A stretch of 61,200 bases of DNA, filler included, from Kipferlia bialata (lineage: Eukaryota): the NCBI GenBank assembly GCA_003568945.1. It is 4 parts of 4 records of this genome, joined end to end, with 100 filler letters (N's around TTAATTAATTAA, not from the genome) between each part and the next. Parts side by side here need not be neighbours in the genome. Positions count along the whole stretch, not along the records: positions 22,018 to 43,901 come from BDIP01000312.1; 3 more parts are not named here. One strand, written 5' to 3'. Both the position numbers and the translations under genes were made by a program. This document shows, piece after piece, positions 1-61,200 of this stretch; within the stretch, counting starts at the first letter, position 1, and the number at the start of each line of letters is the position of its first letter. The notes below the pieces were generated by a model. It searched no databases. It was not told the DNA's origin and saw only the letters and a program-made list of their open reading frames with translations.

Positions 1-17
1 GAGAGAGAGAGAGAGAC

Positions 18-262
18 TCAGGATGATACCAGACTCGGGGTCCTGGAGGGGTAAGGGTATATGTAGAGTATATGGAGAGGGGGGAGGGGGTAGATATTAA
101 TGGAATAATACCGGACACCGGGTAGAGATAGAGTGGGGTGGTATATACACACCTCAGTGTTCATGAGTGACACACTCATCTTGTCCCACACCCCAGCCAT
201 GTGGTACTCATCATGCAATGCACTGTACTGGCACATAGCGGCACCTGCGCACCTGGTGTAAG

Positions 263-306
<44 letters not shown>

Positions 307-1027
307 TATATCATGCAGGGCACTGTACTGGCACATGGCGGCACCGGCACACCTATAGAGTAAGATATATGAATATAGAGAGAGGTGGGGTATGCTATAC
401 AACGCAAAGGGGAGGTGGAAGGGGGGGGGGGGGTAGCAATACACTATGAAATGTACGTACTCCATGCGGGTGGGTGGCTTCTCTGTGGTTGGTACCCCAG
501 GGTGTCCCATCTCAGAGGTGGGCTGGCATAGGTTCCAGAAGTAGGTGACTGGGGGTAAGGGTAATAGAGAGACAGTGTATATACTTGGCGATGCAAAAGT
601 CCACAGAGTGAATAGTATGCATCAATACACACACACGTACACTCATCGTCGTCCAGCTCGTATGCCACATTGTCGGTGCCAGCAGTGGGGATCAGGGCAG
701 CGAAGTTGTACTGATAATAGGAGTACTGGGGTAAGACAGAAGGAGACTGGGGGAGACTTGAAGTGGCTGGTCCCAGGTCAAGGAACCAGCAATACAGCTA
801 TATCACTCATCACTACTCACTGTCTCCTACGCACTGTCTCGAGGCTAAGTGAAGGGTGAGGAACAACTGCTCCTTCCAGACAATAACACTCTTACATATA
901 CCAAGAGTATACATCAAATACACCTCCTCACCTGCACACTACATGTGTTGTAGTCAATGGACACATTCAGCTCTGCCAGGGCAAGGCCCAGCAGGGCCAC
1001 AAGACACGCACACAGGCCCACTCTCAT
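18..1027 (-). CDS. Secreted MRH-domain (mannose-6-phosphate receptor/ATG27-like) protein, multi-exon, 3' partial
   Basis: ATG at 1027 starts a signal peptide, MRVGLCACLVALLGLALA. Spliced exons give YNFAALIP..AYELDDD, TYFWNLCQPT, CAGAAMCQYSALHDEYHMAGVW (exon 153-252) and DPESGIIL. This follows the MRH order YDLSPL / YYFNIC / AVCQ..SLG / GVVLTY. Confidence 0.6.
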
Positions 1028-1070
1028 CCTGTCGCTTGAGAGTGGGAACCAGTCAGTCGAAGGTTTTTGG

Positions 1071-1110
1071 ACCCTTTTATGAACAACAATTAACGTCAGC
1101 AAAAGGGTTT
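1071..1110 (-). promoter_or_regulatory. Putative core promoter with AAACCCTTTT and an 8-bp inverted repeat (ACCCTTTT...AAAAGGGT)
   Basis: Lies in the AT-rich 166-bp gap between the dynein stop (1194) and the ATG at 1027. AAACCCTTTT recurs at 25874-25883. Confidence 0.3.
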
Positions 1111-1193
1111 ATCACTTTTTCTAACACATAGACTCTATGTGGAGCCATTCCATCTATACCATTACACGGACTGATAGTCCTTCATTATCTCCC

Positions 1194-4100
1194 CTATGGA
1201 CTCATGCTGACGGGTGTGTCTGTAGATATGACATCAAAGTGGACCCCAGCCCAGTATGACCTATGGACCCATGTGCTCAGTCTGACACTGCCTAGCCTAT
1301 CACCCCTGTATAGCACAGGGACATCCACCTCATCTGCTATCGACCTGCCACTGCCACCGCCACCCCCACTGGTAGAGTGGTGGATGGGCACTCCCTCCCC
1401 TGACACACCTGGCCTTACTATAGACACCACACTAGACCCAGCAGAGGAGGCAGGCTGGGTGTGGGTCTCTACCTCGGTCTCCATAACTGTGTCCATGGGC
1501 ATGTCACGCAATGGAGTCAGCTTGTCACCAGCGGTGACATGCAAGTACAACCTTACACGCTTGCTAGGCAGGAAAAACGAGTCCATGACAATAGTGGTAC
1601 GCGTGGAGTCCAGTACGAACCCCACCATCTCAGCCGATACACAGACTACAAACTCTTCAGTGTCAGTAGGGAGAGTGGGTGATATCATGTATCGACAGGT
1701 GGTGCCTAGTGGTACTCCATGGTACATAGCGTAGAGCACCCTCAAGCCTGTCAGGATGGCCTGTGTGGAGGTGTATGAGACGTGGCATAGGTTGGATGGA
1801 CCATCCTGACTAGTCCATGTGCACACAGGGAAGAAGGAGAGAAACTCATCAATCTGGGGTGAGATATGAATAGTTGAAACAGTTCTTAGCAGTAGAGGTG
1901 TATCAACATGATGTAGTATATTGAGTATACCTCTCTCATGTATTCGTCCCCAACCATCGACCCGCATATGTCTAGCAATGTGCATGAGTCCTCGCACAAG
2001 TCCAGACTCTCATCACTGAGGAAGGATACAGCTGAGTCTTCCCTTCCACTGCACTGCATAGTACAACGTAGCTGTCTCAATAGACTGGGCATCCTAGGGT
2101 TATATAGAGGGAGTAAATACACATTTATAACCAAGAGAGATAGTATATACATGGGTGCATACATACCTGAACCCCCGTATCTGCACTCCCCTGACCCCGA
2201 AGTAGTGTGCTATGAGGCATGCACCCCCACTAGTACCATGGGTGTACACTGCATCCAAGGCAGAGAGAGACTCTTTCAGGGAGAGAGAGACTGACAGTAC
2301 AGCTGCACCCGCCTCCTCCGCCTTCGGCCATATGAATGCCACCCTAGGCCCCTCTCTCTCTCTCTCTTCGTCTCTACTCTCCCCTGCTATACCACCTAGG
2401 GGTATGGGTCTGGTGGGTATGCCACTCAGGGAGGGTACACCATGCCGGGAGGAGAGGGAGAGAGAGCTGCAGATGGATGGAGCACCAGAGGAACACACTG
2501 AGAGGGGGTGGTTCCTGAGGATTAGGATGACAATATAGAGAGGGTGCAACACTGAGTGAGAGTTACAATAATTGGTCACAATACCTGTATGAGAGTGATC
2601 TGACAGATGGAGAGGACCGGCCGAACGTGTCGGTGTGGTCCCCTATGCGTCTGCCATACACTGCATCACTGGCATCGAGGGAGGCACAGGGGCTGGAGAG
2701 CTCAACCTGATAGGTCAGGAGCTGTGCAGTCGAACTAGGTACACTATACGCACACATACATATATGTGTATACTTATGTGTGTCCAGCAGACACCCTACC
2801 TGCGCTGGCACCATTAGACTCCTGGCCGGTGTGTCTGGTGTCTGTGTAACACTGTGCATGGCATGTACCATGGCACCTAGAGATAGTGTCGAGTGGCCCT
2901 TGGCTCGCAGGGGGTCTACACCTACTGCACTGGGGAGTGAGGGTGTATCAATGATACTGCTATATACACGCACAGTGAATATTTGTATAGAATATAACAA
3001 CACTGACCTGCACCGCCTGCTCCACAGCATGGATCCCAGTATGTCTGGTAGGTACCATCTGATGGAGTCTATGCCTGTCTCGTGTACATAAAACTGGTGA
3101 CATAAGGGAACCTGGGGGTTAGAAATTCCTAGCGTATCTCCACTCAATACCGTGTTGTCTCACTAGACACCATACCTCTCTCTTTACATGCTGTGCTATT
3201 CCTCCTGGTAGCCTAGCCTGGTAAGGGGTCGCTAAACCCCTCTGCTCTATCAGCGACTTGATCCTGTGCGTTAGATGTGTAAATACTGGGTAAATGCCGT
3301 ATATGTAGTCAGGGCATGAGCCCACGGTAGGTTAAATGGTAAGGATACCCACCTGGGGTATCTAGACATGGTAGCAATCTGCATAGTCAGCAGCTGTGCA
3401 GATAGGTATGCATCCTGGGCACCCACGGGAGAGGACGCCTGATGTCATATCCATATACATATATGTTACATATATGATATATGTATATAGTACTTCCAGC
3501 TATTATGCTTAATGCGCTATATGCATCATACACCAACCTCTGTGTCTATGGCCCCATATGACAGACAGAACCCCCTGATCACCCTCTGCATCTCTGTTGA
3601 GAAGCCAGAGGATACATACTGGGCAGTGCCTGGGAGGTGAGACGGGAGGAAGGTGCCTACATATGTATACTCTGTGTACATCTGGTACTTTCCTACTGTA
3701 CTCTACGTGTATGTATATATACTCATGGCTACTATGCACCCACCTGGCCCCACCCTATCCCCACTGTCCGTGGCAGAGAGAGACACCTCCAGGGCATGTC
3801 CCATAAGTCGGTGGGCAAGGCTGGTGTGAATGCCTATTCAGTGTATTAGAATACATACACTTATATAAATAGAGGGTTTTGCATCAACTTATGGCATACC
3901 TATATGGCGCCACCATATCCGCAGCTATCGACACTGTATGACTGCTCCTGGCTACCAGTGAGTCTGCCAGTGCATCATACTCTCTCGACGCAGAGGCAGG
4001 GACAAGGACAAGCATCTTGCGCTCCTGGGAGGTGAGGGGGTACTAAAAATGTGTCTTTACATTCTGAACCTGGTCACGTCTCAACGTATAGTTAAAGATA

Positions 4101-7100
4101 TGTAAAGCCATTATTGGTGTATAGTGTGTAGTGACATATTCAGATATAGTGAATTATGTGTACCTCATAGAACACTGGGTCATTGACCGACAGGTGCGTG
4201 ATTTGGTCGAACTGCACCACTCTGATCCTATGTCCTGAGGCACCGTCTAGGCCATAGATGGGTACCTGCATCAGAAACAGTACCATAGTACCAGCAGTAT
4301 CTATATAATATATATGCATATTGTTAGTACTTACCTGCCCCACCCCCCAGAGGGCACCTGCTATGTCAGGCAGCAGCCACAGACAGTCGGCATGCACTAT
4401 CACATGCAGAGCACGTGGGTTGCTAGAGTGGGCCAGGGTGTGCACACTCTGCTCCACCCTGTCCCAGTGCCTAGAGAGACTGGCCCTGTCCTTGGCTAGC
4501 ACACTCTCTCTCTCCTGCATCCCCTTCACACTGTGGGTACTGAGTGATGTGGCGCGTAGGTAGGCAGAGAGGGCTGCTAGACCAGATGTGGGGTTGAGGC
4601 ACAGGCACACGCACAGGTGCTTGAAGAGTACGATGTCAGCATCCGCTGTCGAGTATTTACCCAATACAGCACTGGGTAGCCATATGGGTGTGACCTTGGC
4701 CCCCTGTAGCACCCTATCTGTGCATGATGCCCCATTGAGTAGACCCACTAGACATCTAAGGGCACCCTCGGAATCACGGCACACCTCTACTAGACCTGAC
4801 CGTAGCTGTCTGTAGGTGGATACCTCAGCACAGAGACCGTTGAAGAGAGAGTGACAGGAGGCCTCGAGATGGACAAGGCGACCCAAGGCACTGGTGGTAA
4901 GAGTATCACTCAGACATAACTACATCGGAACATGGTAGTGTAAATAGAAGAATAAATGTACGTACTCCCTGAGCCCCTTCCCCGCATGTCCGTTGGTCAC
5001 TGATCTAATCACTGGGTCTAGCACTCTGGCCAGGCCTATTGCACGGGGCTTCTCAGCCAACTCTCTCAGGGTCTAGTGGTAGAGGGGAACAGACAAAGAG
5101 AGAGTAACATGTCAACAACTGAGTTATCACCGACAGCATACCTCCCAGTCGGCGCCATAGAGTGCCTTCAGCACTGGCAGTACTGACCCAGAGATGTGAC
5201 CACGTAGCCTTAGTCCAGTCAAGAGAGTGGATGTGAGGATGGAGGGTACGTGTGAGGGCTGCGTGGCTATGGTGTGCATCTTCTCACAGATCTTTCCCTG
5301 GGCAGGTAAGTACTACTGCAGGATACATGTGAGATGGAGAAAACTGAGGAGTGATACAATAATACGCACCAAACCCCTTATCATACTAAGTATAGCTAGG
5401 GACCAGAAGACACCTATCACAACTACATATATATATATACATATCACGTACCAGTCACCCCATGAATGTATCCCCGCTAGGAACTCTGTCGTCACCTCTT
5501 CCGTACAATGCCTATACATGTATGTATATATATATATATATGTGTGTAGTTAATCACGTACCAGCCCCCCCATGAATGCCTGTCCCACAACATGTGACAG
5601 CCTAGGGGTGTCAGGTGGAGAGGTGCCGGTAGACACCCTCCCCCCCTGCATCACACCCACCAGTCCATGCCTCAGGTACTCTAGCTGGTGCTCCCACCTA
5701 CCCAGTGCACGTATCAGGGGGGAGGGGTATGTCTTCAGAGTGGAGGAGAGGTGCAGCCGCATCTCACGCCATTGCTGGGGGTGGGAACGGTCACAAATGA
5801 AATGTAGTATATACGTGACCCGTGTTAAATACATAATACACCTACCTGGAATGGAGTGGTCATGTCCCACACGCTGCACAGCTGGGGTTAAAGAGAGACA
5901 GAGTCATATGGGTATGGATACATTCTAGTCCAGAGTATGCACCCACCTCCTTGAACAGTTCCTCTGCTCTGTTATGATGGTCCGCCAGTGCGTCCAGCAC
6001 TTGTACCACCTTGTCCTCTTCTTCTCTAGGCTTGAGGTGCATGGCGACTGTACCTATGCCACCCTTGAGACTGTGCATGTGGGAGTGCATACCATGCTCT
6101 AACAGAACAACTTGGGATAAGGGAGATGCACACTAGATAAGGGAATATATAATGTACTAGGAGTATATATACATATTGTATGTATGGATGTGGGAGTGCA
6201 TGCCGTGCTCCAGCAGCACAACTTGGGATAAGGGAGATGCACACTAGATACGGGAATATATATTGTACTAGGAGTATATACACATATTGAATGTATGGAT
6301 GTGGGAGTGCATGCCGTGCTCTAGCAGAACAACTGGAGTTAAGGTGGTACATACACACTTGCAAGGGTAGATATGTTACACACAGTATCTCAATTCAAAC
6401 TGTATAGATATATACAATAAGCAGTGATACCTCTTCTAATGGGTCCATTCCCACTGGCACGCCCTGTCTTCTCAACGGCAGTCAGGACAGACAGGAGGTT
6501 GAAGGCAGGCTGGGGTTAGGACTGACACAGACACTATAGCGTTTGTATTTGGATATATATAGGGAAGTGAGAGCTGAGTACCTCTGGTGAACAGCAAATC
6601 AATGTCCTGAAGTGTGGGGCGGAAAGACACTCTTGGGGCACACACACGAATATGCGGCGGGAGTGGATTGGGGTCTGTGGTGAGAAACTGGACAATTTGT
6701 GTATCTATGAGTGAGCATGAATGATTGTTATGTGTCAAAGTTGATCCGTACCTTCAGTAGTACTTGGTGGGTCCCAATCAGAAACTCCTGACCGGGCTTG
6801 GTAGACTGGGGTGAGACAGAGATTGATGATCAGCAATGACACCATATATGGAGTTAGTTTCAATGACCTCCCAGCGGGAGTCCCACATGCATACCTGGCT
6901 AATGTAGGCCCTCATGATCTGGAGCAACAGCTGAACGGCCTACAAGTGAGAACAAATATACGTGTTAGAATAGGCTGAACTAGTGTGGCATATTGCATAC
7001 TCTCTCTGAGCGGACTACAGATATAGATTACCAATACCTGAGAGCTGGCCGGTTGTCTTCGCTTGGACACCAGGATCAGGTCTCTCTTGTTCTGCAAGGC

Positions 7101-10100
7101 CTTGGATATCGACTGACAGGTGGCTTCGAACCCTCCATCAAACCTCACAACACTCTGGCGACAGAGACTCTGGGCGTCTCTTAGCACCTATTTATCAGTA
7201 TCAGTATCAGTATATTTCTAAGTCAGTAAGTACCTTTGTGTTCTGTGCTGGCTTGTTTGTGGGACTGAGCTTGTCCAGCATCCCATGCCTCCACATACTA
7301 AGGGTCTTAGCCAGTGCCTCCCCATACACACAGTCTAGTAGCACCACAGCCCCCTGCACTCCCTTCAGTACATGGCATGCCTTCTGACATGCCCAGACCG
7401 CCTCATCCTGCACAGGCACCAGACCCAGGGACATCCAGTGGAAGGGCCGGACAGGGTGTGTGAAGACATGTCTGTACGTGTAGTTGACCAGTGTGGTGAC
7501 ATAGGGAAGTATGTACACGGGGTTGTCTGCAATGTGTTGGTTTCGCCCTGTCATAGGTGAGAGTATAGGTGCTAGACGAGTAGGGTCAGACATCAGGGTG
7601 TGGTCGAAGGTCAAGAGAGCGGCCAGGGAGGCATATGACTCTGTGCCGCGCATCCAGTCACTCTCCACTCTAGCACTCTTCTCTGTCACACTCTTCTCTT
7701 CCTCAGTGTCTCTACCTCTCCCTCCACCAACCCAGGGATCTATGAGCAACCTTGCTCTATCCACTGACTGCTGCAGCCTCTCACTCACACTCTCCCTCTG
7801 AACCAGGTACTCAGTGAGACTGCTACTCAGCGACGTCAACCGCGTAGTAACCTCCACCCAGTAGTGGTGGAACACTGCCGCAAAGTGCACTGCCAGTTCA
7901 TAGTAGCTGGGGTGCAGCCACGTCTCCTCGTTCCCTATTCCCTCAGTCTCTAATCCAATGAGACGCTGCATGACTGTCGAAACTACGCGGTTTGAGGATT
8001 CCTTTGGTATCGAGTCATACTCATGGCCATAGCGGTGGGTGAAGTGGCTGAGGTGAGGCTTGGGGGGTGGCTACAGCAATAACAACTCCTTGCCTTCACT
8101 AAACACTTCTATTTAGAGATACATGCATATACTCAACTCCTCACCTATTGTGTACAGGCACTATGCCTTCTCTGTGCATTGTGTGCATGGGCACATGGGA
8201 GTGGCCGAGGAGGTGGGTCCTAGGGTAAGTAATACGTGCAGTATTTGTTGTAATGTATTTCTTCTAGAACACACATTGCCACGGGGACTACACACTTTGA
8301 GTACCTGTATAGTCTGTTGTCAGCCCTGTACTCGGAGTTTGTGACAAGCACTGCCAAGCCCTGTGACAGTTTGGCTGAGAGCACAGTCTCGCCTGGGACC
8401 GTGGAGTATGTGGTGGCAACGGCAAAGTGGAGTCGAGCGAGGGCTGCCGCACTAGATGTGAGTGGTATTGCATGTTACTATCAGCTCGATCAACACACCT
8501 GAAGACTGGTGGCATGTGACCCTTTCCGAGAGCCATTATGGTGCACTGGAGGACAGCGGACTTGGATAGCATGTCTGGATATCAGCTTTGTACTACTTAC
8601 ATATAGAGAGAGGTACTACTATCAATAACTGCTCTAGATGACACCAACCTCCCGGTATCCGTAGCAGCACCCTGCTGCATATTGGTGGCTCTGGTAGCAC
8701 AGGGGGTATCAGCCTGCTCTCACAGCTGGACGGGAAGACCTTGAAGGGCCTCATATCCTGTCTCGCAGGTTGGACTGCCAGAGACGGTGATACACCACAC
8801 GCCAACACAATACTCAGACGAATCAGAGCTCGGATCCGATCTTCAAGAGAATCTGATGTGAGAAATGTACTATATACTGCATATAGGCAAGATGTGCCTC
8901 TTACCTAGCTGGAAGGCAGTCCAGAGTGCCACCTGTAAGGCCGAGTCCTGGTTCTCGGCCACCCTTAGGCCCAGCCTCAACACACCCACATCCACTACAG
9001 CTCTAGGCAGGTGTATGTCATACTCCTCTGACACAAACTGGGGTGTGGTCACAGACCCGACTGAGTCTAGAGACATGGTAGTGGTAGTGCCTGAGCTGGG
9101 TGCGTATGTGCTCTGGTTGGCATTAATTCTCCACCCTATCAGCCTACTCCCAGCCTCGAGGTTCTGCACTACACCTACTCTCCTCCTCGCCTCCTGTCTA
9201 TGCTTCTTCTGCTGGGTCTTGTAGGAGAAGGAGGCCATGCGGGGTATGGACTCTGTGTAACACAGGATGCGTATCAATGCCTTGGTCGCATGGTCTATGT
9301 CTAGTGGTGTCCTGCCTGATAGGGACAGTGTCACTATGGGTACACGCAGGTGGGGCTTGGGGTTGGCAGGGGTAGGCGTGCGACACAGGCGTAGGGCAGA
9401 GGCTGTGTTGGAGGAGCTCCAGTCCTCAAGAGCTAGGATGGCCTATTGATTAGTGAGACTGAATCTTCTAAATACTCTAGTGACAAGTATGCATATACCT
9501 GCAGTACGGGTGGAACGTCTGATGGCAGCAGTGTGTGGAGTGTGGATATCACACTCTGCATCGGATACCCTACTGCTAGTATAGGACTCAGAGACCCAAT
9601 GGTAGACATGCCACCCGATATGGAGGACTGACTGTTGGGAAAGAGGGTGCTCTCTATGACCCTCTCCCACTCCCTGGGGTCTACTGGATGCATGTAGCCT
9701 TTTAACATATCTCTCTGGAACTCTTGTCTGTCGTCTCTAGCCACTGGTGGTGCATCTTCCACGAGTGCCGTGTCCCCCGCTACTGACGTAGGTGTCTCAC
9801 TAGCAACAGACCCAGTCCCATTAGCACTGCTAGACCCACTCATACTGCCACTCATAAGGTATCTAGACCCTGCTGCACGTATACTACCCAACCCTGACCC
9901 TTCTTCAGACATACTAGGGGCATCACTCTGCACATACGTCTGCTGCTGCCTATATGGGCTCTGGTGTCTGAGCAACCCATTGGTGATGGGGTCTACCCTA
10001 ACCACCTGGGGCCCCCCAGACATCATCCTGGGCATGGGTGATGATGCACTCCCTACAGAGGAGTACCCTAGGTCAGGGGACATGGGTACACTGGAGGCAG

Positions 10101-13100
10101 TGTCTCTTCGCACCATCCCTTTAGAAGGAGACTCTGACCCATAGCCAGTGTCATCAAGAGTGTCTCCACCCCCAAGCATCATGGCAATGGGGGTCATCTG
10201 GTGGTGAGGGAATGTAGCGATATACAAGATGTATTCCATTGTCTTGACTTAAAGAGATGCACCCACCTGACTCTTCTGGGCATGGGTGGGTGGCACCATG
10301 ACAGAGCGGGTGACTATTAGTTAGAAGGGGGATGGGGATAGAACACGATCAACAATTACGAGAGTGGACAACCACTGGCTGATAGTGATCCCACCTGCCG
10401 TCATCCAGGAGACTGGATTCACACACACCATGTCAGGACTAGTCCCACCCAGTAGGGTCAGGTGCATCAGGCTCTGCAGCACTAGGATCTGGCGGAGTTA
10501 GGCTTAGCAGAATATAGCATATACTTCTATATATGGATTGTATATAGTCCTAACGTACCGGTGATATGTCAAACATGGATGCGGCGTGCTTGGTGACTCT
10601 GACCACGTCCTCTGCAGACACGCCCTCTCCTAGGGGCAGAGAGAAGGCCATCCCTCGCAGACAGGCATCACTGCACAGCCTCTCCCCATCCAGCACCACA
10701 CACACTGAGTCGAACAAGGCTGTGTCCTCCAGGGGTAGGTGGGCCTCTATCACCACAGCCACGTTCTGTACTTCCCATGTGCCCATCTGCACACCCAGAC
10801 TGTCGACACTCTCCACACACTGGGTGGAGGCATGGTTGGAGTCTACGCCTAGCTGGAGATGAGAATGACTCAGTGATTAACGCCAGTGTACCTTACATAC
10901 CTTCAGTTGTGTATAGTCTGGCTGCCTCTCAACCCTTGGGAACATCCCCACTCCTGACACCAGTGTCTGGAAACAGGGACTCTTAATGACACTAGCCCCA
11001 CTACCAGTGTTATAGTCCAGTGCCGCAGCTATGCACCTGGAGAATGCGGGTACCACTGTCCCGCCTGCAGTGCGTGTCATATGCTCTAGTACCATATCTG
11101 TGGCACTGTCAGCGGATGGGTCCACCACACAGGACAGCCCCTGGACAAAGGAGGGCAGCAGGGTCTGGCTGGCTGCTATGATGTAGCTCTTCCCACAGTA
11201 CATGGGGGAGTTTAACATGATGTGTAGACCAAAGCAGCATGCAGCGGCTAGGCTGTGTGCGTACACCCTGTGTATGTCCGTGAGTACGGGGGGACACATC
11301 CAGTCAGGTTGATGTTCTGCTTGGGTCACAGTTGGATCGCGTAGGGAGTAGAGCTGACAGTGAGATGCTGATAACCTAACTCGATAACAGGAGAGTACTA
11401 TACATATGTGTGTATATGTATCCTACCTCTAGACATGCCCTTTCCTGGTTGAATCTGACCACGTCGTACTGTCTGGGCTGCAGATCAGCGAAGGCATCTG
11501 CAAACCTATCAGGGTCCAGGTCGTTGAACTCACTGTGCAGGGTCTTAAGGGCGCCCATCGCTCCTGGTATATTAGTATCAATAGTAATGCCACAATATCT
11601 TGATGCATAGAATGATACGCAAGTAGGTAGTACCTGGTGAGCATGTGATCTCCCTCAATGAGTCAAATATGTCTGCACTGAAGTTGTCTCCCACTGACGC
11701 CATGATGTTGAATGCAGAGAACACTGTGCTAAAGGCCACCATCAGCATCGAGACCAGGTGGCCGAGACCGTTCTTAGACCCGAACTGAGTCAGAAAGATA
11801 GTGGTGAGCTTGACTTGCAGAGTGCCTATGTTGGGCAATGCGAATGGACCACTGTCACTATCAGGTAGGGGCATGTCCACACCCCCACCGTCTGTAGGGG
11901 TGTCTACAGTACAGGGTGTGGGTCTTGGTTTAACGGTGAGGATACCCTGCTCTGCTAGCAGCCACAGAATGACAGCATGGAGGAAGGAGCATGCAGTGTC
12001 AGATAGATCAAAGTCCAACCCGTCAATGTACATCTCAATGAAGCGGACAATGACGCCGTAGAAGAACTCGTCCTAGAGTGTCAGAGATGGAATCAGAGAT
12101 AAGAAACAGGGATATAGAAGCTCATCGGACGAAAAGAGTGAATAGTCCGATACTATACCTGTGCAAGGGAGCGTGTGTCTGGTTTTGTCTCCGTGACCCT
12201 CTGAAGAGCCAGTCTACACGATACGGACTGTCTAAACATGCCGTAGTGTGTGATGAGAGTGGGTACTCTAAACATGGAGTGCTTGGGCTGCTGGGGGAAT
12301 ATAAACACATGGCTATCCCTGCTTGATGTCTTGAGCGTACTGAAGAGTCTGGCTGTGACTGTGCCCTCTGGGTCCCACGACATGTCTGAGGGTAAGCGCA
12401 TGATCATATGATAATAGTGACACAGACCTGGTATTTGGTTCATATCCAGGGCATATGGAGACTAGCAGCTTGTTAGCAACAGAAACTATGGGACCTTACC
12501 TACACACGTGAGGGTTGATACTGTCCCTGACGAGGCAGGGTCCTCAAGCTTGCCTGGAGAGTCAGACTTGTGTATAAGTTAGTTGCGCAATAGTGGCTGA
12601 CTCCATTAGTATAACTGTTCTGTATGTTGATATAGTTTATAGTATATACTGATCTACGTAGCTACCTGAGTGTGTAAGGGCAGCTGGGTGTGCCACATGC
12701 CTCAACTGCCTCTCTCCGTCTGCACATGCCCTCTCTACCAACACCCTAGCCGAGACAGGGTTGGATGTGTGAATACACACCATGGGCACACACCCCAGCA
12801 CCTTGGTCAGCCACCCCACCGCATACTCACCCTCCTCTGTGAGGCATGTATCCACTGCCCCTTGCCCACTCTCCTCAGAGGATGTATCATCATCATCATT
12901 GCCGTAGTAGGGTAGGGGGAGGGACTGTACCCCAAAGGCTGCTGAGACAGTGAGGGCTAGACCGGAGAGGGCAGCTCGGAAGGACATGGATAGGAACATG
13001 AGAACTGGGGTGAGGGGCTCCATATCATACCAGAACACATTGGAAAGAGAAACATAATTATAGGTATATGTTTGTATACCTGCCATGGGTACACTCCTGT

Positions 13101-16100
13101 CAGGTCCAGCGAGTTCAATGGCCACCTGTAGCATCTCTGGTGAGAGGAAGAGCCGTGGCAGCACGTCTCTGTAGACAACCACCACAGCCAGACAGGCCTT
13201 GCCGGTGTGCCTAGGCGAGTAGGAGAGTCTCTCTCGGGGTGGAGCTATCACAAAGTATCTAGCCGGCATACTAGGCATTCCCTCCGGCACTACTGTTCTA
13301 GACCCTGGCTCTAGAGAAGGTAAGTCTAGCATCAGCATACCCACCCTATGCTCTGAGGGGTGAGTACTGTCTCTACCCAGGGGCACTCTCACTAGTGACT
13401 GGTCTAGCTCTGTGACGCTAGAGTATGCAGTACGGTCATCACTGCAGTATGGCAGTTCTCCCCCAGCTGACAGTGTCTGTGCTATGATGGCTAGCACTCT
13501 CTTGACATCCGGAGGTGCATCAAGTAGACCACTCAGCAACACCACACACCCATCTAAGAGGGCATTGGATACTCGATGGGCTAGGATAGATGCTGTGGTG
13601 CACTCAGCAACCGAGAGGAAGAGGGGAGTCCGACCAAGCAGGCGAGATACCTTATGTCAGTATGAGTAGTATGGTGAACACAGCACACACTGCTCTGGAG
13701 CATGTGGCGTCATCTCACCTGCATAACTAGTGTGTGTACTAGACTGCCGTGTGACTCTTGCTGACTGACCAGACCTATGGTGACACCTCTACATGCCAGT
13801 GAAACGATGATGTGGAGGGGGTACTCCCACACATTGGCATATGGGGAGACAGAGGCAGACCCAGATGCAGAGGGAGCACACCGGGATAGTTCCTATTGTC
13901 AATATGGTTGCAAATAGCAAGATCTGTGTAAACACACATATATATACATATACCCACACTAACCCTGTGTGTAGGCGCCCCACCCCATGCCATTGGGCAT
14001 GGCTGTAGATGGGCACCCAGGGCACTGACGCAGAAGGGGGCGTGTCGGGCCCAGTGCCACCTGGGTATCAGTATATAGGGTAACAGTATACCCACTTATG
14101 GTAATATACACGTGTCACTGTAGGATTAGCTCACCCAGCAGGTATATACCAGAATGTGATAAGAGAAAGTACTCTCTGATCGATACCTTCCCACGTGAAG
14201 TGCCGAGAATATCTTATGCCGTATCGAGTCCCTCTCTCCATCCACTGCATCTGTGAGTGACTCTCCAGTCTTATCTAGCCTGGCACTCTCTGCCTTGCCA
14301 CCCAGACACATATCTAGCCATACACACCCTTGCCAACTGAGGTGGGAAGAGGCAACACTTGTAGTTGTCGTATCAGTTGGGGTTGCTATCTGTTCCCTCA
14401 GGGTAGCAGCTGTCTCATGAGCCTCAGAGAGAGGACACGACCGCATCTCGGAGTGGATGTAGTAGCTGTGGTTAGGTACAGACGGTGCCTTACAGAGTCA
14501 TGGTATGGATGTACAGTGGAGTACCTCAGAGCCATGAGTTGTGCCTGGTACACATGCACTGTAGAGTCCCAGTATCCATCCATGTCCTTGGCCTCGAGTC
14601 TCTCTATAGCACTCTCCACCTGGCTGTACAGGGTCTCAGCCACAGCAGGTACCAAGGCACTGGGTAGAAGACCTAGATGGGCAGGAAGTGGCACGGGGTG
14701 ACACAGCCACAGACTCTGGACATGAGCAGGAATGTGATATACCACTGATGAATTACATACACTACCAGGTGGGGATGTGATATACCTCTGAGTAACCGGC
14801 CGTCTCGCTCTCTCCATCTCTATCTGTCCCTGATACCAGGCCTGTGACCTCCCACCCAGTAGGGCAGTCTGGTCTCTGTGTCCCTCTGCAGACATACCCA
14901 TCAATGTTGTACATGAGGTTGGGAACTTGTAACTGGGGTGTTAGGAGGGAGGTGAATTGTATTTGTATGTGTAGTGGTATCATTACGCTCTGGAGAACTG
15001 ACACTCACCGTGCACTCGTCCGTGCTACACTGCCCAAGAGCATGCCCCTGATCACCAGCAAGGGTCTGCTCAATGACCCAACCGGACACCGCAGAAGCCT
15101 ACCCATCAGAAAGAGCATATATCAGCTAGTTACAAAAGGAGACATCTCCAAGATAAGTCTAAGAATGGATATGGGCAGGCTCTATCCATACCAGAGGGAA
15201 GTGCCGGAGTGACCTCCCCTCCCCTTGGAGGGTAGAAAGGCTCCTAACCACAGGCGTCCGCTGGATACGATGCACAAGTGGGACGACAGCAGTGAGGATG
15301 CCCTCCAGTCTCTCCGCCAGGTCTGCGTCTAGTAGGATATCCAGCAGTCGCACCTTGGCTCTTCTAACCTGGTGTGAGGCATCATATGAGCACAGGGTGA
15401 GAAAGGTGAATGATATAGGAGTAGGACATACACCTATCTTGATTTAACGTACCAAGCTCCGTGTTAGCTGTTCCCACTTCCTGTTAGCCCTTTGATAGAT
15501 CCCACTCCCATCCAATGCAGAGAGCAACCTGGCTATGGACAGATAGTGCACAGCGTATGTCAGGAGACTCCCACAGTGGATGGAGTGGACCAGCTTGGCC
15601 TCGACCTTCCTGGCCTACGGGTTAGTACAGACTACGCTTCACTATACATATTGGTAAAACAATACGGCACACACTACATATATAGAGTAGAAACTATATA
15701 TATCACTCCGTATATAATACCATCGAGAGTGAACGGTAGTTAATTACACGGAATGCAGTCCTCATCCCTACCTGACACGTGATGGTGTCAGAGTACTTGG
15801 ATGCCACCTCTCTCTGCACATACAGCCTCATGACCCTGACACTCCCGAAGAAGGAGGGGGGGAGGGAGAAGGAAGAGGGGTCGGGGATGTCCATCTGGGG
15901 TGAGGGGGTGAAGGCAGATTGCTTGTATAAATTTATACATATACATACAATGGATAAGGGAACTCTCATTGGAAACCTCACCTTCCAAGAGTCCATGATG
16001 GCGCTGCACCTGTCCAGCTTATCTAGCACATATCCCTCCTCGAGAGCTCTGTCAAAAACGCTTGTCACCACATCGAGTCTCGTCATGATGCCCATGTCCA

Positions 16101-19100
16101 TCAGTTCCTTGACAGTCACCTTGGGGTCAGTTCATATGTATATGATGTATATGAACACATTCACAATTAATATCCCTGATAAGAGCGCCAGAAACCCATC
16201 ACAGGTAAGCACATATATATCCTACTTGTACTTACCGTGTCAAGTGATCCCAGCGGCATGCCAAGTGTTCTCTCCAGCTGTTGTAGATGCCTGATCTTGA
16301 GAGTGCCGCCCATCAGCACGGTCAGGATCTCAAGGCTAAGGTTAGAGGAGAACACTTCTGCTATATATATATACCTTGGACACTAAAAGATTGTTAGAGC
16401 AGATTATCACCCACCTAGGCCACAGGCCATTAGAACAGGAGGATAGATGTTCTCCAAAGGTGAAGTTTGGAGCATAGGACGCCTGAAATGCCTTGGACAT
16501 CCTCTCCTTGCAGGCTGAGACCTGCTCAACAAGCTGTGACAGGCAGGGGACATCGATGTCTAGAAGTGGGTATGTAGTAGACAGCATAGTGTATGTATGC
16601 GTGTGGAGATTACATCTGTGCAGACACTATTCTTATAAAGTGGTGATACAGACACTTCACATACCTGTCACCATGTCTGTATCTAGACTGTGCATCATGG
16701 TCTCTGTCCTGTGTACCAAGTCGGTACACTCTGCCAACAGGTGGATGTCCCCGGGGAGGTGGCCCTTATTGCCCAGGAGAGGCACAACTGTCTCGGTGTC
16801 GCCCAGGAGATCTACCCAGCCCTGAGGTGTAAGTACTACTATACTAATACACCAATGCATACTATGTGTGGTGTGTATACACACATACCTGTAGCACAGC
16901 TATACCGTGCTGGGTACGTGTGGTGACGTCTGAGAGCTCAGCACACACACGCCTGAGGGGTGAGAGTAAGTGATATACGCAGACCTTGAATGTAAATGAA
17001 TAGCAGTTGGTGAGAGTAATGTATGGACCTGATTTCGATGGTGCTCTGCTTCTCTGCCCTCTGGTAAGACTCAAAGATCCCATTGGTCTCGGTCTCCTCT
17101 GAGTAACTCTCTCTCTCAAGGCTCTTGCGGAGACCGGGCAGCACAATGAGCCCTGTCTCTCTCTCCCATGCATCTATGACCCCGGCAAGAGTGTTAACCA
17201 CGGCCAAATCATAACCATTTAGCTCATCTGCACCCCCTCTCTCCAGGTACTCCTCCACTCTCTCTAGACCAGGGTATGCATCTAACTGAGGCACCTCAAA
17301 TGGTGTGAAGAGACACGAGCTCTGCTCCTGTTCCTGAGGTGATGCCCAGCCATCTGTGAGGTCAGAGAGAGAGGTGTCTGTGAGCTGTGCCATCTGGTGC
17401 AGGGCATGCATCACTCTAGTGCATAGTGAACTAAGGGTAGAGGACAGGGCAGTGATCTGATGCCTGATGCGCTGCCTCGCTGCCACCTGTCTCTCTCTCA
17501 ATGTACCTAGCCTACTCGGCAGACCCTTAACTAGCACACCCAGTCTGATACTGTCCAGCTGGGACTGGATGGGTATGGGTACACACCTATCCAGCATGGC
17601 CAGAGAGTACTCTTCTACACTGGCAACAGCACTGCGCCACCTAGCCAGGTTACGCATCATGATGCCGGAGAGAGCCTCAGAGACTGATACGTCCTCAGGG
17701 GTATGTAATGGGGCGTCAGTGGCCTGTACCAGCTGGTGGCTCATGGACCATATGCAGGACACAGTGGAGACGAGCAGGGCCTTGTGGAGCTGGTGTGAGA
17801 AACACAATGCAAATACACCTGCGTTATGTATATATAGCTCAATACCATACCTCCACAGTAGTCTTCCTCTTTGCCTCATACACACCCTGCAGTGCAGTGC
17901 GCATAGGTTCCAGGTGGTACACCAGACCTGTTGTGTATGCCACTGGTATGTGCTGGTCCAGGAAGTGCTGGAAGGCATCAAGGCTCACCCACTCTGCATG
18001 GACAGGAGATGTACACAGCAGCCCAGACACTGCATTGAGACACGTTGTGAGTATGGTACCCCCATTGATGGGGGTGTATGAGGCCAGGTGGAAGTTGAGC
18101 CACTTGTGCATGGATGCTCTGGAGGTGAACCCAGTTGCACTGCTAAGGGTGGCAGAGTCCACCTGGATGTCCATGTTGGCCCTGTGGGTATGGATGGCAA
18201 GGATGGCCTGGGAGTGAGCAGAGCAACTACGCGGTATGAGAAGGTACTTACGCGGTCACACCTTGAGGTCAGGGATGGGCTCTGATATGTTGAGCACTGC
18301 CTCGTGTGTCACACTGTCTCTGACAGGCACCTCGCACACTAGGGTGGGCCTCTCATCCCCCTTCTCACCCAGGGTTAGATGGTCCTGGCACTCCCAAGTC
18401 TGGGGGTGAGGACAGTGGCGTAATACTCTAAACACTATGTATATAGACACTGCATGTCACGCACCTTGAACACTGTGACTAGCTCTGCCAGTGCCCTCTT
18501 CAGATCCTCCATGCCCTTGATGGAGGTGGGGGCAAACATGTGCTTCCCTCTCAGCCTCATGTGTCTGAATCTGGGTTAGTGATGTCCAATACACATAGAG
18601 AAGCACATCGACTATTATTTTCCTGGTTACATCTTTACACACATGACACCTACATACAAGTGACCAAGTAGTATTAGAATGTACCATATCACCATGACCG
18701 GCCTGCTCGAGTGTATAATATCCCCTTATTCATATACTATTCATCACCTCATCGAAACTGCAATGATACACGCATGTAAGAGTATATACAGTTGTCATGG
18801 TACCTCATCACCATTACCGGTCTCCTCGGGTACTGGGTCCCTCTCTCCAGCCATGACCCAGGCAGATAGGACCACAGAGACAGTGGGTCACCCCCAGTGG
18901 GTCTGGCCAGTAGTCTCCAGGGCGGTGTGTGGAATGATATGTCTGCCGAGTGGAGTGCCTTGTACTGGGATAGGGTGCTATACACAGAGACAGCGGCCTC
19001 AGCTAGGGTGGTTAGCACCATCATGTTTAGCACTCTCAGCAGTGCCCTGACCCTGGCTATGCGTGCCTTGCACTGTACCACCTCGGGGTCAGATGGACAG

Positions 19101-21909
19101 GCCTCGGCGGGGGAGGGGGAGCCTGTACCAGTAGGGGCAAAGAGACGCCTAAGGTCAGGATAGAGTATATACACAATCAGAGTATAGTGTAATCATACGT
19201 AGATCCTCACCTATACGCACTCCTATCCAGGGACAGTCTGAGCCCAGCCAGGAAGACCTGCACCATACCCTCCCTAACCACATCAGTGAGGATAGAGAGT
19301 ACGGATGCATGCCACTGCCTCACTGTAGCCGCAGAGTCTGCATCTGCCTCTGTCTGTGTAGCTGGTATAGGGATAGGTGACCGTGTAGCTAGGGGGTCTC
19401 TGGTGGGAGACAGCATGTCGTGTCTGAATGATACCAGAGCTGAAAGAACCTGCTCTCTGTTGTGCATGACGGCTAGAGGGGTGATGGAGGTGAGCAGTGT
19501 GCGTAAACCCTCGAGCATAGACACAAAGGATACCACGCGCAAGTATAGGCCAGGTACGTGTAGCACAAGGCGATCCTGTAACCAGGTCCTGCGCTTTGAG
19601 AGCTCCTCTACACCAATTCGCCAGCTGATATGAGTTGTAAGACTGTAACACTAAATATACGTATTGTCTGAGTGAGTAACAATGTACAGTGCCCCCCACC
19701 TCTCCTCGTCCTTGGGTATCGCCCAGTGTCTCCTGGACAGCCCTGTCCTACCCCCCGTGGGTGCCAAGGGAGCAGTGTCTACAGTAGACTCCACACAGCT
19801 GGCTATGAATGCAGTAACATCAGGCACAGGGGTAGAGGAGGAGACTCCTGCACGAGAGAGCACCCTGGCCCTGATGGCTAGTACTGTGGCATGGGGGCCT
19901 AGGGTGGGGGAGGGTGCATAGGAGCAGGCCTCTATGTCCCACTGGACAGGGTCAGACACACTGTCAGTGTCTGTGTTAGTGTCACTCCCTCCACTGTCAC
20001 TCCATGCATCCCCCCCTCCCCCCTCCCCCCATACTCCATCCCCCATTGCACTACCCACTCCCATGAGTGTCTCTGGCTGGAAGGTCTCAGGGACTACATA
20101 CCCAGCAGTGTCCCTCCTTAGCACCTCTCCCAGTGGCATAGAGGTGCACTCAGTAGCATCATCACTCTGCTCTATCTCTCTTATCCCTGTAGTCTCTGTC
20201 AAGAACACGCTAGCTCCTGAGGTACCTGAATCTCTAGTCTCTCTGTCCCTTACACAGTCCACACAGTCACACATATCCCTGTGCTCTATAGGTGTTAGCC
20301 CCTGTGTGCTGGGTGTGTCTGCTGAGAACCACCCAAAGGGGACACACACCCTCAGTCCCTGTGGGGTGCACACATACAGCAGCCCATGGGTGTAGTCTGC
20401 CCTGTACACAGAGGCTGGGGGTGAGACATTATCGACACATAGAATTACTATACATGTATATACACATACCAACCTTTGACCCATGGGGAACTCTCTTCCC
20501 TACCAGGTAGTCTACAGTACCCGGGGACACTCTCCGTGAGGTTGGTGTCCTCAATATTGGCAGGTGGCATCACCACGGGCCTCGTAGGGAGTGGTAGGTC
20601 CACATGGCAGGAGTCGACACTACATGTTCTATCTATCAGTGGGGCAGGCAGGGTAGTACCACCCCCAATGCTAGTGGACGGGTTCTCTGGACTCTGCATG
20701 GATAGACTACCATCAGGGGCTATGTGTATCACCTTGCCTACGGGTGTGGGCGTGTGGGAGGGAGGGACTGGGAGTCGCTGCTGGACCCTGGGCTTTCCCC
20801 TCTCACCCCTACCACCCTCCCTGTCATCTGATGGCCACTCATACCCACTATCACTCTGCTCTGTCGACTTGGTACCAGGGGTATACATATCTGACACCCT
20901 CCCCCTCCCAGGTGCCCCTGCTGTCCCTATCCGCCTACCCCCTTGCCTGCTAGTACTAGCCCCCTCACTGCGTCTGGTACTGGCCCCACTCCTCCTCCTC
21001 CCCTTAGTAGTATGCCTCCCCCTTAGTGGTGTTATAGGGTGTACAACAGGGACAGCAGACGATGACCTAGACAGTCTAGGTCTGTCTCTCAAAGGTGCTG
21101 TAGCTATGGGTCTCAGTGCACCAGGCACTTGTATCTTAGAGTGTCTGGATGTCTTGGCCCTTGTCACTGTATACACCCTATGTGGTAGCGCTACACTCCT
21201 AGGCAGTGCCCTGGGAACATGCAGGCGATACCCCACAGACCCACGCGTTGGGGCTCGGGTGTGGGGGCGAGAGTAGGACATGGGCGTGTCAGACTGCCTG
21301 TGTGCTGTATATGCAAATGGTGTGGATGTGAATATAGGGATTGAGGATGGGTCTCGGGAGCACCCGTCCCTGCCCCACCCCTCCAACATCTCTCTCCTCC
21401 ACTCTGGCTCTCTCTCTCTCTCTCCCTGACCCTCCATATCCGCGTCTTCCCTATAACCACCCAAGTACTCTGGGTATGTATCCATACAACCACGAGAAGG
21501 GGAGGGACGCCCGTTCCTGGCTGGAGGGAGAGCGGCTATGCGGCCATTGTCCCCAGGTATGGTGGAGCACACTCTAGAGAGGGGGAGAGTGTCTCTGCTA
21601 GGGTCTGGCGTGGTGGATAGACACCGTGGTATGCGGCCAATCTCTCTCTTGTCCCGCACAAAGCCACAGGCGGAGACACACCGCTGGCGCCTGAGGGTTG
21701 GGGATATAAATACATATATACAATATTGTCATGTATCGAATATATCAACACAGTTATCTCTCTACAAATCCATTGATACATATATATGTGCCTCCTGGAA
21801 GTGGGGGTGTGGGGAGACATGAAGAGTCATCTTGTAAGATGCAGATCTATACAATACCCATCTAGGTCTCTCGCTACTTTTAGAGTAGTAGGCGAGGGGG
21901 GGAGGCCTG
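1194..21909 (-). CDS. Highly divergent dynein heavy chain-like protein, many introns, probably 5' partial
   Basis: Dynein landmarks occur in the correct order. DHC_N2 linker LMGGTLKIRHLQQLERTLG..TVKELMDMG..VFDRALEEGYVLDKLD (~15960-16355). AAA1-like VGRYRWHW..VSRLLGRTPLFLSV..LLDGCVVLLSGLLDAPPDVKRVLAIIAQ (~13480-14190). AAA2 HIMLNSPMYCGKS (P-loop 11186-11209). AAA4-like VVRFDGGFEATCQSISKALQNKRDLILVS (~7030-7160). Stalk CC2 ESVLAKDRASLSRHWDRVEQ (~4450-4520). C-terminal VDVPVLYRGDRLGSVRLST..SYWAG, stop at 1194. Membership of exons 18450-21909 in this gene is inferred from strand and splice continuity. Confidence 0.75.
6077..6340 (-). repeat. 111-bp tandem repeat (about 2.3 units) of intron end, acceptor and exon 5' end
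   Basis: Copies start at 6110, 6221 and 6332 on the minus strand. All encode VLLEHGMHSH. Only the 6110 copy continues as an exon. Confidence 0.9.
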
Positions 21910-21917
21910 GGGTGGGG

Positions 21918-22017
21918 NNNNNNNNNNNNNNNNNNNNNNNNNNNNNNNNNNNNNNNNNNNNTTAATTAATTAANNNNNNNNNNNNNNNNNNNNNNNNNNN
22001 NNNNNNNNNNNNNNNNN
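21918..22017. other. Artificial contig linker
   Basis: 100-nt N block containing TTAATTAATTAA (stops in all six frames). Confidence 0.97.
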
Positions 22018-22136
22018 TCTTGTGCCGAAGCTAATCCCCCCCCCCCCCCCCCCCCCCCCCCATCTCTCTCACACACATACACTATCCACTCCCCTCACCC
22101 ATGCCCCAAGTATGTCATACCCATGTTCAGGCATCG

Positions 22137-22179
<43 letters not shown>

Positions 22180-22338
22180 CGTCTCACCCCAGTTCCCAGG
22201 AGTGGATTCTACCCTCTTTCCATGTCTCTCTCTCCCTCTCTCTCTCCCTCTCTCTCCCCTCACTCCAGTTCTCAGGTGTCGATGCTACCCTCTCTCTCTC
22301 TTTCTCTCTCCCCACTTCTTACTAGCCTCTCACTCCAG

Positions 22339-22498
22339 TTCTCAGGTGTCGGTGCCACTCTTGAGGAACAGCCCGACCTGCTACTTGTGTCCAGGTAGAT
22401 GATATGTTTATATATAGTAGTGAATAGTGGCGTGTATAGTACTCTTATAGTCTCCACCCTCGAGGTACAGACCTGCTACTAGTGTCAAGGTAGATGAG

Positions 22499-22531
<33 letters not shown>

Positions 22532-23147
22532 ACAGTATGTGGTACTCTAGAGTAGTGTGAGGAACAACTTGACCTGCTACTGGTGTCCAGGTACATATTG
22601 TTCTACCTCATATCCTTACTCTATCTATTGTCTCTCTCTCTCTCTACATATACACTCTCACCCCAGGGATGACGGGCCACAGACTGCCCCACAGCCCATG
22701 CCCATGGTATGTTCTCTCTCTCTCTCTCTCTCTCTCTATGCATAGTGTATTAATGTATAGTATATGTATACGTGTATTTAGTATATATATCTTGGATATG
22801 GACTGCCTCACTGCCCATGCCCATGGTAGATTGTCTCTCTCTCTGTATCTTTCTCGTTGTTCTTATGTAGAGTCACGACCCAGATTGCTGAATGAGGTAG
22901 CTGCTCTCTCTCTGTGTGTGTGTATATGTCTCTGCCTGACTCTAGGAAAAGAGGATGTATCTATTTTTCTCTATCTACATATTTTCCTATGCCTAATATA
23001 CCGACGCCTCTGTTTATCACCCTAGGTTGAGAGGCTGATGTCCCTCACTGCTGACTGGAGAGAGTACTACGAACTAGGAGGCACAAGAGAGGACATGGAT
23101 GGAAGGTATATACATGCATATATATGTATATATATAGAGAGAGAGAG

Positions 23148-23190
<43 letters not shown>

Positions 23191-23306
23191 TTATAGAGTT
23201 ATACTACGAACTGGGAGGCACCAGAGAGGACATGGATGGAAGGTATGTATATATATATATATCTATGTATATATATACATATATATATTGGGGAGAGAGA
23301 GACAGG

Positions 23307-23337
<31 letters not shown>

Positions 23338-23866
23338 GGAGAGACTTAGAGTACTATGAACTGGGAGGTACAAGAGAGGATATGGATAGAAGGTATATGC
23401 AGAGATGGATATATACTAGTTCATGTATACAGCTATACAATCAATCAAATTGACACTCACTCTGTAGATACACTAAGACCCTTGCCAGTGTGTTCCCTGT
23501 CCCTGTATGTATACATATATATATATCCCTCTCTCTCTCTCTCCCTCTTACTCACTCTTACTCTCTCTCTCTCCCTCTTACCATAGATATACCAAGACCC
23601 TTGCCAGTGTCTTCCCTGTCCCTGAGCACAGTGGGGTCAAGAGGAGACTACTGCTAGACGAGAAGAGGTATGTATACATTTACATAGATATATATGTATA
23701 TATATGCCCTTAGTATATATGTATAATATATGTGTTCCCTGTCCCTGAGCACAGTGGGGTCAAGAGGAGACTGCTACTAGACGAAAAGAGGTATGGATAC
23801 ATATATATATTATTATTATATATATACCCCTAGTATGTATATAGTATATGTGTAAGGGGCAGTCGG

Positions 23867-23907
<41 letters not shown>

Positions 23908-24097
23908 ACACCCTTATTGCAGGACTGCCAGACTGCGTCAGTCCCATCCCTCTATGGCCAAGAAGTCTCTCTCTCTCTCTCTCTCTCTACACCCATATCA
24001 CAGGACTGCTAGACTGCGTCAGTCCCATCCCTCCAATGCCAAGAAGTCTGTGTACAGGGGACTGGCTCTGCAGCCAGAGATTGTAAGCCAGGTATAT

Positions 24098-24130
<33 letters not shown>

Positions 24131-24627
24131 GTCTTATATATGTATAGTCTTATATAGTCTTATATATGTATAGTCAGAGAGAGACTGTGTATAGGGGACT
24201 GGCCCTACAGCCAGAGATTGTCAGTCAGGTATACACACACACACACATATATATATATATACAGTGTATACATATACACACTGCCAAGAAGTTTGTCTTT
24301 AGAGGACTGGCATTGCAGCCTGTGAGGTATATACAAATATATAGAGAGAGGGGCTGTGTATGAATGTATAGAGAGGCCGATGAATCCCGCACCACCCTCT
24401 CTCTCTGTGTGTACATAAATGTTCATGTGTTCGTATATGTATGTATGTATATGTACATTTATCTCTCTCTCTATATATATATATCTATATATACCTGACC
24501 CTTCAGTTCAAGGCCGATACCTCCCTCCCCACCCTCTCTCTCTCTCTCTCTCTCTATCTATGTATCTTCCGCTCTATATATACATCTATACCTAACCCCA
24601 TAGGTCATGGCCGACATCTCCCGCCCA

Positions 24628-24667
<40 letters not shown>

Positions 24668-25218
24668 CATGTATATCTAACTCCTCTAGGTGATGGCCGA
24701 TACCTCCCGCCCCACCCTGGCCGCAGCAGTCAAGGCGCAGGAGAACCAGGGTCTGCTAGAGGCACCACCGTACGTAGAACGTTAATTGATTCATTGATTG
24801 TTTATGATTGATTATAAAGATGTATATAGTTTGTCAAGGCACAGGAGAACCAGGGTCTGCTTGAGGCACCACCGTACGTACATATATACTTTCTCATATA
24901 TATATACTATTTATACTATATTACTCTCTCCATTGGGTTATCCATGTTGTGCACTCATTTCTAAATGTCCTCTCACCCCTAGACAGATTGACAACAATCT
25001 GCTCAAGACCACATTACTAACTGCTAACCTATATATAANNNNTTGACAACAATCTGCTCAAGACCACATTACTAACTGCTAACCTATATATAATAGGTCT
25101 CTCTCTCTATTGTGTATGGTATTGTGTATACTGGTTTCTATATGCTCCCTAACCCCCTAGGCAGATTGACAACAATCTGCTCAAGACCATTGCACAGGGA
25201 TTGACCAAGAAGCAGTGA
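22339..25218 (+). CDS. Hypothetical protein, C-terminal exons (5' partial)
   Basis: Exons at 22339-22394, 22667-22706, 23026-23105, 23587-23667, 24004-24091, 24690-24769 and 25161-25218 are phase-compatible: FSGVGATLEEQPDLLLVSR..VERLMSLTADWREYYELGG..YRGLALQPEIVSQ..QIDNNLLKTIAQGLTKKQ*. A micro-exon near 22870-22960 is possible. No family recognised. Confidence 0.65.
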
Positions 25219-25224
25219 GGGGGT

Positions 25225-25255
<31 letters not shown>

Positions 25256-25811
25256 GGACTGACCAAGAAGAGACACTAGAGGTAGATGGTGGAGAGAGAG
25301 AGAGCGGAGACGGCCCCAACCCATCTTGCAGTAGTCATGAGTTGAGGGTAGACGGTGTCTCGAGGAGAGATGGACGTGCATGTGTCCTGTGACCATCTTG
25401 CTTCCGTGTACATTGGCACTTCTATGAAGGAGACCAGGCTTGGTACCCCTGTTGGTACCCCTGTTGTTGGCTCTTATGTGTCTCCTGACCTCTGCCGGTC
25501 CCTAACTGTTGTAGATGGATCTACACCAGTCTAGATATCCTCTGCTATTCTCTCCACCCGTCCCCTTTCCTATTCATGTCTTGGTAGAGAGAGTGTGGGC
25601 AGCCTGGCTGATGGGGACAGTGTTTGTGTTGTCCATGGGAGAGACAGAACTGAGAGGAAGGGAGCACTCCGCTCAGGGTAGTTGGTGTAGTATTCATATT
25701 GGTGTGAATTGTGCTTATAAATGGATAGGATGCATGATGCAGTGTTACTGATATGGCGGTAGCTCTTAGCTTGAGTCTCTCTTTCTGATCTACGACTGAT
25801 GGAAGAGAGAG

Positions 25812-25950
25812 AGGTTAATTAACCGTTAATGGTAACACTTTCAACGACTACACCCTTGCTAGCAGTTTTGTCCAAACCCTTTTCCATTTTTGCCCCTTCG
25901 AGTTGTAGACTGACTAGCCTGTCACCTCTCCACCCTGCTGTCCAGGTGAG
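25812..25950 (+). promoter_or_regulatory. Putative promoter and 5' UTR exon of the downstream gene
   Basis: GTTAATTAAC palindrome, AAACCCTTTT at 25874-25883, then a strong donor CAG|GTGAGT at ~25945. Confidence 0.3.
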
Positions 25951-26701
25951 TGTATACCCCTATGGCAGAGTGTCACCACCTATAATACATAGCGCAGTGT
26001 GTGCGCCGTTGAAATATAGCCTCTAGAGTGTGTGGTCGCGACTGCAGCATTTAACCCAATCTACCACCCTATCATCCTATACACTCTTCTGCTAGCCTAC
26101 TACACTCTCTTTATGCTGTGAATGTACTATGTATGTGTATAGTGTGTGTGTAGGAGTGCAGGGGTGGGTGTCTGTGTGTGTGCAGTGCCTGCTCAATCCA
26201 ATCCAACTCAATCCCACTTCAATCTCCAACTCATTCCACTTCATGCTTCTATACTACCCCACTCATGTCTCTGTATACATCAACCATATCCACTAATGTG
26301 TTGCTGGAGTGGGTAAGAGTGCGTCTAGCGTGGTTAGCATTCAGTACTATATGTTAAGTGTATATATGGACTGCCTATATACGCCTATCAACCAGGTCAT
26401 AACTACCGTCTCTGGGGTCACTATTCACAGTACCCCGAAATGCATTGCTTCTATTCACTATAGTTGAGAGTAGTCTTCCTATTATACCCTCTGTACTCCA
26501 GTGGTTCCCTCCCTCTCTCCCCCCCTCTCTCTCTCCCCCTGCCAGCCCCTCTCATTCGTAGGTAGAGCCACCCTTACTAACTACTCATACCCTTTACCCA
26601 CATTACACTAGATGGGATACACACACATATATATATACCTATGGTCTACATATACATGTGCACTTACATATACTGACGCTCCAGTAGAGAGAGAGAGAGA
26701 G

Positions 26702-27387
26702 ATGGGTAGGGGTAGGCCCAAGAATGGGCCGGGGGGGTTAGAGAGAGAGAGAGAGAGAAGGAAGCCGTCCTCAGCTGATGTGCTGCACAAGAACCTGATA
26801 CTTTACAACAATGGTGCACCAGCTACTGATGAGGTACCTCCCAGTGTATAAATGTATATATATATTTAACCATATATACTTACGTGTGTATGTGTCTATA
26901 TATGTATCATATGATACCTATATTGTGAGTATCGTGAGTATAGTGGACCATACAATACACGTATCATGTACTCAATATATATGTATATAATACACATACA
27001 TATATGTGGGGGGCGGTTCTGAATGTCCTCGCCCCTCTACATATTTGTATCTTAGTGTCCAAACGTGTGTGTTTCTTTACTCTATACTGGAATCAACCCG
27101 CCCATCCCAGCTGCATAAGATATGCCTATTTGGCTGTGTTGTATGTTCCTCTTAGTGGATGTGTCGTATCGTATCGCATCGTATCGTAACTTGTCGTATA
27201 TGTCCACTCATCCAAGGCAGAGCTGGCACGTAAGGTGAACATCGCAAGTCGTGAGTGGGGTAAGACCTGGGCTCAAGACACGAATGAGGTATGTATACTA
27301 ACCTGAGTGTATTGGTATATATATATACATATACATGTTTTTGTATTGAGCTGGATGACCCAGAGAGTGGAGGTACAGTGGTATTGA

Positions 27388-27420
<33 letters not shown>

Positions 27421-30400
27421 ACTCCTATCGTCTGTACAGAAGGGTAAACGTGGCACAATTATATATTAGACATACATATATATACGTAAATGTGTATTAT
27501 ATTTCATGTATCATACATAGTGTACATACATAGTAGTCATGGGAGGGAGCACAAGTTCCAGAGAGGCAGCGTATCCTGAATATCATGTATGACTAAGTAT
27601 ACTATTGTTGATTCATGGTATAATACTGAATATGCTGTTGCAGATACATTATGTTTAACTATCAGGAGAGGAAGAGCAAGTTCCAGCCTGGGACGGTCAC
27701 TCCCAAGGACTTTGAGAAGCTGTCCACCATCAAGAGCCTCAGTTTCATGCTCAAGTGGCTCAAGAAAGGAGGTGAGAGTCGTATATATATGTGTGTGAGT
27801 GTATCTATGTATATGTCAGAGTACCACTGAGGGAGGTCTAGTATATATATATATATTTGCATTCTATTGTTCCTTACCATAGATGGCAAGAAGACTGTGG
27901 ATGGCACCAAGGGGTGGATCCACTACATCGACATGTTCTTCGTGCCCCGGAGAGGGCAAATGGGTTGCATGCCTGTATTGACGACCTTTGATGAGGCTTG
28001 CAGGCGTCGTGTGGAAGAGGTATGCACACATATTTACTCTGTTATACTTTGCTATATCTATTTAGGTATTGGTATATAATATTAACAAAGGCTGAATACT
28101 GTTAAAGTGCAAAGAATCTGAGATAGAGCTCTAATGCACAGATAGTTCATAATTCATATATATAGATAGTGCAGCATACTAGTGACAGATCTACCGCATC
28201 ATGGTGTAATCCTTCTGCATCTTTGTATATGAGTATATATATGTGTGTATATACACTGCAGATGCTCTGCACCATGGAGTGGATGTTATATAGATGTGTA
28301 TATACTTAATTCATAACTCTATTGATCATGGTATATATATATGTTTAGTTTGAGTAGTGTTATACACTAATGACAGATCCGCCGCATCAGTGAGTATGTA
28401 TAGATATATATGTCGTATATACAATGTGTACATTGTATATACTGACAACAGATACTCCGTGTCAGGCAGTTGATCAGAGCTGTCAAGGATGACATACTAC
28501 AGGCTCAGCGTAACAAGGGCGAGAGGTCGAAGGGTACGGGAAGCACGTTTAGTATAAGTGTACAATACATTGAGTATATATAGTATATATGAGTGTAGCT
28601 GTCAAGGATGACAGACTGCAGGCCCAGACAAAGGGTACGTGAGTGTTATTATATGCGTATTTAATTATATTATACGATATTAATATAATAGAAGTATTGT
28701 ATATATATATGAAAATATATTTATGGGACATATGTATATATATACACTCTTGAGATTGATAAGGGAGTCCAGAGGGTACTTGAACGACATATAGTATATA
28801 TACACATGAATCTGTGCATATATTTTACATACATATCAGGGCAATGACCCCTAGGGGCAACTCAATGTATATTCATGTATTCTTTACAGTAATGTATACG
28901 TTTGTTTCTTGTGGTGCACTATATACATATCCGGGAGCACTGACCCATAGGAGCCACCCCAATCATCAGCAAGAGAGAGAGAGAGAGACAGACCACTGAG
29001 GGAGAGAGAGAGCGGCCAAGTGGGGCTGAAGGGGACAGAGAGCCCCCCATGGTATGCGACTGAGTATTATTGTTACAGTTACACATGTATCCAGGCTCTA
29101 TATGCATATGCATTATATACAATCAAGTTTGGTTGGGTGAGACCTATATAGTGTCGATTACATATCAGCTGTGCTACTGATTTCGTAGTTAGCATATCCA
29201 CCGTACAGTCTAGTATATGTGAGAATGACTGTAATTGGCATCTTCGCTATGAAGTGACTAGCATATCAATATATAGTACATACTGTATGCACGCTCACCT
29301 TATTCTCAATGTTTACCGCCGTCACTCTCCATCCATCTCTATGTATCTACGATGCTAACCGTCCAGGCGTCTACCCACCGAGTATATATATGCATGTATG
29401 TTAATACAGTACTACATACATACTATGATATAGTAGTACTGCATCATGCATTGACGATACTAACGCTCCAGCCATCCAGACGCCCAGACGCCAGTGTCCC
29501 AGAGAGGGACGGAGAGAGGGAGAGAGAGGGGGAGAGAGAGAGGGAGGGAGAGAGGGACCAGGGTCCAAGGGCTACTAGGAGAGAGGGTATGATATCTGTA
29601 TATAGGTGTCTACTATACTGAAGGATGGGAAGACCATACTTGTTGGTAATGTATATATTTGCTACATATATTCATATATGTCTACTATAATACTCACTCT
29701 CAGCTGTACCCAAGAAGAAGGGCAAGAAGAAGACTCACTATACTTTCACTATACCATATATCCACGATATATATGATCACCTCTCCCTGACTCCTCAGGG
29801 AAGAAGGGCAAGAAGAAGAAAGAGGAGGGGAAGCCACCCCACCCTCTCACCACACGTGGCCAGAAGCTCAGTCCCAGACCCCCCAAGGTATAGTCGTAAC
29901 TCTTTCTTTCCTAGATATACTTTAGTGTTTCTTGTTGTACCAACCAGAATTCAGAGTCTCTGATATGTCATATATCTATGTACCCCAGCGTGAACATGGT
30001 TGTATTCCTTTCATATACTCAATCGACTTTGTACACATCACTTGTCATCAAGGATTCTACTCTCATTTTCAGACTGGCACCGTAGCCGCTGAGTACACAG
30101 AGTTGGTGTCTCCTGCTAGTGAGCTACCCAAGGGCGCCATCAGCCACCACTCTCCCATACAGGTACCTGAGGTATATATGGGTGTATACTGGTTGTATAT
30201 ATATATATACCACTCTGAAGTACACTATTTCCACACCACATCTACCCATGGCCCCCATCAGCCACCACTCTCCCACACTGGCATGTATCTTCTATATACA
30301 TATATATATATACACATTACATAGTGCAACTGCACACACAGTATAGTGTACAGTATACCACAATATCGTATACGTATGTATATGCTTGCACCTTACTCTG

Positions 30401-33400
30401 AGGCCAAGGACAGTGATGTTACTGACTCAGCGTAGTACCATTTATACCTTGTATGTGAGTATATACATTAATATGAGTATACACGTCACCCTCAGGTCAA
30501 GGAGGGTCACGTGGCCGACACGATCCTCCAGGCCACCTCCCATGCTCACCCCGCTGTCTCTGGTCTAGGCACCCAACCCGAGCCTGCTCCCTCTGCTCAG
30601 AGAGACTCCCCTCCTACACCATCTCATGATGCAGTAGAAGAGGCAGAGACCATCCCTGCTGTGTCTCTAGAGACCCTTGCTAAGACAGGCTATCGGCGTC
30701 CCATGGTGTTTCCAGAGGGGCTAGTAACAGGAGCACAGACCACCACCCACACTGAGGCTCCCCCTCTCCCACTCTCTGCACCTGCTGAGAGTGCATTGGG
30801 AATCCCTGCCAGCGCCCCAATCCCATCTCCCCCAGTGCATACTGCACGTCCTAGTGCTCAGGTCAGTTGTTCTATGTACTCCTATATAGACACTATGAAC
30901 ACGTATACTGCCAGTATGTGATATACGAGACCACGACTGGGTCACCATATATCCTCTTTACAATGTATATGTAATAGTTCATAGGTACAATGGTATGTAT
31001 TGTATATCGTGCATGTATCATTAGATGTTCCCTGTTGTCTCTACAGTGTGGTAGAGTATATATACTATTCACTGCACTGTACTCAGAGCTCATCTATTTT
31101 ATCCCTCACACCCAGACACAGCAGCCTCATTAAACCTCCGGTTGCATATAACATATACACTGTACTATTATCCATACATCGTCTTTGGCACTCACCCCCA
31201 GGCACAGCTGCCTCTATACTTAGCATATATGGTGTATATTTGTGATTGTGATAACTCAGTAGACTCTACAGCTACACACGTCTTCACCAGTACTCACCCC
31301 AGGCACAGCTGCCTACCCCCTCCCCAGTCCAGGATGTACTGTCAGTGCCCTCAGAGAGGGAGAGAGGGGGGGAGAGTGTCGCAGCGTCAGTCCCCGCAAG
31401 TGACAAGGAGAGAGAGAGGGAGAGAGAGAGGGAGCCTCAGGTGTCAGAGAGTGAGTATGAGGTAGAGGTTCAGACAGGGTCAGTGGAGGTAGAGAGAGCA
31501 GCAGAGAGAGAGTGCGAGACTGGTGATAGCAACAACAGATCCCTTGAGACGGGGAGGGAGACAGAGGTAGAGAGCGTGAGTGAGACTGATACCTACGGCC
31601 CTCCTCAGATGGAGATGGAGAGAGAGAGAGAGGTGGACAGAGAGAGAGAGGAGGAGGTGGAGACTGACACCACAGCACCAGTGGAAAGTATGTTAGAGCA
31701 TATAGTACTCACCCATTAGTATACTCCACTATTGCCACGACGACGTATGATGCATTGGTATACTACAGTACACGTCTACCTTCGTCTATTCATATATATT
31801 CACTCTCCCCTCCAGCTTCCCCATATTCTTTCTATACTCATTCATGTACTCCATTTCTCCATCTTCGATATTGCTCTTCACTCTAACCCCAGAGGTGTTC
31901 TACGACTTCAACTTCCTGGTGTATGGCGACCCAGTGGAGGGAATCGACGTGGATGGTCTCAATGTCGACAGGGAGGGAGAGAGGACTTCCATGTCTCCCC
32001 AGGTGCAGTTACCAGGTATGCACCTTTCCAGCCTAAATACGGGATAGTTTATACTATGTATACAATGATAGGTGTATTATATATATATATATCATACATG
32101 ATAGTATATGTATCAACGACAGTGACATATTGCATCATGCAATTTGCATGTACTCTCGCCATGTACCGTATCTACCCAACACCCTCCCCATCAGCACCCT
32201 CCATCAGTCCCATCCGTACACGGTACGGAGGTCACCGTACACCTTACGGTGGCCAGGGTACCCAGGCCCAGTGTACACCTGGTGCAGATGGGCCTCTCTC
32301 TGTTGTGAGGGGGAGAGAGAGACAGACACCACACCTTGGTTCTGCGGCTGTGACAGAGAGCGGGACCTACTCTGGTGCGTGTTACATGGTATTATTGTCA
32401 TATATATATATGTGCATTTACATATATACATGTATTTATACATAATTGTGTGTTGACAGAGGGCGGGAGCTACTCTGGTGCGTTTGTGACTCCATACTGC
32501 ATATATAGTGCTATACTTAGTTAGTATGTGATTATACTTATATGGAGGTGCAGGCGACATCCCATTCAGTGTGAGCAGGAACCTGGTGTATACTACACTC
32601 TATATACTACACATATACCTATTCTACTATACTAATTACTATAGAATGTACGTCGTCTTATCCTAACACTTAGGTGCAATGGACATTCCGTACAGTGTGA
32701 GCAGGAACCTGGTGGGTCGCAGTCCAGATGACCCTGTGGTGAGTGACCCAGTATACTGAAGATACAGTACTACTATAACACATATAGTGTATTATACTAT
32801 ATAGTATGCAGTCCAGGTGATCCTGTAGTGAGTGCTGCAGTATGTAGAAGTTACTGCTGCTATCTACCTCTATGCAATACTCTATATGAATGTATACAGT
32901 GTATAGTGTATATATACTATCACTGCTGACTCTCAGAGACTGATGGAGTCCCGCACCCTCAGACTGCCCCAGTATACAGTGTAGTATATACAGTGTAGTA
33001 TATGTATATAATTACAAATATATATATAATTACTGACTGTCAGAGACTGATGGAGTCCCGCACCCTCGCTGTTGTAGTGTATATACTATACTATATATAT
33101 ATATATACAATATAGTATATATATATATATACTATACACAGAGTTACATCTTACATGCAGAGACTGATGGAGTCCCGCACACTTAGGTTGCTCAAGACCC
33201 GTGCCAGTGTGTCCCATGCCATAGACAGCGGGAGGAGACAGGGGCATGGTACATTCAGGGTGAGTAATATATATAGCAGCATATATAGTAGGATATAGAC
33301 AGTGGTGTCCCATGCCATAGACAGCAGGAGGGGACATGGACAGGGCACATTCAGGGTGAGTATATATAGTGTTAAGTGTATATATATGTATTATAGTGAG

Positions 33401-36400
33401 TGCACATGCCATAGACAGCAGGAGGGGACAGGGGCATGGTACATTCAGGGTGAGTATATATATATAGCAATATATATAGTAGGATATAGACAGTGGTGTC
33501 CCATGCCATAGACAGCAGGAGGGGAGAGGGGCATGGTACATTCCGGGTGAGGATATTATATATATATAGATAGATAGATTTAGATGTTTGTATGTATTCT
33601 ATATATATGGTCCATGCCATAGACAGCAGGAGGGGACATGGACAGGGCACATTCAGGGTATGGTATCACATACATATGTAGTGTATATACTGGTGTCTTG
33701 CGTACATAGTATGTAATATACATCTATACTACCTACACTAGAGTAGGGCACAGGGACAGGGCACGGTATACTTATACATATGATATAATCTAGCGCTATT
33801 GCCTCGTGTCACACGAGTCGTGTGGGTACTTATGGACAGTGACTAGTTCATGCTTACAAGCAGTTAGACTCATATTTTACTCATAGAGTAAACTAGCACT
33901 TGCCCTTACCCTCAGCAGTTGGCCCCTGTCCCTGGTGCAGGCACCATGGGCCAGATGTACACTCCGGCACCAGGAGGTATGTTAGTATATATATAAAATC
34001 AATCAATGTATATATGAATATGTACTCATATATATATATATATAGGTGGCACCATGGGCCAGATGTACACACCGGCACCTGGAGGTATTGTCAAATACAT
34101 ATATACGCGTATATCTATATACGGGCATATAGTTATATTATTATATATTCACAGCATGGGGCATATGTACCCTACGGCACCAGGAGGTATAAATGTACAC
34201 ACTTCTATACATCTATATCTGTCAATATATATATGTGTATATACTCATTCATATCTGTGTTGAGATACTAATCGTAATCATATCGCCTATCCTACCAGCA
34301 CACAGTGCTTCCCTGTCTATACATATGTTCTCTATGTCTACACCACTGTCTGGTTATCTTCTAGTTATATTGTATATATAATGTCTCACAACTCAGCCTA
34401 TCCTGCTGGCCAAAGGTGGTCTCCTATTGCCACCCAGGGAGATGGAGGTACATACAGTACGCATAATGTATATGGAACATGTACTATTCATATATATTCA
34501 CTACATAATAGTATCTGGAGATATATAGTAGGTATACACAACTACGCTATTGTGATTCCCACCCAGGATGATGCAGGTATGTACATATATGGTCACTACA
34601 TTCATATAAATGAATTCATCAGTCGGTCTAACCATCACGTATATACGGAGATGAATGGCAGGGACATATATATATATACATTTGAGTATTCTCAAACATG
34701 TACATATTAGTGTGAATCTAACCAACAGGCCTAGCTGCAGAGTCAGATATATCTATATATATATGCATATTACTATATACATATGTGTGTATCTCACCAC
34801 CAGACCTAGCTGCAGAGTCAGAGACAGAGGAGAATGTCCGTTCTCCCATCCCCGAGTTCGGCACTGACCTACCCGCCAGTCCCTACATCCAGGCAGTAGG
34901 CTACACCCCTCGCCCTCCCACACCGGGCTTCCTGGCACTCTCGCCAGCTGTCTCTCTACCACCACCCCAAGAGACAGTCCAACCCCCACCTGCATCTCCA
35001 ACTCCTGAAGAGCCCTCCGAGCCACGCTCTCCGACTCTCTCTCCCCCTCCTATAGAGACCTTCCAGCCGCTGGAGAGCCTAGTGGCCGAGACACAGACAG
35101 AGAGAGAGGGAGAGATACAGGCAGAGACTGATGCAGAGGTGGAGACTGACAGAGAGATGGAGAGAGAGACAGAGGCGGTGGAGGCTGGAGGAGAGGGAGA
35201 GGGGGAGAGGCTCGGACACCTTGGTGCCCTAGATGGGACTCCGTTCAGCCAGCCTCTCAGTCAGCCCCTCAGTCAGCCTCTCATTGTGCCTCTCAGCGAG
35301 CCCCTCGGTGTGACTGGGGAGCCCGGCCCTTGTGAGTACACAGGCCAGGTACGAATGTATATCATTCTGTTTCAGTATGCACTAGGCTTCAATATTATAT
35401 ACACTAAGCTTATTATACACCACGTCTATATGTTGGATTCTCTATATATGTACTATTTGCCCCATGTGAGTACACAGGCCAGGTATTAATATATCATTCC
35501 CAGTTGTATACAATATATGTTGTATGACTAAATGCATATATGAATGCCAGACAGATTGAATATCGCACCCGTATATAGATACCAATATGATTTAGTGTAT
35601 ATACGATTGTAATCAGAGTAGTACCTGTTGACCCCACAGGGTGCAGAGCCCAGTGATGGAGACAGTGAGGGTGACACCCCATATATATATGCATATATTT
35701 CTATATACTAGTATGTATATGTATGTCTATATATACATACGTTATAGCTTTTGACTCCAGGGTGCAGAGCCCAGTGACAGCAGTGTAACACACTTGTACA
35801 TATATACACATAATAGTAAGTATATATATACCACCATTGTATCTATTGACCCCACAGGATGCAGAGCCCAGTGACAGTGAGGGTGACAGCAGTGAGTCCT
35901 CTGGCAGTGGGTGTTCATCCAGTGAGGTAATACATGGCCATATGTAGTATAGTATATAGTATGGTATTGTATACTCTTGTGCATCTGAAGCGTTATACTA
36001 ATATGTTACATATAAGTAATATGTATGGATTTGTATATACCGCTAACTCTGAGTCCTCTGGCAGTGGGTGTTCATCCAGTGAGGTATTGCAATTGTGTGC
36101 ACAGTACATATATACATGTGATTATATACAATCTGCAGTGTTGCATATGTATGGATGACTGTGAGTGTCTCTCTGGAAGTGGGCCGTACGTATATACAAT
36201 GTGGTATGCTCTCTGTCAGTAGACATGTGCAACATTCATCTGTGTTCTGCATTAGTAGGTTGTCTAACCCGAGAAGGATACACTGCTGTATTATACTCTT
36301 ACCTTAGTTTACTGCTTCTCCATGTACTGATATGCATAATCTCTTACCCCAGGATCCCCCAGTCTGTAGTTACTCTATCTCCATATATATCTTACCTCAG

Positions 36401-39400
36401 GAGCCCCTCGAGGACCAGGCAGTGACCTTGGTAGTCGTCCCTCTGGAGACTGGAGAGGAGACTGCTCAGGCGTCTCTGGCAGTAGGCGGGGGAGAGGAGA
36501 GAGAGGCCCTCGTGTTGGAGAGAGAGGGGGACCTCGCCACTGTGGATGAGGAGGAGGTGGATGCAGTAGGGAAGGGAGAGGAGGGAGAGGAGAGAGAGGA
36601 GAGAGAGACACCCATGGATGAGGTGGTTGTGGATGCAGAGGGAGAGACCCTCACTGCAGGTGCCCTTGCAGGGGGGGACCAGGCTGATACTGACACGGTG
36701 AGTGCAGCTGTGGTGCCTGAGTCTGTGGGAGAGGAGCCTGCCATACAGGTATGTATATAACACTCAGTATATACAGGTATATTTGTACTCACTTATCTGA
36801 TGACATGTGATTATATATCTAACCACCAGGATGGAGGAGAGACTCCCTTTGAGACCGGCGTTCTTGTAGAGGAGGTGGCTATCTCTGCAGGTGCACCCGT
36901 TGCAGAGGAGGACACCATGCACTCTGACACAGCAGACACTGTGAGTACAGTGGTGGTGCCTGAGTCTGAGGGAGAGGCGCCTGCCATACAGGTATGTAGT
37001 GTGCTATATGTGTATTTATATATATCATATGTCTCGTTATTATGTGTGTGTCCCCTGTATCTGACCATCAGGTGAGAGAGGAGCCTGACGTCGGCAGCGA
37101 CGCTCTCGCAGAGGGGGAGTCTATCCCTCTGGCCACACAGGAGGTATGTGTTGTACATAGGGTACCAGTATACGTATGCATATACATACATTGCAAGCAT
37201 CTAGTATGGTGTGTATCTGCATTATACCTAATTAGCAGGTTGCACAGGAGTCTGTCCTCGAGAGTGAGCCTCTTGTAGTGGAGGAGGCCACAGCAGAGGT
37301 AGTGGGACAGGCAGAGACAGACGTTGACGCCGCTGTGCCACAGGAGCAGGGGGTTGTACACACCGAGAGGGAGGGAGAGGGAGGTGTCGAGTACAGTGAG
37401 GACATGGAAGATGACGCTGAGGGTGTAGCCGTTGATGCTGATGCTGCTGTCGCTGTGGACGCTAGGGAGGAGGTTGTGGCTGAGACTGGTGGGGAGGCAG
37501 AGGCAGAGGTAGTGGTGGTTGAGGAGCCCCCCGTCCAGTCCCACATGGTGAAGGGAGAGGTACGGGTTGTGTATGTGATGTATATATTTGCACACGATCT
37601 TTGGGATGCCACCATGATACTACGACTCCTTGTCACTCTATTCGTTGTCTAGAGTCCCTGACCCCAGACTGCTACCCCAGCCAATATGTGACTCGATGAC
37701 CCTATTCATATTATATATATATATGTATATATACTATATATTGTCTCACCCAAGACTGCTGCTCCCCTGGCCGTGCATGTCCCAGAGTCAGTCTCCCAAG
37801 AAGCTGTGTCACTCAGCCACATGCCAGTTGTGAAGACTGAGGTATGAGCATGCATACTACTCCACGACATATCATATGTACACTGCAGTGCAACTACATA
37901 TCCTACATATCCTACATATCCTACATACCCCCATGTGGTCATCATACTAGGACTGATACTACCACTAGTCTTCCTCTGTACTGTAGACTGTAGACTGACC
38001 CCAATGACTAATAGCCCAGCCATACCACACATTAACTACTGTATAGTACATGCTGTATATACTGTGTCTACAGCTCTCTGACCCTCAGACTGCTCTAGCT
38101 GTCAATGAGAGAGCTGCAGAGGCACCTGTGAGTGTCACCCACACCGTACAGCAGGCAGACACTACTGCCCTGTCTACACTGGCTGATGCAGACACTGCTG
38201 ATATGGGCACTAGTGCAGAGTCTGTAGAGGCCATCCCTGAGATCAGCACCCAGGACACTCACATCACCCCCTCCCTCACCAAGTTCATAGAGGCTGTGGC
38301 CGCCCCTGTCGCCGTCGGACCTCTCCCTCTCCCCGGTCAGACTGACACTCTCTCCAGCCTCTCTGCAGTGTCTGCTGACACACTCACAGATGCTCTACAG
38401 AGATCTACGGAGACAGAGACAGAGCCTGCAGCAGTGCCAGAGAGTCAGGATGTGGCTCTTTCTCTTGAGGCTCTGGAGAGTGACCTTTACAGGCGTCTGG
38501 AAGGAGTGCTTGCCCCTGGCGATGTGGACAGGAGAGTGGCACACATCATGGTACTTGCCAGAGGGGACTGTATCGACACTGACAATCCCCTACCACCTCC
38601 ACCCCCTCTCTCTCCTCTCTCTCTCCCTCTCGACACTGACAATCCCCTTCCCCCTCCACCCCCTCTTGGTATCAGTCTCCAGCCAGTGTCCGACAGAGAT
38701 GGTGGTGAGTATGTAGAGGGAGATGGGGAGGAGGCCGAGGATGTAGAGGAGGGCGATGACGAGCCCTACAACTATTTCGGTACCGACGTCGACATCCACT
38801 GTTCAGACGATGCTGAGGTATCAGTGGGGGAGGGAGAGGGAGAGGGAGACAGAGAGGGAGAGGATGGCAACACTGTACCCATGCCCACCTTCGCCACCAC
38901 CATAGAGGAGATACACGCTGGGGAGGAGGATGCTGTACGTGACGCTAGAACTGGCGAGTACAGGGCTCAGATGGCACGCTGCCACTTCATTCTAGGTACC
39001 ACTGTGCTGATTGCTACTATTATTGGGGACACCACTGGATACATATGTCTACGCATGTATACTGGTGGATATGGATATGGGCAACTGCCTCTGCATCACA
39101 CTATATTTATAGGTGTATTTATGGGTGTGTATGTGTACATGTATATATATCTACCATGCCAGTGTCTGATGTCCTGGCCTGTGTGATATACATATGTATA
39201 TACGTCCTAGTATATATATATGTGTGTGTGTGTATATATACATATTTGTATACATGTATATCTATATATAGAGGAACTAACGAGTCAGCGCCTGATGTCC
39301 TGGCCTCTGGGCACACATAGATATGCAAATCCTAGTATACATACACACACACACACATATATATATACATATACATATACATATGTATGCACTTGACACT

Positions 39401-42135
39401 AACGAGTCAGTGCCTGATGTCCTGGCCTCTGGGGCCACACCCCCAATGGAGGGCAAGGAGTTCACCAAGGCAAGGCCTGACATACATATACATGGATATA
39501 TATATTTGTGTATGTGTACATGTATGTAAAATAATGACTAACCAGTCAGGCAGTGATGGACGCCAGGTGCGACGGTGCCAGTGGTGACCCTCTTCGCCTG
39601 GTTGAGCTGTCTGGAAATGTGTGCGAGTTCTGGGACCGGGCTGGAGCCAAGTGAGTGACATTTAGATTCCTGTGTATACCATTGGTGCATATAGATTAGG
39701 ATTCGGTTGTGAATCTGACCCCAGGTACCCACTGACCCTATGCGTCACATGCATCAACCCCAAACCAGGTAGTGCCATATGTACATGTTGTAATGCCTCC
39801 TCATATCACTTACTGTCCATCTCCCAGCATCCACTACCTGTGCAACTTGTCTATATGCCCTCTGATTCCCAGGCGATGCTCTGCGGCAGGCAGAGTTTGT
39901 CAACGTTGGCCTTGGCCTCGAGAACATCAAGAGAGAGTACCCCGAGGACCAAGGCTACAACCTGAAGTCACGTCACATCCTGGAGGTCTTTGACCGCCTC
40001 TTCATACCCATCAGCTCCAAGAAGTACACGAGTATGCGCTACGGTAGTGGACCGACTAAAATGGCCGTTGGTGAGGAGTACCGTAGGGCCACTTTCGATA
40101 AGCTCCGCAACAGGATGAGGGGGAAGGCCAGACAAGCCTTCCCACTTGTGAAGGTAAGTGATGTGTTGATGGGAGAGGAAGGGGGTTACGTTATGGACAT
40201 GTATACTCTTATACGATATAGTAATTGTCTATGAATTCAATGATCTATACACAGTATAAGTTTCGAGCATCCTGCCATTGTCGTACCCAATATTTGTAGC
40301 AGAGTTTGGTCACGCATTCACTTCAGGACAGGAAAGCTTGTACTGTCGAGTTCCTCAACCATCTCAACTATACTGTGGCCACAGCCGTAGAGGGGTACGT
40401 GCATACATCATACACTTTACGTACACACACACACGTATATATTGGTATATTTATGTATTGCCGTATACACCGACAAACACCGACGTAATTACAGCCTGTA
40501 ATTTACAGGATCCAAGCACACCATCAATGTTGTTGATATCAATATATATCAATGAGTAGCGTCACACTATTATGGTATTGGGCTGCTGAGTATATATCAT
40601 ATATACTATACAGCTGAGTAAATACAAATATACTGTAAATATGACTTTAGACTCTGCTTCACCTCAGTGTCCAACGAGGCCAAGGAGAGGGCCCTAGGCG
40701 CCAGTACCTGATCACGGCAGCGGTATGTATCACTTATGGGATATGTCTTCAATTCGTAATATCAATCGGGTAGCATTCGGGTTTCTCACTGCTAGCGCCT
40801 CGACTCCAAGTACGACGACCCTCACACACTCAGAGTGACTCTTCTTCCCAGCCAGGACGGCCACCCAGTCGTAGGTATGGATATACATTTTACATATATA
40901 TATATATACACTGCCGTATAGTAGGTATGGATATAAATGTAGATATATATAGATATAAATGTATATATATGAATACTACCCAGTAGGTCTGGCACACTCT
41001 ATAGTATATTAGTAGGTGTGGTACCATCAGTAGAAAGGTCGAGTTCTCAACTCTACTGTGTGTTTTGATGAAGTGTATACTCTTGTACGTCTGTGTAAAT
41101 ATCATGCATACTCCTCTCATAATGCTCACTCAGGCTTCTTTTCGGAGGACTACTGTGTCACACTCAGGCCACCAACAGGGTAAGGGACTCAGCACAGTCC
41201 TCCCTCAGATATACAGTTTCACATATCAGCTCACTTTCACACATATATTTATACAACAATTATCACATGTATATATATATATGTGTATATGTACATATAC
41301 ATATATCATGGAAGACTTGAGGCACTAACCCCCCGGCACCCAGGAGTCACAGCACCTGAGGGAGAGACACACGGAGAGACCTACCCAGACCTCCCAGCCG
41401 GCGCCGCATCCTACTGCGCACTCTCTCAACTCCTCGAGACTACCTCTTCTCGTAGTAGGACAATACTATACCAACTGTCCATGTATGCATGATTCCACAG
41501 ACAGCGTATATCCTTGCTACCAAACACATTCTTCTCTGATTCTTCTCTATGTTACAAGTTCCTCCCAGTGCGTCTCACTTTGTATCCCTACACGCTTCGT
41601 CTCACACTAGGGTACTAGAGCACTTGCAGCAGCCCCAGTACAGGGCCGCATACCCAGGTACTGTATTCATATATACTCAAAGATATGAATACAATAGTAT
41701 ACAATATACTACCGAATGGGTTATTGTGTGGCATTAGGTAGAGGAGTACAGTAGATATAGCGCCACTCTCTCTCTAACGCTAGGCCTATATGAGGCTCTC
41801 CGTGGCCTCTGCAGGGCACTTAGGGGGAGGTATGTACCAAGTCTGACATGTGCTATAGATTGTATACAGTATGTATATGGGAAGGACAGTGCATCACTGA
41901 CGTCAGGCTTCCTGCCAGCTTGGTCGTTGAGGGAGGCGCCAAGCTCATCTACGTCCTGCAGGTATGCCTTATACTAAGCTATGTATATGCTTTACATATA
42001 TTAGAGGAGCCTTCTCCACCAGATGTAGTTGATATGGTATGAATGAGACCAAGTATCACAGTGTTCTTAGTATGACTCACCACCAGTGTGCAGGACTCCC
42101 CCTGCAGGTCACTGAGACTAGTCCCTAAGGAGTAG
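26702..42135 (+). CDS. Large multi-exon hypothetical protein (possibly more than one gene) with globular ends and a long P/E/T/A-rich disordered middle
   Basis: N-terminal exons MGRGRPKNG..DVLHKNLILYNN, KDFEKLSTIKSLSFMLKWLKK and GWIHYIDMFFVPRRG. Low-complexity exons span 29470-38995. C-terminal exons LVELSGNVCEFWDR, RHILEVFDRLFIPISSKKY and EGGAKLIYVLQ..LVPKE* (TAG 42133-42135). No family recognised. Confidence 0.55.
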
Positions 42136-42281
42136 GACCTCTCTGTCAGCGGGATTTGCTAGCCAGGGAACATAGTAGTAGAGGTGCAGTTGAGACACAG
42201 CTTTAATAGATTAATCGATTATTCTTGTCGGCAGCTCTATTGTTCCAATGTCCAAGACTCCGTAGTCCACTTCCACAACAG

Positions 42282-43290
42282 TCATCTTGTCGATTTAGAA
42301 CTGAGTACAGTACAGTCCCAATCGACAAGACACTCCACTAGAGTTGTGAGATAGTATATCTGCGCTGGATGGAGTTGCGTACTGTGGAATACATCCACAT
42401 CATCATTGTCAAAGATAGCCAGCGAATATCGTTCAACATGCGCCGCTGGCACCTGCTTTCCATGATTGGTACCTTGGAATGTACACATCGTACTCGTCTA
42501 GGCAACAGTCCAGGGGGTCCTCGATGTAGTTGGCTACTGTCTCTCGGAGAGACTGTCTCCCATTTGTTGGATATCCCGGTGATGTTACAATACTCTGCTG
42601 TGAAACGCCATCTCCTTCACTTCTCTCTCTCTCACCATCCTCAGTGCCACTCATAAGTCACCACGTACAATCCACAGACAGCATGCGCTGTGTTTATACT
42701 GTATCTGATTCTATTGACAGAGCTGTCGTGTCAGAAGAAACTGCTACTTGTACTGTGCGACCATGTGCTGGTCTTCTCCAATATTGTACTCGCAAAGATC
42801 TTAAGAGTCTCATTGACACAGATAGCGTTGGTCAAGGGACCTTTCCACAATACAGGTCTCCGCCACCGGAAGAGTGTTTGGCCTATTGCTATATGACTGT
42901 ATGAGCATGTGTCACTCACACCTTGTCTATGCCCAGTGTCGCTCTCCAGTCCTTGTCCCACTCCAGTACGCGCCCCCATCCCATGTCCTCACTGGGGTAG
43001 AGCAGAGACTCGTTCAGAGTGACAAGTCTGACATGCAGAAGGCCATTCTCCTCATCCAGTACTGGAGATACGTCAATGCAGAGCATTGTGTTGTCCAACA
43101 ACTGTACAGACTCTGAGGGGTACTGATTCCACAATATCTGATGGTCACCAATTCTGACCAGGTCTCCACTAATGGTATCATAGAGATGGATACCGGAGTC
43201 GCATGCAAAGAAAAACAGACGGCCAAACCCCTTCCATCAGGTGATATTCCACAAGATCTACACTTGTTGTAGAATATATACTAGATGTAA
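42282..43290 (-). pseudogene. Possibly decayed Kelch-like segments
   Basis: IEDPLDCCLDEYDVYIPR (~42470-42525) resembles IRDPLSCCLEGHFVFILR of the upstream ORF. Frames are broken by a stop (42731) and an apparent frameshift (~42440-42480). Unrecognised introns cannot be excluded. Confidence 0.35.
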
Positions 43291-43299
43291 GAGATACTA

Positions 43300-43901
43300 C
43301 ACCTCAACCACTCAGTGAGGATTGAAGAGACCTACATTGCGGGTGATGTGTACCTGTATGAGATTGAGCACGAGCACATACGAGACAGTAGGGATCAAAA
43401 TAGTGTACTGTAATGTTCAACAGCAGACAGTAGCATATACCTGCACAAAGCAGACATATCCTAGTGGGCTAGGCATGTTGTCCAGCTGCGTCCAACTATG
43501 TGTCAGTGAGTATGTCCAGTGCTCTGTCCGATCCACTTTCTCCAGAAAGACATGGAGGGTGTCCTCCACTACTGTGTATGGAGACTCGTGTGGATGGATA
43601 ATCTCAGGGGGGATGCTGCTATCCCTTGTGAACACATCTGCAGCTGGATCGTAGAGATATACACCTCTGCGGTCTGTGTGTCGATTCTCTACCCTCAGTA
43701 TGAACACAAAGTGCCCTTCTAGGCAGCAGGAGAGGGGGTCCCGAATACAGCTGTCTCCATGTACTAAAACGGGAGGGGGTTGACACGCCCCTTGTCCATA
43801 GTCTCTTATGAACTGGGTAGACCTCTCCCTACTGTGCCTAGGTGGGGTAAGAGGGTCAGTGATGTCTTCTACTATCACACCATGCCTGCGCTGTCCATAG
43901 A
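43300..43901 (-). CDS. Kelch/galactose-oxidase-type beta-propeller protein, 5' partial
   Basis: GVYLYDPAADVFTRDSSIP..PYTVVEDTLHVF..HWTYSLTHSWTQLDNMPSP matches the Kelch blade pattern (YDP..W, TVVxDTLxVF). Confidence 0.6.
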
Positions 43902-44001
43902 NNNNNNNNNNNNNNNNNNNNNNNNNNNNNNNNNNNNNNNNNNNNTTAATTAATTAANNNNNNNNNNNNNNNNNNNNNNNNNNNNNNNNNNNNNNNNNNN
44001 N
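43902..44001. other. Artificial contig linker
   Basis: N block with TTAATTAATTAA. Confidence 0.97.
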
Positions 44002-44202
44002 TCCCCCTCGTATCCCTACGCACCCCGCTCCTCATTCTTTCTCTCCCCCCCCCCCCCTCTCTACCTCAACCTAGGCACCACTCTCTAGAATTACATTTCT
44101 CTCTCTCTCTTACCCCTAACCTATAGGCACCACTCCCTTCATGTATATGTGTCCCCCCACTCCCCATTTCTCACCCTAGGCACCACTCTCTTCATTGTAT
44201 CG

Positions 44203-44235
<33 letters not shown>

Positions 44236-44252
44236 CACTAGGCACCACTCTC

Positions 44253-44296
<44 letters not shown>

Positions 44297-44367
44297 CTTT
44301 CACTCTAGGCACCACTCTCTTCATTCTCTCTCTCTCTCTCTATCTCTCTCTCTACCTCTCACTCTAG

Positions 44368-47300
44368 GGACAACTCTCTTCATTGTTGGCAACGCCCATG
44401 GCCTGGCACCCACACCCGTCCGTGGCAACACCCTCCCATACGTCAACATATCAGGCACTGGATTGACCAATACCCAGGTACTTATTCAATTATATGTATA
44501 TTCAATTATATATGTTCAATTATACCCCCCCCCCCCAAACATCATATCTCTCTATATATATTGCTGTGTTTTGCCCCCCCACGATCAGACTGGTACTTAC
44601 CCCTAGATCAATGAGACGGTGTCCAAGGTGTATCCCTCTCTCTCTCTCTCTCTCTGCCTCTATATAGATGTGTATATACTTGTGTGTACGCATGCTGACC
44701 CCTAGATCACTGGTAGGGTCTCCAAGGTGCAGGGCCCCATCAATGCAGTGGTCATATACAAGGTATGAAGTCTATATTGCTATATACTCTATTGATGCCA
44801 TGTTTCATATATATGATTTGATAGCGAGATATCGATCTAAGGGCCTCCTCAATGTTGTGATCATAACCAAGGGACCCTATGAGAGTCGATAATATATCCA
44901 ACTTATCTAGCATTATGTATCCTTCAGTTTCTCTCCCTCTCTCTTGAGGATTCCCCACCATCCACTCTCCTGATGTTCAGGCTCTCTCTCTCTCACTGTC
45001 TCTCACTCCCTCACTCTCTCATACCCAGGTCGTGCCCATCAAGAAGTTCTACGCCAAGTTCAAGGTAGGGGTGCATATTGAATTTCTTATTCATTCCTTA
45101 CTGTCTATCCCGCAACTATACTTGTGTATTGACCCTCAGGGCGTCATGTCTGCCATCCTCTATATCAGTAATATTCACAGTAATACGAAGTAAGACTGAT
45201 ACACTACACACTGTATACTGTCTACTGACCCCCAGGGTGTCATGTCTGCCATCCTAGCTGCCCCAGGTCTGGTCAAGGAGCAGATCCCAGTCATGCTGTA
45301 CGACGTCCCTGGCAACATGAACCTGGGCAGAATGATCAATGAGTGGCAGGGGGCAAGTGGCAAGGTATATTAGTGATATGGATACATGTATATATATATA
45401 CATATGACGTTAGTGATACTATATATATATAAATCTTATATACCTGGTCAGAATGGTCAATGAGTGGCAAGGCACGGTAGTAATACTATATATATATATT
45501 TCTTATATAACTTGGCAGAATGATCAGTGAGTGGCAGGGGGCAACTGGCAAGGTTTGTAACAATTACTATATATATTTATACAGTCATATACACATATAT
45601 ACATACATATATATATAGTCATTAAATACAAATATATATATATTTTGTCATGTATATATATGTATATAATCCTGTTGTAGCATGCTGAGGGTGCGGGTAG
45701 CAATGTACACAAGTTATCCAGAGTGACAGGGAGCAGAAGCAGGATATACATACTACTTACATACATGTATTGATTGGTATTTATATGTGTATTTGCCATG
45801 TGTCTCTAACCTCAGTCCAAGGCAGCACCCAAGGCAGCATCTAAGGCCAAGGTACGGATCTTGCACCCTAAAATCCATTCTAATTGTAGTATATAGTATC
45901 ACACTGTATTCCTATTTTCAATTTCACTTGTGTTATAATAGAGTGTTACACTCATGCCAAGGCTGCCCCCAAGAAGGCCAAGGAACCAATATTACAATGT
46001 GTTATACACTCTACATACTATACTATATGATACCAGATATATTTATAGTATAATGATACCAAATGTATTTGTAGTAGTAGTATAACCCAGGCCAAGCCTA
46101 CCCCCAAGAAGGCCAAGCCTGTGCCAAAGCCTGTCCAGAAGAACCCCGACTACCACCACCTTGCTGCCGCCCCCGGTGACAAGCTCATGGCTGAGATCAG
46201 GTACATTATTATATATGTATATATATACGTATATATATATAAATATTTTGTATTTATATAAGTATCAATGAGTAAGACACATGCCTAGTGACAAGCTCAT
46301 GGCGGAGATCAGGTATATACGTGTATATATATATATCAATGAAGACAGACTACCACAAATGCCTAGTCACAAGCTCATGGCAGAGATCAGGTACATTCTT
46401 ATATACGTATATATACATAAATGAGTGATGTGGATGTCTGACACCAGACAGTGCCTGTCTGACGTTATCGTGTCCATTAGATACATTCTCTATTCTATAC
46501 TAGTCATTTACCTCTAGGGAGTACCTCTCCTCCGTGTCTGAGGATATATATATATATATATCTAGAATCAATTACTGATGTGTTAATCTAACCCCAGACA
46601 GTACTTGGCTGACGGCACTGTGTCTGAGAATATATTTATGTATCGAGAATCAATTACTGATGTGTTAATCTAACCCTAGGCAGTACCTCACCGACGGCAC
46701 TGTGTCTGAGGATGCAATGTATATATATATATATTGTCAGTGAGTCATGTATGTTAAGCTGACCCTAGGCAGTACCTCACCGACGGCACTGTGTCTGAGG
46801 ATGCCACCCCAGGCACCACTCTCATTGTCACAAGGAATGTGGCAGCACTCCCAGAGTCCTGTAAGGCATTCAGTCGCCGCTCAGGTATTGTGCCAGCTCT
46901 CGAATATACTCGCCTTAGTTTCATTAACAAACCTGCATGCTTGTACTGACACAAGTTACTATCCTTACCCATCCCCTCCATTCTCCATATTTACATATAT
47001 GTATTCTTTTCACTAACACAGAACCCTTTGCATACCTCTCCAACACTTCTTCTCTCTCTCTATATATATAAATACATACCCTCACCCAGGTCCCTTTTGC
47101 CACCTGACCATCCCCCCTGGCATTTTCACTGACAGAGGGCACCAGTTCGGCACAGAGCTATACAAGGTATACATATGTGGGGATGTACTGTTACTGACAG
47201 TGAGTTGTGCCTACTTTCTACAAATATTCTGTTACCATCTCTTATCCCAGGCCGTGACCAAGCTGGACTGCAACGCCGTGGTCTTCAAGGGTGGTCTCAC

Positions 47301-50300
47301 TCATGACGAGCTGAACAACAACCACGTGCTGAGGAACCTTGCCGGTGCCGTGATGAACGGTGTCATGCGGGGTGTCAACGGTGTGAGGGGTATCTGGAAG
47401 CTGCCTGTGGAGCTCTACTGGCCATCAAAGTCTGAGGCAGACACTAAGGTATAGAAGATGTGTTTTTCCTCAATACGTATATATGTGCTTGTGTCTCTAG
47501 ATGCTCCACTGGCCATTTAATTCTGAGGTAGAGACCAAGATAGTATAGAAATGAGGGCATCTACACCTATATTAGTTCTGTGTTGCACTTTTCTATGTGG
47601 TATAATAGTACAGTTGCATTGTTAATATCCTCTCTTACCCTCAGAGGTACCTGTACTACTTCGAGCGTGCATGTGATAACGCTGTCAAGATCCACAGGGA
47701 GGACAAGCAGAGAGCAGAGAGAGAGAGAGCAGAGAAGGAGAGACAGGACAGGGAGAGAGAGAAGAAGGAGAGGAGACTGCAGGAGGAGAAGGAGAATGAG
47801 GAGAAGCTGGTTGCCACCCTGCCTGACCCCACCACTATACAGTGGACACATGGGGGGGAGGATGTGCGTCTGGCAGGTGTGTATATTGGCTTACTCCCCT
47901 GTGCATATATGCATCCATTAATACATATATATAGGATGTACGCCTGTATAGTATGAGTCATACTTGATACATAACATATATATATCAAGTGTCTAACCCC
48001 CCAGGTGGGTTCAACCAGTGGAGTCCCGAGGGACTGGCCATGGAGAGGGAGGAGGGGGGGTACAACTGGTGAGTGTATGAGTTCTTTGTTATGTCAAAGC
48101 CACTATCCCTCACCCCAGTTCTCTGTTACTCGCTCTCTCTCCCTCACCCCAGGTCTGTGTCCGTGCCTCTCCCCCCTGGCAGGCACCTCTACAAGTACAT
48201 AGTGGACACGGTCTGGAGGTACATTGGCTCACTCCCCCCCCCCCATCCCGTCACACTCTCCTCTTCATATATGTGAAATATGTAACCTCACCCCAGACAT
48301 GCCCCTTTCCAGCTGTCTGTAACAAATCCCACCTATCTCTCTCTTTCTCTCCGTCTCTCTCTCTCTCTTCTTACATTAACCTGTATCCATCTATCTAACT
48401 CCAGACATGCCCCTGCCCAGCTTACTGATTACTAATACTCTCTCCCTCTCTTTCTCTCTCTGTATATATATATGTATACATATATGCATTCCTTATCATA
48501 GGCATGCCCCTGACCAGCTGACCGTGACTGATGACGATGGCAATGTCAACAACTACGTGGATGTGCAGGCCGGACAGCCAGTCTCGGAGAGACAGGTACA
48601 TTATGTGCACAATTAGGCCTAGTTATATTCCGGGCAGGGCTGGCTGTTTACCAGTATATCTGGACCGTAGATTCAAAGTACTCCTTTGATTCTATCTTGT
48701 ATATTCTAGTTACCCCCACCCCAAGTCATACCTCACCCCCTAGGTCCTTGCTGAGACGATTGACTCCATCGTCATTGTGCTCCTCGGTGCCACATACCAC
48801 TTCCCACAGACAGAGGCAGAGGACATAGCATGCAAGGTGCGATGAGTATGCATATACACTCATATATAATCTCATGTGACACATGGTAACTTGTCACACT
48901 ACTATCTAACCCTCCAGATTGTGGACATGGCCTTTGACCTACCCATCTCTGAGCTGAGGGCACTGTCCTCGGACTCAGGGTGGGGTGTTTGTAGTGTGTC
49001 GGTGTAGTATACACTGCATGACACATATAGTGTATATATAATATCATGTAGAGATACTTCATAATCTTCTCTCACATCAGGCTGATAGTGCAGCACATCG
49101 AGGCTGGACTCAGAGAGTTACACATCACTCCACCCTCTGCCAACCAGGATACTACACCCAAGGCCAGAGTGGAGACAGATGGGGCATTCAGCCTGTTCGG
49201 GGGACAGTCTGTGTGTGTGTCAAGGGGGGACGCTCAGGTGCACTATTTTTTTCTCTCTCTCTCTCTGAATACTTGTACACTAGCATTCATGAGTGCCCAC
49301 CCACCCCAGTATGCCCTTGTGCAGCTCATGCCACTACCCTATATATATACGCTATATATACTCTCTTTACCATATATATACATACATCTAGTATCCATGC
49401 CCACTTCAGTATGCCCTTGTGCAGCTCATGCTCTTACACCATATATATACTCTCTATATACTCTCTTTGTCATATATATACATACATCTAGTGTCCATGC
49501 CCACCCCAGTATGCCCTTGTGCAGCTCATGCTCTAACACCCTGTGTATACTCTATATATTTCTACTCTACTTGCCGTATTACATATGTATTAGCAATATT
49601 CTACTGCCCCCCCCCCCACCCCAGTATGCCCTTGTGCAGCTCATGCACTGCAAGACACCCCCCTCATGCACAAGTGTCCTGGTCGTCAGAGACGTCGGGC
49701 AGGTGGGTGTCAGTTTTATGTGAATGAATATATTTATGTCATAATATATATATATATATATATCCATTAGATTACTGTATAGAGGTATCTGTATGTCACC
49801 CTCTCACCCCTAGATCTCCATCGAGCAGGACAGCTCTCTCAGAGTGAGGTCCGGCAATGCACTGGATCTACTCGATGCAGGTACAGTTGGGTTTCTAACA
49901 TCTATCCTTCACTTTCCATGGCTCTATACACCTATCAACACATAATTTGTACCATATGTGTGTGACCCTCACCCCAGACCCAGCCTCTGGCCCCAAGTGC
50001 CACATTGCATACATATCGGGAGGGGAGCTCACCAAGGACAACCTCTGCAGGTTGGGTATATATATATTGATTAACTAGACAGGCCTAGGACTCATTGAAA
50101 TATAGTAGAATACCCAGTCTCTCACTACAAAGGTACTCCCGAGCCCTTGAGGACGTCTCTGTCCTAGTAGCACCCATGACAGTGCAGACAAGGATAGCCA
50201 GGGTGCTCTCTAGGGCTAGGGTACGTAAGCAGCACCTATCACATATCATATATTATATATAATTATATATACATTAATGGACGACCCACTTACTCTCTCT

Positions 50301-53300
50301 CTCTCATCCCTCAGCTTGACAACTTCCAGCTGGTACTGACCGGGGACGACGCCAGACTGGCAGACCCCACTGAGGTATAATCTTGCAGTTCCGACAGTAC
50401 TAATTATACTGGGTATCATATGGTTTATGCATAGTCTATACTTCTTATCACCAGGTCTCAGGTGCCCTCTCTGCCTGGCTGTCTGCCCTACCTTCTATAC
50501 TAGATATATGTGCATATACTGTTTCTGACATACACTATATATAATCTGTACACTTAACATCAGGTCTCTGGTGCCCTCTCTGCCTGGCTGTCTGCCCTAC
50601 CCATAAAATATGTATAGTATATATACAACATGTAGTATATATTCACTAAACATCAGGTCTCAGGTGCCCTCTCTGCCTGGCTGTCTGCCCTACCTTCTAT
50701 ACTACATATACATGAATTAGATACTGTATCTGACACTCACTCTATAGAATCTATACACTAAACATCAGGTCTCAGGTGCCCTCTCTGCCTGGCTGTCTGC
50801 CCTCCATTTAGCAGAGGGTGCCACACAGGCTGAGGTCGACATGCCGCTTCCGGCACAGTCCCATATCACTTTGCCAGAGGAGGTATTGTAGTCATGTAAA
50901 ATATGTATATCTACCTTGCATCTTTGAGGTATTAGTCATAATGTGTATTTGTGTATCAATCTGTATTCTCACTCTACTGTTCTAATTGTCAGCCCGTGCT
51001 GATCCATGGCTTGCCAGCAGTACCCTTCATCATTGACGATCCCACGGTATGTGTCGAAATTAACATGATATTTATATAAGATGGGAATTAGGAGTATATA
51101 TGACACGTGTCAACTCATGTATACATACACCTCCCTATTTTGTGAGTGATTCATCATAGACTCATAATTCAGGACATAGACCCAGAAGAGCTGTGTACCG
51201 ACGTACAATCCATCACAGACAGCCTGCCAAGGGAGCGGGTGTCAGGTATAGAGTGTGTACCAGTCACGTATATATCCGGACTACTCGACATTATGAGTGT
51301 ACTTCATTTCCTCTGTGGCATCTCGTCAGTACTTGTTTGTACCGCACTCTCACTCTCTCACTCTCAGAGTTTGAGGTTGTCTCTCGCCAAACCTTCCAAA
51401 ACAGGAACTTCTCGATAATATGCTACAGTACCTCTGTGTCAGTTTTTGAGTATGCCACTTCCAGACTCCCTTACCGCCAGGCTTTGAGGTTGTCTCTCAC
51501 ACATCGACAACTGCACTCACTGACGCTCTCAACACTGGAAAGGTGTGTCAATCATAACCGTGTTATGTTCAATAGTTCTTTTACTATAGACTCTGCAAAA
51601 CACACCTTCCTCTCGCCTTCCTATCAGCATATTGCTGGATTTGGTATTAGTAGTGAGTATCATCATATATGAGGACTGCTCTTCTCATAAACATAATATA
51701 TGTACTAGACCTGGTAAAATATCTCCTCTTTCCTTATTCTAGGCTGTACTGGTTGAGCAGGGTGACAACCCTGGAACCATCGCCAAGTGTCTATACCAGA
51801 GGTAAGGGTATCTGTCTCTCTCTCTCCATCCCTCTATGTCACACATACATATATATTGTTCTCTCCTCTAACATATACATAACTCTTTCGCTCCATTGCA
51901 GGAGAGTGAGTTTATCTTCCGTCTCTCGCTCTCCATTCATACGTGTATGTTTGTTGTCTAACCCCTAGGTACTCAGTTTCTCTCAATATGCTTTCCTACA
52001 TATGATTAGGGTCATACCCCAAGGTACTATACTTTCACTCTATCCGTCTGTATATAGTGTCCTTACCTCTAGGTACCAGGAGAGCAAGGGCTTTGGCTCC
52101 GCCACAGTTGTGTTCCTTGGTGGGAGACAGAATGCCAAGGCACCTGCAGGTAGTGATACTGATACTGATACTCGAACTCCTCATAGTATTTCTGATACTC
52201 ATACTCATTATCTTATACATAGTGATACACATATACTGATATACAGGGAAGGTGACCAGGTCAGAGAGAGGTGGGAGAGTGAGTAGGGGAGGCAGACCAC
52301 TACCCAATGGGCAGGGACCGGCACCTGCATTCAGACAGGTCGTCGAGGAGTTCACCAGGGTATGTGAATATGTACTCTCTACATACTATAATATAATACT
52401 ATTGGTATAGTAGTCGATACTGTATCTATACTTTGTTGCTGGACGTATCATTCTCACCTTTAGGAGTCTTGCATGCATGTCCGTGACCCCCAGTAGTATA
52501 TATACATTCATTGCATATCAGAGGTCTTGATTAAGGCAATACTCTTTTCAACTCTCACCTCTCAGGAGTCTGGTATGCCTGTCCGTGACCTCCACCACTC
52601 TCCTGGACCCCTTCTCTTGGGCGATCCATCGGTCAAGCCGGGCAAGGACTTCAGAACACAGCCCCAGGTATACATCCGGTAGTAGATTGTTAGCATATTA
52701 ATATATATTTATTATATCTCAATTCATGTGTTATTGAGTGAACCATGGGATGGGACTTCAGAACACAGCCCCAGGTATATATCGAGTTTCTAATCTGGAG
52801 CGAGTGTGTATATAATATCAGTACTCTAACCCCAGGATGTGGTTGTGCTCTTATATATATCATACATGTGTTAAATATCAATTGATTGACATCAGGATGT
52901 GACCGTGGTTGTGCTTGAGTTGGAGGCATTCCAGGACATGTCGACAAAGGTACACTATTATATACATTGTAACATTATATGTAATTAAATATGGTGGTGT
53001 ATATCCCTTCACACTCTTGCTTCAGTTGGAGGCATTCCAGGACATGTCAACAGAGGTATATATACACTATATATTATAGTGTCGTAGTTAATATCCCTTT
53101 TCACTCGTCAACTCTATGTATTGCTATCGTAACTATGTAATATGCGTCCTATAGCGTGTGACTTAATACTCTCTCTATTATACCACCTCACTCACTATAC
53201 TTCTACGCAGAGAGATACTGTCCCTGTTTTTAATTATTACCCTATTTTTGGGTCCAATGCTTGTGTATTTGTCTCGTAAAGGAGCATGAATTCTAGAAGT

Positions 53301-61200: not shown

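Follow-up and report, generated by a model that had tools for sequence, protein, structure and literature searches.

Exons of the metamonad Kipferlia bialata can be accompanied by partial copies of themselves in the flanking intron, here called echoes. In four genes (A, E, F and H, a grouping made after the results were known) the separation of echo and exon passed through a coding constraint that is impossible for a copy dead from birth. The excess of silent differences is likely to come from recombination with divergent alleles and not from present use of the echoes. All echo counts are from one window only, that is, the whole 61,200-nt stretch analysed, which draws on four contigs.

Structure of the echoes and of the genes that carry them

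We scanned 157 exons against their flanking introns. The score cut of at least 30, which is the 99.9th percentile of 7274 alignments of exons with non-adjacent introns, was used for the echo inventory, the counts of synonymous (S) and nonsynonymous (N) differences per echo, the pN/pS tests per gene, polarity and the substitution spectrum. A cut of at least 26 was used for flank identity, branch motif, simulation, junctions, private changes and splice dinucleotides. The echo at 25043-25066, an exact duplicate at an assembly gap, was dropped after the inventory, and match 45957, the same echo as 45956, was dropped from the sets at the lower cut.

At the higher cut there were 73 echoes at 38 of the 157 exons, on all four contigs. 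Upstream echoes consist of the acceptor and exon start, and downstream echoes of the exon end and donor: the starts of echo and exon coincide to within 5 nt in 37 of the 38 upstream cases, and their ends to within 6 nt in 32 of the 35 downstream ones. None of the 73 is a whole exon or reaches both exon ends, the largest exon share being 0.74. Eroded mutually exclusive exons were rejected on the strength of this strict polarity, and junction analysis led to rejection of the idea that each spacer is an entire intron with splice sites at its borders. The echo unit is about 105 nt, and no spacer among 67 is shorter than 33 nt. The splice dinucleotide (AG or GT) is retained in 64 of the 72 echoes that reach the site.

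In 45 of 72 cases the identity of the intron flanks did not exceed the 95th percentile for random pairs, and in eight it was at least 0.83; unrelated flanks made up 37/51 in genes B, C and D versus 8/21 in A, E, F and H. Among echo acceptors with unrelated flanks 14 of 27 retain the branch motif, compared with 57/90 real acceptors and 28/459 random intronic YAG sites. The 12 nt before the AG differ from those of the echo's own exon at 37% of sites, and nonsynonymous sites at about 6%. The echoes have 9 indels and one stop in 2380 nt, and several are frameshifted.

Genes C and D match public K. bialata proteins exactly (KIPB_002352 and KIPB_002353), and the public model of gene C reads the echo at 50564-50611 as an in-frame 16-aa exon. 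Of 24 sequencing runs searched, one contained at least half of the query words. Contigs whose pieces join at GT..AG introns are called RNA-type here; their run is only guessed to be RNA, no holder being recorded as such. The models of genes E, F and H are predictions from sequence. Gene A gave no Pfam family for the four exons queried and no protein match; a search with a gene B exon gave no match (weak evidence), and nine pieces of a long gene on contig 1 gave no Pfam match. Each of the seven gene A exons is partly copied at least once in an intron beside it (18 matches at the higher cut, among them the dropped 25043-25066), as the earlier claim for nearly every exon had anticipated. On its RNA-type contig 232 loose letters precede the exon 1 piece (22337-22390).

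Table 1. Exons, echoes and genes in the window, with S/N differences from the parent exon; gene A spans 22339-25218 on the + strand
Feature	Position	Strand	Basis or remarks
Gene A exon 1 of 7	22339..22394	+	Open frame, AG/GT; RNA-type contig piece 22337-22390; 5' remainder off contig
Gene A exon 2	22667..22706	+	Open frame, splice sites, RNA-type contig
Gene A exon 3	23026..23105	+	Open frame, splice sites, RNA-type contig
Gene A exon 4	23587..23667	+	Open frame, splice sites, RNA-type contig
Gene A exon 5	24004..24091	+	Open frame, splice sites, RNA-type contig
Gene A exon 6	24690..24769	+	Open frame, splice sites, RNA-type contig
Gene A exon 7, stop codon at end	25161..25218	+	Open frame, splice sites, RNA-type contig
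Upstream echo of exon 1 start, older	22193..22217	+	Below score cut, by eye only
Upstream echo of exon 1	22269..22291	+	2 S/1 N
Downstream echo of exon 1	22454..22489	+	4 S/1 N, 4-nt deletion; one DNA contig bridges exon and echo
Second downstream echo of exon 1	22558..22590	+	3 S/1 N
Downstream echo of exon 2	22801..22825	+	0 S/2 N; absent from the sequence-only list
Downstream echo of exon 3	23202..23242	+	2 S/0 N
Second downstream echo of exon 3	23348..23392	+	4 S/1 N
Upstream echo of exon 4	23468..23505	+	3 S/0 N; donor-like GT next, yet not in RNA-type contig
Downstream echo of exon 4	23731..23790	+	4 S/0 N
Upstream echo of exon 5	23923..23968	+	2 S/2 N
Downstream echo of exon 5	24182..24228	+	5 S and one N at the edge; identity of intron flank to that of the exon 0.97
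Second downstream echo of exon 5	24279..24325	+	6 S/4 N; stops short of donor
Three upstream echoes of exon 6	24375-24398, 24512-24535, 24604-24626	+	Jointly 2.5 S/5.5 N
Downstream echo of exon 6	24833..24873	+	2 S/0 N; DNA contig, depth 463, bridges exon and echo
Upstream echo of exon 7	24984..25011	+	0 differences in 28 nt
Echo of exon 7 end, beyond stop	25254..25270	+	1 S
Gene B	26702..40394	+	30 modelled exons, 10 of them with 21 echoes in all, 20 S/39 N, no S excess; three junctions on RNA-type contigs
Gene C (KIPB_002352)	44368..55411	+	36 exons, 24 echoes at 13 exons, 24 S/37 N, no excess beyond floor
Gene D (KIPB_002353), inverted paralog of C	55851..59188	-	1 echo at score of at least 30
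Gene E fragment	59886..60804	+	4 exons, 5 echoes, 14 S/7 N; predicted from open frame and splice sites only
Gene F exon 6110-5947 and two upstream echoes	5947..6332	-	Predicted; nearest echo 6221-6185: 5 S/1 N, adjoining intron flank 0.97 identical
Gene H exon 252-153 and upstream echo 352-303	153..352	-	Predicted; 5 S, one stop, one indel

Could the echoes be the two alleles of a heterozygous strain, assembled in tandem? The published draft for the species is described as short-read only (PMC5874029), one exact duplicate lies beside an N gap (24988-25093), and the DNA run may be the window's own source data and so not independent. However, single DNA contigs bridge exon and echo with no other letters, at depths of 315, 463, 481 and 464 against 468 and 473 for echo-free pieces, and one exon side can carry as many as four different echoes. 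In the eight DNA pieces listed, of many, other letters occur at only three places in 9941 nt, and the DNA run showed no further copy of the gene A exons (at least 85%) in the form of other letters. Such mis-assembly, which the sequence-only reading had itself named as fatal to its case, is highly improbable: depth is mostly that of a single copy, with no sign of half depth.

Excess of silent differences

The counts given earlier for six echoes of gene A were reproduced (S/N 2/0, 4/1, 3/0, 4/0, 5/0 with one edge mismatch, and 2/0; total 20 S/2 N). The claim that echoes differ almost only at synonymous sites holds for these six but is overstated, for they are the best cases of the gene: its other 11 echoes have 21 S/16 N (pN/pS 0.30, p=0.077 against the dead-copy floor), and the one at 22801-22825 has nonsynonymous differences only. 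Gene A as a whole has 41 S/18 N, with a pN/pS of 0.16 (p=3e-5), and genes E, F and H, pooled post hoc, have 30 S/15 N (0.17). For a copy dead on arrival dN/dS should be at least 0.5; the ratios in A, E, F and H are 0.06-0.19, each below the floor at p<0.05, whereas B and C, at pN/pS 0.69 and 0.52, show no bias. The pattern had been said to recur on all four contigs. Echoes do, but the bias does not extend to contig 3, because genes B and C lack it.

Heterogeneity across five gene groups was significant (p=1.5e-4). All genes other than A, pooled, have 75 S/92 N (p=0.16, or 0.027 with 5 nt trimmed at the junction side); with a single echo drawn at random for each exon, all genes together gave a median pN/pS of 0.30 and a median p of 0.005; and the non-redundant count for A, E, F and H was 64 S/32 N (p=9e-7). 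In simulations with the same detector, copies dead on arrival gave 0.49-0.67 for these four genes and copies born divergent (theta 0.15-0.5) gave 0.10-0.28. Since the observed ratio, about 0.17, lies below the first range, the earlier inference of a coding filter stands for A, E, F and H.

Changes private to the nearest echo comprised 7 S and 3 N, where neutrality predicts 26% S (p=0.005, from small numbers). In 17 pairs of nearest and next echoes, compared at shared sites, S was 25 and 25 and N rose from 15 to 24 (Fisher p=0.29, a trend only). CpG hypermutation and GC drift were rejected as causes: there was no GC/AT direction (28 vs 26) and only 11 of the 64 synonymous differences were of CpG type. 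Mutagenic copying followed by a selection filter was rejected by reasoning, because error rates near 30% per site would be needed.

Origin of the echoes

Unusual splicing was among the mechanisms proposed from sequence. Rare or conditional isoforms, kept by protein-level selection, would account for the retained splice dinucleotides, for the donor-like GT that follows 12 of 43 upstream echoes, and for the echo included in the public gene C model. Against this, the single RNA-type contig of gene A contains the seven real exons joined whole and no echo, although rare forms drop out of contigs; the gene B contig skips the echo at 30242-30278; the missing splice site occurs at echo junctions about as often as expected by chance (those 12/43 vs 11.4, and 2/36 vs 3.2); and there are the frameshifts. 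This explanation is improbable, and for gene A unusual splicing is not supported.

We give about an even chance to the alternative that duplication at exon borders was combined with recombination between strongly divergent alleles, that only exons offered a surface for pairing, and that the echoes then decayed neutrally. A break in an exon would be repaired by homologous recombination between alleles some 0.15-0.4 apart at neutral sites, which would pair only at exons. One end would copy the donor half-exon and intron end and then be rejoined by microhomology, so that the resident half-exon and splice site would be displaced into the intron as an echo divergent from birth. Because two very S-rich echoes have flanks 0.97 identical, a further step is proposed: once an ordinary sister-type duplication had occurred, clean, exon-limited conversion would also replace the sequence of the working exon. 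Tolerance would be confined to units with a single splice site, and the echoes would undergo neutral decay (fitted at about 0.04 per site). Polarity, single-copy depth, the match to born-divergent simulations, the S-rich changes private to the nearest echo and branch motif retention are consistent with this. Against it, B and C fit plain dead copies equally well, unrelated flanks are commoner in B, C and D, opposite to what birth from divergent alleles alone predicts, and random truncation does not predict the lack of spacers below 33 nt. Introns of the paralogs C and D are near random identity at a pS of 0.2-0.25, so that rapid evolution of introns may by itself account for what the flanks show. 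Archived versions of exons had been proposed earlier; allelic ones fit best, and cDNA fits poorly because the echoes carry intronic splice signals. The donor alleles are ones that we infer, since no second haplotype or strain was found in metagenome scans, a representative protein search or public proteins. The 316 pattern matches from a metagenome scan with query P0001 included no relative, a scan with the gene F exon gave five loci (40% identity over 41 aa, taken as unrelated), and the representative search with P0002 gave three proteins, all from K. bialata.

Alternatively, old tandem duplicates might go on trading sequence with the exon they came from, through short conversion or contraction of the array; selection would then act indirectly against amino acid changes in echoes, since these would pass into the working exon. 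In the five clearest of 30 pairs the echoes show no differences (0/22, 0/25, 0/40, 0/23, 0/46) and the spacers many (9/75, 17/75, 11/69, 16/69, 10/40), and constraint tracks the gene, being strong in A and weak in C (dN/dS between C and D 0.38). Exchange at a rate open to selection, however, should remove synonymous differences too except where diversity is very high, and that would lead back to divergent alleles; moreover, indels and a stop have accumulated and strong acceptors persist beside unrelated flanks. We consider exchange unlikely. Also rather unlikely is that the echoes are sister-chromatid tandem duplications dead from birth, the S excess being local or due to chance in a few genes and strengthened by how examples were chosen or by a mutation bias outside the model. 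This suits genes B and C, the eight flanks of at least 0.83 identity, the dinucleotide runs, which cross 6 of 79 junctions where 1.35 would be expected, and the marginal result for gene A minus the six named echoes. The simulated ratio, however, never fell below 0.49, four genes individually passed the floor, one echo per exon still gave significance, and 53 S/32 N persist when CpG-type sites are removed. Driven recoding or exon-specific hypermutation, finally, would make working exons evolve faster at silent sites than their copies. The exon alone deviates from agreeing echoes at seven synonymous sites in A, E, F and H, S-rich echoes adjoin near-identical flanks, and coding sequence is poor in CpG (o/e 0.28-0.38). 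Yet echo-private changes are S-rich too (17 S/12 N overall, and more so in the nearest echo), the spectrum lacks direction, and introns diverge at least as much as silent sites between the paralogs. Recoding of exons alone, another of the earlier proposals, is therefore a poor fit and quite improbable.

Relation to known systems and significance

Our literature search found the pattern in no title or abstract opening, with subscription papers thinly covered. Silent donor archives serve antigenic variation in Trypanosoma (VSG), Borrelia (vls) and Neisseria (pilS). Like echoes, these are partial, unexpressed gene copies with coding-like divergence, but they are dedicated donors for one surface protein, whereas echoes occur in unrelated genes, differ mostly silently and are decaying. 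One-sided invasion, in which one-ended homologous repair is completed by microhomology, is a known process, and intron gain by tandem genomic duplication was reportedly described by Gao and Lynch in 2009. In such intron gain short intragenic duplications are described as concealed by splicing (PMC3265369, PMC3443670); echoes, in contrast, only lengthen an existing intron, and gene A has no new intron position. Tandem or mutually exclusive exons likewise have exon homologues in the adjacent intron, but these can be whole and expressed (PMC9013439), unlike echoes with their fixed polarity. MMBIR or template switching, as outlined in PMC4888836, would duplicate a stretch in tandem, leaving one end templated and the other joined by microhomology; for echoes the divergent-allele donor and operation on such a scale in genes are only inferred.

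The minisatellite (VNTR) in intron 7 of human F7 lies at an exon border and has silent 5' pseudo-sites; its donor copies after the real donor stay silent, and the most upstream site is used (PMC1557585). In both cases the unit crosses the exon-intron border, one splice site is repeated, and pseudo-sites are silent in the main mRNA (here from the single RNA-type contig of gene A and one gene B junction). F7 as described is one locus with identical pseudo-sites, whereas echoes occur at about a quarter of exons, on donor and acceptor sides, with codon-biased differences; the near-identity of whole units, intron part included, also fails for most echoes.

Ku70/80 and DNA-PKcs are reported to be absent from metamonads, and every member of the Fornicata examined to have lost Rad51A and kept two Dmc1 paralogs (PMC8516963); Dmc1 is reported to stabilise mismatched triplets (PMC6719624). 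It is possible, though we hold it only tentatively, that in a lineage with neither NHEJ nor Rad51, mismatch-tolerant Dmc1 recombination of hyperdivergent alleles, with pairing confined to exons, repeatedly displaces resident half-exons together with their splice site into the intron, so that introns would form a time-ordered, genome-wide archive of alleles, driving intron growth and turnover of intron ends.

The species is reported to have 124,912 introns (PMC5874029), and with copies at about a quarter of the exons examined, echoes may shape intron structure species-wide. They may also mislead gene prediction, as the public gene C model suggests. Whatever their origin, the spliceosome bypasses acceptors and donors of full strength that lie some 100 nt away from those in use, which makes the echoes a natural test set for exon definition. 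If the allelic reading is true, population and synonymous diversity, recombination history and evidence of outcrossing would be readable from one clonal genome of a free-living metamonad, and the unusual repair kit of fornicates would be tied to a visible genomic scar.

Catalogue and anatomy of the echoes

Echoes (partial exon copies in flanking introns) were sought by codon-blind alignment of every exon to both flanking introns, with a score cut of 30 (99.9th percentile in a null set of 7274 alignments). The search gave 73 echoes at 38 of the 157 exons of the window genes. Upstream echoes (acceptor plus exon start) begin no more than 5 nt from where the exon starts in 37 of 38 cases, and downstream echoes (exon end plus donor) finish no more than 6 nt from where it ends in 32 of 35. 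Their median length is 31 nt, the largest share of an exon covered by any echo is 74%, and the nearest echo is offset from its exon by 59-178 nt (median about 105). AG or GT is retained in 64 of the 72 echoes that reach a splice site. No intron of genes A-E has an upstream-type echo ahead of a downstream-type one. Spacers in these genes run from a minimum of 33 to 149 nt and unit length stays tightly near 105 nt; candidate causes are a minimum set by splicing or the length of a repair tract.

The models of A-E were built manually and keep an open frame from end to end; those of F and H are approximate, from a purpose-written chaining script. RNA-type contigs come from a run only guessed to be RNA (pieces join at GT..AG introns). 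One of 747 nt (depth 83) covers exactly the seven exons of gene A with no other letters, and three junctions of gene B are present on others; of the models with a synonymous excess (A, E, F and H), the RNA check covers A. KIPB_002352 and KIPB_002353 of Kipferlia bialata, retrieved with one gene C exon as query, match the C and D models without mismatch, the public C having one additional 16-aa block. Gene C has an AMPK glycogen-binding domain; nine pieces of gene F gave no Pfam matches. Introns are short, with abundant TA, GA and CT runs and a branch motif near the acceptor. CpG is scarce in the coding sequence of A, B, C and E (observed/expected 0.28-0.38), which hints at CpG methylation.

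Genes and other features, with echo-versus-exon differences (S, synonymous; N, nonsynonymous)
Feature	Position (strand)	Exons with echoes	S/N	Remarks
Gene A	22339-25218 (+)	7/7	41/18	
Gene B	26702-40394 (+)	10/30	20/39	
Gene C	44368-55411 (+)	13/36	24/37	
Gene D	55851-59188 (-)	1/13	1/1	
Gene E (fragment)	59886-60804 (+)	4/4	14/7	
Gene F	21690-1345 (-)	2/64	11/7	Very long, about 64 exons; few microsatellites
Gene H	first contig (-)	1/3	5/1	
C/D paralogs	52553-55285 (+); 58079-55890 (-)			Inverted; intron positions in common
Echo array	33161-33660 (+)			One exon with four downstream echoes; two alternating types differing at four third positions; mosaic spacers; together a sign of unequal exchange
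GC intron	39469-39550 (+)			Modelled intron after gene B exon 39411-39469; starts GC, not GT
In-frame coding repeats, gene B	36651-36998; 38573-38666 (+)			Between two adjacent exons; inside one exon
Exact 51-nt duplicate	24988-25093			Flanks a 4-nt N gap (25039-25042); most likely a scaffolding artefact
Unspliced RNA-type contig	25264-25734			Depth 61; directly beyond gene A stop; may be its 3' UTR or a separate transcript
Upstream echo, gene C	50564-50611 (+)			Read by the public model as a 16-aa in-frame exon bounded by AG and GT; either prediction error or echo turned coding

Synonymous bias

The sequence-only reading held that echoes differ from their exons almost only at synonymous sites, in gene A and in unrelated genes on all four contigs. 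The six gene A echoes that it named do show 20 S and 2 N, and gene A as a whole has a pN/pS ratio of 0.16 (p=3e-5), but its remaining 11 echoes stand at 21 S/16 N, N exceeds S in B and C, and S/N is heterogeneous between genes (p=1.5e-4). The proper null model is a dead copy, functionless from its origin, next to a silently changing exon; a dN/dS of at least 0.5 is expected for it. Taken together, the 73 echoes have 115.5 S and 110.5 N differences, spread 59/45/122 over the three codon positions, and a dN/dS of 0.26-0.33; with a single echo per exon (1000 draws) the median ratio is 0.30 (median p=0.005). All non-A genes pooled give p=0.16, or 0.027 with junction ends trimmed.

Simulated dead copies of A/E/F/H exons, a grouping made post hoc with the counts already seen, gave ratios of 0.49-0.67 through the identical detector, and the bias is therefore not a product of detection. 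Simulated born-divergent copies gave 0.10-0.28, a pS of 0.29 being matched best by an allele divergence (theta) of 0.3-0.5. The ratio of 0.59 observed in B/C/D is compatible with dead copies or with a theta of about 0.15 and an omega of 0.38, the value from the C-D paralog comparison.

Of the changes at sites under at least two echoes in A/E/F/H, 17 S and 12 N occur in one echo alone, and in 7 S and 1 N it is the exon that differs. The nearest echo has 7 S/3 N of its own in these genes, versus 26% S under neutrality (p=0.005), and 4 S/5 N in B/C/D (p=0.18). The differences do not lean towards GC or AT, and of the 64 synonymous ones 53 are of non-CpG type. Echoes therefore carry their own constrained history. 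Amino-acid changes appear to accumulate in them with distance, as a trend only (in 17 nearest/next pairs, at the sites that both cover: S 25 and 25, N 15 and 24; Fisher p=0.29).

Explanations weighed

That echoes are alleles mis-assembled in tandem is unlikely. Contigs of the DNA run X1 span exon plus echo with no other letters at 22318-22489 (depth 315), 24684-25006 (463), 27427-29500 (481) and 29561-32000 (464), although X1 is possibly the data underlying the window itself, and the agreement then not independent. X1 pieces without echoes have depths of 468 and 473; among the eight DNA pieces listed, with 23095-24683 outside them, 3 places in 9941 nt have other letters (85% cut). Passage into mRNA by unusual splicing, a mechanism proposed in the sequence-only reading, is opposed by the gene A RNA-type contig, which includes no echo (contigs drop rare forms); even 23468-23505, with a preceding AG and a following donor-like GT, is absent from it. 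The splice site that an echo lacks occurs at echo junctions no more often than by chance. Across 2380 nt of echo sequence there are 9 indels and 1 stop.

Echo flanks look like intron ends that diverged while still functional. In 45 of 72 cases the flank is no nearer the exon's own than random pairs are, and modelled substitution-only decay at 0.05 per lineage yields 0% unrelated flanks. Over the 12 nt preceding the AG, echoes share 63% identity with their own exons' acceptors (38% for random real acceptors). Acceptors with unrelated flanks score comparably to real ones (p=0.34), unlike random intronic AG (p=4e-10). This reading is weakened because unrelated flanks are commoner in B/C/D (37/51) than in A/E/F/H (8/21), because C/D introns are near-random, and because the S-rich echoes 6221 and 24182 (5 S each) have adjoining flanks 0.97 identical; these two echoes need exon-limited overwrite after ordinary duplication. 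Exon-limited conversion is also the likely cause of the closeness of C/D exons 54010-54727 (pS 0.20-0.25, pN 0-0.09), which are far closer than most other C/D exons, with introns at about random identity.

Proposed origin

The sequence-only observation holds in part and its interpretation has partial support; among the proposed mechanisms, archived former or allelic exon versions are favoured. A constrained path between echo and exon, with no sign of a paralog in the DNA run and none of present use, points to other alleles as the source. Metagenome scans and a representative protein search found no divergent donor alleles. Intronic homologues of exons (PMC9013439) and, in human F7, exon-border repeats with silent splice sites (PMC1557585) are already known; a non-exhaustive literature search gave no description of such echo density or of sub-floor dN/dS, and searching the genome paper for repeats and duplication yielded no passage of this kind.

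Ku70/80 and DNA-PKcs are absent from metamonads, all examined Fornicata have lost Rad51A and kept two Dmc1 paralogs (PMC8516963), and Dmc1 stabilises mismatched base triplets (PMC6719624). Breaks in exons would be repaired from divergent alleles; one-ended repair closed by microhomology would displace a half-exon into the intron, and clean events would overwrite exon tracts. Arrays would grow through unequal exchange among units. A unit that carried both splice sites would be included in the mRNA and then purged by selection. Skipping of upstream acceptors would require exon definition; choice of the first donor is demonstrated in human F7 (PMC1557585). All steps proposed here for the echoes are inferred. 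It is conceivable, if somewhat doubtful, that the introns of this organism are an archive of former alleles.

What the first reader, a model, noticed from the sequence alone, without database searches (positions are those of the whole stretch)
23026..24769. Consistent echo polarity builds layered introns full of decoy splice sites
Seen: upstream echoes are acceptor plus exon 5' end with no donor, and downstream echoes are exon 3' end plus donor with no clear acceptor. Intron 23106-23586 thus reads real GT, decoy GT (23243), decoy GT (23393), decoy AG (23467), real AG. The open frame needs the outermost pair, although simple introns here are mostly ~50-110 nt. Inference: either strong exon definition in a short-intron genome or stepwise nested (intron-within-intron) splicing.
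Basis: partly seen in the sequence, partly recalled or inferred. Interest (0 to 1): 0.7.

Follow-up and report, generated by a model that had tools for sequence, protein, structure and literature searches.

The report
Decoy exon-edge copies in protist introns
In a gene of the protist Kipferlia, every intron holds partial copies of the neighbouring exon edges with intact splice signals, yet the one assembled transcript skips them all; this is a repeat type known from lancelets ("mirages"), here likely ignored because splice sites are paired across exons, and likely copied from other working alleles, since in this gene the copies differ mostly at silent positions.

Summary
Observation confirmed. 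The window is Kipferlia bialata DNA. All five named splice sites are where stated. Across seven gene models, 79 echoes show the polarity and none the reverse. Polarity needs no special splicing: it is what a tandem duplication over one exon-intron boundary leaves. Such repeats are known as amphioxus 'mirages', and this scan found them before in several animal genomes. One spliced contig (run X2, RNA by guess) fits the outermost sites at five junctions exactly, including one where the inner acceptor would stay in frame. Decoys score as well as real sites. Nested splicing is unlikely as a general rule: 25 of 34 decoy-bearing introns have decoys of one kind only. Cross-exon pairing is the best reading, notable where echo-free introns have a median of 84 nt, but intermediates are untested. 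New here: echo-versus-exon differences in this gene are mostly silent (0-fold 7/258 sites, 4-fold 21/73; ratio 0.09, neutral floor 0.5). That suggests copying from diverged working alleles. The two largest echo-bearing genes do not show it (0.41, 0.64).

The parts
22339..22394 (+). Exon A, first exon on this contig (gene continues upstream, off the contig)
   Evidence: Open frame; RNA contig position predicted 515 at 22337, observed 515
22269..22291 (+). Upstream echo of exon A with acceptor
   Evidence: acceptor score 11.6 vs real 10.3
22454..22489 (+). Downstream echo 1 of exon A, decoy GT 22490
22558..22590 (+). Downstream echo 2 of exon A, decoy GT 22591
22667..22706 (+). Exon B
   Evidence: Open frame; its 40 nt fit the RNA contig arithmetic
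22801..22825 (+). Downstream echo of exon B, decoy GT 22826
23026..23105 (+). Exon C; real donor GT 23106
   Evidence: X2 record 9 piece 23025-23094, record 349-418
23202..23242 (+). Downstream echo 1 of exon C, decoy GT 23243 (score 11.3 vs real 9.3); 2 differences, both silent
23348..23392 (+). Downstream echo 2 of exon C, decoy GT 23393 (9.3); 5 differences, 4 silent
23468..23505 (+). Upstream echo of exon D, decoy AG 23466-67 (2.6 vs real 6.7); 3 differences, all silent
23587..23667 (+). Exon D
   Evidence: X2 record 9 piece 23586-23665, record 259-338
23731..23790 (+). Downstream echo of exon D, decoy GT 23791 (11.4 vs 11.7); 4 differences, all silent; holds a possible in-frame 36-nt cassette 23755-23790 absent from the RNA contig
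23923..23968 (+). Upstream echo of exon E, decoy AG 23921-22; its use would add 81 nt in frame, not seen in the RNA contig
24004..24091 (+). Exon E
   Evidence: X2 record 9 piece 24002-24085, record 175-258
24182..24228 (+). Downstream echo 1 of exon E, decoy GT 24229; 6 differences, 5 silent
24279..24326 (+). Downstream echo 2 of exon E, shortened at its 3' end; GT at 24327 (scored as not intact by the census)
24375..24398 (+). Weak, decayed upstream echo of exon F (acceptor score -3.2); may be chance
24507..24535 (+). Upstream echo of exon F, decoy AG 24505-06
24604..24626 (+). Upstream echo of exon F, decoy AG 24602-03 (7.5 vs real 3.7)
24690..24769 (+). Exon F
   Evidence: X2 record 9 piece 24688-24769, record 89-170
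24833..24873 (+). Downstream echo of exon F, decoy GT 24874; 2 differences, both silent; on one DNA contig with exon F
   Evidence: X1 record 5
24983..25011 (+). Upstream echo of exon G, decoy AG 24981-82; 0 differences in 28 aligned nt
25161..25218 (+). Exon G, ends in TGA
   Evidence: Open frame; X2 depth in bin 25075-25289 fits, junction not shown directly

Best explanation
The echoes are real head-to-tail DNA copies of one exon edge plus the adjoining intron piece, and the assembled transcript skips them all; they likely arise and get refreshed by recombination, and the spliceosome likely ignores them because it pairs the acceptor and donor that lie closest across an exon. Steps. (1) Shown: exon and echo lie on the same DNA contigs, and units are about one intron long (echo 15-63 nt plus a spacer of median 70-72 nt). 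(2) Follows from geometry: a duplication with one end in an exon and one in the intron leaves acceptor plus 5' piece upstream, or 3' piece plus donor downstream, never the reverse. Copies spanning a whole exon or a whole intron would be spliced in and are presumably removed by selection (inferred). (3) Shown for the main product: outermost sites at five junctions of this gene. (4) Inferred: 'shortest exon wins'. An upstream echo has branch point and AG but no good donor; a downstream echo has a good donor but no branch-pointed AG. The intron is removed in one step. (5) Inferred, about 50%: the echo's exon part was copied from another functional allele, at birth or by later conversion, which is why differences are silent while flanking intron parts are nearly unrelated.
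For:: X1 contigs with exon plus echo, 0 differences. X2 record 9 pieces match the outermost model at 8 of 8 positions; record 11's loose end matches the next full exon at 28452, a further long jump; tandem periods 137, 123, 81 and 97 in this gene; 0 of 79 wrong polarity; 69 of 79 keep GT/AG; decoy vs real median scores 9.9 vs 9.2 (acceptors, p=0.69) and 8.75 vs 9.2 (donors, p=0.38), so decoys are not simply weak; branch-point motif in 33 of 39 decoy and 136 of 150 real acceptors, 0 of 8 partner AGs; in-frame option 23668-23922 not used, so decay of frameshifted products alone cannot explain the choice there; focal gene 36 of 54 unique differences silent (47% expected if the echo is neutral and the exon changes only silently, p=0.003); 0-fold/4-fold 0.09 (p=3e-5 vs 0.5); four other genes pooled 0.16 (p=0.002); exon parts 92% identical, adjoining 30 nt of intron 67-70% vs 60-63% for unrelated. 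Papers: mirages do not disturb splicing (PMC3087553, PMC3902484, passages); cross-exon proximity rule (PMC9225289, passages); most upstream donor used in F7 (PMC1557585, abstract and Discussion).
Against: RNA support is one contig from one run whose RNA status is the tool's guess. Contigs drop rare variants and 1860 letters at repeats were skipped, so minor isoforms and intermediates are invisible. 32 of 143 internal exons exceed 200 nt, so an exon extended to a decoy is not too long; plain exon-size limits do not explain the choice. Surviving echoes are a selected set. Introns with both decoy kinds are slightly more common than shuffled (9 vs 6.4, p=0.052). The silent bias is absent from the two genes with most echoes (0.41, p=0.31; 0.64, p=0.8); all non-focal genes together give p=0.055-0.13. 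Differences private to one echo (28 of 60 silent) beat the neutral 25% but cannot exclude sequential copying. No second strain was found, so allelic diversity is unmeasured, and the silent divergence needed (about 0.2-0.3) is very high. Five of seven gene models are my predictions, with partial copies removed by hand.
Confidence: 0.7

Rival explanations
1. Nested (intron-within-intron) splicing: the innermost decoy pair is removed first, then outward.
For: The innermost pair 23393-23467 is 75 nt, a typical intron here; median innermost GT..AG span 121 nt. 9 introns carry both decoy kinds against 6.4 expected (p=0.052). By eye intron 24092-24689 has two decoy donors and two good decoy acceptors. 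The RNA contig cannot show intermediates.
Against: 25 of 34 decoy-bearing introns have one kind only and 5 are balanced (3.1 expected, p=0.11). There any decoy use spends the only partner and gives a dead end, so decoys must be skipped anyway. Only 7 of 39 decoy acceptors are followed by GT, so no general ratchet.
Confidence: 0.07
2. Ordinary intron definition with local silencing and filtering: decoys are muted by the intron-type (UA, CU, GA repeat) sequence on their exon side or by too little exon sequence, wrong products are degraded, and only harmless duplications survive.
For: Echo-free introns are short (median 84 nt), a size class that follows cross-intron proximity in PMC9225289 (passages). 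Echo exon parts never exceed 63 nt. Echo introns are richer in dinucleotide repeats (median 0.16 vs 0.07, p=1e-7). That truncated exon sequence shifts use to the outer duplicate site is recalled from Reed and Maniatis 1986, not read here.
Against: Real exons as short as 36 nt are used while a 60-nt echo with a full-strength donor is skipped. The in-frame option at 23922 is skipped. 41 of 150 introns tolerate echoes, which argues for a default rule. Not exclusive of the best reading.
Confidence: 0.17
3. Origin only: echoes are same-chromosome duplicates that decay neutrally, and the silent excess in this gene is chance or older silent change in the real exon.
For: Fits the two largest genes (0.41 and 0.64). 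One paralog-polarised site shows the real exon changed silently after copying (echo 54377 shares GTC with the paralog). No exon heterozygosity or near-identical paralog was listed in X1.
Against: This model cannot go below a ratio of 0.5; the focal gene gives 0.09 (nearest echoes) and 0.17 (all 16), four other genes 0.16, all nearest echoes 0.28 (p=0.0005). The focal gene was fixed by the task, not picked after the test.
Confidence: 0.35
4. The echoes are translated in minor isoforms, which would explain their silent-only changes.
For: Silent bias. The NCBI model of the neighbouring gene includes one echo as an exon (50564-50611).
Against: Of 12 focal echoes that could be tested, 1 has an in-frame route with both sites at real-site strength (23755-23790, no branch-point motif), and the RNA contig omits it. 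8 of 9 gaps in echo alignments are frameshifting.
Confidence: 0.04
5. Assembly artefact: two haplotypes stitched in tandem at microsatellites.
For: Silent-biased differences look allelic; the region is fragmented and has a 4-N gap at 25039-42 flanked by a duplicated stretch.
Against: Separately assembled X1 contigs carry exon, spacer and echo in one piece at depth 315-463, against 468-481 for nearby unique DNA, with 0 differences. Not every echo is bridged by a listed piece.
Confidence: 0.02

Closest known systems
Amphioxus 'mirage' repeats (Adh3, globins BflGb6/BflGb9, troponin C, PGBD5; PMC3087553 and PMC3902484, passages read)
   Same: Tandem duplications over an exon-intron boundary, at both 5' and 3' edges; most keep AG/GT; mRNA is spliced normally; units of 60-160 bp.
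   Different: Here a metamonad protist with short introns; 41 of 150 introns affected; 1-4 extra copies, not long arrays; intron parts of units nearly unrelated; silent-biased differences in some genes, which the passages read do not mention.
Human F7 intron 7 VNTR (PMC1557585, abstract and Discussion read)
   Same: Repeated exon end plus donor; only the most upstream donor is used although the others are functional.
   Different: One locus, donors only, identical 37-bp units. Kipferlia also repeats acceptors and uses the last one, which 5'-to-3' scanning alone does not give.
Exon-centric proximity rule (PMC9225289, passages read)
   Same: Sites closest across the exon win.
   Different: Described for introns over about 250 nt; short introns follow cross-intron proximity. 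Here the inner decoy spans are short (median 121 nt) yet skipped, though 26 of 41 echo introns total over 250 nt.
Fungal stwintrons and recursive splicing (listing and abstract starts only)
   Same: Layered GT..GT..AG..AG appearance.
   Different: No internal intron interrupts the outer donor, branch point or acceptor; the outer pair is spliceable as it stands; AG|GT ratchet points are rare (7 of 39).

Membership tests
Mirage repeats | Tandem duplication spanning an exon-intron boundary | tested here: met
   79 echoes, 73 anchored within 5 nt of the exon edge; tandem periods 81-137
Mirage repeats | Both 5' and 3' boundaries duplicated | tested here: met
   43 upstream, 36 downstream
Mirage repeats | Many but not all units keep AG/GT | tested here: met
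   69 of 79
Mirage repeats | Regular splicing of the mRNA is undisturbed | tested here: met
   One contig, five junctions; main product only
Mirage repeats | Minisatellite-like units, 81-100% identical along the whole unit | tested here: inconclusive
   Exon parts median 92%; adjoining intron 67-70%, near the unrelated 60-63%; some young units 86-92%
Mirage repeats | Copy-number instability between haplotypes or cells | not testable with these tools
   One sample only; no match in metagenome contigs
Stwintron | Internal intron interrupts the donor, branch point or acceptor of the external intron | tested here: not met
   Outer GT and AG are intact at all six introns
Nested introns (general) | Matched decoy donors and acceptors in each intron | tested here: not met
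   5 of 34 balanced, 25 one-sided
Nested introns (general) | Inner junction or lariat in nascent RNA | not testable with these tools
   Only assembled contigs were available
Recursive (ratchet) splicing | Internal acceptor followed directly by a regenerated donor | tested here: not met
   7 of 39 decoy acceptors followed by GT; not the one at 23467
Exon definition | Competing sites resolved in favour of the shortest exon | tested here: met
   Outermost use at five junctions; several skipped decoys score as well as or above the real site
Exon definition | Loss of one site causes exon skipping; cross-exon U1-U2/U2AF dependence | not testable with these tools
   Needs mutants or minigenes

The most novel reading that the evidence does not exclude
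Kipferlia's echoes are snapshots of other working alleles, captured by recombination between strongly diverged haplotypes in which exons are the only islands of homology. The introns of one strain would then record hidden sex and about 20-30% silent diversity in a group where sex has not been seen, explain why mirages sit at exon edges, and show that a reduced metamonad spliceosome pairs sites across exons despite 80-nt introns.
Probability: 0.3. Interest if true: 0.78.

Novelty: new variant of a known kind. Interest (0 to 1): 0.5.

Why it matters
Short-intron genomes are assumed to use intron definition, under which the inner decoys should win. Kipferlia keeps 87 of 174 surveyed spliceosomal proteins (PMC6679479, passage) and has 124,912 introns (PMC5874029, passage). 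If this window is typical, its genome holds thousands of natural duplicated-site constructs, so the depth of exon definition in eukaryotes becomes testable from RNA data alone. Echoes also account for most long introns here (39 of 58 over 150 nt) and can mislead annotation. [quoted passage not shown] The repeat type itself is known and common in this scan, which caps the score.

Tried and rejected
No whole genome is held, so counts are for this window only. One search listed no holder on record as RNA; X2 is a guess, supported by its exon-to-exon pieces. RNA contigs were laid on 22065-28500 only, so junction use in the gene at 44002-55411, including its annotated echo exon, stays open. The focal protein was not identified: none of 25 candidates scored, 0 Pfam families on 4 single exons; short queries make both weak. 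No exact match of an exon D pattern in metagenome contigs. Microhomology or microsatellite seeding of breakpoints is not supported: exon side 1.41 vs 1.57 average, p=0.94; intron side 5.04 vs 5.25, p=0.77. The idea that a 5' echo and a 3' echo are the two halves of one broken older exon got weak support (median gap 10.5 vs 22.5 shuffled, p=0.013, 14 exons; shared variants at 2 sites) but fails for long exons (gaps 51-504), so it was not adopted. Decay of decoy sites under selection was not seen. Dropped before counting: 3 of 82 hits (two cross-hits to the neighbour exon's echo, one gap-edge copy), the poor model at 42150-43901, the first predicted exon of two genes, and the end of the gene beyond 41179. 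Cañestro 2002 and Gao and Lynch 2009 are not held and are known here only through citing passages. Searches that found no report of mirages or silent-biased echoes in Kipferlia or protists: ('duplicat' 0 hits in the genome paper); most subscription papers are not searched. The supplements of PMC3087553 (mirage alignments) were not opened and could show a silent bias in amphioxus.

Full report
Source and setting. The window is four contigs joined by N-linkers (21918-22017, 43902-44001, 59652-59751) with a 4-N gap at 25039. An exon at 47251-47449 matched one protein at 100%, named by its source 'hypothetical protein KIPB_002352 [Kipferlia bialata]'; residues 5-1362 map letter for letter onto 37 exons at 44370-55411. 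The focal gene is on another contig of the window with the same intron style, so I take it as K. bialata too. No whole genome is held.

Gene model. Seven exons (22339-22394, 22667-22706, 23026-23105, 23587-23667, 24004-24091, 24690-24769, 25161-25218) give an open frame of 160 codons to TGA. The 5' end lies off the contig and the protein is unidentified. Run X2 (RNA by the tool's guess, contigs only) has a 747-nt record at depth 83 that lies on four exons in separate pieces. Anchoring one position, the outermost-site model predicts the record coordinate at the other places exactly, 8 of 8 counting the anchor exon's start and the loose end at 22337. That covers five junctions: 23105>23587, 23667>24004 and 24091>24690 from adjacent pieces, 22394>22667 and 22706>23026 from their summed length. 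The sixth fits by depth only. No echo is retained. A second record (depth 3.6) joins three exons of the next gene, and its loose end matches the exon at 28452.

Observation. The next intron has one other open pairing (23668-23922, +81 nt), which the contig does not use. X1 DNA contigs hold exon and echo together at depth 315-463 with 0 differences, close to the 468-481 of unique DNA, so the echoes are not stitched haplotypes; X1 may be the assembly's own sample.

Census. I built seven models with 157 exons and 150 introns: the focal gene, the annotated gene less one echo exon, and five predicted with a small gene finder, with partial copies removed by hand; all are open. Local alignment of each exon to its flanking DNA gave 82 hits; 22 of 2052 unrelated pairs reached the threshold. 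After dropping 3, 79 remain. 42 of 43 upstream echoes are anchored at the 5' end, 31 of 36 downstream at the 3' end, none reversed. 41 of 150 introns hold an echo, as do 39 of 58 introns over 150 nt. Density varies: intact decoys in 6 of 6 introns here, 3 of 60 in the long gene on the first contig.

Why the polarity. A head-to-tail duplication with one end in an exon and one in the intron leaves one complete exon and one partial copy. Over an acceptor the partial copy lies upstream and has the 5' piece; over a donor it lies downstream and has the 3' piece. The reverse cannot arise this way. Tandem periods of 137, 123, 81 and 97 nt in this gene fit. This matches amphioxus mirages: tandem duplications of either boundary, mostly with AG/GT kept, and no disturbance of splicing (PMC3087553, PMC3902484; passages). 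Earlier notes of this scan gave the name and report the same in worms, urchins and a skate.

How they are skipped. With weight matrices from 72 introns of two echo-poor genes, decoys equal real sites: acceptors 9.9 vs 9.2, donors 8.75 vs 9.2; 33 of 39 decoy acceptors keep a branch-point motif. What they lack is a partner: 4 of 39 upstream echoes have a fair donor after them, and the 8 fair AGs before downstream echoes have no branch-point motif. 143 of 150 real donors have G at -1, which the GT after the 23468 echo lacks. The used sites are those closest across the exon: the exon-centric rule of PMC9225289, which that paper ties to introns over 250 nt, while short introns favour the inner pair. 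F7 intron 7 shows first-donor use in human, but scanning alone does not explain last-acceptor use. The census scored the GT at 24327 as not intact; by eye that intron could be balanced too. Limits: long exons are common (32 of 143 over 200 nt), survivors are selected, silencing by repeat-rich spacers may contribute, and contigs hide minor forms.

Silent bias. In the focal gene 36 of 54 unique echo-versus-exon differences are silent (codon positions 6/12/36); 31% is expected for a neutral echo, and 47% if the real exon also changes silently at the same rate (p=0.003). Using only the nearest echo per exon side, 7 of 258 0-fold and 21 of 73 4-fold sites differ, ratio 0.09 against a floor of 0.5 (p=3e-5). 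Four other genes with few echoes, pooled, give 0.16 (p=0.002). The two genes with most echoes give 0.41 and 0.64, in line with neutral decay; their proteins have long low-complexity stretches, so allelic amino-acid differences could be higher there (inference). Exon parts are 92% identical while adjoining intron is barely above unrelated, though detection favours similar exon parts. Coding use is unlikely: 1 of 12 testable echoes has a strong in-frame route and the contig omits it. No near-identical paralog showed among the differences listed for X1. The simplest source of silent-only differences is another functional allele, copied at duplication or by later conversion. Metamonads lack Ku-dependent end joining and fornicates have Dmc1 without Rad51A (PMC8516963); that Dmc1 tolerates mismatched partners is recalled, not read. 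This step is about even odds, and no second strain was found.

Verdict. A real, dense case of a known repeat type. The short-intron setting and the silent bias make it a variant worth a genome-wide check. Interest 0.5.

Noticed in passing
window 50564-50611: The NCBI model KIPB_002352 uses one of three upstream echoes as an exon, duplicating about 12 residues; the frame is open without it. Probably an annotation error.
   Followed up: partly
window 25039-25160: The 4-N gap is flanked by a duplicated stretch, and an X1 contig at depth 494 differs from the acceptor region of exon G at five places: likely a further acceptor echo collapsed in the gap.
   Followed up: partly
window 44002-55411 (+) and 55851-59651 (-): Tail-to-tail paralog pair. 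P0001 has an AMPK1_CBM glycogen-binding domain (PF16561, E=2e-24). The + copy has an extra intron at 52150-52246, with short internal repeats, where the - copy has one 208-nt exon: an intron gain or loss.
   Followed up: no
window 39470-39549: Probable GC-AG intron needed to keep my model of the gene at 27217-41179 open.
   Followed up: no
window 33260-33915: Four downstream echoes with donors and no decoy acceptor, period about 97 nt: the clearest one-sided case against nesting.
   Followed up: yes
window 1194-21690 (-): Predicted 61-exon gene of about 4970 codons with median intron 76 nt and few echoes; 4 large exons gave no Pfam hit among 3 tested here (one search tested 4335-4889, 7234-8046, 11635-12072, 17031-17789: 0 families in all four).
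   Followed up: partly
all introns: Donors depend on the exon side (G at -1 in 143 of 150), and a branch-point-like motif lies within 20 nt of the AG in 136 of 150, recalling the fused branch point and acceptor of diplomonads (recalled).
   Followed up: partly
echo spacers, window-wide: Spacers between an echo and the next homologous site are rarely short (upstream minimum 33, downstream 35 of 36 at least 39 nt; medians 72 and 69.5), about one intron long. Selection on spacing or later repeat growth; unexplained.
   Followed up: partly
window 28140-28400 and 22946-22962: Very decayed echo-like pieces seen by eye below the detection threshold; older echoes are probably undercounted.
   Followed up: no
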